IMG/VR virus record: IMGVR_UViG_3300045988_126226
Span: 131,035-192,808 of that record
Source of the DNA: a virus
Strand: one strand, 5' to 3'
DNA length: 61,774 nucleotides
Part shown: piece after piece, positions 1-61,774 of the stretch
Layout of the letters: each line of letters begins with the position of its first letter
Position numbering within the stretch: the stretch's first letter is position 1
Position numbers and translations under genes: made by a program
Notes under the pieces: model-generated
Database searches by the model: none
What the model saw: the letters and a program-made list of their open reading frames with translations, nothing else
What the model was told of the DNA's origin: nothing

Positions 1-306
1 AAATTATTCTATAATTTTTCTAAGTTTAAATTACTCTATCTTAAAGACTAAGAGAACTTAGTCAAATCCATTTTTCCAGTTTTTATATTTACTGTTTGAG
101 ATAAAATAGTCTATAACTTAGAAGCGGCTATTTGTGCTTCTGTCAATTCTTTTGTTATAGGTAATTTTTGAGTTTGAACTTCATTTACTGAAGACTTCAA
201 TAAATTATCTAACTAAAATTGCAAATCTCTAATTTGATTCTGAGCAGATTTAGAATCAGCAGTAAATTGTAAATTAACCTAATAACTATTTAATTGTTTA
301 GCCATA
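1..306 (-). CDS. late structural protein, N-terminal part (gene continues beyond window start); coiled-coil-like, several in-frame TAG
   Basis: ATG at 306-304 with SD aaggag upstream on minus strand; frame stays open to position 1 only if TAG is read as sense. Confidence 0.4.
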
Positions 307-349
307 GAAATCTCCTTTCTCTCCAAGTTTTATCTTTATATAAAAATAA

Positions 350-392
350 AACGGGGATAAGAGCAATTACACTCTTATCCCCATCACTCTAT
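350..392 (-). terminator. intrinsic terminator after gene 428..961
   Basis: GC hairpin ggggataagag...ctcttatcccc followed by T-run on minus strand. Confidence 0.5.
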
Positions 393-427
393 TATTTTTC
401 AAAAAATAATATTATTAACTAATTTAA

Positions 428-961
428 TTAGCCCAATTTAGTAAGTACATCTTTCAACAAAGCCATATTATCTGGATCATTCAATTTCTTTTGAATATCT
501 GTTGCGTCCAAATCTAAATTACTATAATCCGCGGAAATTGCTTCCATAATACCCATCGCGGAATTGCGATATGACACAATATTATTAGCCATTTCGTGAG
601 TCGTTTTATTTAAATAATAAAATTCTCCATCGGGCACAAGACCAATAATAAGATTAAGCACTTTAGAAGCATTAAGCATATCATAAAGCTTCATTGGATC
701 TTCTTTTTGCTTTTCAGTAAATGAAATATTACTATAAGCATAAACAATCTCTAAGCCAAGATTCATATCTAGCTTTAAAAGATTATAATATCCAGTATTT
801 TCATCTACTGAATTATTCAATACACGAGTAATTAATTCACTCTTTTCCGCAATAGGAAGATATTGCTTTACTTCAATGGTCTAATCATTATATTCAACAG
901 TTTGAACTTTATTAAATTCATCCTTAGTAATTCCTAATTTATTATATGAAATTTTAGCCAT
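428..961 (-). CDS. late structural protein (177 aa, 1 in-frame TAG)
   Basis: ATG 961-959 with SD ggagg; ORF 428..820 extends in frame through TAG; stop TAA. Confidence 0.5.
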
Positions 962-1021
962 AATTAGCCTCCTTTTACTCTTTATTAAATTATACAAAAA
1001 ATTTTTTATTTAGTCAATTTT

Positions 1022-2125
1022 TTAGAGATTCTAAAATTTACTTTGATTAATTCTAATACGTCCATACAAAGCTTTTTCCCAACTTATATCCCCATTAAAA
1101 TAATCATCGTCAATATTATCAATAAGTTCTTTTACTACAGTTATAGTTGGAATAACTTTAATTACTCCATTTAAATTCAATACTAAAAATTTAGTATAAT
1201 TACCACCAATCAATTTATTCAATACAGTATCTACATAATTAGATTTTCCGCCTGTTAATTCATAAATTGCTCTTAATCTATAAAAATATTTAGGAGCGTC
1301 AGGGTGTTCTTTAGGATAGTGTCTCTATTTACAACCTAACATACGATAATATCTTTGTATTTTACTAGAAGCCCCACCAAGAGGAATCATAGTCATAAAA
1401 ACGCGGAAAGGATTTGTTGATCCTAGCTCAATCTAAGTATTGGACATATAATTTTTTGCAGTAAAAGTAGCATTTAATAAAGCATCATAAAGATCCTCGT
1501 CTATTTGATAATGAGAATTCTACTATATAGTATAAGTTTGCTATATTCCTATAATATCAGTTTTACCTGACACTCCTCTCATTGTTGAAATAGAATTCTA
1601 AACGTCTTTTTTAATCTAATCTCCTGCTTTCTTATATATATCACCCATTAAATTCTTAATATCATCATCAATATTTTTAGATAAATCAATAACATTAACT
1701 TGCCCTGTTCCAGCTTTTTTACTTGCACTTGTAATAGTCATGCCTCTATTACCTGCAAAATAATTCTCCGCTGTTGCCACTGCTTCAGCCACTACATTTT
1801 CAAAATATTTGCCACGAGAATCATTATTATCCAAATTTTTAGGAATATTAAACAAAAAATTCATTGAAGAAAATAAATCTGGATTAATCTATTCTAAAGA
1901 ATCTAATAATTCTGCCATTTGAGCGTCTTGAATTACATTTCCTTGTTGCCGGTTTTGAATACTTCTAAAAAATTCTTCCAACTTCTTTGCTTGCTTTTCC
2001 TAAGTTCCTCTCGCATGTAGCTTCTAACTCATACTTCTTTTTGTATAATCATAAGATTTTTTTAAAAAATCCTAAGTGTTCATTTCTCGCGGACTCATTT
2101 TAATACTTCTCTATAATGAATTCAT
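1022..2125 (-). CDS. late structural protein (367 aa, >=8 in-frame TAG)
   Basis: ATG 2125-2123 with SD ggaaaaggagg; fragments 1616..1864 and 1031..1222 lie in one frame joined only by TAG codons; TAA stop at 1022. Confidence 0.5.
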
Positions 2126-2186
2126 AAATCCTCCTTTTCCACATAACGAAAAAATGGGAGAGAATATTTCTATTCTCTCCCATTAA

Positions 2187-2375
2187 TTAATCTTTTTTAT
2201 CTAATTCAGATAAAATCTTACTTACCTCATCTTCCTCTTGAAGAACTACTTCCTCAACAGGTTTAATAGGCTCTTTCTTTACTACAGCCTTTTCTACTTT
2301 TGGCTGCTTTTTAGTAGACTTTTTATCAGGCTGTTTCGGCTGTATATCAATTTTTACAGGACCTTTTACAACCAT
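2187..2375 (-). CDS. small Lys/Glu-rich protein (62 aa)
   Basis: ORF with SD aaggac, TAA stop. Confidence 0.5.
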   Translation of the reverse strand: MVVKGPVKIDIQPKQPDKKSTKKQPKVEKAVVKKEPIKPVEEVVLQEEDEVSKILSELDKKD

Positions 2376-2381
2376 AATTAA

Positions 2382-3449
2382 TTAGTCCTTACTAGCGCTA
2401 TAAGCGTTGGTCTTTCTACGAATATCGTTGTCAACAGTTTCGTCTTCTTCAATGATCTGAATAGCAGCCAAAACCTTCTTACTATGATCGAAACGAGTAT
2501 AATCAGGGAACGCATCCATAGTAAAGGTGAAGGTAGAAGGATCACCAGAAGAAGCCATTGCAAAGTTGAAGTTAGACTGAATCTTACAGTTAGGAATAAT
2601 AAATTCAGCAGGCATATCTACACCATCTTGATTACGGAATAAAGTAGAAGCCTCAAGATAATAGTTACCACCAAATTTATCAGCAGTGATTTCAATCTAC
2701 TTAGCGCCAGAAGCACGAGTAGTATAATAATCAACCATTACAGAGTCAAAATCACTCAAGCAATCAGCAAAATCTTCCGCGACAATATCGTATCCATTTT
2801 TGTCAGATCTTTCAAAAGCAATTACTTGAACGCTCTTTAGTTCATCAGCAGTATCTTTTACAATAGAGCCATCGCTTTCTTTAATTTTCTTAGCAACATT
2901 ATGTGAAAGATAAGCTTCGGAAATAATTTCTCCGTTTTTCATAAAGAAAACATAGACATAATCTTCATCAGCAGAAGTCTTATCAAAATAAGGCTCATAA
3001 TTAAGAGGAATATCGACAGAAGTAATTGCCTTTAAAGCCGTCATTTTTTCATCATTGCTTGTATAAGACTTTTCTAAAGCAGCCTTAAGAGCAGGATCAA
3101 ATTTTAAAACATCTTTCTTATCAATAGTTTGAGTTACATGCTGTTGAATTTTATTATTGGCGGAAGCCTCAGTAAGACCAGCACCGGAAAGAATCATGAA
3201 ACCTTCAGGAGAAATAAGAGCATCTTCCATTGTGAAGGTAACAGTACGCTCGCCTTCCCATGCGACTAAGTTAGTATTACCACGAGCACCTTGTGCGTAT
3301 ACGGTGGTAGCAGCGCCTTCCATACTGGAAGTCTTTAAAGTGTCGAAATAAATAACTGGCTCATTCTTATAAAATTGCTTATTACCAATTACTTGATTAG
3401 TCTTTGCCTTTAAAACGACATCGCAAATTTCGCGTACACCAAATTTCAT
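2382..3449 (-). CDS. major structural protein, possibly tail tube/sheath-class (355 aa, 1 TAG)
   Basis: ORFs 2697..3449 and 2382..2615 are in frame across a single TAG; strong SD; abundant-protein-like composition. Confidence 0.5.
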
Positions 3450-3473
3450 AGGTTTTTTTCCTCCTTAAAAAAT

Positions 3474-4199
3474 TTAATGGATATTTTTCATCCAGTTATC
3501 CGGCTTATTATCAGGCTTCGCGCCAGCTAATCTAGACCGGATATCAATATCCCAATTAATATAAAGTTGATATCTTTCAACAAGGTCATAGAGTTGGAAC
3601 ATTGTTAAATCCATTAAATCCTGTAAAGACATTGAATCAAGACCTACAGTAAGCATTGAAAGATACTAACTAAATATACTAGCGTTAGCCGTGCCGTTTA
3701 ATTCAGCGACACGTTGTCTACCTCGCATTAATTTATCGGCTATTTTTTTCGCGGCCGCATTTCCAGGATTAAATCCCATTTCTTGCGAAGCATTAGACTT
3801 AAAACAAAATATTTCTTTAATATATTCCTATAATATATTAAAATTACTTTCGTCAATCATTATTTGCGGGTCACCTTGTAAAACAATTGACCTAGGGGTA
3901 AATAAAACATTTTGCTTTGGAAACAATAATGTAAGAACCTACATAGATGCTTGTTTTTTATCGGCCATCTCTTTTTCTTTCATCATTGTCATAAATATCT
4001 AAAAATTATTTGTTTCTCTTAAAAGACTTTCGCCCGAATTCTCTATTATGTTTTTATCAATACATAAGCACTAAATCCCCAAGAAAAGATCTTTTTCACC
4101 TATAAAAGAAATCTCTTTTATAGATGGCTAATGAATAGTAACTTCTAATTCAGGTATCGGCAAATCAATACCAGTCATTAAACCAAGTCTAATATCCAT
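3474..4199 (-). CDS. late structural protein (241 aa, 9 in-frame TAG)
   Basis: ATG 4199-4197 overlaps upstream stop (TAATG); frame open to TAA at 3474 only with TAG as sense. Confidence 0.45.
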
Positions 4200-4780
4200 T
4201 ACTTTTCAGTTCTTTTTTTAAAATCTTCTATAAATCTTTCCTCATCATTAGGATTTGGCATAAATTTCTTATCTTCTTCACCATGGACTGCTTGATACAT
4301 AAGACACAAACCAGCATATTCATCAGTTAAAATAATTTGATTAGCACCAAGAAACTCCAACTTGCCAATACCAGTTAAATGTGTTTTATCTATCATACTG
4401 TCAATTTCAGCAGCAATGCGATAAGGGCGTAATTGATAATCTTTTAAATGCCACTAATCATAATGACACACAATATCAAATTCAATAATATTATCTCTAA
4501 ATTCTGGATTTTCACTCTAGACAAAATTATCAAAATTAATAACTATATAATTTAATACACTTCCATCAACATAAAGTTTAGGAATTATTTTAATATTTTT
4601 ATTAAATAATTGAATCATCTGTTCATCATTTAAATCCGGTTTATCAATAGCATCTTTTGTTGTATAGTATAATAAACGTTTAAGTCTTTCATTTTTACAA
4701 AGATGCTTTACAACAATTTCTAAATCTTTTTCAACAGAAAGAAAACTTGATTTAGGTAAATTTACACCATTAATTTTCAT
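4199..4780 (-). CDS. late structural protein (193 aa, 3 TAG)
   Basis: ATG 4780-4778 with SD aaggag; 4517..4780 and 4199..4396 in frame via TAG. Confidence 0.5.
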
Positions 4781-4795
4781 AACACCTTTTACTCC

Positions 4796-5860
4796 TTAAA
4801 ACAATGATTGAACTACAATTGTTTTTTTATAATCTCCATAACATAAGTCAAACTATCCACTATATCCAGAAGTCCAACTTATTTCAACTGTTGGCTTTTT
4901 AGCCTCTTTAATAACTTTTAAAGAAACTGGCAACTTTTTATTATTCTCTATTTTCCATTCTAAAGCAACTTTACCATCAAAATAATAAGTATAAGTTTTC
5001 TTTGGAAAAATAAACGTTTCCCCTATAATATCAGTTGTCATAGGATTTGGATCGACCGGTTCCGCAATTAAAGAACCAACAGTCTTATCATCTAAATTAT
5101 CTTCCTACTCATTAATATAATATTCAGTTGCATTGACTTCCAAAATGCCAGGCATGCCTATGGAATCTACAGCTTCAACGCGCCAACAAATTAAATTATC
5201 TCCTTCATCCTAACTATCTAAATAAAATTTAGTATAACGTCTAAAATAACTTAAAGTATCTTTATTTTTAGGCATTAAAATATTTAATGAATAATTAGGT
5301 CGATCCACGCTAATTTCATGTTTCTAAATATAATCAATTTTCGTTTCTACTGGACCGCGAATCGCTGCGTAAGTAGATTTTTTCTCTCCATCATCCACCC
5401 AATTTATTTTATAAGAGCATTTTCTAATATCCCCTCTAAAATAAGCTAATTCAGTCAAATCCTAAAGATAACAAATCCAATAAGTATTAGTTCCGCACCA
5501 TTCAAAAATATCTCCTGGTTTAAACTAATATTCATTTCCAACAGACAAAATCTTATCATCATAATCCTATTTTAATTTATTAGGATTAATCAAACATCTA
5601 ATAGGTTTTTTATATTCCGCGTCCTACTTAATAATTTCCGCGGCTTGGTATGAATTCCATACTGCTCTATCCAAACTTCTGCGCTTAGATAAAATCATAC
5701 GTTCTTGTTGGCGGTTTCCGCCCATTTGACCGAGCCGAACCGCTGTATAATTAACGCCTTCAACAGGGCTACCTTCAAAGGGTGGTTTATCATAAATCCC
5801 TAAACGACCTTGCTATAATCTAAAAGGTTGCTTACTACTATAATCAAACCCTGACGCCAT
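4796..5860 (-). CDS. late structural protein (354 aa, ~9 TAG)
   Basis: ATG 5860-5858 with SD aggag; continuous frame to TAA 4796 when TAG is read through; includes ORF 4853..5041. Confidence 0.5.
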
Positions 5861-6062
5861 AATTTATCTCCTATAAAAGACTGATAGTTTCAAATACAGT
5901 CTTACGATAAAAATTAAAATCAGTATCTTGATTCTACAATCCCTCAAGTTTGTTTAATAACTATAAATAAAGGGGTTCAGCGTTAAAAATCACACTAAAC
6001 CCCACAATTTCATTTATAACAGTTTCTAGCTATTTATGCCAATCTTCATTATTTTCGCGCAT
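5844..6062 (-). CDS. small late protein (72 aa, 4 TAG), overlaps next gene start
   Basis: ATG 6062-6060, TGA stop at 5844; weak. Confidence 0.25.
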
Positions 6063-6141
6063 TGGAATTAATTTCCATAATTGATTGGTTAAGCGCAAAC
6101 AATTTACTTTTATACTCTCTATTGGAATATCAAAATTATAT

Positions 6142-6720
6142 TTAGTAATCATATCGACTTTTAAATACATCCCAATTAGATTCATACTCACCTTTATTAT
6201 TTAAACGTCTGCGTTTATATAAACGCTACATATGGTGAGATTGTCTTTGGCATTCACCTAATAAATTCAATAGTTTTGATAGATGATTTGCCTAAGAAGT
6301 AAATTTAAAATCAGAGCCACTATATTTCATTCGAGTATTCTCAATTGAAGTGACTTGTCTTTGCGTCCAACCGCACATCATTAAAATAGCTAAAATATTA
6401 ATTTCTTCTTCAGTTAGATCACAATTAAAACTGGATCTATCAACTAAAACTTGAGGTTCTTCACCCGGTTCTGGAAGTTCCCCCCATACTGTTCCTACAA
6501 TAAAATCATCCGGCATAGCGTCAGATTCATTAATAGTAGCGACATCTAAATTATAATTTAAAAGATTTTTTCGCGGAAATTCAAATCCAGGAATAGCATC
6601 TATTATAAGATTCTATAAATCTCTTAAAGTATCTTCGGGGGTTAATTCCAGATACATATCATCAGTAACCTTGTTTAGAAAGCGATTATAAACAGTTGAG
6701 AATAATGTTCCCACTTAATC
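6142..6720 (-). CDS. late structural protein (~192 aa, 3 TAG)
   Basis: GTG 6720-6718 preceded by SD ggaggg; includes ORF 6292..6516; TAA stop. Confidence 0.4.
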
Positions 6721-6733
6721 GCCCTCCTATAAA

Positions 6734-7327
6734 TTATTTCTTGGAGGAAGTTTCCTCGGTTTTATTAATTACTTTATATCCAGAACCGCTTGTGCGACGA
6801 CCTTGAGTAGTAGGCTCTTCTCTTACTACACGGCGCTTAGCCGCAGGTTCTTTCTCTACAATAGTATCTTCTTCTTTACTAGCGATATCATTAGCAATAG
6901 CTTTATCAACATCAAACCCAGTTTTTTCCTTCAAAGCTCTACGCTTATTAATATCAGTAATAGGAAGGCTAACAGATAAATTCTTGATTAAGTCAATAAT
7001 TCCAATAGGAGCAAAATCAAGAGCATCTAAGAAAGCATCTAATGAGCCATTAAGAATTAAATCAGCAACTTGTTGCTCTGACATATTATATTCAGGTTCA
7101 GTATGAACATTAAGAGTATGAGTTACTTCTGGCTCTAAAATTTGTAAAAAATTAGCGATTAATTCACGGCCGCCTGCCTGGTAAGTTAATTTCTCTAGCT
7201 CACCAAATGGAATACGCTTAGTTTCACCGGGCGCAAATTCACGGCGCAAATTAGTATCAGGAATAGTATAAACAACTACACTAGTGCTTCTATTTTTTAC
7301 ATTATAAATATCTTCATTATTAATCAT
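6734..7327 (-). CDS. head-associated protein (197 aa), basic C-terminus
   Basis: complete ORF with SD aaaggag, TAA stop; lies between capsid candidate and tail genes. Confidence 0.55.
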   Translation of the reverse strand: MINNEDIYNVKNRSTSVVVYTIPDTNLRREFAPGETKRIPFGELEKLTYQAGGRELIANFLQILEPEVTHTLNVHTEPEYNMSEQQVADLILNGSLDAFLDALDFAPIGIIDLIKNLSVSLPITDINKRRALKEKTGFDVDKAIANDIASKEEDTIVEKEPAAKRRVVREEPTTQGRRTSGSGYKVINKTEETSSKK

Positions 7328-7359
7328 TATTCAATTTCTCCTTTTACCCATAAAACAAA

Positions 7360-7396
7360 AATATGGGGGGAGGGAGTTTAATCCCTTCTCCCCATG
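7360..7396 (-). terminator. intrinsic terminator downstream of capsid gene
   Basis: G/C-rich hairpin ggggggaggga...tcccttctcccc plus T-run on minus strand. Confidence 0.45.
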
Positions 7397-7413
7397 GAAT
7401 AATTTATATTAAA

Positions 7414-8520
7414 TTAGACAGTACCGTCAAGGCGACCATCATAAGTGATAACCTTACCAGTAACTCCATCATAATTCCAAGTATACATCTGACCGAGAAG
7501 TGAAGTATCAACATAAGCACAGATGTTATTAGTAAGCATACAAACTATGCCAACCTTCTTGTAAACCTGAATCTCACGAGAACGATCATAATTATTGAAC
7601 TCATCAACAATAGTGCCGCCTTCGAAAGCAATCTTTACAGGCTTACCATCAGCGCCCGTAGGAATAACCCAAGCATAACCAGGATCAATAACCTTACGAG
7701 TATTAGTTTCATCTTCAAAACCCTGCTCAAGAATAATAACCTTAATGCCCTTATAAGTAGCAAGACGACCATTATTCCAAAGCTCGTTCTTCATAGCTTC
7801 AGTATATCTCCAAGCCTCATGAGGAATCATCTTAACAGCGAACTCATAAGTACAATAAATAGTAGGAGTACCATAAGCAGAAGCAATAGTGATCAAACGA
7901 TCCATAGCAGCTTCATCAAATCCGGCAGCCGCAACGCGGTTAGCAGGAGGAAGCTGATTGATAGAAGATCTAAGAGCCGCAGCAACTTCTTTATAAATAA
8001 GTTCATCCATACCATCCATGATGATCTTGGTTACTTCACCGAAATCAACACGACCATCAAGGAACTCTTCGAAGCCAATCTGAGCAGCTCCGCCGATAGC
8101 GCTAGTACGTACCTCGAAGGCTTCATTCTCTTTAGGTCCGAGCTTGAAGACTTCGTAAATACCAGCAAGACCAACGCGAGTTACAAACTGCTTAGCACGA
8201 GCGCGGTTATTAAGAGGACGACGGAAAATAGGCTTATCACCCTGAGCGAAAGTCTTAACCTCAGCAAACTGATCGTATTGCTGAATAACTTTCTTAGGAA
8301 GAACCTCATCAAGAGTCTGCTCGATCATGGAGAAAATAAGATTCTTATTTTCACGATAAAGAGCATAAGTACCAGCCAACTCATTCATTTCATTACGAAG
8401 AGTTTCATTTAAGGCTTCATAACTAAGATTTTTTCCCTCATAACTATAAGCAACAGGAGCAGAAGGATCAGCCTTAGCAACTTGCTTCATAAGAGCAATT
8501 AAATTATTTTTATCTAACAT
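7414..8520 (-). CDS. major capsid protein candidate (368 aa, TAG-free)
   Basis: uninterrupted ORF, SD aaaggag, followed by terminator; size and position (after scaffold-like gene) fit an HK97-class MCP; absence of TAG may reflect high expression. Confidence 0.45.
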   Translation of the reverse strand: MLDKNNLIALMKQVAKADPSAPVAYSYEGKNLSYEALNETLRNEMNELAGTYALYRENKNLIFSMIEQTLDEVLPKKVIQQYDQFAEVKTFAQGDKPIFRRPLNNRARAKQFVTRVGLAGIYEVFKLGPKENEAFEVRTSAIGGAAQIGFEEFLDGRVDFGEVTKIIMDGMDELIYKEVAAALRSSINQLPPANRVAAAGFDEAAMDRLITIASAYGTPTIYCTYEFAVKMIPHEAWRYTEAMKNELWNNGRLATYKGIKVIILEQGFEDETNTRKVIDPGYAWVIPTGADGKPVKIAFEGGTIVDEFNNYDRSREIQVYKKVGIVCMLTNNICAYVDTSLLGQMYTWNYDGVTGKVITYDGRLDGTV

Positions 8521-8537
8521 TATCCTTTTCTCCTTTC

Positions 8538-9455
8538 TTACTTAATACGCATTACCTTGACGCCCTTTTGACCATCAGGCATAGTATAAACCTTAACAAC
8601 CTGCCAGGTCATTGAATCGTCGCCAGTTTTGCTAAGAATACCCTTTGTAGCAGCAGAAGGAGAAAGTTTATCTCCAACAGCAAGAGTCTCTTCATTAATC
8701 ATATTAGTAGTATAAAGATCACCAATCATGGTCTTAAATACACGAGGAACCATAGAAGTGCCAGATTCCATGAACTTCTCATGATAGATACCTAACTTAT
8801 GATATGGATCATTGGTCCAATTCATTTCATACATATCAGGAACATCAGTAAGAAGTTTATCATAATAATACTTTACAGGAACATTAGCAACCTGATGATT
8901 ACTATCAAGAGTATATTCATTACCATCATAGGTAAACTTGCCGGTTTCATCAACATCATAAACACGACCAGCAATAGTAACAGTCTTTAAACCCTGATCT
9001 GCGGAAACGGTCTGATTGATTAATTTATAGGTTTGACCCTTTTCATCAACGCCGTTCCAGAAACGACCACCATATTCAACCTCGGTATGCTCCCAATCAT
9101 AAGGACTATAAACACGAGCCTGATAGTCATCTTTAATCATAGCAAATTCGCAATCCCACTGCTTACTGCCATCATAATGATCGCGATAAAGCTTGATCTC
9201 GTTATAAACGAGCATCCATTCACCTTCGCCAGTGAAGTTGACTTCGCCAATACCATTATCATTAGCAGCATAGTCATACTTTACAAACTGACCGTTTTCA
9301 AGAATCTCAATGTCTTTATTAGCAGGAAGTTGAGCATAGATTTGAGCATTTCTTTGTGCGGAAAGGTGATTAGGCTCGACCTGACCGTAACCAAACTCAA
9401 CATACTTTGCCTGAGACTTAATAAAAAGATTCTTATTCAAAAAGTCTTTAAACAT
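8538..9455 (-). CDS. head protein (305 aa, TAG-free); alternative MCP or decoration protein
   Basis: uninterrupted ORF with SD aaggagg between scaffold-like gene and MCP candidate. Confidence 0.45.
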   Translation of the reverse strand: MFKDFLNKNLFIKSQAKYVEFGYGQVEPNHLSAQRNAQIYAQLPANKDIEILENGQFVKYDYAANDNGIGEVNFTGEGEWMLVYNEIKLYRDHYDGSKQWDCEFAMIKDDYQARVYSPYDWEHTEVEYGGRFWNGVDEKGQTYKLINQTVSADQGLKTVTIAGRVYDVDETGKFTYDGNEYTLDSNHQVANVPVKYYYDKLLTDVPDMYEMNWTNDPYHKLGIYHEKFMESGTSMVPRVFKTMIGDLYTTNMINEETLAVGDKLSPSAATKGILSKTGDDSMTWQVVKVYTMPDGQKGVKVMRIK

Positions 9456-9472
9456 TTAGTATGTCCTCCTTA

Positions 9473-11059
9473 TTAATTTTTGTTGGCGGTAGCAAAAGCC
9501 GCCTTCACCCAAGCGGGCATATCATCATCTTCTGAACCATTATCGTTCAAATTAAAAGTAGTAGCACCATTGGGCTTATTATTTTCGTCAAGGTCGAAAC
9601 TCACCTTGTTGCGAACACAAATAACAGATAATTTAGCTTCAATATCATCAAGAGAATATTTATCAATATTTTCAACAACATCAGCCTTATCTTCATCAGA
9701 AAGCATATAGAATTTAGCAATCATATCTTCTTTATCTTTCTTCTCAGCGGCATTTTTAAATTCAACAAGTGGAGCAATTTGCTCTTTCAAGCTATTATTT
9801 TCAGTTTCAAGAGCCGCGAATTTAATCTGTAATTCATCATACTGAGCTTTAAGTTCAGTATATTCAACAACGTCCTCAAGAGAATAATTTTTCTTTTTCT
9901 TTTTATCATCATCATTCTCGCCATTGTCGCCTTTATCAGACTTATTAGAGGGTTCCCCATTATCAGGGTTCTTTTTATTATCATTGCCCTCTGATTTATT
10001 ATCAGGGTTTTGGCCATTAGATTTATTATTTTTGTCCTCTTCCTCAGCCTTTTTCTTTGAAGCATAGTCAGTCTCAAAAGCTTCAACATCAGCAAGAACA
10101 AATTGAGGCTCTGCTGCCGGAGTATAAGACTTAGTTACTTCAGTTAAAGCATCAGAAGGAACAAAGCCTTCTACATCGGTAAGAGAAAAGTCCATGCGAT
10201 AATATTTTTGGTCTTGTCTATTTTGAAGAATAGCAAACTTTTGTCCAGCATCTTCATAAACGCCTTCAATGCGATAAATAGAACAATAACTACTAGGCTC
10301 GCCAGGATATTTAGTCTCAACATAAGACCAGAGAGAATTCCACAAACTATCGCCAATTTCAACAGCATATTGTGTAAACACTTTGGGTCCTCCTTCTTTC
10401 ATAAATTCTTTAAGTTCATTCATCATGGAGAACAAAGTGTTCTTAAAACCATCATCGAATGAAAAATTCACATTGATTTGGGAGCCTTCGAAACAAGGTT
10501 CATTTTCTTCTCCCAAAATACAAAGTTTAGAAATAATTGCCTTATTTATAATAAAAAACTAAGGCTTTCCATTACTATCTTTTGCCCACGTAGCATTTAA
10601 TGTTTTTTCATCAAGCTCCATAGAATGATTATTCCCTTTCTCAACTACACGTTTACACTCAGGATACTAACCAGTCCACAAATAACCTTCAGTCATTAAA
10701 TACTCACGTTCAGCAACACCATCATCCAAAAATTTCTAAAACCAAACTTTAGCTCCAAGATCAACAAAACCATAAGGGCGAGTATTATCTCTCATTCTAA
10801 ATTCGCCATTAGATAACTCAATTATCCTATTATGTTCTTCAAAATCTTCCGCATTCTCATTAAAAAAGCCAACAATAGGACTGCCAGGAAGGCTATTAGC
10901 CATCTCAGTCGCTACATCTTTAGTAATTACGCTTTTGTTACGATTAGGTTTATCATCTACATAACAAACCTTAATTTGACATTTAGAAATTAAAGGATTT
11001 ACAGGAGTTATATTTATAAACTCACAAGGTGTATTTAATTTAATACTTGTATGTTTCAT
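9473..11059 (-). CDS. prohead protease/scaffold-like fusion protein (528 aa, 3 TAG)
   Basis: ORF 10736..11059 (ATG, SD aaggagg) continues in frame through TAGs into ORF 9473..10516; C-terminal coiled coil and K/D/N-rich low-complexity tail; sits immediately upstream of capsid genes. Confidence 0.45.
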
Positions 11060-11068
11060 AAATCCTCC

Positions 11069-12631
11069 TTATTTCATCGCTTCTTTATTTTGAATAGTTT
11101 TTTCACTTTTCTAATCATCAGGTTTTTCCGGACGTCCTGCCTCGCCATTAGAAACTTTAGCAGTTCCAGAACCTGAACTTCCTGAATTATTTTGAGTTTT
11201 ATTATTAGATGATGAACCTTTTAAACCCAAAATATCTTCACTACCCATAGTAGAACTCATAAGAGGAGGAATCATAATTTCACTTAAATGTAAAATCTCA
11301 TTTTCAAAATGAGCTGCATTAAGAATAAAACTCTATGAATGTCCAAGAGCAATCTAAGACAATAGTTTTGATTGTCCCATTTGCGCTTGTTCTTTATACA
11401 TTTTAGAAAGTGTTTGATAATTATTTTGAGTAGTTTCTAATAAATAAAATCTAAAATTATATTTTTTATTACTACTCTTTTTCTCAATAATTCTATTAAA
11501 GAATATATTAAACTATAAAATTAAGCTTCTTATTGTAGATTCATCATTTAATACTGATTTTTCTAAAGCCATATTGCCATCAGTATTAAATAAATTCTAT
11601 GAAATACCTAATGAATTATAAACACTACGTTCAACTTTAGCTAAATCATCTGTCGTTGTAGTAGTATTCTTATCAGACATATCAATAGAATCTACATCAG
11701 TAAATGTAGTTAAAACATCTACTCCAATAGCCCTCTATAACATCTAAACGGCATTATTATGGATATCTCTGGCTTCATCAACATCAAATATCAAATCACC
11801 ATTTTTATCCATTGGGAGCTTTTGGACTAAAATTTTAAGCAACTTCTACATTTGTTTCTTGCGGTCAAGATCTTGCGCTGCATCTAAATCCATAATAGTA
11901 GGAATGGAATTTACAAAAATAGGAACATCACTATTATTAATATTAAATTTAATACAATTTTCTGGCTCAAGAACATACCAACTACCAGTATGCTAGCATC
12001 CAACCGCTTCTTCTAAAGCAAGTTTTCCTTGCTTATATAAAACATAACCTTTAGCAAATTCTTCTGGGAATAATTTTAATACTTTTAAGCGGTAATTCAT
12101 ATCTCTAAAAGTATCAAAAAATCGCATATCAAATTCGACAACTGGGGTATTATTTACACTATAACGTGTTCTACAATATCTAACGGGCAATTCTTGTAAA
12201 ATTAGATTTTTTTCTGAAGGAACTATATATCCATAATAGCATCCATTTTTAACGACTTGTAAAGCAATATCTCCGCAAATCTTTTTAATATAACTATTAT
12301 CAAAATAATTCAGCATTCTATAAAAATCTTTTAAAACTTTTTCTTCTTTTACATTATCATCATAAGTTTCGGCCGCAATATACCAATCATAGCGGTATAA
12401 AAAAGCAACATAATTACAAACTCGTTGATATACACCACTTATATCATAATAAAAATTAGAAATGTATCGTAAAGCATTTAAGTCCCTTTCTGCGAGCGCG
12501 CGAAGCACATCAGGTTTCGTGATAATACGAGTTTGACCTGGGTATCTAATCTTACTATAATCACCAAGTTTTAAAATAGCATCATCTAAAGTTTTTGTGC
12601 CAACTTTTATTTTTCTATTGGCATAATCCAT
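11069..12631 (-). CDS. portal protein candidate (~520 aa, several TAG)
   Basis: ORF 11993..12631 continues through TAGs to TAA at 11069, which abuts the SD of the next gene; Ser/Gly/Asn-rich C-terminus; position after terL; start could be TTG near 12718. Confidence 0.45.
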
Positions 12632-12731
12632 AGTGTCATTATAATTATATTCATAACGACTATTATAAATATCAAAACCTTTAGCGTGAATCTAATCATT
12701 ACGATCTTGCGTATCCAAAGTTCCACCTCCT

Positions 12732-13088
12732 TTAATAACCTGCCAATTTCATTATATAATCATAAGAAATAAGGTTTTCGTCGGTATATGGAATCTCTAT
12801 TAATCTAAAATCATGTAAAGCGCAAAAACGTCTTTTTTGATTATCATTATATTGCTACTGGTATAAACCGCGTTTTCCGCCAAATTTAGAACTGGCTTCA
12901 TAATGCTATTTTCCCTAATACTCAATAATGAAATCAATTTTTCCATCATCATCAAATATAACAAAATCAAAACGAAGCGGACGCCCGCTGGGGCTTTTTA
13001 AATCTGGAAAGATATATTCCATTTTAAAAGGTAGTCCTGCTTCTTCTAAGATTTCTTCAATTTTAATTTCTCCTCTTGAAGCACGCAT
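12732..13088 (-). CDS. stand-alone PD-(D/E)XK (Vsr/DUF559-like) endonuclease, HEG-like (118 aa, 3 TAG)
   Basis: ATG 13088; motif RFDFVIFDDDGKIDFIIEY-Q-GKQHY resembles the C-terminal domain of the 40346 endonuclease; inserted between terL and portal. Confidence 0.45.
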
Positions 13089-13100
13089 TTTCCACCCTCC

Positions 13101-14840
13101 TTAATTTAAAAAGCACCAATCAGCCGCATTAAACTTTTTACGTTTTTTCTTTTTATCTTCTTCAAGTTTTAAATAATATAATCCATATTCAAAAGCCGAA
13201 AATTTATCTTTACGAATTCCGCGATTCGCCTGTTTTAGAATAATATTAATACCTTCATTTTCTTCGCGTAAATTCATCATTTCTTCTTTTAATATGGAGG
13301 TTAAAGTAAATGGTTTTAAATAATCTGCCCTTTGTTCAGAAGTCATTTTTGAACCTTTTTGAGTAGCTAATAATTTTTCTTTAGCTGTTCTCTCATCTAT
13401 TAAGAATTTTATCTTGCCCGCCTGTAATTGAGTCTAAGCATTAGCATGACATTCAGTATTTATTGGAGCATTTGCTTTAATAACATACATAGCATCAAAT
13501 TGAGTATTTGGTGTGCGATATTTTTTATAATATCCATCATCATCATTCTCAACACCAAAATCAGGTAAAAATTCACCATCTTCATCATTTTGAGATTTTA
13601 CCATATAATCTAAAAGTCCAATACCTAAACCGTTACCGTCTATAACCAAAGTTTTAGCTTTATATTTATAAAATAATTTCTTTAATTTAATAGCCTAATC
13701 TTCAAAATGGTCATCTGACATAGTATACATATTTACTAAAGATTTAATAGCTGGACCTTGGGCTTGTGGTGTTACTTTAAATACGCAAACTACCGAATCG
13801 CACCCCTTACGACCTACATCTACAGAAAGCACATAATAAGCTTGCGCGCCCGCGCGTCCAGAAGCTTCATATTCAGGCTATAATAGTTTTCTATTTCTAT
13901 CAAAATGCTCTCCATTAAAGAAAGCATCTTCAACAGTTCCTGACCACTTAGATTCATATTCACGTTCAAATGAGGCCTCGTTATAAGTTCCTTCATTCTT
14001 TTGGTCAGTAATAAATGTCTTACTTTGTAATCCTACCGCAACAGGAGTTCGCCATGTTCCACCTAATACCATACAACGATCGGGCTAAGTCACCATACGA
14101 ACTAAGAAACCAATAAGTCTATCATAAGGGAACGTGCCCTTATAACCAGCAGTAGTAATATAGATTTGTGATTTATTTAATGGCTCTTGTTCATTGGTAG
14201 TGCCATCTTTAGCTCTACGAGAAATTGCCATAACAGGAATAATAACTTCACGAAGAATAGCATCATCAATACCAACACACTCTTCCATTAATCCACCATG
14301 ACGACGCTGACCACGAGTGCTTTCACGAGCTGCGAGGTTATCCAAAACTGAACCATTTTTAAATACATATCTAACTTTATCTTTTCCTTCAAGAGTTTTT
14401 CCTCGGCTCCAATCAATTTCTCGATTAAAGTTTGGAATAAGTTCACATATTTCTTGAACTTTATCATGAAGAATACTAGCACCTTGCTCTTTACCTCCAG
14501 AAGTAACGAACAAATGCGCACCAGGATATAAAATACATCTAATCATTAATGCCATAACAGACAAAAATGATTTAGAATAAGCACGAGGGAAAACCGCGTA
14601 AACATACTAATAACGCATAACAGAACGGAGAAATACTCTCTAATAAAAATAAAAATTAAATTCTCCATCTTTTATTTCAGTGCGTCTTCCTCGCACCATA
14701 AAATCTACAAATAAATCAGGATATTCTCTCCAAAAGGCAACGTATTTGCGGATAGTAGGCATTACCGCTTCTACTCGCTCCGGTGATAACCCTATTTTTC
14801 TACGGCTATCACTTAACTACAGTAAATCTTGTAATGCCAT
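13101..14840 (-). CDS. terL: terminase large subunit (579 aa, 7 in-frame TAG)
   Basis: hand translation joins ORFs 14085..14564, 13878..14072, 13434..13649, 13101..13346 in one frame through TAG; N-terminal ATPase region and C-terminal nuclease-like IDGNGLGIG/ESKWSG motifs; ATG overlaps upstream stop (TAATG). Confidence 0.6.
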
Positions 14841-16027
14841 TATTTATCCAAACCCTATAAGAACTCATTATCTTGCGCAGACTCCTATTCTTTAAATTCC
14901 TCAAAATCCGCGTAATCACTATCTTTAATAGTTTTTTCAAGTTCTTCAATACTTAAATCAGCATCATCAACGATATCGCTTTCCGCGTTCTTTGCTTTCT
15001 CTTCATCTTCTTTAGCATTTTCGCGTAAAGCCTTTTCTACCATTGTGCTAATATTAGTTTCATCTTCAATAAGAGTGCGAGTATAACGTTGCATATCTTG
15101 AATAGTTAAATCCACTTTATCATGTGGCTATTCAACATAATATCTTTCAATATATCCTTCTTTTTCACATAATTCAATTAATTCGCCAATTGAATCAACA
15201 AATTCACCTGATTCTGCTTTGTTTTGAGCAGCAGTAAATTTACCAGACTTCATTAAGCTATCGTATACTTTGCTCATCTTTTGGAAACCTTCAATATCAC
15301 CAATATCGATCAATTGATTTGCCTTTAAAGATGTCTTACATATTAATTTTAGCGTATCTTTATGTCCGGCACCTTGAATATCATAAGAAGCCATCATTTC
15401 TTCATACAACTATTCAAGCTTAACCCATTCTTCAGGCTTATAAGTCTTGCCCCATTTAAGTCTTAAATAAGTGCGGTCTTCATCAGTTAAGTCTAACTCT
15501 TGTTCAACTTTACCACTCTATTGTGCAAAATAATCTTCCGTAGGGGCATTAGGTGGTGGAGCATAAACCGGTTCTTTTAATTCTCCTCCTGGAATAGTGA
15601 TTGAACTTTTTTCAATAGCAGTTGCGATCTACTGAGCGTCATATCCTTGACGTTTCATAGTTTGCTCTAATTTATTATTCGCCATCTATTGTAAAAATTC
15701 AGTATCTTTCCAACGATAATCTTTAAACTATTTGAGTTTCATTTTTGACAAATAACGTCCAAGAATCGTCATACCGGTCATAGACTGCGGATCGCGCCCA
15801 TATTTTTCCATTAATTTATTCCATTCATCTGGAACATAAGGAACATCCGCTTCTTGTAAAATCCATAAATAAGTATCTGGATTCCAATTATCGACGTGCA
15901 TTGTCATACATTTTTTGCACACGGGAAATTTACCATCATTAGGATATTTTTCTAAATTATTAGATGAATAAAATTCCGTGCCATTCATTGTACGATTACA
16001 TTTTTCGCAATAATATGTTTCAGCCAT
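14840..16027 (-). CDS. Zn-ribbon protein upstream of terL (395 aa, 7 TAG); possible small terminase/DNA-packaging protein
   Basis: ORFs 15728..16027, 15128..15409, 14885..15115 share one frame via TAG; N-terminal CxxC...CxxC; acidic C-terminus; coupled to terL. Confidence 0.4.
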
Positions 16028-16076
16028 AAATAAAATATTCTCCTTTCAACTATTTATTATAAACAAAAGGACAATA

Positions 16077-17132
16077 TTAAGATTTTTTGGCCTTAGAATT
16101 TCGACAACTTTTACAAATACTATAAAAGCCATCTTTGCTTGTTTTATTTTTACTAAAATATTTATTATGAGCTAATTTTATTTTACCACAACGACTACAT
16201 TTTTTATATTTACCTTTTTCAACATTTAAATAATAATTATCTAAATATTCATCTTCCGCAGTCGAAGCAATTAATTTTGGAATTTTATTACGCCATAAAC
16301 TTGAAATATATTCAAGGCTGTGCTTAATACCAAATTCCATTTGTATTTTCTCTTGAATGTCAATATTTTGTAAACCATCAATTTTATATTCAACGATTCT
16401 ATCATAAAGAGGATAATTAGCTAAAGCTTTATCACAAAGCTTATCAAAATCCTCCATTAAGTACCACAAGTCTTTATCATATTCGCCCCAACTATCTTGT
16501 TTTAATCGGGAATAATTACATAAAACCGCAGAACATATTTCAGGTCTTAATAAACTAATTCCATCAGGAATGGGAAAACCATCATCATCAAAAATAAATG
16601 TTTTATCATCTAATGGAATATAAGACTTTGATCTGGTTAATTTTGTAGGCACTATTGGACGACGATAAGCATTTTTCATAACATACTAATCTTTGCGCAT
16701 TTCAATAAGAGCCTTTTTAATAACAAAAGCATCTTTGCCTTCTGTTACTTTTAATTTAGCCTCCCAAACATTAATGGCTTCTCTTAACTAATTTAAACTT
16801 GGTATCTCTTCTAAATCTTTTTTTGTAATTGTAATATGTGGTTGAAATATTGTATTTCTATTATTTGTAATTAAATTATAAATTCCATCTTCGCCATTTT
16901 CGAGTTGGGAAACAAGACCTTCAAAAGAAGTCTCACGCTTATTAACTGTAGCCATACGATTATCAGTTAATAATTTTTTCTCCTTTTTTTCTTGTTTCTC
17001 CATACAAAGAACCAAATAGTCTGCTAAAATTTCTAAATACTTTTCAGGCGGATCTGGATTATCAGCCAAAATTTGTTCGACTAATTGATTTCTTTCTTCT
17101 GGAGTTTGTAAAGAATAATCAAGTTTTATCAT
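16077..17132 (-). CDS. first gene of late operon (351 aa, 2 TAG), C-terminal CxxC Zn ribbon
   Basis: ORFs 16788..17132 and 16077..16679 in frame across TAG; ATG 17132 directly after divergent promoter region. Confidence 0.45.
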
Positions 17133-17324
17133 TTTTTACCTCCAGTCTATATTTATATTATACTCGAAAAAATTTTTTTTGTCAAGTTTCATTTAAAATT
17201 TTTTCTTTTTATATTTAAAAATTTTTTTAATAAAACAAATAACTTTTGCCCAATCACGCTCCACGATTTGACATTTCTTTATTTTTATTTTATTATTATT
17301 ATAAGAAAAAGAAAAGGAGTATTT
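17133..17324. promoter_or_regulatory. divergent AT-rich promoter region between late (minus) and early (plus) modules
   Basis: TTGACA-like boxes on both strands, A/T tracts, followed by SD aaaaggag and ATG 17325. Confidence 0.4.
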
Positions 17325-17432
17325 ATGGAAATTATTTTTATTATATTATTGAGTTGTGCGTTAGTAGCATCGTTCCTTTTTTTATGGTTATATAGAAAAG
17401 CTTTTTGGGTATTATACCAAAAAATGGCAAAT
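17325..17432 (+). CDS. small hydrophobic peptide (35 aa) ending in TAG; in frame with next ORF
   Basis: SD aaaaggag 8 nt upstream; only early ORF terminated by TAG. Confidence 0.4.
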
Positions 17433-17462
17433 TAGCAAAAAGAATTAAATAAATGGCCAATC

Positions 17463-17717
17463 GTGCAATATGAGTGTATGTTATTATTAAATATATTTTA
17501 TAATTATGATTTTGAGGGAAGAGCAGTAGATTTTTCGCGATATGAGACACAAGGATTAATTGTTTATAATTGTTTTCATGATGCGAAAAATAGTCCAAAA
17601 GGAATCGCGAATGATGGAATTGTTTCATCATTTTATAAACAGGCATTTGTATATGAATTAGATGATGGAACATTTGAATGGGAGGATATTGAAGATGAGG
17701 CGGAACCAGCCTTTTGA
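17463..17717 (+). CDS. hypothetical early protein (84 aa, GTG start) or C-terminal part of a TAG-readthrough fusion
   Basis: ORF track; same frame as 17325..17432. Confidence 0.35.
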   Translation: MQYECMLLLNIFYNYDFEGRAVDFSRYETQGLIVYNCFHDAKNSPKGIANDGIVSSFYKQAFVYELDDGTFEWEDIEDEAEPAF

Positions 17718-18090
17718 AGTAAGAGGAATAGATGCGGTAATATTTAGATTAGAACAAGAATATTTTAACGCAACAAGAGATAAAGATCCTTTTGTAAGAG
17801 ATTGGAAATTATTTAAAACAATACGTGTTGAGCAGAAGGATAATGGGTCAAGAACAATTACTTATAAACCTTTATCAAACGCGGAAAAGGCTCAATTAAG
17901 CACCAAAGAAGAACAAGAAGAATACCAGTTAAATAAATACAAATATGTATTAGAACACTTAATGGAAAAATATGATATAAATACTATTAATAGATATATT
18001 GATAGTTGTAAATATAAAGATAAATTAATCAAATATATGGAGGAAAAATTAAATGCGGAAACCACTCAGCCCCTTGAAGGCAGTTGCTAA
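17695..18090 (+). CDS. hypothetical early protein (131 aa)
   Basis: ATG 17695 with SD ggagg; TAA stop. Confidence 0.5.
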   Translation: MRRNQPFEVRGIDAVIFRLEQEYFNATRDKDPFVRDWKLFKTIRVEQKDNGSRTITYKPLSNAEKAQLSTKEEQEEYQLNKYKYVLEHLMEKYDINTINRYIDSCKYKDKLIKYMEEKLNAETTQPLEGSC

Positions 18091-18517
18091 AAAGTATCAG
18101 CAGAAAGCTACTTATTCTGCTACTTCTGGACTATACACTCTTATGTGGGGTGAGAAGCCTAAAAGAGGTAGAAAAAAGAAATCGTAATTTAAGATTATTG
18201 TTTTAACCCGTAATTTGAAATTGAAAATTGATTTAGATTGTGTTTTGACCAGGCAAAAGAAAAAACAATAAATAAAAATTTATTTTTCCCGAAATACACC
18301 CCGCCCCATGCAGGTTTTATTCATTCTTGAGTGAATAAAAATGCAAAGGTATGATGCAAGGGTGCCGCGCCCGTCAAACTGCACAAAAGCCCGCCCCGTA
18401 CAAAACAAATCTTTGTGCAATCCGTTAATTGTATTCCGTGGCTGAATCTGCTACCATGTAGCCATGCTGAACGGCGGAACATCGAATGGCAAATTACATG
18501 AAACGAGGATTTACAAA

Positions 18518-18820
18518 ATGACGAACGCCAAAATTAAAGAAATTTGTGAACTGTCTGAACAGATTAAAAAGTTGAGCGCACGGTTAGAAGAACTCAAGGC
18601 CGAATTCCGCGCCGATAGTGAGTTGACCGGCACGACGGTTTACACCGCCGAAAACAAGTACACCGTGCAGATTCGCGCCGGTGGCATGAACGCGGGCGGC
18701 CTTGATACGAAAGCCTTTAAGACTAAAGCGCCCGCTTTGTACGCGGAATGTCTGCGCAAGTATCCCAAAGCCGCGACTGCCCGCGCCGCCCAGGTGCTTC
18801 CCACTACCGCGAATAAGTGA
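18518..18820 (+). CDS. hypothetical protein (100 aa) in GC-richer island
   Basis: ATG 18518, TGA stop; composition differs from flanks. Confidence 0.45.
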   Translation: MTNAKIKEICELSEQIKKLSARLEELKAEFRADSELTGTTVYTAENKYTVQIRAGGMNAGGLDTKAFKTKAPALYAECLRKYPKAATARAAQVLPTTANK

Positions 18821-18859
18821 GGGCCTTGCGCCCTCCCCCCTTGCGGGGCAATCATCTAT

Positions 18860-18879
18860 ACACACACACACACACACAC
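18860..18879. repeat. (AC)10 dinucleotide microsatellite
   Basis: acacacacacacacacacac read directly. Confidence 0.9.
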
Positions 18880-18908
18880 GTTAGCGCGTTAGCGCAGAAA
18901 GGCACATT

Positions 18909-19070
18909 ATGTCTACTATCAAGACTCTTCTCGACGGTGTTCTTCTTGTCAAGCCCTTGTCTTATGTCCTCGGTGAGGACTGGACTTACCTCTATTCCGA
19001 CGTCTACAAGGGCGTGGAATATGACGTCCATGCTTGCATGAACGGCGAGGTTGTCGCGGTGTTATGCTGA
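18909..19070 (+). CDS. hypothetical small protein (53 aa)
   Basis: ATG 18909 after gaaagg, TGA stop, followed by hairpin gaggggattatcccctc. Confidence 0.45.
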   Translation: MSTIKTLLDGVLLVKPLSYVLGEDWTYLYSDVYKGVEYDVHACMNGEVVAVLC

Positions 19071-19134
19071 GGGGATTATCCCCTCAGCCCCTCTAAAAAC
19101 TATATGCGCGCTTTAGCGCGGGAAAGGTCATATT

Positions 19135-19611
19135 ATGCCTATCAATATCACTTCTTTCACTTGTCACACTATCAAGAACGCGGCGAGACTTTATCAAAAA
19201 TTTGCCGTTCTCAAGGCCGAGGACGTGGCGGAAAAGTTCACCGCTTATCAGAAACTCATCGGATATGCGCCCTATGCGGAAAAGGTCGCGGCGCGCCGCG
19301 CCTATCGCAATGCCAGAACTGACGCTGAAGACTGGCGTAAGCGCGCGGACATTATGTCCATGATTGCAAAGGTATGGATTGACACGCGCTTTACCGTGGT
19401 AGACTATATCATAGACGATGCCGAGTTTGGCGACATCTACAATTATAGCGGGTATTTTATGACCGCTGATGAACAGGCCAAGTTTGAGCGCGAAAACATT
19501 AGCGCAGGAAACAAGCTGACCATTCTGGACACGTACAAATGCGGGATTGATCAACTTCCCAATGACCTGCACGATGACTATATTAAGACGTTGTTTAGCG
19601 AGTGGGTTTAA
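19135..19611 (+). CDS. hypothetical protein (158 aa)
   Basis: ORF track, SD gggaaagg, TAA stop. Confidence 0.5.
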   Translation: MPINITSFTCHTIKNAARLYQKFAVLKAEDVAEKFTAYQKLIGYAPYAEKVAARRAYRNARTDAEDWRKRADIMSMIAKVWIDTRFTVVDYIIDDAEFGDIYNYSGYFMTADEQAKFERENISAGNKLTILDTYKCGIDQLPNDLHDDYIKTLFSEWV

Positions 19612-19642
19612 CCCACTCGCTCCATAGAAAGAGGTGTATATT

Positions 19643-19774
19643 ATGTCTACTATTGCTATTATCTGTCTTGCTTCTATCTGCGCTTATAATTTTGTGTATA
19701 GCGTAGACAGTAAGAAGCCCGCTCGCGCTATTGCCAGCACTATCGCCCTTGTGTCGCTCATTGCCATTCTGTGA
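19643..19774 (+). CDS. small membrane peptide (43 aa)
   Basis: SD agaggtg, hydrophobic, TGA stop. Confidence 0.45.
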   Translation: MSTIAIICLASICAYNFVYSVDSKKPARAIASTIALVSLIAIL

Positions 19775-19790
19775 AAGAGAGGAAAGAATT

Positions 19791-20150
19791 ATGAAAAACA
19801 TCATCAACTATATGCTTGCTATTGCACTTCTAATTAGTGCTACTATGTTTGTATCTCACAACCAAACTACCGAAGCGTGTGAAGAAGCACCGCAGTCATA
19901 TGACCTCACTGTTATTGACAACTGGTGCGGCGCAGGCACAGAACGCGGAAGTATTCGTTTCGTCGGCGCGGAAGTTAAATCCCGAAACGGGGACATTATC
20001 ACACTACTGGACGAACAGGGCAATCTGTGGGAAGTCGAACATATGAACATTGATGATAATGACTTCCTGTTGTTGTGGATAAATGACAACGATACATATG
20101 ATGACTTTTCAGATGATGTTATCATTAAGGTATGGAGAGAAGCTTATTAA
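19791..20150 (+). CDS. secreted/signal-peptide protein (119 aa)
   Basis: SD gagaggaaag, N-terminal hydrophobic segment, TAA stop. Confidence 0.5.
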   Translation: MKNIINYMLAIALLISATMFVSHNQTTEACEEAPQSYDLTVIDNWCGAGTERGSIRFVGAEVKSRNGDIITLLDEQGNLWEVEHMNIDDNDFLLLWINDNDTYDDFSDDVIIKVWREAY

Positions 20151-20159
20151 GCTTCTCTC

Positions 20160-20440
20160 TTTATTTTTCATTTTGATTCATAAATATTCATATGAATATT
20201 CATTGCATATTCATACATTGGCTTGGCCGGCCCGCTGACGTGCGTTGCGCAAGTCAGCGGGCCGAGTTTTGCAATAGGCAAGTTGCACAAAAATTTTCAG
20301 ACGAATTTGTGCATTATGCCAGTCGCCTTTATGCACCCGAAAATGAATATTTATACATGAATATTTATGCAGCCCTGATGAATAAATATTTTTTTCAAAA
20401 ACCTATTGACATTCAGTCCAAAAGTGGTATAATAGAGGTA
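20160..20440 (+). promoter_or_regulatory. regulatory cassette A: ATGAATATTCAT palindromes, 11-bp GC hairpin (20229-20263), TGCACAAA/TTTGTGCA inverted repeat, promoter ttgacat-N17-tataat (20406-20434)
   Basis: sequence read directly; architecture shared with cassettes B-G. Confidence 0.5.
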
Positions 20441-20465
20441 TCAAAAGAAAAGGAGATACGCCACA

Positions 20466-20762
20466 ATGACTAATACCGAATTTCTCAAGACCCTCTCGCT
20501 CGAAAAGACGCGCCTCGAACATGAGCTTGCCACTGCCACGGAAAAGGCTGATGACCTCGATGATGCGGAAACGCTTGCATGGGCGGCAGTCGTTACCATG
20601 GAGCACGCACCAGAAGAGGAATATACCCGTGAACAGTGCGAAGCCATCTATGACGCATATGAACAGGCAATGCGCGCAAGTGAGGAGCAAGCCGACTATA
20701 TAGAAGAAATTGAAAACACAATCGAAAAAATCAAATCGTTAATGGAAATGTACGAGGATTAA
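20466..20762 (+). CDS. acidic helical protein (98 aa)
   Basis: SD aaaaggag, TAA stop. Confidence 0.55.
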   Translation: MTNTEFLKTLSLEKTRLEHELATATEKADDLDDAETLAWAAVVTMEHAPEEEYTREQCEAIYDAYEQAMRASEEQADYIEEIENTIEKIKSLMEMYED

Positions 20763-20850
20763 ACCTCGTACATTTTTTTATAAATGGTATTGACAAATGC
20801 CCTGTTATCTGCTATAATGTAGATACAATAAAGAAAAGGAGATAACAACA

Positions 20851-20979
20851 ATGTATGAATTCGAGTTTATCAATAAAATCACTAATGAGCATGACATTCG
20901 ACAGTCATTATACTGCAAGGCTCCGGATCTCGGTCCGGACTGGGAGCTTGTTTTTACTGAGTATGTGGAGGAATATTAA
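20851..20979 (+). CDS. small protein (42 aa)
   Basis: promoter ttgaca/tataat upstream, SD aaaaggag, TAA. Confidence 0.45.
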   Translation: MYEFEFINKITNEHDIRQSLYCKAPDLGPDWELVFTEYVEEY

Positions 20980-20980
20980 A

Positions 20981-21085
20981 ATGAGTTTACATGATGGTTT
21001 AGTTTTACTTTTCATTTATACCGGTACAATCGGCGTGGGCGCGCTCATTGAATGGGCAGAAAAGAAACTGAAAAAGAGAAGTTGA
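20981..21085 (+). CDS. small membrane peptide (34 aa)
   Basis: ATG 2 nt after previous stop; terminator follows. Confidence 0.4.
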   Translation: MSLHDGLVLLFIYTGTIGVGALIEWAEKKLKKRS

Positions 21086-21172
21086 AAAACTTCTCTTTTT
21101 TTTCATTTTACCTATTGACAAACTCTAAAAGTGTGCTATAATGGTAGTATCAAAAGAAAAGGAGCTTTTCAA

Positions 21173-21448
21173 ATGAAAACATACAACATCATCGACGCTG
21201 AGACTAAGACTACCGCAGTTTTCCATGTCGCAAAGAATGAAAAACTTTTAGACCGGCTCGAAGAAACACTCTATATCACACAAGAATTAGAGCCGTATTT
21301 CAGAGATTGGAAATCGCATCTTGCGACTTTTGGTTGGGCTGATTTTAGTTACCATTGTGTTGAATTTTTCCGCGTGTCCTATGACTGGGCTGACTCGCCG
21401 ATTGAGGTTAAACCAATCGACTATCCGGTGAATAGATTGGAGCAGTAA
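21173..21448 (+). CDS. hypothetical protein (91 aa)
   Basis: promoter ttgacaa..tataat, SD aaaaggag, TAA. Confidence 0.55.
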   Translation: MKTYNIIDAETKTTAVFHVAKNEKLLDRLEETLYITQELEPYFRDWKSHLATFGWADFSYHCVEFFRVSYDWADSPIEVKPIDYPVNRLEQ

Positions 21449-21543
21449 TGCTCCAATCTTTTTTCAAACTTTTTTGAAAAACCTATTGATAAATCCCGAA
21501 TCTATGGTATAATAAGAGTATAAAAAGAAAGGGGATAAACCAA

Positions 21544-21738
21544 ATGTTATTTATTGTTTCTGTCAACTACTACAACTATAAGGCTGATGATAACAACCGT
21601 TATCGCTATGAAGTGTCTGTCGCGGGACAGGAAAACGCATATGCCCTCGGGCAGAAGTTCATGGACGCAGACAACGTCCTCTCGGTTGACATTATCGATG
21701 CAATGACCGGCGAAGTCATCGAGAGTTGGGAAGAATAA
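21544..21738 (+). CDS. hypothetical protein (64 aa)
   Basis: promoter ttgataa..tataat, SD aaagggg, TAA, terminator. Confidence 0.5.
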   Translation: MLFIVSVNYYNYKADDNNRYRYEVSVAGQENAYALGQKFMDADNVLSVDIIDAMTGEVIESWEE

Positions 21739-21869
21739 AAAAGCTCGGCAGGATATACAAAATCCTGCCGAGCTTTTTATTCAATTTGCCTATTGACTTT
21801 TGTTATAGCTCATGCTATACTATAATTGTTCCAAGGGAACGACATTAAAGATGAAAGAGGTTAATAAAG

Positions 21870-22109
21870 ATGACTTTGGGCATGGTTAAAAATGTGATTG
21901 GTCTGGTAAAGGGCGCGCTGATGTTCTATGAGGGGAACGGTATTGAAGTGATAAATGAAAACACTTGCGGCCGCTATCTCAAAGACCGCAAAGGTCGCAT
22001 GACTCTGAACGGCGATGTTTTGGGCGCAAGCGAGGAATGGGTGCTGGGACTGCCGGTCAGCGGTTTGAAAGCCAAAGATGACGTTCTCATTATTTATGTT
22101 GATGGTTAA
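21870..22109 (+). CDS. hypothetical protein (79 aa)
   Basis: SD agagg, TAA. Confidence 0.5.
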   Translation: MTLGMVKNVIGLVKGALMFYEGNGIEVINENTCGRYLKDRKGRMTLNGDVLGASEEWVLGLPVSGLKAKDDVLIIYVDG

Positions 22110-22124
22110 AATTAAATTTTTTGA

Positions 22125-22330
22125 ATTAAAAATCTCCCCAAAAATGGGGAGATTTTTTTGTATATTTTGCCTATTGACAATCCCAAAACTTTGTGGTATA
22201 ATCGGCCGGCCGTGCACGCCAGGCGCGGCCGGAATTTTGTGTCAATATGCAAGTTCAACAATTTTTATGGCGAAAGTTTGTGCATAATGTCAATAGACAG
22301 AATCCCGAATCGGTGCTATACTATAATCAC
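22125..22330 (+). promoter_or_regulatory. regulatory cassette B: terminator; P1 ttgaca(22174)-tggtataat; hairpin ccggccg..cggccgg (22203-22232); P2 tagaca-N17-tatact (22293-22322)
   Basis: read directly. Confidence 0.55.
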
Positions 22331-22374
22331 AGTAAGGGAAGGAAAACCTAAACAAACCGGAAAGGGATAACAAC

Positions 22375-22683
22375 ATGATTAACATTCGTTCTATTCGCAA
22401 GCTCGCTGAAAACGATGGCCTGACTCTCAAATATGGCAAGAAAATCAACTACAAGTCCGGTTGGCAAGTCGCTACCGATGGCGTAGAGTGCAAGACCGCG
22501 CGCGAGGCCATTAACGCGGTCAAGGAATATGGCGGAAACTGCGGGGTATGGCTTGCGAACGGCATCTATTATGTTGACAAGTCCAAGAGAGTGCAGACTA
22601 AGAAGCAGGCGCTTGAAATTGGCAAGGCGTGCAATCAAATCAGCGTATATGGCTGGGCGCGCGGGAATCTCGCCTATTGCTAA
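22375..22683 (+). CDS. hypothetical protein (102 aa)
   Basis: SD aaagggat, TAA. Confidence 0.55.
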   Translation: MINIRSIRKLAENDGLTLKYGKKINYKSGWQVATDGVECKTAREAINAVKEYGGNCGVWLANGIYYVDKSKRVQTKKQALEIGKACNQISVYGWARGNLAYC

Positions 22684-22761
22684 AAGAAATTGCATATAGG
22701 GCTTGACAAAAGCCCTTCCGCATGATATAATACATATACAATCAAGAAAGAGGTAAGTAAG

Positions 22762-22911
22762 ATGGATATGGTTCGAGTTTACAATAGACACACTAACGAA
22801 GTTCTTGAAAAGACCTTTGCAGACCCCGCGGACGCAGACGACTTTGAAACTATTCTCGACTTCCTTGAAGCGGAATATGAGCGCTACCACGATGGGGAAC
22901 AATGTTATTAA
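22762..22911 (+). CDS. small acidic protein (49 aa)
   Basis: promoter cttgacaa..tataat, SD aagaaagagg, TAA. Confidence 0.45.
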   Translation: MDMVRVYNRHTNEVLEKTFADPADADDFETILDFLEAEYERYHDGEQCY

Positions 22912-22983
22912 AGGGGCTTGACAAGCCCCTCCCCATATGGTATAATACAATCAATCCAAGAGGAAAAGAAAGAGGTAAAACAA

Positions 22984-23322
22984 ATGCTTATCAAAATGTC
23001 AAAACACGCCACGCAAGACCGCATTGACCGCTTGTTCTTCATCTATGACAATATCGGTATTGGTGAGCCATATATCGACAGCGCTGAGGAAGATGTTCTC
23101 TACACCATCACTACAACAGGCGTTCTTCTTGTTCGTAGTGCTACGGACGGCACACTCATTACAGCCTATATCGCGAATATTGACAAAATCACCGCGATAT
23201 GGAGAAACAAGCACGGCGAGCGCCCCATGCCTGACAACCTTTACAAGCGTGTCCTCGCAAATGCGTTCTTTGATAGAATGTGGAATAAACAGGAAAAGGA
23301 GAAAAAGAAAAATGTTCGGTAA
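22984..23322 (+). CDS. hypothetical protein (112 aa)
   Basis: promoter ttgacaa..tataat, SD aaagagg, TAA. Confidence 0.5.
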   Translation: MLIKMSKHATQDRIDRLFFIYDNIGIGEPYIDSAEEDVLYTITTTGVLLVRSATDGTLITAYIANIDKITAIWRNKHGERPMPDNLYKRVLANAFFDRMWNKQEKEKKKNVR

Positions 23323-23668
23323 GAAGAAAGAAAAGAAATTCAATCCCTATGAGAATCGCGCAGACGAAATGCTTTATAAGGTTTGGGAAGAGCGCGACCG
23401 CCTGCTTGAAAAGACAAGGCAAGCTATTACGCGCGTAGGAGTGATTAACCTCTACCCCGATGGCGCTGACCGCAAGAAAGCCGTCTCTGACGCCGAAGAA
23501 GCGAAGCACGCTTTGCTTGTAGCTATTGGAGCATACGACACCGCGCGCATGGAGTATAATAACTACATCAAAAAGTATGCGGAAAAGTTCGATAGCCCCA
23601 AAGAGGAATGGACTACCACGAGCCATGAAATTATTGAATGGGCTTACAAATACTATTATAAAGGGTGA
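23312..23668 (+). CDS. hypothetical protein (118 aa), basic N-terminus
   Basis: ATG 23312 with SD aaaaggag; overlaps previous gene end. Confidence 0.5.
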   Translation: MFGKKKEKKFNPYENRADEMLYKVWEERDRLLEKTRQAITRVGVINLYPDGADRKKAVSDAEEAKHALLVAIGAYDTARMEYNNYIKKYAEKFDSPKEEWTTTSHEIIEWAYKYYYKG

Positions 23669-23673
23669 ACGAA

Positions 23674-23913
23674 ATGAAAATTACTGTTAAGCATAGCAAC
23701 AAAATGGTTGCATTTGAAGACCTCCCCGAGGGTATGATTTTTCAAGACCCTGCTTCTGGAAACGTTTATTACATCAAAATCGCGTCTGTGGTTGATGAAG
23801 ATACCGGCGCAGAAGAATGGAACGCTCTCAATTTAGACACTTACAATCTCGACTGCTTTGGCGCGCCCTGCATGGTTCGGCCTGTCTATGACGCGGAACT
23901 GATTATCCCTTGA
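23674..23913 (+). CDS. hypothetical protein (79 aa)
   Basis: ORF with SD aagggtg, TGA. Confidence 0.5.
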   Translation: MKITVKHSNKMVAFEDLPEGMIFQDPASGNVYYIKIASVVDEDTGAEEWNALNLDTYNLDCFGAPCMVRPVYDAELIIP

Positions 23914-24009
23914 CAAAACCGAACTTTTGTTCGTGTTTTTCTCCCCCTTTCCTATGGCTTTGGCGGTTGTGCCTGAAACAACCGCCACCCTTTCCAAAAA
24001 ATAAATTGA

Positions 24010-24201
24010 ATGGAGATAAGAAAAATGAAAAATGAGAAACTGAGCGAGGTTGTTGAAACGGTGTGCAGAATGGCTCGATACGGTATTCAGAAGAGATATC
24101 CATCGGGCGGGACAGCGGCAAATGAAATGATTGAGCGTGTCGCGCTTCTTGAAGATAAGCTCGTCCCCATTCTCGTCGACCTCGAAGCCGTAGGAAACTA
24201 A
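24010..24201 (+). CDS. hypothetical protein (58-63 aa)
   Basis: two candidate ATGs (24010/24025) after ggagataag; TAA; terminator follows. Confidence 0.45.
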   Translation: MEIRKMKNEKLSEVVETVCRMARYGIQKRYPSGGTAANEMIERVALLEDKLVPILVDLEAVGN

Positions 24202-24203
24202 AT

Positions 24204-24400
24204 GAAAAATCACCCAATTTGGGTGATTTTTTTTGTTTACTTTCACTATTGACAAAGTTCCTTGAATGTGATAAAATTGGCGGCGCGCGGACGATTGTAG
24301 CGCGCCGAGTTTTTTGTCAAGAGGTAGATTCAACAAATTTTCATACGAATTTTTGTGCAAAATGCCAATAGACAAAAATCCTATAATGTGGTAAGATGTA
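24204..24400 (+). promoter_or_regulatory. regulatory cassette C: terminator; P1 ttgaca(24249)-tgtgataaaat; hairpin cggcgcgc..gcgcgccg (24279-24309); TGTCAAGAG (24314); P2 tagaca-N17-taagat
   Basis: read directly. Confidence 0.55.
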
Positions 24401-24424
24401 TACAACAAATAAAGGGGGACTAAA

Positions 24425-24772
24425 ATGATGGTTGCATGGTATTGGTTGATTCTCGCGTTTTGCGTGGGTATTGCGTTCGCTACAATCACCGATGAGTGGT
24501 GTGATTGGGAAAATACTTTAACAGATGTTCTCGCATGGATTGCTCTGATTATCGGCTTCGTTCCTTTGTCTTTCTATTGCATATTTCTCAAACTGACGGT
24601 TTTTCACCCCACAACGCCAGAGAAATTTGAAGAAGTTAAAAAGGTTAGCGGAGAGACTTGTAAAATCTATCGAGTATGCGGAAACGTGTATTTTTGGATT
24701 GACCTTAAAGCAACAAAAATCTATAACAAGGTCTTTTTTGTCCGAGTAAAGGAGACTGAAAACAATGTATGA
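24425..24772 (+). CDS. membrane protein (115 aa, 2 TM)
   Basis: SD aaaggggga, hydrophobic helices, TGA. Confidence 0.55.
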   Translation: MMVAWYWLILAFCVGIAFATITDEWCDWENTLTDVLAWIALIIGFVPLSFYCIFLKLTVFHPTTPEKFEEVKKVSGETCKIYRVCGNVYFWIDLKATKIYNKVFFVRVKETENNV

Positions 24773-24923
24773 GGAAGTTAATACTTTGCGCTTGATTGAT
24801 TGGTTGCGCGCTTGGACGGAAACCTTTAATGACTGCGCTTGTTGTCCTTTGTCCAACGAGTGCGACCGCCGAAGCATCAGCTATGAATGTGCTGATGACC
24901 TATTAGAAAAATTAAAAGAGTAA
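24765..24923 (+). CDS. Cys-rich small protein (52 aa)
   Basis: SD aaaggagac, CACCP..C..C motif, TAA. Confidence 0.45.
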   Translation: MYEEVNTLRLIDWLRAWTETFNDCACCPLSNECDRRSISYECADDLLEKLKE

Positions 24924-24996
24924 ATTAAAAACTCTCTATTGACATTTCTATTATAATATGATATTATTATAATAGAAAAAGGAAAGGGTGATAATA

Positions 24997-25470
24997 ATGA
25001 ATACAATTCTTCTGTTCGCACTTTGCACGGCGGTGAATGTGATTCTGTCAACCATCAAAAGCATTTTGACTGTCAACGGCGGAAAGATTAGCGCGTCTCT
25101 TATCAATGCCATCACTTATGGTTTTTATTCCTATGTGATTGTGCTGACTTCCGCGGACGGTATGCCTATTTGGTTAAAAATGGCTATTACTGCCGTTTGT
25201 AATTTCATAGGCGTTTACCTTGTCAAGTGGATTGAAGAGAAAGCCCGCAAAGATAAATTATGGAAAGTCGAGCTTACTGTCCCGACAAAATACACTAACA
25301 CCATTGATTTTGATTTGCATGACGTTCCACATTCTTACATTGAATTGAGCGATAAACATACGCTTTTCAATTTTTACTGCGCGACCCAAAAGGAAAGCGC
25401 AAAAGTCAAGGCTATTGCCAATCAATACGAAGCAAAATATTTTGTCGCGGAAAGCAAAAATCTTGAATAA
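24997..25470 (+). CDS. membrane protein (157 aa)
   Basis: SD aaaggaaagggtg, N-terminal TM helices, TAA. Confidence 0.55.
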   Translation: MNTILLFALCTAVNVILSTIKSILTVNGGKISASLINAITYGFYSYVIVLTSADGMPIWLKMAITAVCNFIGVYLVKWIEEKARKDKLWKVELTVPTKYTNTIDFDLHDVPHSYIELSDKHTLFNFYCATQKESAKVKAIANQYEAKYFVAESKNLE

Positions 25471-25534
25471 AGGACTTGACAAAAGCCTTTTGTTCTGCTA
25501 TACTTAATGTATCAAGTGAAAGGGGAAAATTAAA

Positions 25535-25987
25535 ATGAAAGCTACTGGTATTATCCGCAGAATTGATGACCTTGGACGTGTGGTTATTCCGAAAGAGATT
25601 CGCCGGACTTTGAAGATTCGCGAGGGCGACCCGCTTGAAATCTTCATTGAAGACAACGACTGCGTTTGCTTTAAGAGGTATTCGGTGCTTGGTTCGCTGA
25701 CCGAAGAAGCTCTGCGAACCGCTATTACAATGGCATCGAATTCCGGTCTGCGCCCTATCGCAATCTATGATACTACCGTGAAACTGCGGGGTATGGAAAA
25801 CTATCCGGCTTATGTTCCGACCCAGTGGAAATTTGAAAGAAAGCCGTTTGTTTTCAATAGCACTTATGGCGTTTATCCGATTACCGCGGACGGCGACCTT
25901 GTGGGTTATGCGGTTTGCGACCAGCAAGACATGGGTTGCGAAATGGATATGATTGTCCGCTATCTCAGCATTGTGTCTGAATGTTAA
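25535..25987 (+). CDS. AbrB/SpoVT-family transcriptional regulator (150 aa)
   Basis: N-terminus GIIRRIDDLGRVVIPKEIRRTLKIREGDPLEIF matches the swapped-hairpin AbrB/MazE/SpoVT DNA-binding domain; C-terminal extension as in SpoVT. Confidence 0.65.
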   Translation: MKATGIIRRIDDLGRVVIPKEIRRTLKIREGDPLEIFIEDNDCVCFKRYSVLGSLTEEALRTAITMASNSGLRPIAIYDTTVKLRGMENYPAYVPTQWKFERKPFVFNSTYGVYPITADGDLVGYAVCDQQDMGCEMDMIVRYLSIVSEC

Positions 25988-25992
25988 AAATA

Positions 25993-26245
25993 TTTTGAGA
26001 CGAGATAACCAAATCTCGTCTCAAAATTTTATTTATTTTGCCTATTGACAAAAATCCAATAGCGTGATAAAATGGCCGGCCGTTCGCGCATGCCACGGCC
26101 GGAAATTCCATTATACCACCATCTCAGCAATTTGTCAATAGGAAATTTAGCCAAAAGTCTAACTAATTATTTTCCCGAATTTGGGCATTTTACCAATAGA
26201 CAAGAATGTAATAATCTGCTATACTATGATTACCGTAAAGGAAAG
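25993..26245 (+). promoter_or_regulatory. regulatory cassette D: terminator; P1 ttgaca(26045)-gtgataaaat; hairpin ccggccg..cggccgg (26074-26102); conserved spacer; P2 tagaca(26197)-N17-tatact
   Basis: read directly. Confidence 0.55.
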
Positions 26246-26257
26246 GGGATATAAACA

Positions 26258-26521
26258 ATGTATTACACTCACGATTTTTCTACTGAAAAGTTCTCTACTC
26301 GCGGAGAATGTGTGGAAGAGCTTCTTTCTTCTATGGATTCTCTTGATATTTCAGAGTTTCTCGCCCACCGCGTTTCTCTTGCTGATATTATTAGTGAACG
26401 CATGGCCCGCGACCCCGAGGACTTTTACGACTGGTTAGATAGAGAAATTCAGATTGCGACTAATGCCTATCTTGAATGGCATATCAACGAACACTACGGT
26501 CATATAGAGGATTTAGAATGA
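26258..26521 (+). CDS. hypothetical protein (87 aa)
   Basis: SD aaaggaaagggg, TGA. Confidence 0.55.
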   Translation: MYYTHDFSTEKFSTRGECVEELLSSMDSLDISEFLAHRVSLADIISERMARDPEDFYDWLDREIQIATNAYLEWHINEHYGHIEDLE

Positions 26522-26661
26522 TTATTTTAATCGGCATTTTCGGCCTCGTTTTTGGCTTTATTTTTGCTTATTCCTGTGAAAGTCTCGGGTGGGACTATTT
26601 CAATATCGTATACGCTATTCCTGTGCTGATTTTGCTTAATTTCTTATCTTTCGTGTATTGA
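26518..26661 (+). CDS. small membrane peptide (47 aa)
   Basis: ATGA overlap with previous stop; hydrophobic. Confidence 0.4.
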   Translation: MIILIGIFGLVFGFIFAYSCESLGWDYFNIVYAIPVLILLNFLSFVY

Positions 26662-26752
26662 AAAAGACCGCGAAAATTTTGAAAAAAACGCTTGACAAGC
26701 AAATCCAATAGTGGTATAATACAGATACAGTAAAGGAAAGGGGTAAATACCT

Positions 26753-27253
26753 ATGAAAATCACTTACATCAAGTCTCACGTTGTAGCTACTCGACGCTCC
26801 ATCAACTTTGATATGGACGGCACTATCGCCAATCTGTATAATGTTGACAAGTGGTTAGAAAAACTTGGAGAAGAAGATGCTTCTTGTTATAGTGAAGCTG
26901 GCCCTATGTGCGATATGGCCGCGCTGAATGAAATCTGCGAACTTCTCCGCGCCGAGGGTTGGGAAATCAATATCATCACTTGGCTTGCTAAAAATTCAAC
27001 TGAGGAATATAAAAACCTCGTGCGTGAAGCAAAGCGCGAATGGCTTGAAAAATGGGGTTTCCATTACGACCATTTTTACGGCGTCCAGTATGGCGCAACC
27101 AAAGCCGACAGCGTGCGCGGTCGTTATGACGTGTCTATCCTGATTGACGATAATGAAAAGGTTCGGAATGGTTGGCACTTGGGCGCTACCATTGACCCGA
27201 CCGCAGTAAACATTATCGAAAAACTTTCGGAACTTTTGGAGAAAAGGGCTTGA
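26753..27253 (+). CDS. HAD-superfamily phosphatase, likely 5'(3')-deoxyribonucleotidase-like (166 aa)
   Basis: motif I FDMDGTIANL (DxDG[TV]) near N-terminus and ILIDDN motif IV; promoter cttgacaa..tataat; SD aaaggaaagggg. Confidence 0.6.
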   Translation: MKITYIKSHVVATRRSINFDMDGTIANLYNVDKWLEKLGEEDASCYSEAGPMCDMAALNEICELLRAEGWEINIITWLAKNSTEEYKNLVREAKREWLEKWGFHYDHFYGVQYGATKADSVRGRYDVSILIDDNEKVRNGWHLGATIDPTAVNIIEKLSELLEKRA

Positions 27254-27308
27254 CAAAGCCCTACTCCAATGGTATAATAAATACATCAAATGAAAAGGGG
27301 AAAATAAA

Positions 27309-27515
27309 ATGTTTGTTCTTTTGATTCTGCTGTCTCTCGCTGTTTCGTTCCTGCTTACCTCGGGTTTGGTTTGGCTTCTCTGTTGGCTTCTTCCCGCCCT
27401 CGGTATCACCGCAATCGGCACTTTTGTTATCGTGTTCTCGTGGAAGCTGGCGCTCGTGGTTTGGATTGTTCTCGTGCTTTTACAGTCCATCTTCTCGGTC
27501 GGCAATAAGGGGTGA
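27309..27515 (+). CDS. small membrane protein (68 aa, 2 TM)
   Basis: SD aaaagggg, hydrophobic. Confidence 0.5.
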   Translation: MFVLLILLSLAVSFLLTSGLVWLLCWLLPALGITAIGTFVIVFSWKLALVVWIVLVLLQSIFSVGNKG

Positions 27516-27520
27516 TAAAA

Positions 27521-27664
27521 ATGATGCCTTACTTTTGGCTTACTCTTGGCGTTCTCGCCAAAGTGACCGGACGAACTGCCGGTGGTAATTACCGTTATGA
27601 AACGGTTGTCTCTAAGGAAATTGGACTTGTGACCGCAGATTGGGTTAATACCCATCTGTTGTGA
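27521..27664 (+). CDS. small protein (47 aa)
   Basis: ATG 27521 after ggggtgataaaa; TGA. Confidence 0.4.
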   Translation: MMPYFWLTLGVLAKVTGRTAGGNYRYETVVSKEIGLVTADWVNTHLL

Positions 27665-27671
27665 GGTAAAA

Positions 27672-27986
27672 ATGCTGTATTTGATGATGGATAATTTAAC
27701 CAATAGCCATTTGGTTAAAGTTGGCTATTCTGACGGCACTAAGAACCTCGCAAAGCGTCGTAAAAGCTATTATAGCCACAATCCGAAAGCAATAATGCGT
27801 AGCACTTGCGCCGGAAGTCGAGACATAGAAAATTCTTGTCATCTGACTTTAAGTGAGTTAGGCAATCGCATTAGTGGCACAGAATGGTTTGAAGTGTCTG
27901 CGGATTTGTTTAATTCTCTTTATACCGAGGGAATGGCATTTTTCAGACCAAACCATAAACCGATTCATTTCTTAGAAGAATTTTGA
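27672..27986 (+). CDS. T5orf172/GIY-YIG-like domain protein (104 aa)
   Basis: VKVGYSDGTKNLAKRRKSY...TEWFEV pattern typical of the T5orf172 family. Confidence 0.45.
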   Translation: MLYLMMDNLTNSHLVKVGYSDGTKNLAKRRKSYYSHNPKAIMRSTCAGSRDIENSCHLTLSELGNRISGTEWFEVSADLFNSLYTEGMAFFRPNHKPIHFLEEF

Positions 27987-28000
27987 AAGAGGAAATAAAA

Positions 28001-28258
28001 ATGAAAGTAAATTTTGGCACTAAGGGTCAGCTTCAAATTATCAACATTCTCAGTGGTGGCACGTTCACCACCCCGCGTTCCAATGGCGTCGGCATGGGAA
28101 TGTATCTCAAAATTGACAGCAACAACAACACGCCGTTCGTTCGGTCGAGAGGTTCGCAGTATTGCTACGCGGTAAATCTTGAAACGGGTCAGGTTCGCGA
28201 GTTCTCGCGCGACAAAATGGTGACGCCGGTCAAGACCGAAGTCAATGTGATTGGCTAA
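28001..28258 (+). CDS. hypothetical protein (85 aa)
   Basis: SD agaggaaa, TAA, terminator. Confidence 0.5.
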   Translation: MKVNFGTKGQLQIINILSGGTFTTPRSNGVGMGMYLKIDSNNNTPFVRSRGSQYCYAVNLETGQVREFSRDKMVTPVKTEVNVIG

Positions 28259-28261
28259 AAG

Positions 28262-28492
28262 AAAATCTCCCCAAAAATGGGGAGATTTTTTTTGTTTACT
28301 TTAACTATTGACAAAACCATCTAAATGTGCTAAAATTGGCCGGTCGCTGACGCATGTTGCGACCGGAATTTACCATTATACACCCCACCAGCATTTTTGT
28401 CAAGAGAAATTTCGCACAAATTTCAATTTTATTTTTTCCCGTTATTTGGTTATTTTACCAATAGACAAATCATTACCAATCTGCTATACTAC
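28262..28492 (+). promoter_or_regulatory. regulatory cassette E: terminator; P1 ttgaca(28308)-tgtgctaaaat; hairpin ccggtcgc..gcgaccgg (28338-28366); TGTCAAGAG (28399); P2 tagaca(28462)-N17-tatact
   Basis: read directly. Confidence 0.55.
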
Positions 28493-28494
28493 AT

Positions 28495-28638
28495 AATGTC
28501 AGGAGGAAAGAGTAAGACCTGCGGAAAGGCAGTTCCCTTGACCATTATACCAAAATCCGACGGAATGTTCCAAGCGTGGCGTGCCGAACAAACTTTCAAA
28601 AAAAGTTTGAAAAACCCCTTGACAAACCGTTCTACGTA
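28495..28638 (+). ncRNA. promoter-proximal leaderless transcript AAUGUCAGGAGG... (sRNA or 47-aa leaderless ORF MSGGKSK.. ending in TAG)
   Basis: AUG lies 5 nt after -10 tatact; no SD; paralogous to 31032 and 31215 elements; ends at -35 of next promoter. Confidence 0.4.
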
Positions 28639-28901
28639 GGGTATAATGAATACATCAAATAAGAGAGGTAAACAAAATGATTTCTGATGCTCGTCCACCG
28701 CCTTAAAGACTGATTTGGTTTAGTAAAATGAATTGATTTATGATTATAGATAAAGGTAGGTATAAACAAGATGTATAGTAATAAACCTCGCGACCGCCCC
28801 CTAAAAAAATTGTAAAACCTATTGACAACCTGCTCCGCCTATGATATAATAACTACATCAAAGACAAGGACAGTCTTAAAAACCAGAAAGGAATTGATAC
28901 T

Positions 28902-29276
28902 ATGTCTACTTCTACTGTTAAGAAGCTCACCAAGCGCGACCGTTTCGAGGCTCTGCTCAAAATGAGCGAGGTTCAGGCGAATCCTGATATGGTGGCGTTC
29001 ATTGAGCATGAGATTGAACTGCTCGCCAAGAAGAACGCGGGCGATAAGAAGCCCACGGCCAAGCAGATGGAGAATGACGCCGTGAAGCAGGTCATTCTGG
29101 ACGAGATGACCGCAAACCCTGACAAGCTGTATACCGTGACCGACCTCATCAAGGGCGTTCCCGAGCTTGCGGAGTATACCAACCAGCGCGTTTCCGCTCT
29201 TCTGCGTCAGATGATTGATGCAGACACGGTTGTCAAGACGGTTGACAAGCGCAAGTCCTACTTCTCCCGCGCGTAA
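28902..29276 (+). CDS. paralog family protein A (124 aa)
   Basis: SD aaaggaa; about 70% identical to 31522..31899; distant paralog at 50327. Confidence 0.6.
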   Translation: MSTSTVKKLTKRDRFEALLKMSEVQANPDMVAFIEHEIELLAKKNAGDKKPTAKQMENDAVKQVILDEMTANPDKLYTVTDLIKGVPELAEYTNQRVSALLRQMIDADTVVKTVDKRKSYFSRA

Positions 29277-29419
29277 GGGTAAAGGGCAGGGGATAAAAAA
29301 AATCCCCTGCCCCACAATAAAAAACTGTTGACAAACCAATAGCAAAGTGCTATACTATTATCAGAGGTTGAGAGAACGATGGTAAACCTCAATCTACTTT
29401 TCCAATAGGAGACGATAAA

Positions 29420-30196
29420 ATGGGTATTGATAGGCGCAGAAACTACGGTATTATGCTGGACACGGAAACCGCAAACACCATTCAAGATGGTGATAAGCTG
29501 GATATGTCAAATGTTCTCCCCTACGACTTTGGCTGGGCGGTCATTGATTCCAAGGGTAATGTTTATGAGACTTATTCTTTTGTGAATCGAGACATTTTCT
29601 GCTATGAGCGCGACCTGATGCAGTCCGCATACTACGCCAATAAGATTCCCCGCTACATCGAGGACATTAAGAACGGTTCGCGCGTGATGGCTGACCTTTA
29701 CGAAATCCGCAAGGCATTTTGTGATTGCGTCGAGCGTTATAACTGTTCTTTCGTGTGCGCTCACAATATGCGGTTCGACCTTAACGCCTGCAACAACGCG
29801 CAAAGATGGGACACGAAAAGCAAGTATCGCTATTTCTTCCCCTACGATCTCGAAATCTGGGACACTCTGAAAATGGCGCGACAGGTTATGGGTAAAATGC
29901 CCACTTACCGCGACTATTGCGAAAAAAACGGCTACAAGACCAAGAACGGACAGCTCCGTTTCACCGCAGAAATTCTTTACCGCTTTATCAGCGGTGAAGA
30001 TAGCTTTGATGAATCCCACACGGGACTTGAAGATGTTCTCATTGAAGTTGAGATTCTGCGCTATTGCGTCCGACAGCACAAGGAAATGGAAAAGTCCCTT
30101 TTCAAAACTCCCACAGTGGAACGTCCCAAGCCGACCGAGTTTCAGCGCGCGCTCATGCGAAACATTAAGGAAAATCCCATGATAAACATGAGCTAA
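29420..30196 (+). CDS. DEDDh-type 3'-5' exonuclease (DnaQ/RNase T-like, 258 aa)
   Basis: Exo I MLDTETA, Exo II CAHNMRFDL, Exo III HTGLEDV motifs in correct order and spacing. Confidence 0.65.
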   Translation: MGIDRRRNYGIMLDTETANTIQDGDKLDMSNVLPYDFGWAVIDSKGNVYETYSFVNRDIFCYERDLMQSAYYANKIPRYIEDIKNGSRVMADLYEIRKAFCDCVERYNCSFVCAHNMRFDLNACNNAQRWDTKSKYRYFFPYDLEIWDTLKMARQVMGKMPTYRDYCEKNGYKTKNGQLRFTAEILYRFISGEDSFDESHTGLEDVLIEVEILRYCVRQHKEMEKSLFKTPTVERPKPTEFQRALMRNIKENPMINMS

Positions 30197-30274
30197 AAAA
30201 AAATAGGGAATGGGGCTTGACAAGTCCTATTCCCTATGGTATAATCAATGTATCAAATGAAAGAGGTGTTTTAC

Positions 30275-30553
30275 ATGACTGCTAAACAAGTCCTTTTTGT
30301 AGTCCCTGATGACAATGACCCTCACATGGGCATTTTAATCGACCATGACTATATTATCTGCGCCGAGTGCGGTGGCGTCTTTGAAGCTGACGAAGTTTTC
30401 ATTATTCAGATCTACGACTCTTGGGTAAACTTTGAAGATGAAATTGCGGACGAGCTTGACCTGCTGACCGCAAAAGACATTGGCAAGGAGCTGGATAGCA
30501 AGGAAAAGTTCGGCTGGGACGCGTGGAAAGAAGCCATTAAAGGGGAGTTCTGA
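30275..30553 (+). CDS. hypothetical protein with CxxC pair (92 aa)
   Basis: promoter cttgacaa..tataat, SD aagaggtg, TGA. Confidence 0.5.
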   Translation: MTAKQVLFVVPDDNDPHMGILIDHDYIICAECGGVFEADEVFIIQIYDSWVNFEDEIADELDLLTAKDIGKELDSKEKFGWDAWKEAIKGEF

Positions 30554-30555
30554 AA

Positions 30556-30648
30556 ATGGATTTGGATTTTACTTACATGACCAACGAAGAACTGGACGAA
30601 CTCATCGCTCAGATAAAGGAAGTCAAAGAAACCCGAGCGGAAAGCTGA
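30556..30648 (+). CDS. small acidic peptide (30 aa)
   Basis: ATG 3 nt after previous stop. Confidence 0.3.
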   Translation: MDLDFTYMTNEELDELIAQIKEVKETRAES

Positions 30649-30799
30649 AAGACTGACCTTTGGAGAAACGTTCAGCGGTCGGTTCAGAATTACGTCATGG
30701 AGTGTGGAATGATTGAACTCTTTACCGAGGACTACAATTCCACGCTGGACGCTGATTCTTTCCGTATTCCCGGCGAGATTAACCTGCTGGACTAAAATA

Positions 30800-31030
30800 A
30801 AAAACTGCCCAAAAATGGGCAGTTTTTTTTGTCTATTTTGCCTATTGACAAACGCGGATTTTTGTGATAAAATGGGCGGACCGCTGGCGCATGCGGCGGT
30901 CCGAATTTTTAATTATACCATGCCCCGCCAATTTTGTCAAGAGAAAAGCTGCACAAAAGTAAAGAAAATTTTTTCCCGTAATTTGGTTATTCTGTCAATT
31001 GTAATTTGTGGGCAATCTGCTATAATGAAT
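30800..31030 (+). promoter_or_regulatory. regulatory cassette F: terminator; P1 ttgaca(30845)-gtgataaaat; hairpin cggaccgc..gcggtccg (30875-30903); TGTCAAGAG (30935); P2 -10 tataat (31021)
   Basis: read directly. Confidence 0.55.
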
Positions 31031-31031
31031 A

Positions 31032-31175
31032 ATGTCAAGAGGGAAACCCCTGAGCCACAGGTCGGTGTGGGGCTACGGTTGGAAGTAGCAATAGACCGTT
31101 CACCTATTACGTTAAGGTCTCTTCGGAGCGGAACGCACGGGATAAAAGAAAAAATTCATGAGTTTTTTCTTGAAA
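31032..31175 (+). ncRNA. candidate sRNA 1 (starts AAUGUCAAGAGGGAAA; contains CUC-UUCG-GAG tetraloop hairpin)
   Basis: own promoter (-10 tataat 31021); no SD; only an 18-codon ORF ending in TAG; ends at -35 of next promoter. Confidence 0.45.
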
Positions 31176-31214
31176 ACCTCTTGACAAATCCCAGCGAGTG
31201 TGCTACAATAGAAA

Positions 31215-31440
31215 ATGTCAAGAGGGAGTAGCCCAAGAAATCCGAGGGCGCGCGACTTCGAGAAAGTACAGGAAGTAAACATAATATACCACGTTGTAAA
31301 GCCAAACGTTGAACGCGAAAGTGAGTTTGATTGAGCCAACTATACTCGAAGCGGTTTTCGCTGACAGATAGATTGAACCAACAAACAATAAATTATCCGT
31401 CAGGTCGGGGTAGTAATTCGTGTAAAAAGTTTGCGAAACC
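31215..31440 (+). ncRNA. candidate sRNA 2 (starts AAUGUCAAGAGGGAGU; shares CAGGUCGG motif with sRNA 1)
   Basis: own promoter ttgaca(31181)-N17-tacaat; no long ORF or SD; followed by promoter of 31522 gene. Confidence 0.45.
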
Positions 31441-31521
31441 TCTTGACAAGCACTCTAAAATGTGGTATACTCAATATATCAAAAGGGTAGCGACCTACCG
31501 CCAAAGAAAGGAATTGATACT

Positions 31522-31899
31522 ATGTCTACTTCTACTGTTAAGAAGCTCACCAAGCGCGACCGTTTCGAGGCTCTGCTCAAACTGTCCGAAGTTCAGGCTG
31601 ACCCCGCCATGGTTGAGTTTATCAATCACGAGATTGACCTGTTGGCTCGCAAGAACGCGGGAGACAAGAAGCCCACGGCGAATCAGATTGCCAACGACGG
31701 CTACAAGGACATTATCTTTGCTGAGCTGTCCGCGAATCCCGACAAGCTGTATACCGTGACCGAACTCATCAAGAACGTGGACGGTCTGGGTGACCTCACC
31801 AATCAGCGCGTTTCCGCTCTTTTGCGTCAGATGATTGACGCGAACGGCGTCGAGAAGATTGTGGACAAGCGCAAGTCCTACTTCCGTCTCGCGCGCTGA
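31522..31899 (+). CDS. paralog family protein B (125 aa)
   Basis: promoter cttgacaa(31443)..tatact, SD aaaggaa, TGA, strong terminator 31903-31935. Confidence 0.6.
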   Translation: MSTSTVKKLTKRDRFEALLKLSEVQADPAMVEFINHEIDLLARKNAGDKKPTANQIANDGYKDIIFAELSANPDKLYTVTELIKNVDGLGDLTNQRVSALLRQMIDANGVEKIVDKRKSYFRLAR

Positions 31900-31999
31900 T
31901 TCAGGGGGAGCGCCTGAAAAAAATCAGGCGCTCCCAAAAATTTCTCTTGACATTTGCTGACGGCGGTGTTATAATCATACTTGAAAGGGGGCAAAAGAA

Positions 32000-32407
32000 A
32001 TGCCTAAAATGAGTGAAAAGGACTTTCAGGCAAAGATTGATAATCTAATGAAAAAATTAGATTGTACTGCCGAGGAAGCAAAAGAAATTCTCATGGACGA
32101 TGATGACATTGACCATGGAATCGCCAAGGACTTTGACCTGTCCGCGGAAAAGCTCAAAGAAGCTAACAAGTATTCTAAGACCGGAACACGCAAAGCGCCG
32201 ACCGCTTATAAATTCGAGAAGCGACAGCGCAAGGAAAACCCCACAAAACGCTCGATTATCGCTGAACTTGCGACTTTTTTGCGTGAAAACAGCGAAAATG
32301 CGTGCGAAAATGTGGAAATTACGAATGTGGAGCGCATGATTGCGTTCCATGTGGGCGAAAATGACTACGAATTGACCCTGATTCAGAAGCGAAAGCCCAA
32401 AAACTGA
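32000..32407 (+). CDS. hypothetical protein (135 aa)
   Basis: promoter ttgacat..tataat, SD aaaggggg, TGA, terminator 32412-32452. Confidence 0.55.
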   Translation: MPKMSEKDFQAKIDNLMKKLDCTAEEAKEILMDDDDIDHGIAKDFDLSAEKLKEANKYSKTGTRKAPTAYKFEKRQRKENPTKRSIIAELATFLRENSENACENVEITNVERMIAFHVGENDYELTLIQKRKPKN

Positions 32408-32525
32408 TGAAAAAGGGTGAAAAACCGCTGAAAAATGCGGTTTTTCACCCAAAAACAAGTCAAAAAATGCAAAAAAATAATGGTTGAAAGAACGATGGTA
32501 AACCTCAATCAATAGAGAGGATTTT

Positions 32526-32942
32526 GTGCGAATGGAAGAAATTACTATTAAGCTACGCCGATTTAAGGACGGCAGACCGCCCGTTTCAATGGAGTTTATG
32601 CCCGATTGTGGCGAGAATCTGAAAGACGTTCAAGCGGTTTATTTCTTCAAGTTTTACAACAACAACAAACTTGAATTTAACAAGGTAGGCACTTCCGCAA
32701 AAGACGTTGTAGGGCGCTTACGTGATGAAATCGGCGAATACTCGAAAAAGTATTCTATCACTCGCGTTGAGATTCACCGAATCCGTTCTTGTGGGGACTA
32801 TCCCGCCGAGGGTGCGGAATCGGCATTGCGTGCGGAACTGATTAGACGCTACCCCAAAGCGTTTAGAAAGAATGACCGCTTTTTCAATGTGGACATTAAC
32901 CCCACGGTTTTCGATGAAATTGTAAACGCATTTCTTGCATAA
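32526..32942 (+). CDS. hypothetical protein (136-138 aa; GTG 32526 or ATG 32532)
   Basis: SD agagagga; preceded by conserved leader stem-loop; TAA; terminator 32950-32985. Confidence 0.5.
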   Translation: MRMEEITIKLRRFKDGRPPVSMEFMPDCGENLKDVQAVYFFKFYNNNKLEFNKVGTSAKDVVGRLRDEIGEYSKKYSITRVEIHRIRSCGDYPAEGAESALRAELIRRYPKAFRKNDRFFNVDINPTVFDEIVNAFLA

Positions 32943-32949
32943 ATATTCA

Positions 32950-33062
32950 ATCAGCAGGTTGACTAAAACCTGCTGATTTTTTTTGTGTATTTTGCCTATT
33001 GACACCGATCGGAAAATGTGGTATAATGGCCGGGCCGGGGTGGGACGTCCCGGCCCGATTTC
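32950..33062 (+). promoter_or_regulatory. regulatory cassette G: terminator; P1 ttgaca(32998)-tggtataat; GC hairpin 33028-33057; followed by ~270 bp non-coding with CCATATG inverted repeat
   Basis: read directly. Confidence 0.5.
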
Positions 33063-33336
33063 CCGATCGGTATACCCATATGCAAAATTTCTCATACTTC
33101 TAGCACCTCTCCATATGGCCCAAAAAAATCCCGAAAATTGACTTTTTATAAAAAATATGTTATAATGATAAAAAAAGACTTTTTTAAGCCCGCGTAGGAT
33201 CATATGCCTTTATAATTAATTAAAAATTGCTTCGCCCTTACATTGTTTCACGCGTATGTTTTCGTCCAAAAAAATCTTGACATTTTTAAAAAAAAAGTAT
33301 ATAATATATATAGAAAATAAGAAAAGAGGTATTCAT

Positions 33337-33714
33337 ATGGATATGAATGATATTATTGCTCGTCTAAAAAATGGTGAGGACGCTCAGGCTATTGCGGACG
33401 AAATGGCTAAGTCTCTGAATGATGCGGTTAAGCAAGTGGAGAAGGAAACTAAGCAGGCCGATCGGAAGACCGCGCTCGCGCAGGAAATCGCTGATCGGAT
33501 TAACGAGTATGCCGCTCTTAATGGCTGCAAGGATTCCGCGTTGACCGCGTCTGATGTGGAGAATATCTTTGCTGAGGTTTACGGTCTTATGACCGGGGTT
33601 ACCGATCTTCTTGACGCGCTTTTTCCCAAGAGTGAGAAGGTAAAGGTTAAGAAGGTCAAGAGAACTGATGATGATGTAATTGCCGAATTTTTGAATACTT
33701 TCATCAATAAGTGA
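33337..33714 (+). CDS. hypothetical helical protein (125 aa), first gene behind middle-type promoter
   Basis: promoter cttgacattttt..tatataat, SD aagaggt, TGA, terminator agagagac..gtctctc-T8. Confidence 0.55.
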   Translation: MDMNDIIARLKNGEDAQAIADEMAKSLNDAVKQVEKETKQADRKTALAQEIADRINEYAALNGCKDSALTASDVENIFAEVYGLMTGVTDLLDALFPKSEKVKVKKVKRTDDDVIAEFLNTFINK

Positions 33715-34011
33715 ACAATGTGTAGGGTGAGATATTTTTCATCCTAAGAATCGACAATTTCACCAAGAATTGCCTAATATGAAAAAAGAGAGACTGAAAA
33801 AAGTCTCTCTTTTTTTTAGGTCCGGAGATCGGAGACGGGAAAATGTGGTTGGTGGTTTAGTTAAACCGATCGACACCACATTTCCGCAATTTCCGCAATT
33901 TCTACGATTTCTACGATTTTTATCATCTTTTATTACTCTACATCTTCCAATTCCGAACCATCCATTAATTTAATCACTATCCAAAAGCGAATCAACCAAT
34001 ATAGGTCTATT

Positions 34012-34086
34012 AACGATCTCTTCCAGCGTTCCATAGGCAATATCCAATAGCAACACCAAGTAAAAAACAAATAACACCAGCCATAA
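34012..34086 (-). CDS. small hydrophobic peptide (24 aa)
   Basis: SD gaggaggg 7 nt upstream, coupled to previous stop. Confidence 0.35.
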
Positions 34087-34094
34087 TACCCTCC

Positions 34095-34490
34095 TCAATG
34101 AGAACACGTAGTGTTCGAATCTGTTAAAAGCTCTTCCAACTTTGTTTTAAATGCGCTATCAAGAATGTCATCAGCAAGCGTTCTCTTGCTAAGATCCACA
34201 TCATCAGATCCAGGAGCAACAGAATTAACAACCTGCGGTTTCTCCTCAATGACAGGCTTCACATAGCTATATTCATTCTCGATATATTCTACCCTACCTT
34301 GCTCAGTAATTCGACCAAGAACCTTACCATGAAAAACTAACTTATTACAGTCGTCCCAAATAAGATATGCGCCTCGCGTATCCTCCCTATTAAAGAACTC
34401 TTTCTTAGTAGTAGCAATTACATTCCAATTGCGGAAGACGCCTACCTTTTCTCCATTATTTTTCTTTAATTCTTCAATCGTAAATTTCAT
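34095..34490 (-). CDS. hypothetical protein (131 aa)
   Basis: ATG 34490 with SD aaaagga; TGA stop; structured GC-rich 5' leader. Confidence 0.5.
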   Translation of the reverse strand: MKFTIEELKKNNGEKVGVFRNWNVIATTKKEFFNREDTRGAYLIWDDCNKLVFHGKVLGRITEQGRVEYIENEYSYVKPVIEEKPQVVNSVAPGSDDVDLSKRTLADDILDSAFKTKLEELLTDSNTTCSH

Positions 34491-34669
34491 TTCATTTTTC
34501 CTTTTCAAATTTCGCGTTCGCCACGCCGGCAGGCGACTCGGATCTACGATCCTCCCTGCCTACGGGGTATTATTTTTCATTTCATTTTTTCTTTTATTAT
34601 ATATATTATAATATATTATTTATTATAAATCAAATAATACCCCTATAAACGAGGGCATTTATACCCTTA

Positions 34670-34945
34670 TCAACGAGGATACGTAGTATCCGAGTTAATT
34701 GACTCTTGTAAGAATGGATTTTCTTCTATTGATTCAGGTCTATCTTCCCTATCAACGAGGGCACTTGTGCCCGAAGTCTTATCTGGAATAACAAAATAAA
34801 TAGTATCATCTTTTAAATATAAATCAGGCTTTACCATATTTGTTTTATCCATCTTATCAAACTATTCTTGCGTTCCTCTCATAAATTTTACTATCGAAGG
34901 ATTGCCTTTTCCTCCTCTTATTACATCTTCATAACTATAACTCAT
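34670..34945 (-). CDS. hypothetical protein (91 aa, 1 TAG)
   Basis: ATG 34945 with SD ggagtaaaat; TGA stop. Confidence 0.4.
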
Positions 34946-35095
34946 ATTTTACTCCTTTTACTCTCAAAAAACACCCCAGTATATATTTATAAAACGAAGG
35001 GCGTAGCCCGGAGTTTTATAAATATATACATTTCTATTTCTATTTATAAAGGATACTAAAATTTTAACAACTGGCGTCTAAATTTTTAACATTTC

Positions 35096-35752
35096 ATTTA
35101 GAGGGGTTGTGCAATAAATTTAACAAACTAAATGAAATATTTACTCTATTACATTTGTTAACCAATCAAGTCTATAAATAGTTTTTACATTCTCAAATGA
35201 ATCATTCTCTTGCTAAAAAGTAGATAATGAATATTTAATTAAACCAATTTTTCCTAATACATATAAAATATTTATAATTATATCATTATTACTTCTTGTA
35301 GTAGTGCAAATACCAATATGAGCTTTAATACTATCTAAAGTAAACTGATAGGGTTTACATCCTTGTCTATAATATTCATTCAATAAATAAACATAAGCTG
35401 AAATACAATTTTCACTTAAAGTGTCAGTAAGTAATTTTAAAGTATTATAAGGAATCAATGAAGCGTAATCTTTATCTAATTTAATTAAAGAATAAGTATT
35501 TTTATCTACTTCAATAATTAATCCTAATTCTTTTAAATTCTTAAATTTAGTAGAAATAGTCTAACGAGTTAATCCAAATTTTTCACCTAATTTGCTAAAA
35601 TTAATATCTTTCTTATAAAATAATCTTTCACCAGTCATTTCATTAAGAACAGACACCTATTGTAAATAAGCATAAAGGATATCATAATATTTTTTATTAG
35701 AACAAATATCTATAGTTTTTGGAACCTATCTTGAATTCTTCTATATATCCAT
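35096..35752 (-). CDS. winged-helix/HTH DNA-binding protein, candidate iteron-binding replication initiator (218 aa, 5 TAG)
   Basis: HTH segment LGEKFGLTR-Q-TISTKFKNLKELGLI; ORF 35213..35458 extended both ways through TAG; adjacent to iteron array. Confidence 0.45.
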
Positions 35753-35814
35753 TTTATACCTCCTTTCTCATATATACATCAAATATCTTGTTAACTCATT
35801 AACAACATTCGTCC

Positions 35815-35965
35815 AATAAATAGATGTCTAATTTTTTAACAAAATATATAGGTGTCTAAAATTTTAACAAAATTTTTTAACATTCATATAGATGTCTAAA
35901 ATTTTAACACTTTTAATATTTTTATATAGGTGTCTAAAATTTTAACAAAAATTTTTAACACTTTT
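35815..35965. repeat. iteron array: 4 direct repeats of RRRTGTCTAAAATTTTAACA (plus a fifth copy at 35065-35082)
   Basis: repeats read directly at 35822, 35852, 35891, 35929; intergenic between divergent gene blocks. Confidence 0.7.
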
Positions 35966-36247
35966 TCTTACATTGTATTACGCGGTTTCCCTTGCCCTAA
36001 TCCGCCTCTATACTTGCTATCCGATCTCTTCATCAAAAATTTTTGACCAGAAATATAGAAAAAAAACGGACAAAAATATAGAAAATTTTGACCATTTTCA
36101 TTTAAAATGACCATTTTTGGTAAGCCGATCATTGAACCCAGTCTTTATGCTACCTTGAAGCGACAAAACCGCTTTATTGATTTTTATTAAATTTTAATAT
36201 ATAATATAAATATAAAATAAAGAAAAACTATTGAAAGGTGATAAATA

Positions 36248-36586
36248 ATGTCTGTTGATTTTGGTTCTAAGCTCGTATGCGGTTATAAAGTCCCCAAGAA
36301 CCTTCTTGAAAAATATGATAATATGACTGAGGCTATTGAACAGCTTACCGAGGAAGGTTATTGGCATCGCGCAAGCTACTATGACAACGATGAGAATCCT
36401 ATCTTCGGCTATCTTCTCGGTGAGTCTTCCGCAGGCGAGGCCGTCCGCATCGACAATATCTTCATCGCTCCGCAGGAGTATTATCGCCTTAATGATACGA
36501 TGAAAGAAGCTTACGCAAAGTTTCTTAAAATCCCCATCGAAAGCCTTGACGATCCCGAGATTTTTCTAATCTCTACAATCTCTTAA
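36248..36586 (+). CDS. hypothetical protein (112 aa)
   Basis: middle-type promoter upstream; SD gaaaggtg. Confidence 0.55.
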   Translation: MSVDFGSKLVCGYKVPKNLLEKYDNMTEAIEQLTEEGYWHRASYYDNDENPIFGYLLGESSAGEAVRIDNIFIAPQEYYRLNDTMKEAYAKFLKIPIESLDDPEIFLISTIS

Positions 36587-36602
36587 AGAAAGGAGAATAA
36601 AT

Positions 36603-36857
36603 ATGAAACAGTATCCCGTTTATTATGAAGCGCGCTATTGGGACGACTCTGACAAAATAGATAGATTTACGTGCGGTTTTATCTTCGCAGAAACCCTCGC
36701 AGAAGCCGGCCATTGGGCAGAAGAATATTTCGACGATCTTATTACTGTCGCATTTACCCCTCTTAATGATGGCCCTTTGCGCGTTAATCGCGAACTCGCC
36801 AATAAGATTCTAAAATTTGACAGCGAAGATGAACCCTATTCTGCTAAAACGCTATGA
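36603..36857 (+). CDS. hypothetical protein (84 aa)
   Basis: SD aaaggag; ATGA coupling downstream. Confidence 0.55.
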   Translation: MKQYPVYYEARYWDDSDKIDRFTCGFIFAETLAEAGHWAEEYFDDLITVAFTPLNDGPLRVNRELANKILKFDSEDEPYSAKTL

Positions 36858-37303
36858 TGACTTTTTATTGTAATAACTGCGGTTATTACCGGCCAACGAC
36901 CGGATTATGTCAAATCACAGGCAATACAATTGACCCAAATCATGCGATCTGCGATAATTTTCTTTGCGGTGAATATTACACTTGTAAAGCATGTCATACT
37001 CCAATTTTCCATAAGCAAATGATCATCGACGATCAAGGCAACACTTACTGCGATAAATGTTGGGCAAAACTTAGCACATGCGCAAATTGTGAACAAAATG
37101 TGAACTGCGCGTTTAATGATTCTCCCGACACGCCGAAAATGATCCAAAAGCGAGAAATCGTTGGAAATATGCAAACCGTTATGAATGTCCGTAATCCCGA
37201 CATTGTCCGAGACACATGCCAAAATGGTTGTTCTTGTTTCAGCGAAGAAAATGGCTGTATGAGAGATTTCAATTGTTGCAATAAACTTAAACCTATTCTT
37301 TAA
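36854..37303 (+). CDS. Cys-rich multi-zinc-finger protein (149 aa)
   Basis: at least 5 CxxC pairs. Confidence 0.55.
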   Translation: MMTFYCNNCGYYRPTTGLCQITGNTIDPNHAICDNFLCGEYYTCKACHTPIFHKQMIIDDQGNTYCDKCWAKLSTCANCEQNVNCAFNDSPDTPKMIQKREIVGNMQTVMNVRNPDIVRDTCQNGCSCFSEENGCMRDFNCCNKLKPIL

Positions 37304-37317
37304 AGGAGTTTTTAAAT

Positions 37318-37917
37318 ATGCTTATCTTCTTCTTGAAAACGCTCGTGGGCGGATTTGTTCTACCGACCTTAATTATTTTTCTGATTTTCGCCATTCATTC
37401 TGCATATTGTAGCTATGGATATTACAGCACTCTTTCCGATCCTAAGGCCAAGCGCTTCCGCAATTGGTCTCATCGCGACCGCGTTGACATTCCTCGTCAA
37501 ATTATTCCTGCCTTTTGGATCGGTGTTTGTTGGTATCTTGCTATTGGAATGTTCGGTGGAGTTATGATGTCTTCTATTAAGGAAGATTATGCCGACTATG
37601 ATTATACGATTGCGGAAGCCCAAGAGTTAACAAGTATGGATGACGATGGCTGTATCTATACTTACCGCGCGTTCGAGGGTGAAAGTGTTTACTATACTTA
37701 TCTTACGCTTAGCGCTGATGGCATTACAAGCACTAAGAATTATCCGGCAAATGACACGGTAGTTGTTTACTCTAATCAGATTCCGCACGTTGAGAAGCGA
37801 CTCCCGCGCTATGGCGATTGGAGAGAGTGGTTCTTCATTTGTTCTAAGTCAACGCGCACTTATCTCTATATTCCAGAAGGAACAGATGTAGCGAAAGATT
37901 ATATTGTGGAGAAGTAA
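37318..37917 (+). CDS. membrane protein (199 aa)
   Basis: SD aaaggag; N-terminal TM helices. Confidence 0.55.
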   Translation: MLIFFLKTLVGGFVLPTLIIFLIFAIHSAYCSYGYYSTLSDPKAKRFRNWSHRDRVDIPRQIIPAFWIGVCWYLAIGMFGGVMMSSIKEDYADYDYTIAEAQELTSMDDDGCIYTYRAFEGESVYYTYLTLSADGITSTKNYPANDTVVVYSNQIPHVEKRLPRYGDWREWFFICSKSTRTYLYIPEGTDVAKDYIVEK

Positions 37918-37918
37918 A

Positions 37919-38188
37919 ATGAATAAAGGTGAATTGATTTATTTAAAAATGTCTAACGGCGACCGCGTTTTTCTTAACGCAAATGAGATTGTCGTGGTTT
38001 TGGCTAACCGCATTACTATGGATAACTCAGATGACGATGATATCTCCACCGAGACTTCTGGAACAAAGCTTGAATTTTGTCTAAAAGATAAATCTCGCTA
38101 TGAATACACTTTTACCGATAGAGATCCCGATGGTATGGCAGTTATAAAACAGCTCAAAAAGTTTGTGTCTGAGGAGGCATTTGTATGA
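37919..38188 (+). CDS. hypothetical protein (89 aa)
   Basis: SD ggagaag; ATGA overlap with next. Confidence 0.5.
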   Translation: MNKGELIYLKMSNGDRVFLNANEIVVVLANRITMDNSDDDDISTETSGTKLEFCLKDKSRYEYTFTDRDPDGMAVIKQLKKFVSEEAFV

Positions 38189-38430
38189 TTGTAATTTTAC
38201 ACAACTTCCGCGGTTCTAAGTATCTTATTAATACTAACAATATTAATGTCGTTGAAATTCGACCCGTGAATTCTGAAACTTACGCAAAGGAAATTGCGGA
38301 AGCGGGCGGTGGTCCGCTCTCATTTATCTACATTGACTGGCAATTCAATGCTTCAACACGCATTCTTGTATCTTCTGAGACTGCCGAAGAGTTTCTCAAT
38401 CTTTTTGAAGACGCAATTGAAATCTTTTAA
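38185..38430 (+). CDS. hypothetical protein (81 aa)
   Basis: coupled ORF. Confidence 0.5.
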   Translation: MIVILHNFRGSKYLINTNNINVVEIRPVNSETYAKEIAEAGGGPLSFIYIDWQFNASTRILVSSETAEEFLNLFEDAIEIF

Positions 38431-38488
38431 TTTCTAAATATATTATAACAAAAATTTTGGGTAAAATCAATTAATGGAGGAATAATAT

Positions 38489-38704
38489 ATGAATCATATG
38501 CCTGTCGTATTCGTTTATGACGCGCCTTGTGATGAGATTTATTGCGCTACAAACGTAAGTGAGTCTGATGCTCTCGAAATCGCTATGTCCGCGATCGAAG
38601 AGAATGTTGAGAAACGATTCCACTGTCGTAAATTTGATACAAGACTTTACAAAGATGCATTGGAAAACATGATTATTTATTATAATTATGCTCCCGTTCT
38701 CTAA
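38489..38704 (+). CDS. hypothetical protein (71 aa)
   Basis: SD ggagg; terminator follows. Confidence 0.5.
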   Translation: MNHMPVVFVYDAPCDEIYCATNVSESDALEIAMSAIEENVEKRFHCRKFDTRLYKDALENMIIYYNYAPVL

Positions 38705-38801
38705 TCTTTAAAGGATTTGCGCAAACCGCAAATCCTTTTTTGATTTTTTATAAAAAATAATATATAATATATATATAAAGTAAAGAAAGGAAATAAAAAT
38801 T

Positions 38802-39122
38802 ATGATTACTTCTAATTCTAATATTAAAATTCATTCCATTGGTATTCTTTGTGATACGGCCGGAGACCATAATTTCTATTTCCTGAATGCGTCCGAAGCC
38901 GATATGCAGGAAATGTTTATGGAATATTGTCGAGATATGGTCGATGATAGCCTTATGGAGCATCAGTTCGAAGCAATTCAGAAAGATTCTGATTATGATT
39001 GGTATCTCTACCACGGCGAGATGACCGGCGATTGGACGAAAAGATTCTCTTCTTATCTCGATATGATGAATAACGTCGCCGATGATGTTTTCATTGATTT
39101 CGTTGATGCGATTGAAATGTAA
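38802..39122 (+). CDS. acidic hypothetical protein (106 aa)
   Basis: middle-type promoter; SD aaaggaaa. Confidence 0.55.
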   Translation: MITSNSNIKIHSIGILCDTAGDHNFYFLNASEADMQEMFMEYCRDMVDDSLMEHQFEAIQKDSDYDWYLYHGEMTGDWTKRFSSYLDMMNNVADDVFIDFVDAIEM

Positions 39123-39133
39123 GGAGAATAATT

Positions 39134-39409
39134 ATGAAAGAAATTACTTGTTATAAAATTGAAGATGAAATGACTGGTAAGTCTTGGACATTCGCCAACA
39201 TTTCTGAGGCAGAAGCGCAAGAACTTTACCTCGCTTTCCTTGAAGGTGCGATCGAAGAAGACATTATGGAAACTCAACGAATTGAGTATTACGATCTTCC
39301 TCTTCCTGCTCCTGATTGGTGGAAAATCGATCATCGAGAAGAGATTGATAGACTTCTTCTTATGGATGGCGAGTTCTATATGTATAAATTTAATGCTTAC
39401 GCATTTTAA
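39134..39409 (+). CDS. hypothetical protein (91 aa)
   Basis: SD aaggag. Confidence 0.55.
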   Translation: MKEITCYKIEDEMTGKSWTFANISEAEAQELYLAFLEGAIEEDIMETQRIEYYDLPLPAPDWWKIDHREEIDRLLLMDGEFYMYKFNAYAF

Positions 39410-39419
39410 GGAGGACTAA

Positions 39420-40157
39420 ATGATTCCTGGACTTTATGAAATCTTTAATACGCGCTGGGGTGGTCAGACGGTCTGGGTATCCTCTGATTGGCATTTTGGC
39501 GATTCGGATCTGCGGAACGGCCACCCCGACCGCATTTCTGATGATGACCTTGTAAAATTGCTGAATAGCAAAGCCGGTCGGAAAGATGTGCTTCTTTGTT
39601 TGGGTGACGCAGGTGCGATCTCCTATGTGCGGAAACTGCGTGCCGGTTATAAGGTTCTTATCAAGGGCAACCATGATGCGGGATCTGAAAACTATAAGCG
39701 CAAAATCATTAAGAAAAAGTTCCCTATGGATCAGTATCAAAAAGACGAAGCGCTTATGGAAATGAAACGTCTTTATCCTGATTGTAAATATTCTATTGAC
39801 TCGGGATATGATTTCCATTCTCCTTTTGAATATTGGGAGATTTCCGCGGATAACGGTCTTTTTGACGAAGTATATGATGGCGCGCTCCTTATTGGTGAGA
39901 AACTTATGCTTTCTCACGAACCGATTAAGCAGGACTGGGCTCTCGATCTTCACGGCCACGACCACAATCATAAAGAGACGGACATCTATCACAAGAATGT
40001 TTGCGTGGATGTATTTGGCCCCGCCCCTTTGAACTTAAATCAGTTCATGAAAAATGGTCCGACTGCGAAGATCGAGAGCGTCCACAGGCAAGTGATTAAC
40101 AAAGCCACGATCAAAGCCCGGAAACGCGGATACAAATTGTCCGGACAAAAATATTGA
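39420..40157 (+). CDS. calcineurin-like metallophosphoesterase (245 aa)
   Basis: motifs SDWHFGD, CLGDAG, GNHD, HGHDH in canonical order. Confidence 0.65.
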   Translation: MIPGLYEIFNTRWGGQTVWVSSDWHFGDSDLRNGHPDRISDDDLVKLLNSKAGRKDVLLCLGDAGAISYVRKLRAGYKVLIKGNHDAGSENYKRKIIKKKFPMDQYQKDEALMEMKRLYPDCKYSIDSGYDFHSPFEYWEISADNGLFDEVYDGALLIGEKLMLSHEPIKQDWALDLHGHDHNHKETDIYHKNVCVDVFGPAPLNLNQFMKNGPTAKIESVHRQVINKATIKARKRGYKLSGQKY

Positions 40158-40197
40158 ATAATCCCATCTTTGTTTTCATATTTATTGAGGTGATTAT

Positions 40198-40356
40198 ATG
40201 AAAACTAAAAATAGTAGAATTGAAATTAGATTGCCTGAATAGATTAAAAATCAATTTCAGCTTTTAGCGAATAAAAAAAATACTACTATGAGCGCTATCT
40301 TATTAGAATACATTTTATTTTTACTAAGAAAAGAAGGTAATGAAAATGGGATATAA
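40198..40356 (+). CDS. ribbon-helix-helix (Arc/CopG-like) DNA-binding protein (52 aa, 1 TAG)
   Basis: SD gaggtg; beta-strand RIEIRLPE-Q-IKNQFQ followed by helices; overlaps start of endonuclease gene. Confidence 0.45.
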
Positions 40357-41269
40357 AATTGATATGACTGGATAGAAATTCGGTCGTTGGACTGTCATAG
40401 GTTTTGATTGTAATAAAAATAGACGAACTATGTGGAAGTGTAGATGCGATTGTGGCACTGAAAGAAGTGTTGAAGGAGCTCGTTTGAGAGGTGGTCGATC
40501 AAAATCTTGCGGATGCCTTTTAAGAGAAAGCACAGCATTACGTAGTCGTAAAGACATAACAAATTAGAGGTTTGGTCGATTAGTTGCTTTATATCCAACC
40601 GAAGAGCGTCAAGGTGGAAAAATTATTTGGTTATGTAAATGCGATTGTGGTAATGAAGTAAAAGTCCCAATAGATAGATTAACTGGAAAAAATACTTAGT
40701 CTTGTGGTTGTTTATCGAAAGAAAAAACAAGTGAAAGATTTTGTATTGATTTAACGGGATAGATATTTGGAAAATTAACTGTAATAAAAAGAGATAATAC
40801 TAAAAACTATAAACGAGTGCGTTGGCTTTGTAAATGTTCTTGCGGAAATTCAGAATTAGAATCTGTTGATGGCTATTATTTAAGGTCAGGAGAAAAAACT
40901 CAATGTTCTAAATGTGTTCCTAAGTCAAAAGGAGAAGAACAAATAAAAAATATTTTAATTAAAAATAATATTTCTTTCACACAAGAAAAAAGTTTTGATG
41001 ATTGTCGTTTTCCTAAAACTAATAGACTTGCTCGTTTTGATTTTTATATAGATAATAAATATTTAATAGAATTTGATGGAAGATAGCATATTTAGAATAC
41101 CAGTAAATGGAACAGTGAATGGAATTTAGAATATGTTTAGGAGCATGATTAGATAAAAAATAATTATTGTAAAGAACATAATATTCCTTTAATTAGAATT
41201 CCATACAGTAAAATTAATTATATCAAGCTTGAAGATCTTTTATTAGAAACTTCTAAATATAAAATATAA
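40346..41269 (+). CDS. multi-repeat Zn-ribbon / PD-(D/E)XK homing-endonuclease-like protein (307 aa, ~9 TAG)
   Basis: three repeats of G[KR]W..C[KR]C.CGN..(n)..SCGCL plus C-terminal FDFYIDNKYLIEFDGR-Q-HI Vsr/DUF559-like domain; open only with TAG as sense. Confidence 0.5.
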
Positions 41270-41291
41270 ATTCGGCTTGAAGAAAGGATCA

Positions 41292-41455
41292 TTATGATTA
41301 TTATGCTATTTATTATATTAGTATTTTTCGGCTTTATGTATATTGATTTGCTGAATGATGATACTATGCCTCTCAATGAGAAGTATTATTACTGCGGTAT
41401 GGGCATGTTGCTTTGCCTGTTTGCCGGCTTCATTCAGTCAGTCTTTTATGCTTAA
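41292..41455 (+). CDS. small membrane protein (53 aa)
   Basis: SD gaaagga; hydrophobic. Confidence 0.45.
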
Positions 41456-41531
41456 AGTAATTATTCTTTGTTTTTGCGCTCTTGGCATTTTATCCGTTTT
41501 GTTCGATGACTTAGATTAAGGAGGAGGATAT

Positions 41532-41738
41532 ATGGTAGAGTTTATTGTAGAAATTATTCTTGGATTAATTATAGCAAGGCTTGCCTTATGTATCTTCAAG
41601 CTTGCTGATGGCGCTTCCCCTCCCGAAGATACGTTTTTAATTGACACTTGTGTCATTACTGGAAGTTTGCTACTTATAATCTCTACGCTCCCAATCATAT
41701 CAGGAGTGTATGGAGTAATTCAATATTTTATTCATTAA
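41532..41738 (+). CDS. small membrane protein (68 aa)
   Basis: SD aaggaggagg. Confidence 0.55.
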   Translation: MVEFIVEIILGLIIARLALCIFKLADGASPPEDTFLIDTCVITGSLLLIISTLPIISGVYGVIQYFIH

Positions 41739-41751
41739 GGAGAAAATAGTT

Positions 41752-42156
41752 ATGCTTTATGTAGTTTTTATTCTTGTGCTTGCGGGCTTTATCGCTTTTG
41801 CAATTTGGGGTTTTGATAAATATTCTGCTCTTGGTTGTCTTAGTTCGATTGTCGGCATCATTGGCACGATTATCTTTGGAATTGTAGTGGTATTTTCCAC
41901 TATTGCAGTTATCAATGAAAACGTGTATAGTGATGCTCTTTATGAGAAATATACGGCTCGTCGAGAAGCTCTTGAATGGCGACTCGAACAGGATTATACC
42001 GATAATGATAACAACCTTGGCGCAACTGAACTTTATAAAGAAATTCAGGAATATAATGAAGACCTTGCGAGCGCAAAATCTAATCGCGCAAACCCTTGGT
42101 TGAAGATCTACGCCGGAAAATATGTTGATCGGCTTGAATTTATTGAGTTGAAGTAA
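41752..42156 (+). CDS. membrane protein with C-terminal coiled coil (134 aa)
   Basis: SD aaggag; 2 TM helices. Confidence 0.55.
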   Translation: MLYVVFILVLAGFIAFAIWGFDKYSALGCLSSIVGIIGTIIFGIVVVFSTIAVINENVYSDALYEKYTARREALEWRLEQDYTDNDNNLGATELYKEIQEYNEDLASAKSNRANPWLKIYAGKYVDRLEFIELK

Positions 42157-42253
42157 ACAATAAGGGCTTATGTTAATTCATAAGTCCTTATTTTATTTTT
42201 ATAAAAAAATATAATATAATATATATATAAAGTTAAGAAAGGAAATAAAAATT

Positions 42254-42529
42254 ATGTATGTAGAGCTTTGGGATCTGATTGGTAGAAAGTATACTGATCC
42301 AGAAGATGATGAATACGCAATGCTCGTTTCTAAGGATGGCGTTCATATCGCCAACGCGGTCGAGATTCTTTTCTCTAAGGCTAAGGGCGAGGGTCGAATC
42401 CGTGAGTATAACATCGAAATCCCCTGCGTTTTCGATACAATCGGCATTGAAATGGTTTACGTGCTGATTGTTTCTTGGATTAATGCAGATGGCTCTCTTG
42501 GAACTTATTATACGGAGGTATGTCATTAA
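42254..42529 (+). CDS. hypothetical protein (91 aa)
   Basis: middle-type promoter; SD aaaggaaa. Confidence 0.55.
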   Translation: MYVELWDLIGRKYTDPEDDEYAMLVSKDGVHIANAVEILFSKAKGEGRIREYNIEIPCVFDTIGIEMVYVLIVSWINADGSLGTYYTEVCH

Positions 42530-42777
42530 TGACTGTTTATGCTCTTTGTTATCATTATGATAGTTTTGGCGGTGATGATACCGCAGTGCTTAGCCTTTAT
42601 TCTACTGAGGAAAAGGCTTTTGAAGCAGGACGAAAGAAAGAAAAGGAAGCGCAAGAACGTTGGGAAAAAAATAAGTCTATCTCATATCGTAAAAAGCCTT
42701 CGTTTGATGGGTTTTTCGTTCACGGCTATGGCGACTACTATGTAAAGATTATGGAAGTTGATAAGGAGACTATCTAA
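42520..42777 (+). CDS. hypothetical protein (85 aa)
   Basis: coupled ORF; TAATG overlap with next. Confidence 0.5.
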   Translation: MSLMTVYALCYHYDSFGGDDTAVLSLYSTEEKAFEAGRKKEKEAQERWEKNKSISYRKKPSFDGFFVHGYGDYYVKIMEVDKETI

Positions 42778-43094
42778 TGGTTGTAATGATTTATGCTTAT
42801 GAAAGCGTCTATTGCGGACTCCACGGCATCAATACTGGCGGTGTCTTTGAGGTTGATAGTGTCGCAGAAGCTGATGATATTGGCAAAGGAATGGCTTATG
42901 ATGTAATTGATGGTTATAGCCATGTCTTTGCGGATTACGACCTGGAAGAGGTAGAGGAAGGCATTGAATGGGAGGTTTGGCCCGTCCGCGATAACACTGG
43001 GCTTTCCGTTAGTGAGCTTGACTGCGAATTTGCGCGTCTCGGTAGAAGTCTCTTTATTGATGAGTATTGTTGTGTAGATATCCACAATACTTAA
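42777..43094 (+). CDS. acidic hypothetical protein (105 aa)
   Basis: coupled ORF. Confidence 0.5.
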   Translation: MVVMIYAYESVYCGLHGINTGGVFEVDSVAEADDIGKGMAYDVIDGYSHVFADYDLEEVEEGIEWEVWPVRDNTGLSVSELDCEFARLGRSLFIDEYCCVDIHNT

Positions 43095-43345
43095 TATAAA
43101 ACTCTGGAAGGGCATTCTCTTCCCCAATAGGATAAAGTTTCAGTCCATACCGCTCAGGGATGCTATTCAATAAGGTTAGATTATAAGTGGGTATGATAGT
43201 TCTGCTAACAAACTTGAATAGGCTATATTATATACGCTGAATCCTTGATTGTATGATACCTCCAAAAAAGAGTTTTATTGATTTTTTATAAAAAAATATA
43301 TTATAATATTTATAGAAAGTTAAAGAGAAGATAAAAAAAGGAGAG

Positions 43346-43624
43346 ATGCTTATGCTTGGGGCTGTTAATATTCCTTATTCTAAAATTAAAGAAGACATTG
43401 AGGACATTTGCGTTGAGTATGGTCATGGTGGTTATGACGTAATGACTTGTGATGAGAGCGCAGTTGATAAAATTATTGAATACTTTCAAGCTAAGCGCGC
43501 ATCTCAGCAATGGATTCTTTCTTGCGCTGAATGGCCTAATAAAGAAGGCGGTGCTTGCTTTGTCTCTTGGATGGAGGAAGGCCGTTTGTGTGCTTATGAA
43601 TTTGATTATTTAATGGAGAATTAA
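43346..43624 (+). CDS. hypothetical protein (92 aa)
   Basis: middle-type promoter; SD aaaggagag. Confidence 0.55.
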   Translation: MLMLGAVNIPYSKIKEDIEDICVEYGHGGYDVMTCDESAVDKIIEYFQAKRASQQWILSCAEWPNKEGGACFVSWMEEGRLCAYEFDYLMEN

Positions 43625-43625
43625 T

Positions 43626-43877
43626 ATGGAAGTTAAATTTTATCACATTCAAACATACACCTGCTATTGTGGTGAAACAATAGATCATTTCTTTAAAGGC
43701 ACGGAAAAAGAAATGGAACGATATGCAGAATCTTGTGTTGAAGATGACGCTATGGAATGGTGGGATCAGCAAAGCGAAGAAGACTTTTATGATGAGTATG
43801 ACGCTTATCTTGCCGAATGTGGGTATAATGTTTGGGAAGTCTCGGAAGAAGAATATGAAAAGTATAAGGAGTTTTAA
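43626..43877 (+). CDS. acidic hypothetical protein (83 aa)
   Basis: coupled ORF. Confidence 0.5.
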   Translation: MEVKFYHIQTYTCYCGETIDHFFKGTEKEMERYAESCVEDDAMEWWDQQSEEDFYDEYDAYLAECGYNVWEVSEEEYEKYKEF

Positions 43878-43879
43878 TT

Positions 43880-44194
43880 ATGAAAACGATTTACGCTATT
43901 AGAGACAATGAGACTGAGGAGATTGTTCTTCTTACAGAAACTATTGATGACGCTCAGGAAACAGTTCTTTCTCTCCAAGAGGAAGCAATGTATGAGCGAT
44001 TCCTTAGCGATACCGTGCGATTCACAAGTTCTTATCTTACCATTAAACCGGAAAAGTGGTGGGCGGAGGTCGCCAGCTTGAAAGATTGGTATAGCAAGCT
44101 TCAAGCTATGAAGTCTCCTTATATCACAACCGAAGGTTTCGCAATTCAGTTTAAGAGCCATGAATATTATATTGAGGAGCAGACAATCCTATGA
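43880..44194 (+). CDS. hypothetical protein (104 aa)
   Basis: coupled ORF. Confidence 0.5.
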   Translation: MKTIYAIRDNETEEIVLLTETIDDAQETVLSLQEEAMYERFLSDTVRFTSSYLTIKPEKWWAEVASLKDWYSKLQAMKSPYITTEGFAIQFKSHEYYIEEQTIL

Positions 44195-44478
44195 AAAGAG
44201 TTCACTTAGTATGTGATGAATTTCGCCCCGTTTTAGCTTGCGGTGATCTTTCAGATGCATATGAAATGCTTCTTTCTTTTTATGAAGAAAGAACTTATGA
44301 TGATTTTCTTTGGTCTTGTGTTTATCATGATTTGTCCATTGAGGATTATTTTGATAGTATGAAATGTTCTTTTGAGCTATATAATAAATATAATAACTCT
44401 AAGAAATATGAAACACTTGAAGCTTATATCTTAGAGGATGAAAAACATTTTAGCATAGTTAGTTTGTGGGAGGTGTAA
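44191..44478 (+). CDS. hypothetical protein (95 aa)
   Basis: ATGA coupling. Confidence 0.5.
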   Translation: MKRVHLVCDEFRPVLACGDLSDAYEMLLSFYEERTYDDFLWSCVYHDLSIEDYFDSMKCSFELYNKYNNSKKYETLEAYILEDEKHFSIVSLWEV

Positions 44479-44481
44479 AGC

Positions 44482-45201
44482 ATGGTAGCTCCGAGTTTTC
44501 AGTCGTATAAAGTAATCGGTGATGTTTATATTTCCGGTGGTAAAAAGTATATTCAAGTTCAGCATCCCCGAACTCTTAATGTGAGACAGGTTAGGTGGTA
44601 TGAAGACGCGGAGTATGCTAAGCTTTACCCTGAAAAATCCCAAGAGGTAGCAACTAAGATGGCTCCGCATCGTCAGGTTCTTGGGTTTGGCGATGCGGGC
44701 TACATCACGATTTTCAAAGGTAATTGTGATGAAGAGAATGATTGGTTTAAGATGAGTCCCGCACGTTATACGCGGTTGTGGGGTTGGTATTTCCGCTCGT
44801 GTGATGAAATTCCTGCCCTTCCCGCGGACGTTGAACCGATTCGTCTTGATTGGGATAAGGTCGGCGGAGCGGATGGCGAACTTTATCGTGAAGAAGTGGT
44901 AAAGCACGCGGTTGATGCCCTTGTGTATGACGAAAGTTTGGCTCAGTGGATCGGCAACATCGGCGACCGCCTTGACATTACTGTAAAAGTTGATGATAAG
45001 CACGCTCTTGAAAGCAAATATGGTCATACCATTGCTTATTCTATGAGCGATGCTGATGGTAATCAGTTTATGTGGATTACTTCTTCCAAGAGTGATTGGA
45101 CTGTTGGAAATACTTATCATATCCGCGGAACGGTGAAATCGCAAGATGTTCGTAAGAATGTAAAGATTAACACGTTAACAAGATGTAGTGAGGTAAAATA
45201 A
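44482..45201 (+). CDS. hypothetical protein (239 aa)
   Basis: SD ggaggtg; TAATG coupling downstream. Confidence 0.55.
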   Translation: MVAPSFQSYKVIGDVYISGGKKYIQVQHPRTLNVRQVRWYEDAEYAKLYPEKSQEVATKMAPHRQVLGFGDAGYITIFKGNCDEENDWFKMSPARYTRLWGWYFRSCDEIPALPADVEPIRLDWDKVGGADGELYREEVVKHAVDALVYDESLAQWIGNIGDRLDITVKVDDKHALESKYGHTIAYSMSDADGNQFMWITSSKSDWTVGNTYHIRGTVKSQDVRKNVKINTLTRCSEVK

Positions 45202-45377
45202 TGGAAATGGAACCTATTTATTGTGCGTATGATACGCTAAATCCTACTCTGAATCCTGATGGGACAGAGAAGCACTGGTGCGACTATTATAATAGTTATA
45301 TTTGTCTCAAATGTCCCTCTCGATTCAATGGTGAACGTATCAAGAAGTATATGGAAAATAATCCGAAGGAGCATTAA
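45201..45377 (+). CDS. small Cys-containing protein (58 aa)
   Basis: coupled ORF. Confidence 0.4.
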   Translation: MEMEPIYCAYDTLNPTLNPDGTEKHWCDYYNSYICLKCPSRFNGERIKKYMENNPKEH

Positions 45378-45380
45378 ATT

Positions 45381-46052
45381 ATGAAGAGATTTATTTGTGG
45401 TATTATTGCGATTATCCTTTGCCTTTCGTTGACTGCGTGCGGTGGTCCAGAAGCAACTACAATTACCGCCGAGCCGGAGGATGGCGATGTTAAGCTTTCT
45501 TTCCTTGCTACCTTTTATGATAACTACGGTACTCAGTGGCTTCAATGTGAAGGTGAAACCTTTGACATTAAGCCTAACAAGGTAAAGGAATGGGCTTATA
45601 GCACGGACGGTCATTGGGTTAGTTCTTATTCTCTTTCGTCTATTGTAAGCGTCAATATTGATGGTAAGAGTATTGAGAGTTGCGGTTCTACTATTGTTTT
45701 TGCTAATAGCCGTCTCACTCAGTATGATGTAGATATTCCCGCGGAAGCCTCGACTAATAGTGGCAATGGAGCTAGCATTTCCGCGCCTACCGACCGCCGT
45801 TGGAATGATTATTGGGATCTTTCTTGGTGGTATTTGAAGTCTAAGAATTTGAATAATGCGGATTCCGGCAGTAAGATTGTAGTGATTCAGTCTCAGATGG
45901 GCGACCCCATTTGTATGTTTGTAGGAGATGACGTCTCTTGGGACATTCCAAAGAATCTTCCTAAGACTACTCAGTTGATGATTGATGGTAAGGCAGTATA
46001 TATTCATCGCGCGAATTTCGCCATCATTGATACTGAATTATTCAATAATTAA
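45381..46052 (+). CDS. lipoprotein (223 aa)
   Basis: signal peptide with lipobox LSLTAC; SD aaggag. Confidence 0.6.
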   Translation: MKRFICGIIAIILCLSLTACGGPEATTITAEPEDGDVKLSFLATFYDNYGTQWLQCEGETFDIKPNKVKEWAYSTDGHWVSSYSLSSIVSVNIDGKSIESCGSTIVFANSRLTQYDVDIPAEASTNSGNGASISAPTDRRWNDYWDLSWWYLKSKNLNNADSGSKIVVIQSQMGDPICMFVGDDVSWDIPKNLPKTTQLMIDGKAVYIHRANFAIIDTELFNN

Positions 46053-46131
46053 ATAAATAAAAAGTCCTTTTTTGATTTTTTATAAATATTATTATATAAT
46101 ATTTATAGAAAGTTAAGAAAGGACTTTTTTT

Positions 46132-46416
46132 ATGGATTATACTTTGAAACCTATTGTATATGGAAGTCAATTTAGGATTTGGCTTCATGATACTTTCCCT
46201 GAGTGGTCAGAGAATGATATTGATGATGTTTTAGATATTATTCTTGGTGATTGGAGTTATACCGAAGTTTATTTCATTAACAATGATGAAGATTTATCTC
46301 TTGTTGATGAAGATGAGCGCGAAATCTTCGCTAACGTGAATCGTGTTTATGCCGAACTTCGTAATGCCTTTTGTGATACTGACTATGTAAGTATACTCGT
46401 GTGTCGTAGTTGGTAA
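46132..46416 (+). CDS. acidic hypothetical protein (94 aa)
   Basis: middle-type promoter; SD aaaggac. Confidence 0.5.
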   Translation: MDYTLKPIVYGSQFRIWLHDTFPEWSENDIDDVLDIILGDWSYTEVYFINNDEDLSLVDEDEREIFANVNRVYAELRNAFCDTDYVSILVCRSW

Positions 46417-46485
46417 GATCTTTTTGACATTTTTAAAAAAATAATATATAATATATATAGAAAATAAGAAAAGAGGTTATTTGTT

Positions 46486-46728
46486 ATGGAGTATCACTAC
46501 ATAGCTCATGTTAATGCAGTAGACCCAGGAAAGGAAGATTTTCAGGGTGTAATAGTAGCCTCTGATTATTTGGAAGCAATTAAGCGTATTGTATATTTCT
46601 ATAAATATGATATTGCTTTTGTTGAAATTATTATCGCTGATGATAAAACAGTTCCTTACCTTGGAGCAAAGATTACTTTTAGTCATCAGGCAATTTGTGA
46701 TATATTAGGAGAAGATAACAATGATTGA
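46486..46728 (+). CDS. hypothetical protein (80 aa)
   Basis: middle-type promoter ttgacattttt..tatataat; SD aagaggt. Confidence 0.55.
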   Translation: MEYHYIAHVNAVDPGKEDFQGVIVASDYLEAIKRIVYFYKYDIAFVEIIIADDKTVPYLGAKITFSHQAICDILGEDNND

Positions 46729-46996
46729 AAAAGTAATCGCAATTCATAGTGAGCACTATGGTTTGGTGTTCTGCACGGCTACTGAAACTTGGACTCCCGA
46801 GGAATTCATTACTCATTTAGCCATTCCGCACAAGTCTCGTTATAAGATTCGTGAAATTTGGGAAATGGATTATCCCGAAGATGGTATTCATGCTCATATG
46901 ATGGATATCCTTATTAAGAAAGATAAGGACGGTAAAGCGCATACTGAGTTTGATTTCTTTTGGGACGATAAAGATACGTTGGAGTGGATGGAGTAA
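46721..46996 (+). CDS. hypothetical protein (91 aa)
   Basis: coupled ORF. Confidence 0.5.
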   Translation: MIEKVIAIHSEHYGLVFCTATETWTPEEFITHLAIPHKSRYKIREIWEMDYPEDGIHAHMMDILIKKDKDGKAHTEFDFFWDDKDTLEWME

Positions 46997-47157
46997 TGGA
47001 TAATTTGTTTATGTGTTATGCGAATCATACTGAGGAACTTGAAAGAATTATCAAGGAAATCAGTGCGGGCGCAACAAGTTTCCAGACTGAACTCACTCTG
47101 ACGGATAGCGATATGGAATATATCCGACGAGAAGTGGAGAGGAGACTAAATGGCTGA
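46996..47157 (+). CDS. small protein (53 aa)
   Basis: TAATG coupling on both sides. Confidence 0.4.
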   Translation: MDNLFMCYANHTEELERIIKEISAGATSFQTELTLTDSDMEYIRREVERRLNG

Positions 47158-48502
47158 AACTAATGTAATGGGAACTTATAAATTCCCACCTAATGTTTTT
47201 GATAAAATCTTAGACAATTTTAGTCAAGCAGTTCAAGATAATAAGTATCATAAGCTTGATTACGTCTTTTGGCGTAAGTTAAAGACTTCTAAGAATAGTG
47301 TTAGGATTGTCGTTAAAATTGGCCTTAATGGCCAAATTTTCTTTGATGTTTTTCCTGATACTTACATTATGAATTCTTTCTTTGCTAATGCTGACGATGG
47401 TTCTTTTGGTGAATTTTTAGCTGATAATGTTTGTAATATTTTTACAAATGATTATGCGATTGAATGTTCGGAAAAGTTTCTTGAATATAAGATGCGTAGG
47501 GCAAAGAAGACTGTTGAAAAGAATAACGATATAAGCAAAACCCGCGATGACTTTGATTATATCAAAGTGTATGACAAGGGAATATGGAGCACAGAATTTT
47601 CTTGTGCGAATACTATTTCTGATGAAGAAGCCCAGAAGATTCTTGGAGAGTTAAATACTACACCTATTACGGTAGTTTCTGATAGCGATTGTATGACTGG
47701 AAAAGTTGCTTCAATTGATTCTAACACGATTTTCGCTACCTCTACTCCTGCCACAATTACACTCGGTAGTAAAATTGACGCAATTAAAGATAAGTGCGCC
47801 ATGCTTGATAACGATTATATTGATGATCGAATCAATAAAGTTTTGAACGAACAAAATACATTTAACAATAATGTTGATAATAAGAAAGGAAATAAGAAAA
47901 TGAAGGCGTTTAATTTTGATTTTGGCCCCTGCACCACTGATAACATTCGTATGTCTATGTATGGCCTGGCCGTAAAGAACGCGAACGGCACTTGGGTTTC
48001 TTACAACCCTGAGAGCAAGGAGATTATCGACGTCGATATCTTCAACTTTGATGGCGGTAAGTTCCTTTACAAGATGCCGGTTGCCATCAAGGACGTTAAG
48101 GTCGGCGACATTGTGATCCACAACCGCAAGGCGATGTTTGTGATCGATGTGTCTGAGACCGGTATGACTGCGATTGATCCGCAGGCTGGTGAGGAGAAGA
48201 AGATTCTGCTTACCAAGTCCCCGTTTGGTTTCAACTTCGCAACGAAGGTCGTGTCTCTCTTTAACATGACTTCTGATGCGCCCACTCCGGATGCGCCGTT
48301 CGGCAATATGCTCCCCTTCCTCATGATGAGTGAGAATAGTGGCGAGTTCGATATGAACACCATGCTGATGCTCTCTATGATGGGCGGTCAGAGTGGCATG
48401 GATTTCTCTAAGAATCCTATGATGATGTATTTCCTTATGAAGGACTCCAAGAACGCGGATGATCTTCTTCCGCTCATGTTCATGGGTAATCTTTGTAAGT
48501 AA
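47150..48502 (+). CDS. large hypothetical protein (450 aa) with Met-rich low-complexity C-terminus
   Basis: ORF track; SD ggagagg; TAA; terminator 48511-48560. Confidence 0.6.
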   Translation: MAETNVMGTYKFPPNVFDKILDNFSQAVQDNKYHKLDYVFWRKLKTSKNSVRIVVKIGLNGQIFFDVFPDTYIMNSFFANADDGSFGEFLADNVCNIFTNDYAIECSEKFLEYKMRRAKKTVEKNNDISKTRDDFDYIKVYDKGIWSTEFSCANTISDEEAQKILGELNTTPITVVSDSDCMTGKVASIDSNTIFATSTPATITLGSKIDAIKDKCAMLDNDYIDDRINKVLNEQNTFNNNVDNKKGNKKMKAFNFDFGPCTTDNIRMSMYGLAVKNANGTWVSYNPESKEIIDVDIFNFDGGKFLYKMPVAIKDVKVGDIVIHNRKAMFVIDVSETGMTAIDPQAGEEKKILLTKSPFGFNFATKVVSLFNMTSDAPTPDAPFGNMLPFLMMSENSGEFDMNTMLMLSMMGGQSGMDFSKNPMMMYFLMKDSKNADDLLPLMFMGNLCK

Positions 48503-48631
48503 ATATAATAAAACCCCTTTCGCAAGAAAGCCCTTTGATTGACCGCAAAGGGCTTTCTTTATTTTTATAAAAAAATATATTATAATATATATATAAGGTT
48601 AAGAAAGATATTAAAAAGAGGTTGATAAGAT

Positions 48632-50236
48632 ATGGCTAATTTATTTGAACTCCTTTCCAAAGAAGATTGCGAAAAGATTGAATGGTATATCCGCAATTTT
48701 GCGGGTCTTGGCGGAGATAGTTCCGATATGAAGGCATCGCTTGATTATATTCTTCGCTTTTGGTCTTATAATAAACAGAGTCTTTATAAGATGCTTGGAA
48801 ATAATCTTATCATTTCTCGCAAGGTAAATTATTCTCGCACCTATGAAGATATGAGCGATGACTATTATGATTATTTCGGTCGAAATGGCGATGGGTATGA
48901 ATTCCGAAATATTTTTTATGAGGGAGTAGAGAATCTTTATCGTGAGGGAGCTCTTACTGATAACCAATATTTTACTATGGCAAATCTTTTGAATGTTGAG
49001 GCTTTAATGTCTAACATTTATGATAGGGAGTCTTTTAAACTTACCTATAACAATAAAACTCTTATGATTAATCAGGGTATGAAGCTTAGTAAGATGCTTG
49101 GTAAGATGAGTGATATCTTGGAGATTGATCGCGATATCTATGAGAAGTTCCGTATCGCTCATTCTCAGTTCCTTAATCAGAAGAATATTTCTGGTGAGCT
49201 TTGTCTTTCTATCCATCCTCTCGATTATATCACTATGAGTGATAATAACTGCGGTTGGGACTCTTGTATGAGATGGCAAAATGGCGGTGGTGAGTATCGT
49301 CAGGGAACCGTTGAAATGATGAACTCTCCTATTATCCTTGAAGCTTATCTCAAATCTGATAAGGATATGGAACTTTGGTATAAGAACGGTCAGCCTGTTA
49401 TGTGGAATAGTAAGCGTTGGCGCGAGCTCTTCATCGTAGACGAGCACCTTATTCTTGGTATTAAGGGTTATCCTTATTGTAATGAAAATCTTGAAAGCAT
49501 TTGTCTTTCTTGGATTAAGGAACTTACTGAGAAGAATCTCGGTTTTGGTCCTTATACTCAGTATCTGAATCAGATTCATAATTATAGCATTAATTTTATT
49601 GGTGAGCTTGATGCAAGTGTATATTTCAATCTTGACACCAATTTTATGTATAATGATATCTACGGAGATCATAACGCTTATATTTCCACTAAGATCTGTA
49701 CTGATGATAATATTGACCTCAATTATTCGGGTGAATCTGAGTGTATGTGTTGCGGAGAGCTTCTTGATGATTCTCTCTTCGATGATAGAGAGAATAACGC
49801 GGAAATGGTCATTTGCACGAGTTGTTCGGGTGCAGTAAAGTGCGATAAGTGTGGCGATATTGTTTATGTCGATGACACTTATAATGTCAATGGAAAAACT
49901 TATTGTGTTTATTGTTATGATGAAAGTACAGAAGTTTGTCCTTGTTGTGAAGTCCGCAAAGATTATGATGATATGAAACAAATCCGCCTTCGATTCCAGA
50001 AGAAGTCAGTTGGATTTTATGCGGATATTTGTTGGGATTGTTGTGAAGATAAAAAAGTAAAGACTTTCTTCACTGGTGAAATTGAAGAAGACAGAGATGG
50101 TTGGCGCACCAATTATTATGTCGATGGAGAAACTCTCACTGAAAAAGGCAGAGATCTCTTTGATATTAATGAAAAGGAATTTATTTCTTGGGTTAATGGC
50201 ACTAACCCAAATCAAAGACCTTCTTTGATTTTTTAA
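48632..50236 (+). CDS. large Cys-rich protein, paralog 1 (534 aa), C-terminal Zn-ribbon cluster
   Basis: middle-type promoter; shared motifs with 52744 gene (S[IV]HPLD[YF]..S[DE]N...W.SC....GEYR.G and WNSK[RK]WR); 8+ CxxC pairs. Confidence 0.6.
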   Translation: MANLFELLSKEDCEKIEWYIRNFAGLGGDSSDMKASLDYILRFWSYNKQSLYKMLGNNLIISRKVNYSRTYEDMSDDYYDYFGRNGDGYEFRNIFYEGVENLYREGALTDNQYFTMANLLNVEALMSNIYDRESFKLTYNNKTLMINQGMKLSKMLGKMSDILEIDRDIYEKFRIAHSQFLNQKNISGELCLSIHPLDYITMSDNNCGWDSCMRWQNGGGEYRQGTVEMMNSPIILEAYLKSDKDMELWYKNGQPVMWNSKRWRELFIVDEHLILGIKGYPYCNENLESICLSWIKELTEKNLGFGPYTQYLNQIHNYSINFIGELDASVYFNLDTNFMYNDIYGDHNAYISTKICTDDNIDLNYSGESECMCCGELLDDSLFDDRENNAEMVICTSCSGAVKCDKCGDIVYVDDTYNVNGKTYCVYCYDESTEVCPCCEVRKDYDDMKQIRLRFQKKSVGFYADICWDCCEDKKVKTFFTGEIEEDRDGWRTNYYVDGETLTEKGRDLFDINEKEFISWVNGTNPNQRPSLIF

Positions 50237-50326
50237 AAAAAATAATATATAATATTTATGTAAGGTAAAGGAAGAAATACTTCCTAAAAATAAAATTGTT
50301 ATTTATGAAAGGTTAAGGTAAAAATT

Positions 50327-50743
50327 ATGACTAATGAAGTTAAGGTTTCTAAGCGCGACTATCTGACCGCGATTATCGGAGCTATGCACACTGGTGAGAT
50401 CAAGTATGATCCCAACGACGTGATCGCATTTTGCGAGCATGAGATTGAGTTGCTTGATAAGAAGACTGCCAAGGCTAAGGAGCGTGCGGCCGCCAAGCGC
50501 GCTGAGGGTGATGAGCTGACCGAGCAGATTTATGACGTTCTTTCTGGCGATGAGTTTATGACCATCCCTGAGATCGTCAAGGCTCTCGGCGATGAGGATG
50601 TCTCTGCGCAGAAGGCAAGTTATCGACTTCGCACTCTTGTGAGCGAGAATCGTGCGGAGAAGACTGAGGTCTCTGTGCCGGGCGCTGATGGCGGTAAGGC
50701 CAGCAAGAAAGTGGCTTATCGTAAGGTCGCTTTTGAGGGCTGA
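50327..50743 (+). CDS. paralog family protein C (138 aa)
   Basis: distant paralog of 28902/31522 (shared FxEHEIELLxKK core); Rho-independent terminator after. Confidence 0.55.
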   Translation: MTNEVKVSKRDYLTAIIGAMHTGEIKYDPNDVIAFCEHEIELLDKKTAKAKERAAAKRAEGDELTEQIYDVLSGDEFMTIPEIVKALGDEDVSAQKASYRLRTLVSENRAEKTEVSVPGADGGKASKKVAYRKVAFEG

Positions 50744-50914
50744 GAATTAAATGATTAAATGGACTGAAAAATTTTCAGTCCATTTTTTCTTGTTATCTGC
50801 TCCGACCGGTGCTGGCCGCATACACCGAAAGTCCAAAAGTAAAAAGCCGTTTAGAATTTTCTTGACAAAATTGGAGTTTTTTGTTATAATTATATTATAA
50901 AGGAGTGATATAAT

Positions 50915-51715
50915 TTGAAATATTGTGTTTCCGTGCGTCAACCTGATGTTGTCCGCGAGAAAGCTGATGAGCTTATGGTTAATTATAATGATATAAACAT
51001 TATGTATGATATGATTTAGAAATTCCCCAATAAGCGATATATTATCAGAATCCGCAAAAACGAAGAAGTGAATTGGGAAGAGATTGACTCCTTTAAGGAT
51101 AAAGTCGATCTTATTGTAGCATTTGAAGATATGCTTACTCGTAATGGGTGTAATATTGATGTAAAGTATTATTTCGCTTATCCTGCTACTACATGGGCGG
51201 AAGTCCGCGTTCTCCTTGATCTTAAAGTTAGCGAACTTTTCATCGGGGCACCGCTTACGTTTGATTTAAAACAATTAAATCAGCAAGCAAAAGTTCCAAT
51301 TCGTATGATTGCGAATAAATGCTATGACGATAACCTTCCAAGAGAAAATGGAATATGCGGCTCCTACGTCCGACCGGAAGATGTAGATTATTATGGAACA
51401 TATGTTTCAACGTTAGAATTCGATGAACCCGCACTCTCTAAGGAAGCCGTGCTTTTGGATATCTACCAAAGCGGTCATTGGCAAGGTAATCTAAACCTTT
51501 TATTAACTAATTTAAATTATAATGCGGATAATCGTGGAATTCCCGAAGATTTTGGCCCTAACCGCATTAATTGCGGTCAGCGCTGTCAACGACAAGGTAC
51601 TTGCCACTATTGTGAAACCGCGTTTATATTCTCTCGTGTTATAGATAAAGCAGTTCAAGCAAGCAAGCAGAATAATCCTATCTCCGAGGCGGAAGAGGAG
51701 TCAATTGACAAATAA
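50915..51715 (+). CDS. hypothetical protein (up to 266 aa if TTG 50915 and TAG readthrough; 215 aa if GTG 51068)
   Basis: SD aaaggagtg before TTG; C-terminal CGQRCQRQGTCHYCE motif. Confidence 0.4.
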
Positions 51716-51766
51716 AAAAAATAATGTTATAATATAAATATAAGATAAAAGATAGGAGAATAAACT

Positions 51767-52873
51767 GTGAGAGGTTTTAAAACTAATGAACTTTGGTTAT
51801 TTGAATATCTGGTTCGCTCGACGCAAGATGAGTTAAGAGAATATGTTGCCGATGTATTGAAAGCTAAATACACTCAAGTAATTGATACTAAAGAGTATGT
51901 TTGCGCGGTTGGGGATATTCCAATCGCATTAGTGGCTCATCTTGATACGGTGTTTGAGAAGCCGGTCAAAGATTTATATTATGATACAAGAAAAAATGTG
52001 CTTTGGTCTCCGGATGGGCTTGGCGCGGATGATAGAGCGGGAGTATATGCGATTCTTCATATTTTGAGAAATACACCTTTGCGCCCTTCTATTATTTTCA
52101 CTACCGATGAAGAGCTTGGTGGATTAGGCGCCGAAGCATTAGTATTACAGTATTTTGATTGTCCGTTTCCTGATTTGAAATATATTATTCAATTAGATAG
52201 ACAAGGTACAAATGATTGTGTGTTTTATGATCTTTACAATCCTAAGTTTATGGATTACATTGAGTCTTTTGGATTTGTAGAGGATTTTGGCACGTTTAGC
52301 GATATTAGTATTTTATGTCCCGAATGGAAAATTTGTGGTGTAAATCTTTCAGTAGGTTATAAAAACGAACATAATCGTATTGAAACATTAAATGCGGGTG
52401 CTCTTTTTGACACAATTAATAAGGTAATCCGCATGCTCCAAGAAAAAGTTATCCCTGATTTTGAGTATTATCGTGATTACCATAGTGTTTGGTTCGATAA
52501 TATGTGTAAAAATTTCCCAACTGATGGCGATGGATTCTACGTTCATTGTAGAGGATGCGGTCAGTTATTTAGTGAATATGAAACATTTCCAGTAAAGGGA
52601 TTAGATGGACATACATGTTTTTATTGCCCTGATTGTATTCCCAGTAATGTTGAATGGTGTGCGGAGTGTGAAGAGGCATTTGAGATTGACCCTGCGAACC
52701 CACACAGCGAGTATTGTAAAGATTGTATTGGAGGATTAGTCAAATGTCATATGACTTCGACATCGAAAGCATTAGAGAACAGTTCAACAAAGTCATCAGT
52801 TACTCCCAAGGAATCAGTAATCCAAAAACAGAAGAACTATTCGAAAGATTCCTCGAAGCCAAAAAAGACTTAA
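51767..52873 (+). CDS. M20/M28/M42-type Zn metallopeptidase fused to C-terminal Zn-ribbon module (368 aa, GTG start)
   Basis: metal-ligand motifs AHLDTV, GADDRAGV, TTDEELGGLGA; C-terminal C..C..C..C pairs; last 130 nt overlap next gene. Confidence 0.55.
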   Translation: MRGFKTNELWLFEYLVRSTQDELREYVADVLKAKYTQVIDTKEYVCAVGDIPIALVAHLDTVFEKPVKDLYYDTRKNVLWSPDGLGADDRAGVYAILHILRNTPLRPSIIFTTDEELGGLGAEALVLQYFDCPFPDLKYIIQLDRQGTNDCVFYDLYNPKFMDYIESFGFVEDFGTFSDISILCPEWKICGVNLSVGYKNEHNRIETLNAGALFDTINKVIRMLQEKVIPDFEYYRDYHSVWFDNMCKNFPTDGDGFYVHCRGCGQLFSEYETFPVKGLDGHTCFYCPDCIPSNVEWCAECEEAFEIDPANPHSEYCKDCIGGLVKCHMTSTSKALENSSTKSSVTPKESVIQKQKNYSKDSSKPKKT

Positions 52874-54177
52874 TTAAATTTTTTCACGGTCATTTAATTT
52901 ATGAGTGGCCGGAAAAGGTATCTTTTTCCTTAGATGATAAAACTAAAGAGCATCGTCTTGAAGAGTTTCTTGAAACAATTAATTATACTTATAATAATGA
53001 AGATTTAAAAGATTTTATTTCAGTAAATAAAGAAGGATTCTTTAATAATACAGTTATAGATACTTATTTTTATAAGGATAAAAAGATTCCAAGAGGAATG
53101 AAATTAGTTAAGGCTTTTAAGTATTTTGAAGAGAATCCGCGCTCTTTGGAAGATATCCAAAATTACGCAAGTCGCATTATCCAAGAGGATAAGATTGAGG
53201 GAACATTATGTTTCTCAGTTCATCCTTTGGATTTTTTGAGCGTAAGTGAAAATACTTACAATTGGCGCTCTTGCCATGCGCTTGACGGCGAATATAGAGC
53301 AGGAAATTTATCCTACATGGTAGATAGAAGTACTTTTATTTGCTATTTGCGCGGAGCGGAGAATCAGAAACTTCCGCATTTCCCTGAAGATGTTCTTTGG
53401 AATTCTAAGAAATGGCGTATGCTTCTTTACATGGAAGATAAACGACGCGGTCTGATGGCTGGTCGTCAATATCCTTTTATGACAACCAATGCTTTAATTA
53501 AAATTAAAGATATTATCAATACTTTTGATAAGGCTTTTCAGCTGCGTGAATGGGTAGACGGAGGTATTACTACTGTCTCTAATAGGATGAGTAGCACTCC
53601 TTTTGGAGAAGAGACTATTGGATTATCTGAAACATGGATTCCTATTTTGTCTCGTTTATATCCTATTAGTGATATCGTTGAAGATATTGGTGAGCATACT
53701 CTTCAATATAATGATTTGCTTTATTCTTCTTGCTATTTGCCTATTTATAGTTTAAAATTGTATTATTATCCATTTGACAAGACTGATCTTCCTCATTGGT
53801 CTATTGGTGGTGATGTTCCTTGTTTACAATGCGGTAAAACTATAATTGAAAGTGGAGAATATATGCGATGCGGAGATTGTGAATTCAGTTATGGAGTAAA
53901 TGAAGACGATAACTATGGTTATTGCGCTTGTTGCGGTTCTCGTATAATCCTTGATGAAGCAAATTCCGTAGGCGATGAAAATGAATTGGTTTGCGATAGT
54001 TGTGCGGATACTTATTGTAAACGATGCGAATGTTGTAATAATTTATATTATACAGAAGATATTCACTATCATAAAGGAACTGATATGTATTTATGTCCTT
54101 GGTGCTTTAGAGATGCTGGTGAAGAAAAAGTTAATAATTTTAGGTCTTTAAAAGACTTTATACATAATTTTAGTTAA
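52744..54177 (+). CDS. large Cys-rich protein, paralog 2 (477 aa)
   Basis: ATG 52744 with SD ggagga; paralog of 48632..50236 over whole length. Confidence 0.6.
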   Translation: MSYDFDIESIREQFNKVISYSQGISNPKTEELFERFLEAKKDLIKFFHGHLIYEWPEKVSFSLDDKTKEHRLEEFLETINYTYNNEDLKDFISVNKEGFFNNTVIDTYFYKDKKIPRGMKLVKAFKYFEENPRSLEDIQNYASRIIQEDKIEGTLCFSVHPLDFLSVSENTYNWRSCHALDGEYRAGNLSYMVDRSTFICYLRGAENQKLPHFPEDVLWNSKKWRMLLYMEDKRRGLMAGRQYPFMTTNALIKIKDIINTFDKAFQLREWVDGGITTVSNRMSSTPFGEETIGLSETWIPILSRLYPISDIVEDIGEHTLQYNDLLYSSCYLPIYSLKLYYYPFDKTDLPHWSIGGDVPCLQCGKTIIESGEYMRCGDCEFSYGVNEDDNYGYCACCGSRIILDEANSVGDENELVCDSCADTYCKRCECCNNLYYTEDIHYHKGTDMYLCPWCFRDAGEEKVNNFRSLKDFIHNFS

Positions 54178-54258
54178 GGAGAATTATATATGGCTAAAGG
54201 TAAAAAATGATTAATCCTTTAGCCATAAAATTCTATTTCTATAAAGGGAGTTGATTTT

Positions 54259-54996
54259 ATGATTGATGAAACTGGAAATAGATACGGTAAATTAACTGTT
54301 ATAGAATATGTTAAAATTAAACAAAAAACCGGAAAAATAAAAGGTAAATGGAAATGTTAGTGTGATTGTGGAAATATTGCTTATTGTGATGGAGCAGATT
54401 TAAGAAGAGGACATTCTACTTCTTGCGGATGTTTATAGAAAGAAAAAAGTAAAAAAAGTGTTTTTATTGATTTAACTGGATAGCAATTTGGAGGTTTAGA
54501 AGTTTTAGAGAGAGATATGAATTATTAGGGACATGGCTCTAGGACTCATTGGATTTGTAAATGTCATTTTGCGGAAATATAAAGAGTATTGGAAGTTATG
54601 CTTTAAGAAAAGGCCAAGTTGTTTCTTGCGGATGCTAGCGATCTAAAGGCGAATTAAAAATTGCTAAAATGTTAAATGAAAATAATATAAAATTTGTTTA
54701 GGAATTCAAGTTTGAAGGTCATAAAAATAGACGTTTTGATTTTGCAATATTGGATGATAATAATAAAGTAATTCGTTTAATTGAATTTGATGGAATTCAG
54801 CATTATTATAAGCCTAGAGCAAATCATTGGAGTGCTAGTTCTACTTTAGAGGAAACATAGTAGAGAGATAAAGAAAAAAATAATTTAGCTAAATAGTATA
54901 ATATTCCATTAGTTAGAATACCTTATTGGGATATAGATAAATTTACTATAAAAGATTTGATAAATAATGATAAATTTTTAATTAAGGAGAATTAAA
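54259..54996 (+). pseudogene. frameshifted paralog of the 40346 Zn-ribbon/PD-(D/E)XK endonuclease (TAG-rich)
   Basis: N-terminal repeats and C-terminal RFDFAILDDNNKVIRLIEFDGI-Q-HYY domain both present, but need a frame change near 54566 (2-nt indel relative to copy 1) plus TAG readthrough. Confidence 0.45.
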
Positions 54997-54997
54997 T

Positions 54998-55306
54998 ATG
55001 GCAAGCAAAGGTGCAGTAGCTAAGGAACAAATTGCCAAGAAGATGGCAGAAACATTTGGCGCTGACTGGATCGGCGAGAGAGATAAAAAGTATTACCTTT
55101 GGGCTAATGAGAATGGCGAGCGAATTCAGATTGCTATTAGTATGACGTGTCCCAAGACCCCGGTCGGTGAAGCAGGCGCAACCGCGGATTCAAATGTTTT
55201 GAATTTTGAAGATGGGGCAACCGCAGGCGGAGAAACACAGGTTGAAATTACTGTGGATGAAAAGAAAAATGTCGCCGACCTAATGGCAAGATTGGGATTG
55301 AATTGA
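54998..55306 (+). CDS. hypothetical protein (102 aa)
   Basis: SD aaggagaa; TGA; clean terminator 55320-55345. Confidence 0.55.
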   Translation: MASKGAVAKEQIAKKMAETFGADWIGERDKKYYLWANENGERIQIAISMTCPKTPVGEAGATADSNVLNFEDGATAGGETQVEITVDEKKNVADLMARLGLN

Positions 55307-55424
55307 TTTAAAGAGTAATGTCATTTGACATTACTCTTTTTTATTTAACCAAATTAAATTAATGACTTACCTATAAATTTTTAAATTTTATAGAAATAAT
55401 AAAATTTATAAGGAGGTCATTTAA

Positions 55425-55976
55425 ATGGCAATTCCAAAAGCTATAGAACATATGCGTAGTGGAAGTGGTAGTTTAGAAATTATTCCAATTACTTCTACTG
55501 ATGGATTAACTTACACAGGAACCGCAAGATCTATTAAAGAATATAAAGACGGAATGATTATTGGCCTTATTCCAAATATGAATAACGTTGCAACAAATCC
55601 CATTACTAATATAACAATAAATATAAATGGATTAGGTCCTTTAAAATTAACTCAATATTTTATTAAAAAAGAGCACTCTAATAATGGATTAGGGTGTTGG
55701 CATTCAAATACTGCTGTAGAAGCAAATTTTTTATATAAAGATGAAGCTTTTATTGGTCAAATACAATTACAAGAATCTAATAATTATATTTTACCTATCA
55801 ACCCAGGATTAGATTTAACTTAGATTACTAATGGCTCTATGGGGTCTAATTTATCTATTACTGCTAATTCTTCTTATTTAAATAATAATATTTTAAGAAA
55901 TATTAAAATATCTACTTCCGCACCCACTTCTTCAGATGGAAATGTTGGAGATATTTGGATTTAGTATTTCACTTAA
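55425..55976 (+). CDS. late tail-associated protein (183 aa, 2 TAG)
   Basis: SD aaggaggt; frame open to TAA only with TAG as sense. Confidence 0.45.
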
Positions 55977-55992
55977 TAAAGGAGGGATTTAA

Positions 55993-57408
55993 ATGCCAAA
56001 TACTTATAATCCTTCTGGCACTTCTATAACTGACTATTCTTCTATTAAATTTATCCCAGGAGATACTATTAATGGTAGTTATTCGGGAGCAGTAAATCCA
56101 GTAAAGCTTCCCGCAGGAAATTATCAACTAGAGTGTTGGGGTGGTTATGGTGGAATCGGCTATTCTGGTTCTTTAACTTCATCAACAATGACTTCATGGA
56201 TATATATAGGAAGTGGTAATGCAACTAGCTATTTTAACATTAATAATGATTCAAATTATTATTTTCGTCAAGATGGAAATGATTGGATAGCTACTAATGG
56301 AGGAATAAATTCAAGTACTGCTACAACTACATTAACTTGTACTTCTGGAGGAACTTATAAATTTTCATATTATTATAAAACTGAAGCGGGCTATGATGAA
56401 GTCACTTTAATAGTTGGAGGAACTACAGTTTTAAATGCTGTTTCTGGATCAAGTTCTCTTACTACCACTGGTACTTACTCTTTATCGTCAGGATCTACTA
56501 TTGTAATGACTTACTCTAAAGACAATTCAAGTTCAGTAGATAATGAAGAAGTTTATTTTTAGATTCAAAAATAGGAAAGTAGTACCACTTATACTCCTGC
56601 GAGTTCAAAAAATAGTTATTGGGGTGGGACAGGGGGATATTCTACGGGTATTCTTTCTTTATCAACCCCAACTTCTATTTATTTGTATACAGGGGGGCAA
56701 GGTAATTATTCAAGCGATAGCGAAAAAGGCAAAACGGTTGATGGTGGATTTAATGGAGGAGGTAGCTCTAAAATTAGATGGTATACTTCTGCTTATAGTT
56801 CCGGCGGTGGTGGTGGTGGAGCTTCTGATATTCGTATTGGATCAGATTCTCTTTACGCTCGTGTAATCGTTGCTGGTGGTGGTGGTGGCGGAGCAGGAGA
56901 AAGTAAATCTTCTGTTAAACAAGGTGGTGGATTAACTGGTAATTCTGCTGTTGAAGAATATAAAGCTACATAGACTAAAGCTGGTACTAATGGATCATTT
57001 GGGTAGGGAGCTAATTCTACTGGTTCTGGTAATTATAATTATGGTCCTGGTGGCGGTGGTGGCGGCTGGTATGGCGGCGGTGCTTCTACTAATGTAAGCG
57101 ATGGATCTGCTGATTATAGAACTTATAACGGTGGTGGTTCTGGTTATGTATATACTTCATCAACTGCTTCTAATTATCCCTCTGGCTGTTTATTAAATAG
57201 TAATTATTATTTAACAAATGCTTCTACTACAATAGGATATAGTAAAACTAATCCAGGAGGAAAACATGGATATATTCGTATTACTGTATTATCACCATTA
57301 AATGTAAAAATTAATTCTAATACTTATGTCCCTATTAAAGCAATATATACAAAAATAGATAATACAACTTGGAAAGGAGGTATAACCACATGGCAACCTA
57401 TGACTTAA
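55993..57408 (+). CDS. Gly-rich fibre/receptor-binding-like protein 1 (471 aa, 4 TAG)
   Basis: SD aaaggaggg; ORFs 55993..56562 and 56683..56973 co-linear via TAG; GGGGGGA and NGG repeats; motif LPAGNYQLECWGGYGG; C-terminal HGYIRITV. Confidence 0.5.
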
Positions 57409-58691
57409 CTTCTTCAATTCCTTCTTCTTCTTTTTTAAAAACGGGAGATATATTAAATTGTCCTTATAGCGGAACATATAAATCTATTACTCTCCCAAAA
57501 GGTACTTATAAATTAGAATGTTGGGGTGCTTAGGGAGGAAATGGAACTGCTTCTCCTTCTAATAATTCTCAATTATTTGGAGGAAAAGGAGGTTATTCAT
57601 ATGGAGTTTTTTCTCCTACTTCAGATACAGTTTTATACCTTTATTCTGGAGGACAAGGGGCAACTGCGACTGATACTTCATCCGGCCCAAATGGAGGATA
57701 TAATGGAGGAGGAGCTGGCAGTAAAAATGGAGATAATAATTCTAATACTCAAACTTCAGGTGGAGGAGGAGGAGCAACACATATTGCGATTACTTCAGGA
57801 TTATTAAATACTTTGTCTTCTTCTACGGCTTCAATTTTACTCATAGCTGGTGGAGGAGGAGGAGCTGGAGGTTGGTATGGTTCTTTCTCAACTCAATCTA
57901 GTGATGGCGGATATGGAGGAGGAAATTCTGGAGGATCTGCAGCGAATGGAGGAGGATATTCCGTCTCAGGAGGAACTCAATCAAGTGGATACTCTTTTGG
58001 GCAAGGGGCTAGTGCTTCGACTCATGTAGACCAAGGAGGTGGCGGAGGAGGATATTATGGAGGATATTGTTCCACTGGCACTTCAGATAGTAATATTTGT
58101 GGAGGAGGCGGGGGTTCTGGATATATAAATACTTCAAAACTTACTTCTGCTTCCACAATAGCTGGTAATACTTCATTTACATCTCCAACAGGGACAACTG
58201 AAACCGGACACAGCGGAAATGGATATATAAGAATTACTATTTAGTCTATTGTTAACTGGGCTTATTCTACTATATCAATATCTGCTCCTACTTATAATAA
58301 ATAGAATACTTCTTCTTGGACTTTGACTCCAAGTGCTTGTCGTTATTTTTCTTTTACCCCTACTATTTCAGGAGATTTTATTGTTTATTCTAATTCTTCA
58401 ATAGATACTTATGGTTATTTAACATCAAGTATTACTTCTCTTAATAATAGTGGATCGCCTTCTTCTAATATTTTAGCTAGTAGTGATGATTCCGCAAGAA
58501 AATATGGTGGATCTGGATATAATTTTGGTATTTGTTATAAAGTTACTGCCGGAACTACTTATCATATATTCGTTAAACCTTATAGCGATTCTACTACAGG
58601 TTCAGTATACTTAACTTATTATATGGCTCATCCTGATAGTAGAGTATATGTAAAAATAAATAACACTACATGGAAACTAATAACGAATTAA
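57390..58691 (+). CDS. Gly-rich fibre/receptor-binding-like protein 2 (433 aa, 3 TAG), paralog of previous
   Basis: SD ggaaaggagg; motifs LPKGTYKLECWGAQGG, LYSGGQG, NGYIRITI; includes ORFs 57813..58244 and 58323..58691 in one frame. Confidence 0.5.
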
Positions 58692-58770
58692 AAAATTTTT
58701 TGACATTTTTAAAAAAATAATATATAATATATTTATAAAATAAAGAAAGACCTTTACAGCAAAAATAACT

Positions 58771-58841
58771 TCCAGAATAGACTAAAGGTTAGGTCATAAT
58801 CATTTAAGATTAAGTTAATGGTTCAAATCCATTTTCCGGAC
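58771..58841 (+). ncRNA. tRNA-like element with non-canonical 6-nt anticodon loop
   Basis: acceptor 6/7 bp, D arm with GG, perfect T arm aatgg-ttcaaat-ccatt; anticodon stem taatc/gatta closes a 6-nt loop ATTTAA; needs tRNAscan/Infernal. Confidence 0.25.
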
Positions 58842-58863
58842 AAAGTTAAGGTCTTGTTTATAC

Positions 58864-58948
58864 AAGGGGGTCGCATAGCGGCGATTGCATCGGTCTCCAA
58901 AACCGACGGTTAATACCCACCAGGGTTCGAGTCCCTGCCCTCTTGCCA
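58864..58948 (+). tRNA. tRNA with anticodon CCA (Trp-type) but long variable arm
   Basis: acceptor aaggggg/ccctctt, G73, anticodon arm tcggt-CUCCAAA-accga, variable hairpin ggt-taat-acc, T arm caggg-ttcgagt-ccctg, encoded CCA. Confidence 0.6.
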
Positions 58949-59028
58949 AAACATTTACTTTGGAGGTCGAATTTATATAATTATATAAAAATAAATTTTA
59001 TATAATTATGAAAGGTAGATGTTTAATT

Positions 59029-59775
59029 ATGATAGGAATTTATAAAATTACAAATAAAGTAAATAATCATTGTTATATTGGATAGTCAATAAATATTTAT
59101 GATAGATGGAAGCATGAAAAAAGTGATGCTTTTCGTGAATAGAGTAAAAGTTATGATTATCCTCTTTCACGAGCATTAAGAAAATATGGAGTAGAGAATT
59201 TTACTTTTGAAATTTTAGAAGAATGTTCTCGTGAAGATTTAAATAAAAAAGAAATTGAATATGTTAAAAAATTTAATAGCTATAATGATGGATATAATTA
59301 GACATTAGGTGGCGATGGAACCAAGGGGTTTCAAATAAAATTATCTAATGAAGATATTTATGAAATATATAAATTACTATTAAATGAAGAAATTACTCAA
59401 AATGATATAGCAAAAAAATATGGCGTTGGGATAGATACCATATCAGAAATAAATCATGGGAAAACTAGAATATTAGATGGTTTTACATTTCCTTTAAGAG
59501 ATAATAGAAAAATTCATTTTTGTGTTGATTGCGGAAAAGAAATTTATCGTAGCTCTATAAGATGTAAAGATTGTGATTCAAAAAATTAGAGAAAAGTAGA
59601 ACGTCCTTCTCGTGATATTTTCAAATCTGAAATTAGAAATATTTCTTTTTTACAATTAGGTCATAAATATGGAGTTAGTGATAAATCAATATCTAAATGG
59701 TGTAAATATTATAATTTACCTAGTAAAAAATCAGATATAAAGAAAATTTCTGATGAAGATTGGAAGAATATTTAA
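59029..59775 (+). CDS. GIY-YIG homing endonuclease, I-TevI-like with Zn finger (248 aa, 4 TAG)
   Basis: N-terminus MIGIYKITNKVNNHCYIG-TAG-S (GIY...YIG); DRW; CVDCG..CKDC zinc finger; SD aaagg. Confidence 0.6.
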
Positions 59776-59861
59776 TTTATTTAAACAAAAGAACTTTTTT
59801 GATTTTATTAAAAATATATAATATAATATATATAGAAAGTTGAGAAAGGAGAAAATAAATA

Positions 59862-60044
59862 ATGAATATTGAAGTTGGTAATTCTTATTGTTTTGTCCCT
59901 TATCGCGGTCGTTGTTATCGTAGACAGTATCTTAAATGTACTGTCATTCGAGTATTAAATTATCAGATTGAAGTCCTTGATGAGCATGGTGAAAAATGGC
60001 TTCTTTCAGAAGATGATTTAATGCCAATTCAAAGACCTTATTGA
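59862..60044 (+). CDS. hypothetical small protein (60 aa)
   Basis: middle-type promoter; SD aaaggag; TGA. Confidence 0.5.
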   Translation: MNIEVGNSYCFVPYRGRCYRRQYLKCTVIRVLNYQIEVLDEHGEKWLLSEDDLMPIQRPY

Positions 60045-60197
60045 CATTTTATAAAAAATATTATATAATATTTATATAAGATGAAGAAAGAAAAAAGAAA
60101 ATAAAAAAACTTGGGTAAAAGAGAAAAGTTGATTTTTTAAAAAAAATATAATATAATAAATATATAAAGTAAGGATTTTAAAAAGTCCTTCTTTTAT

Positions 60198-60743
60198 GGG
60201 AGATTAGCTCAGCTGGTCAGAGCATTCGGCTGTTTACTTGACCTTATCATTTTCTTATAAAAAAATGAAATGAATAGTAAACAAAAAGGTAATATTACCG
60301 AGCTTGAAACAATGTTAGCATTTATGAAACTTGGTTATAATGTTCTTACTCCTTACGGAGATTGTGAGCGTTATGATTTTGTGGTTGATGTAAATGGTAA
60401 ATTTATTAGAATTCAAGCTAAAACATCGCGAACTGAAGATGATGGAGCTTCTTTTGCTTTTTCAGGTAGAAGTTCTCACAGGAAAGATGGAAAGATAGTT
60501 CATCATCAATATACTAACGAAGAAATTGATTACTTCGTAACTACTTTTAATGGAAAATGTTATTTGATTCCAGTGGAAGAGTGCGGAGCAGATAAAAGAC
60601 TTCGTATTCTTCCGCCTAAAAACAATCAAGTAAGAGGTATTACTTGGGCGAAAGATTATGAGTTGGAGGAAGTAGTAAGAAAATGGTAAGCTGATGTGTA
60701 AGCAACCGAAGTGCCATAGGTTCGAATCCTATATTTCCCGCCA
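60198..60743 (+). tRNA. tRNA gene split by a 469-bp intervening sequence (exons ~60198-60233 and ~60703-60743); anticodon after splicing depends on junction (GUC/Asp if group-I-like U|...G| junction)
   Basis: 5' half gggagat-ta-gctc-agctggtca-gagc-a-ttcgg; 3' half ccgaa-gtgcc-atagg-ttcgaat-cctat-atttccc-g-cca pairs perfectly with 5' acceptor and anticodon stem. Confidence 0.55.
60270..60689 (+). CDS. PD-(D/E)XK-type endonuclease encoded inside the tRNA intervening sequence (139 aa)
   Basis: motif YDFVVDVNGKFIRIQAK (D..D..QxK); occupies nearly the whole insertion; analogous to intron-encoded PD-(D/E)XK homing endonucleases of tRNA group I introns. Confidence 0.5.
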   Translation: MNSKQKGNITELETMLAFMKLGYNVLTPYGDCERYDFVVDVNGKFIRIQAKTSRTEDDGASFAFSGRSSHRKDGKIVHHQYTNEEIDYFVTTFNGKCYLIPVEECGADKRLRILPPKNNQVRGITWAKDYELEEVVRKW

Positions 60744-60983
60744 TTGGGGCGTTAACACGGATTTTGTAAGTTTAAACTACCACCGATCGAAAGAGTATGT
60801 GGCTTGCGGAAAACGCCCGACTAAATATAAGGAAGCGAAGTAAAACTTATTGTGAAGTAGTGGCTATACTCACATTAATCAAGGCTAAGGGTTCTGGGGA
60901 TCCAAAAGAGTAAAAGTTGGTTCGAGTCCTAACGATTGACGAAGTTCGAATCTTCGCGATGTGGGTTATAAAACTCTTTATTT

Positions 60984-61068
60984 GCCGAATTGGTGGAATG
61001 GTAGACATAGCAGAATTAGACTCTGCCGCCTTAAAGGTGTAAGAGTTCGAGTCTCTTATTCGGCACCA
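60984..61068 (+). tRNA. tRNA-Leu (anticodon UAG), class II
   Basis: acceptor gccgaat/attcggc, A73, CCA encoded, 3-bp D stem, anticodon arm gcaga-AUUAGAC-tctgc, long variable arm, T arm aagag-ttcgagt-ctctt. Confidence 0.65.
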
Positions 61069-61155
61069 GTCCCTCCCTGGGAATGCGTTAAAGGCTTGCG
61101 AACTTTGAACGCAGGTGGTTGGCGACTCCATCTATACATAAATAAGTCGCATTTC

Positions 61156-61231
61156 GGGCTTCGGGACTGCATGGCGTGGTCGTCTGTCTTGCACACAGAA
61201 AATCAGGTGAGTTCGATTCTCACGAGGTCCA
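61156..61231 (+). tRNA. tRNA-Ala (anticodon UGC)
   Basis: acceptor gggcttc/gaggtcc with G3:U70, A73; D stem gact/ggtc; anticodon arm tctgt-CUUGCAC-acaga; T arm gtgag-ttcgatt-ctcac; no CCA encoded. Confidence 0.6.
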
Positions 61232-61704
61232 GTCATCTAAAATTCACAACCGCCACGAGGTAGATGATGGGTAACGCTAATAGTGAATAGAAATGGTTAT
61301 ATGGTGTAAAGTGTAAGCACGGCGGTTAAGTAAACCGCAAGTTTGGGAGCATTGCCCAATATAACCGATTATATGACGATTATATGATTGGTGATAAAAG
61401 CAGCCAGAAATATTATCTTATTAATTAAACTTAATACAATATACTAAATGATATAATAGATAAGGTATATTAATAAAACTTATATATAATAAGATAATAT
61501 ATACAAAATGCTAATAGTGATTTTGGTTTCAGCGCTAAGAAAGTTTTTCCCACTAAGAAGAGAAAATTTGAGTAGTTAGCGTAGTCTTGATAATTATATC
61601 TTAAATAATTATCCCTTTTTGGCTCATAACCTTTTTTTGGATAAAAAATTATATTATATTTACCGTGATGCCGCGGAGGGACGGCCGCCCTAAAGTGCGA
61701 TTAA

Positions 61705-61774
61705 GATTAGAAAGAAGTTGGAAGATCTTCTTAAAACTTCCATTAGATTAGAAAGAAGTTGGAAGATCTTCTTA
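61705..61774. repeat. 29-bp direct repeat GATTAGAAAGAAGTTGGAAGATCTTCTTA x2 separated by 12 bp, at window edge
   Basis: read directly; contains palindrome AAGATCTT. Confidence 0.7.

Follow-up and report, generated by a model that had tools for sequence, protein, structure and literature searches.

Analysis of a 61,774-nt stretch of viral DNA (hereafter, the window) revealed a phage tRNA-Asn gene that is interrupted directly 3' of its anticodon by a 469-nt insertion, which encodes a homing endonuclease, has no ribozyme core and forms, through its two ends, a long RNA rod with the anticodon. We put the probability at about one half that this element is a mobile, ribozyme-less tRNA intron that is removed by proteins. 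The same split arrangement, with halves competent to form a cloverleaf, was found in 111 of 128 loci encoding relatives of the insertion's ORF, a recurrence indicating that the arrangement is more than a chance event. Since there is no self-splicing core, either the halves are rejoined in bacteria in a protein-dependent manner or the tRNA is lost. The prevailing view is that the tRNA introns of bacteria and phages splice themselves, as group I or rarely group II elements, and that splicing by proteins alone belongs to archaea and eukaryotes; no description of a ribozyme-less endonuclease insertion splitting a phage tRNA was found in the literature searched.

All features described here lie on the plus strand. 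Exon 1 of the tRNA-Asn(GUU) gene (60198 to 60234; read from the window as GGGAGAT-TA-GCTC-AGCTGGTCA-GAGC-A-TTCGG-CTGTT) comprises the 5' strand of the acceptor, the D arm, the 5' strand of the anticodon stem and loop positions 32 to 36 (CTGTT), with U36 as its last base. The intron-like insertion of 469 nt (60235 to 60703) lies between tRNA positions 36 and 37, and exon 2 (60704 to 60743; read as AA-CCGAA-GTGCC-ATAGG-TTCGAAT-CCTAT-ATTTCCC-G-CCA) supplies A37, A38, the 3' strand of the anticodon stem, the variable loop, the T arm, the 3' strand of the acceptor, the discriminator G and an encoded CCA. Joined, the exons gave a flawless 77-nt cloverleaf of tRNA-Asn(GUU) in ARAGORN, with a 7-nt loop (CUGUUAA), the GUU anticodon, U8, G18-G19 and the T-loop TTCGAAT all present by ARAGORN and by reading. 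Default ARAGORN and Rfam searches of the window missed the split gene; ARAGORN in intron mode, the kind of intron-tolerant search suggested in the initial annotation, recovered it with a 469-nt intron, bearing out the proposal that an intact tRNA emerges only once the 469 bp are removed.

The exact junction (60234/60235 and 60703/60704) was set by analogy with Enterococcus phage EFP01, for whose insertion phage iF6 supplied the uninterrupted gene as a reference; a junction between CTGTT and AACC was the only one that restored the intact, annotated tRNA-Asn. The initial annotation had recognized the split correctly and had placed its boundaries at 60233 and 60703, one base too far to the left, which is the junction that yields Asp. 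Of the two anticodons it had offered, Asn(GUU) agrees with the comparison of EFP01 and iF6 and Asp(GUC) does not, and the reasoning behind Asp, a U at position -1 and a terminal G, does not hold for these endonuclease-bearing tRNA insertions. Its statement that no junction gives a CUA anticodon was correct. Upstream of the split tRNA by about 130 nt is a sigma-70-type promoter-like site (TTGACA-17-TATAAT, 60041 to 60069) that matches the consensus at 12 of 12 positions, and a second, weaker promoter-like site lies at 60129 to 60157; both are predicted from consensus matches only.

Nearly all of the insertion, as had been noted previously, is occupied by an ORF for a PD-(D/E)XK endonuclease of 139 aa (60270 to 60689), leaving 35 + 14 = 49 nt of non-coding sequence. 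The ORF belongs to the I-Ssp6803I (PF11645) family of homing endonucleases, matching Pfam PF11645 with E = 4.8e-32 (111 bits, cut-off 26) and PDB 2OST with E = 9.5e-10. An AlphaFold model (pLDDT 88) had 2OST as its best Foldseek match (TM 0.76), followed by Hjc resolvases, and no tRNA-splicing endonuclease was among the closest folds of this model. Residues E11, D36, Q49 and K51 are invariant, and the E...D...QxK active site is intact. The ORFs were open in 101 of 111 cases, and nine of the remaining ten were interrupted solely by in-frame TAG codons, consistent with TAG-recoded phages, including that of the window.

As folds and pair counts indicate, the two ends of the insertion pair into a long duplex that continues one of the helices of the host RNA. 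From the tRNA outward, the rod consists of the 32/38 mismatch, helix 1, an internal loop and helix 2, which encloses the ORF, and it stacks on the anticodon stem. The 5' strand of helix 1 (60231 to 60237) is made up of U33, G34 to U36 and insertion bases 1 to 3 (UGUU followed by UAC) and pairs, by MFE fold and covariation, with 60698 to 60704, which comprises the last six insertion bases (GUAAGC) and A37. Within it, U33 pairs with A37, the anticodon GUU with the last three insertion bases (AGC), and the first insertion bases with sub-terminal bases of the insertion's 3' end. The internal loop is formed by UUGAC (60238 to 60242), in which GAC is kept in the Asn/Lys clade only and is absent from Ile-type and UUA-type members, and by CUGAUGU (60691 to 60697), in which CUGAU is conserved in the Asn/Lys clade. 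A K-turn or box C/D-like reading of this loop was rejected because its bulge sizes misfit and because the loop is missing in other clades. Helix 2, with 16 bp including two G-U pairs in the MFE fold, joins CUUAUCAUUUUCUUAU (60243 to 60258), upstream of the ORF start, to GUAAGAAAAUGGUAAG (60675 to 60690), which contains the TAA stop codon (60687 to 60689).

MFE folds gave the same structure, including an equivalent of helix 2, in every clade and from different sequences. Among 71 distinct sequences, 97.7% of cells in the rod were paired, compared to 64.6% in shuffled sequences and 36-45% when partners were slid; the covariation score was 0.81 versus 0.16, and both sides changed in 11 of the 12 pairs. 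The three bases that end the insertion vary with the anticodon (AGC with GUU, AAA or AGA with UUU, AUC with GAU, CAA with UUG, and ACA with UGU). In addition, the sense-strand rod was more stable than its antisense counterpart in 64 of 78 cases (p = 3.5e-11) and G-U accounted for about 11% of pairs, pointing to selection on the transcript. Family-wide conservation is confined to U33, A37 and a single U-A pair, the one formed by insertion base 1. The two exon-insertion junctions, as defined in DNA, lie 3 bp apart on opposite strands of one continuous helix.

Homologous insertions of 433-490 nt were found in about 110 loci, in which the split tRNAs include Asn, Ile, Lys, Gln, Thr and other types, and the hosts are bacterial (Enterococcus faecium for EFP01, as well as gut Bacillota contigs). 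Comparison with relatives lacking the insertion, as had been suggested, showed the element to be mobile. In EFP01, a homologous insertion of 463 nt likewise separates positions 36 and 37, whereas in 33 other Schiekvirus records the joined exons align in one piece, at 97-98% identity, with an annotated tRNA-Asn, so that collinear genomes differ by the presence or absence of the element at one exact site. The window and the related locus L003 have ORFs that are 99% identical, shared flanks and different tRNA-Asn exons, a difference expected from co-conversion. Uninterrupted tRNA-Asn genes with an anticodon arm identical to that of L003 were present in 13 viral contigs in unrelated contexts. No uninterrupted copy of the window's own tRNA, which would have suggested to the initial annotators that the halves are decayed fragments, was found in viral contigs, and all eight contigs found of the window's lineage contained the insertion. 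The end-to-end junction of the insertion expected in a circle or tandem (GTGTAAGC followed directly by TACTTGACC) was not found in viral contigs.

We propose that the target of the endonuclease is the near-palindromic DNA of the anticodon arm in uninterrupted tRNA genes, chiefly genes with U36-A37; the enzyme would cut there, and repair would copy the element into the 36/37 site together with neighboring exon sequence. In the transcript, the insertion ends would zip into the rod, leaving the tRNA body free to fold while masking the anticodon. Proteins, rather than RNA catalysis, would cut at both junctions in the rod, and an RNA ligase would rejoin U36 to A37, in parallel to archaeal and eukaryotic tRNA splicing; excision, ligation and the enzymes responsible are what we infer. 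Judged by sequence, the tRNA still looks functional, given the cloverleaf-competent halves in 111 of the 128 loci, the rarity of duplicate anticodons (in only one of 35 arrays did the retrieved locus contain another gene with that anticodon, and iF6 has one tRNA-Asn among its 22 tRNAs), the encoded CCA and the predicted consensus promoter upstream. The intact exons could also reflect recent, repeated homing and not selection for function.

We know of no bacterial enzyme whose cuts in the two strands of an RNA duplex are offset by 3 bp. The 2-nt stagger of RNase III does not match the junctions defined in DNA, which are 3 bp apart, and would leave loops of 6 or 8 nt, a poor fit to precise splicing. 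Neither an RNA ligase nor RtcB was identified among the 20 window proteins (Pfam, PHROGs), nor an RNA ligase in the annotation of 100 kb of iF6, results that are uninformative and not evidence of absence. A trans-acting role for ROOL RNA was rejected, as it occurs near the tRNA arrays of EFP01 and locus L026 only and not in the window. More broadly, we tentatively suggest, as a plausible generalization rather than one we would lean toward, that phages, and hence bacterial cells, perform protein-dependent splicing of widespread ribozyme-less tRNA introns at sites set by the anticodon-pairing rod, with the cutter being either a host factor or the element's own endonuclease, to which the RNA would present an imitation of its DNA target, and an RNA repair ligase sealing the product.

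The absence of splicing altogether is a real possibility, albeit one that we doubt. In this case the element would be a selfish cassette, an endonuclease gene that homed into the anticodon loop and inactivated the tRNA. The rod would serve the endonuclease transcript, as a processing site for a double-strand RNase, as end protection or as insulation from neighboring tRNAs, and the halves would be intact since existing copies are recent invasions, with copies in dead genes soon lost. Recent sweeps are suggested by ORFs that are 97-99% alike between relatives with flanks of only about 90% identity, and with the insertion in just one of 34 Schiekvirus phages, the tRNA may be one that they can do without. 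Locus L105 has this endonuclease and a 45-bp rod (z = -6.4) between an intact tRNA-Ile gene and a tRNA-Val gene with only an anticodon-arm remnant, yet a compensatory change was kept at the 36/-3 pair; L105 indicates that the rod can persist where there is no tRNA left for splicing. Chimeric or decayed copies occur, and mismatched or rearranged halves were seen in a few loci (L073, L079, L095 and L011). Distant ORF relatives, in HSTV-4, Kuttervirus and My1, are free-standing beside intact tRNA-Asn, tRNA-Met and tRNA-Ile genes, and these lack a rod (z about 0). The selfish cassette leaves unexplained, however, why, whatever the tRNA type, the three final bases of the insertion change with the anticodon and why the rod begins exactly at the loop with the tRNA body still foldable. 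It also fits poorly with about 95% of evaluable copies residing in perfect cloverleaves even though their ORFs have diverged to 40-60% identity, and with the presence of the insertion in every contig found of the window's lineage.

Searches for ORF-less derivatives bear on the same question. The pattern TGACC-N20-50-GCTGATGTGYAAGCAA returned two chance matches inside coding sequence in viral contigs, and ARAGORN in intron mode over all loci returned true group I introns and false positives only. Host-dependent splicing would be expected to allow such mini-versions, and their not being found counts against splicing and for the cassette, as do the rod without a tRNA body in L105 and the few loci with mismatched halves.

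A special case of removal by proteins, in which the intron-encoded endonuclease cuts the RNA itself and a ligase acting on 5'-phosphate and 3'-OH ends seals the loop, appears improbable to us. The rod would copy one half and the center of the DNA target, and a symmetric enzyme that leaves 3-nt 3' overhangs would make its cuts at the two junctions. I-Ssp6803I leaves 3-nt 3' overhangs, the lower rod reproduces DNA target positions 27-36 paired to a near-copy of the bottom strand, and the intact ORFs, together with the ORF-less forms not found in our searches, are as this model would have it. Against it, only one half-site is mimicked, A-form RNA is unlike B-form DNA, and the closest folds of the ORF model (I-Ssp6803I and Hjc resolvases) are DNA enzymes and not tRNA-splicing endonucleases; to our knowledge, no RNA activity is known for the PF11645/I-Ssp6803I family.

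Equally hard to credit is a new, very small self-splicing RNA in which the rod and tRNA body together catalyze excision and ligation, through 2',3'-cyclic phosphate ends or transesterification. The movement of the element among very different phages and hosts would favor such self-sufficiency, and the conserved asymmetric GAC/CUGAU loop of the Asn/Lys clade might contain tandem G-A pairs. This loop is missing in Ile-, Gln- and UUA-type members, though, whose rods are near-plain duplexes, and beyond U33, A37 and the first-base U-A pair no base is shared by the whole family. No known ribozyme family matches, and junctions across a continuous helix would appear to offer poor geometry for direct attack.

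Searches with group I, group II and small self-cleaving ribozyme models, including the Rfam group I check that the initial annotation had advised, gave no match at E <= 10 in 3.5 kb or in the 671 nt around the insertion, and Rfam at its gathering threshold gave no intron match over the window. The genuine group I intron of a tRNA-Leu gene in locus L012, which served as positive control, scored 47.4 bits (E = 2e-10), and in the same search the endonuclease insertion of L012 itself did not score. A codon-entropy profile of 25 homologues showed no constrained stretch that could hide a ribozyme core in the ORF, with synonymous sites varying throughout. In a group I intron, a conserved core (P3-P9) takes up roughly 180 nt or more of structured RNA, and the U that closes the 5' exon forms a U-G pair with an internal guide close to the 5' end of the intron, which itself ends in G. 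In the present family, the last insertion base is C or A and tracks position 34, so that there is no terminal G; position 36 pairs with insertion base -3 as U-A, with no U-G at the 5' junction; and in Gln members the 5' exon ends in G (G36).

The PF11645 family does occur in true group I introns. The Synechocystis tRNA-fMet intron is 655 nt long with a 150-aa ORF (PMC1995217; also PMC13011429), and family members are also present in group I introns of tRNA-Arg(UCU) (PMC13011429). Group I introns bearing PF11645 endonucleases are >500 nt with a ribozyme core of ~200 nt, lie at position 33/34 in tRNA-fMet and obey the U and terminal-G rules (PMC13011429, PMC1995217). The window element shares with those of I-Ssp6803I the endonuclease family, a tRNA anticodon-loop target with U36-A37 and homing mobility, and differs in its length of 469 nt with 49 non-coding, its 36/37 position, and its lack of a core signal and a terminal G. 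A degenerate or hyper-compact group I intron with a core overlapping the ORF is therefore close to refuted, despite the shared endonuclease family, by the 49 non-coding nt, by RF00028 remaining silent where the control intron was found, by free synonymous variation along the ORF, by terminal bases that break the group I rules and by a 5' exon that pairs with the insertion's 3' end and not with an internal guide sequence. Thus, the insertion is almost certainly not a group I intron. The initial annotation was right that the non-coding RNA is too short for a classical core; its suggestion of a very compact or degenerate self-splicing intron failed for want of a ribozyme match, synonymous constraint, a family-wide conserved core and the right terminal bases, and its other option, another split-tRNA arrangement, came closest to the rod-plus-ORF element described here.

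Other known systems resemble the proposed protein-spliced intron in part. Archaeal bulge-helix-bulge introns of rRNA and tRNA can carry LAGLIDADG homing endonuclease ORFs and are removed by proteins, their hosts encoding EndA and an RtcB-type ligase. Like these, the window element has a stalk built from the intron ends, a looped-out ORF, no ribozyme and exon ends held together. Unlike them, it lacks 3-nt bulges and a 4-bp central helix, its junctions lying 3 bp apart in a continuous helix, and it differs in position (36/37 rather than 37/38), endonuclease family and bacterial hosts; we know of no splicing endonuclease (EndA) in bacteria. A bulge-helix-bulge was rejected by manual check, folds and pair counts, as no register had two 3-nt bulges and the 32/38 mismatch was the sole irregularity of the helix. 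Eukaryotic nuclear tRNA introns are short and ORF-less, interrupt the tRNA at 37/38 and are cut in single-stranded loops. The window element similarly pairs the anticodon with the intron in the precursor and would have its sites set by structure rather than sequence, whereas it carries an ORF, sits at 36/37 and has junctions within a helix.

Bacterial 23S rRNA intervening sequences, some with ORFs, are excised by RNase III, and the rRNA fragments work unreligated. Their ends, like those of the window element, lengthen a host-RNA helix into a long stem. In contrast, a nick in its anticodon loop leaves a tRNA without function unless religated, and the 2-nt stagger misfits the junctions. Free-standing homing endonuclease genes, such as T4 segB (SegB), occur in phage tRNA clusters. 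The distant ORF relatives that adjoin intact tRNAs are in this state, as is L105 among close relatives; the window's gene, unlike these, is inside the tRNA, and the distant free-standing relatives are rodless.

If spliced, this abundant family of ribozyme-less introns in well-kept tRNA genes of gut and rumen phages would overturn the rule that bacterial and phage tRNA introns splice themselves. It would constitute a third route of tRNA splicing, next to the self-splicing of group I introns and the endonuclease-based splicing of archaea and eukaryotes, and would provide a natural splicing substrate for bacterial RNA ligases. If unspliced, it would represent a homing endonuclease whose spread destroys tRNA genes and which builds a conserved rod of RNA to serve itself. 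One endonuclease lineage has been retargeted to at least seven anticodons. Standard tRNA finders overlook about 110 such genes, so that the tRNA repertoires of phages, those of stop-codon-recoded phages included, are undercounted. The splicing question can be answered at the bench, since EFP01 is cultured and its sister phages lack the insertion.

Finally, in an alignment the 3' end of the EFP01 insertion resembled the D arm of its tRNA, a likeness that in our judgment arises from helix 2 and from the alignment itself.

The tRNA gene is split into a 5′ half ending at 60234 (GGGAGAT-TA-GCTC-AGCTGGTCA-GAGC-A-TTCGG-CTGTT, in the sequence read over 59900-61774) and a 3′ half at 60704-60743 (AA-CCGAA-GTGCC-ATAGG-TTCGAAT-CCTAT-ATTTCCC-G-CCA, read directly), separated by 469 nt. 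It was invisible to default ARAGORN and to Rfam, and the intron-tolerant search proposed in the initial annotation, here ARAGORN in intron mode, detected it. Joining the exons gave a cloverleaf of 77 nt that is free of flaws, has the loop CUGUUAA and was called tRNA-Asn(GUU) by ARAGORN, which bears out the earlier claim of a complete tRNA assembled across the gap and, of the two identities then left open, upholds Asn and not Asp. The boundary was obtained from EFP01, an Enterococcus phage whose ORF is 59% identical to that of the window (tblastn) and likewise lies within a split tRNA-Asn. When the EFP01 exons were joined at CTGTT/AACC and used as a query against phage records, 33 other Schiekvirus records spanned the join unbroken with 97-98% identity, at a site annotated as tRNA-Asn. 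Alignment of an insertion-free Schiekvirus sister, iF6, to both EFP01 junctions revealed a clean 463-nt insertion between anticodon-loop positions 36 and 37, the only boundary that reproduces the intact gene. By analogy, the window insertion is placed at 60235-60703, and the junction 60233/60703 of the initial annotation, its Asp alternative, is wrong. A σ70 promoter-like site with a consensus match lies at 60041-60069.

A 139-aa ORF (60270-60689; Pfam PF11645, E = 4.8e-32) leaves a total of 49 nt of the insertion non-coding, in agreement with the earlier description of a PD-(D/E)XK endonuclease nearly filling it. The ORF matches the solved homing endonuclease I-Ssp6803I (2OST; E = 9.5e-10), and an AlphaFold model of its product (pLDDT 88) aligned to 2OST with a TM score of 0.76; the next-best folds were Hjc Holliday-junction resolvases, with no tRNA-splicing endonuclease among these matches. 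Residues E11, D36, Q49 and K51 were invariant in a 14-member alignment with identity down to 39%. The protein's membership of the I-Ssp6803I family is clear.

Searches returned 665 protein relatives at E ≤ 1e-10, and loci were taken from viruses (35), species-representative genomes (10) and a metagenome scan (80 of 155 matching stretches). At 111 of 128 loci the ORF interrupts a tRNA at 36/37, and the two halves together form an ARAGORN-valid cloverleaf, with insertions of 433-490 nt; the ORF is open in 101 of these, and in nine of the other ten TAG is the only stop. Among the genome loci, those closest to the window ORF (L039-L043) are contigs with tRNA arrays that had been binned with Clostridium, Acutalibacteraceae, Erysipelotrichaceae and Ruminococcus. 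Automatic junction calls identified Asn(GUU) (68 loci) and Ile(GAU) (19) as targets, together with Lys(UUU), Gln(UUG), Thr(UGU), Ile(UAU) and a UUA anticodon; manual parsing added Ser(GCU). At L065, a class I, Asn-like body carries anticodon GCU with perfect pairing to the insertion's terminal AGC, reflecting either mutation of a tRNA-Asn or an error in sequencing. In L023, L093 and L098 the joined loop is UUUUAAA, and its UUA anticodon would read the UAA stop. Loci outside the 111 comprise truncated contigs, a few chimeric or rearranged genes (L073, L079, L011 and L095), two copies outside tRNAs (L124 and L128), L105 (described below) and distant homologues (≤41% identity). The last are free-standing genes with intact tRNAs next to them, in a haloarchaeal virus, in Kuttervirus and in phage My1; in Halorubrum virus HSTV-4 (L144, 593-1200) the homologue lies 3′ of an intact tRNA-Asn(GTT) and is followed by a second copy of the T arm and 3′ acceptor end of that tRNA. 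The insertion is a homing element that enters precisely at 36/37 and co-converts exons. Between the window and L003 the ORFs are 99% identical and the flanks agree, yet the tRNA-Asn exons differ. As a homing-endonuclease element placed in the anticodon loop of a tRNA, it varies a known type of element.

Mini-precursors of every clade adopted the same fold with different sequences, an RNA rod formed by the insertion ends. From the tRNA outward, the anticodon stem is followed by unpaired positions 32 and 38, helix 1, an internal loop and helix 2. Helix 1 (in the window, 60231-60237 with 60698-60704) begins with a U33-A37 pair; positions 34-36 are then paired to the final three bases of the insertion, and its bases 1-3 or more to bases −4 to −6, counted back from the insertion 3′ end. 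Beyond the internal loop (60238-60242 and 60691-60697), helix 2 (12-16 bp; 60243-60258 with 60675-60690) closes off the ORF. A GAC/CUGAU loop is limited to the Asn/Lys clade and is not found in the UUA-anticodon members. The terminal triplet of the insertion tracks the anticodon: AGC with GUU, AAA or AGA with UUU, AUC with GAU, CAA with UUG and ACA with UGU. Over 71 distinct, ungapped sequences, standard pairs filled 97.7% of cells compared with 64.6% in shuffles (0 of 500 reached the observed value) and 36-45% when partners were slid; the paired percentage is inflated by picking junctions partly by helix score and requiring U33/A37. Both sides had changed in 11 of 12 pairs (covariation score 0.81 versus 0.16), and junction choice does not inflate the double changes seen at bases 2 and 3 of the insertion. 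The sense-strand rod was stabler than the antisense in 64 of 78 cases (p = 3.5e-11) and G-U made up ~11% of rod pairs, indicating that selection acts on the transcript. The two exon-insertion junctions lie 3 bp apart on opposite strands of one continuous helix, which excludes a bulge-helix-bulge motif.

We propose, with a probability of roughly 0.5, that the rod of this mobile element marks cut sites at which proteins cut, and that an RNA ligase seals the tRNA. The rod would leave the tRNA body free to fold while masking the anticodon and marking two cut sites; after cleavage at both, the ligase would join U36 to A37. Counted for this proposal are the anticodon-tracking helix, the ~95% of copies whose cloverleaves are intact although ORF identity falls to 40-60%, the presence of a second gene with the same anticodon in only 1 of 35 arrays, and the insertion's occurrence in all eight contigs found of the window's own lineage. 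Counted against splicing, to our knowledge no bacterial enzyme cuts with a 3-bp stagger, no RNA ligase was found among the scanned window proteins or in the annotation of 100 kb of iF6, and a pattern search of viral contigs found no ORF-less derivatives. A less probable but substantial alternative is that an unspliced cassette kills the tRNA and persists via repeated homing. At L105 (540-1075), a tRNA-Ile(GAU) that is intact and a tRNA-Val enclose a close endonuclease relative with a 45-bp rod. Only an anticodon-arm remnant flanks it, and the former 36/−3 pair has changed in compensatory fashion from U-A to C-G. Because rod and compensatory change occur there without a tRNA body, the rod can persist for the endonuclease's own sake, and L105 therefore counts against splicing and supports the unspliced cassette. 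As a sub-case of protein-dependent splicing, the endonuclease itself might cut the rod, as RNA that imitates its DNA site. The idea is attractive in that one half-site and the centre of the DNA target recur in the rod, and the junction geometry would fit a 3-nt 3′ overhang, reportedly that of I-Ssp6803I, but we consider it unlikely.

A new tiny ribozyme is improbable and a cryptic group I intron highly so. The initial annotation had offered a compact or degenerate self-splicing intron, to be checked with Rfam group I models, and this option is not sustained: Rfam searches (E ≤ 10) of 3.5 kb and 671 nt of the window returned nothing from the group I, group II or small-ribozyme models. Such a search has the sensitivity needed here: it recovered the 218-nt tRNA-Leu(UAA) group I intron of L012 (4858-5062) over the full model at 47.4 bits (E = 2e-10), just below the Rfam cut-off of 50, and gave zero signal for the endonuclease insertion 1.5 kb upstream. 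By sequence and ARAGORN intron mode, L028 (~170-550) also carries a tRNA-Leu(UAA) group I intron alongside a ribozyme-less insertion. Codon choice at conserved residues varies over the entire ORF, so no core is concealed within it. Group I boundary rules are also broken, as the last insertion base is C or A, Gln members have G at position 36, and the partner of position 36 is insertion base −3 rather than a guide G. The Synechocystis tRNA-fMet intron, which carries an endonuclease of this family, measures 655 nt and has an ORF of 150 aa (PMC1995217), and bacterial tRNA introns bearing PF11645 all exceed 500 nt and have a ribozyme (PMC13011429).

The other option of the initial annotation, another split-tRNA arrangement, fits best. 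The element resembles archaeal endonuclease-bearing introns in combining a rod and an ORF with no ribozyme, and eukaryotic pre-tRNAs in pairing the anticodon with the intron, but by their defining tests it falls outside both, as well as outside group I introns. No description of a ribozyme-less endonuclease insertion in a tRNA was found in the literature searched. Protein-dependent splicing may, tentatively, reveal a categorically new bacterial tRNA splicing route, and EFP01 with its insertion-free sisters makes the splicing question experimentally simple.

The window phage reads TAG as sense. Reading frames at 1-17200 (− strand) and 55990-59780 (+ strand) become long genes only with TAG as sense, for example the large terminase (13101-14840, 7 TAG) and 1022-2125 (13 TAG); the code is therefore TAG-recoded. 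No CUA suppressor tRNA was found within the window. Of two other homing endonucleases, one is of the GIY-YIG type and lies shortly 5′ of the split tRNA (59008-59775, + strand), and the second has 8 in-frame TAG (40340-41269, + strand; PHROGs HNH and homing-endonuclease families).

Several RNA features neighbor the split gene on the + strand. A few bases 3′ of its CCA, a hairpin domain at 60744-60845 (GGGGCGUU...AAAACGCCC; no Rfam match) is kept in L003-L005, L050 and L051, with a 25-nt apical-loop insert in L050, and its 54-nt core recurs in L006, L008, L053 and L060. G+C-rich non-coding sequence at 60856-60983 has two T-arm-like hairpins (GGTTCGAGTCC and GAAGTTCGAATCTTC) and no tRNA or tmRNA call by any tool. 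A tRNA at 58771-58841 (Rfam, 42.7 bits) has a six-base anticodon loop, AUUUAA, and was output by ARAGORN as tRNA-???, its anticodon given as two bases. An unusual tRNA-Ala(UGC)-like gene (61156-61231) is followed immediately by a weak match to the F. prausnitzii HDV-like ribozyme at 61232-61290 (E = 0.016; its 28.5 bits fall short of the curated cut-off), a layout resembling 'theta' ribozymes beside phage tRNAs (PMC10879173). The extreme end of the window (61706-61774) holds two copies of a direct repeat, gattagaaagaagttggaagatcttctta. Elsewhere, split-tRNA-bearing arrays contain ROOL RNA in EFP01 (L024, 3930-4516; 265 bits) and L026 (4611-5235; 341 bits), and both L025 and L026 have phage tmRNA genes.
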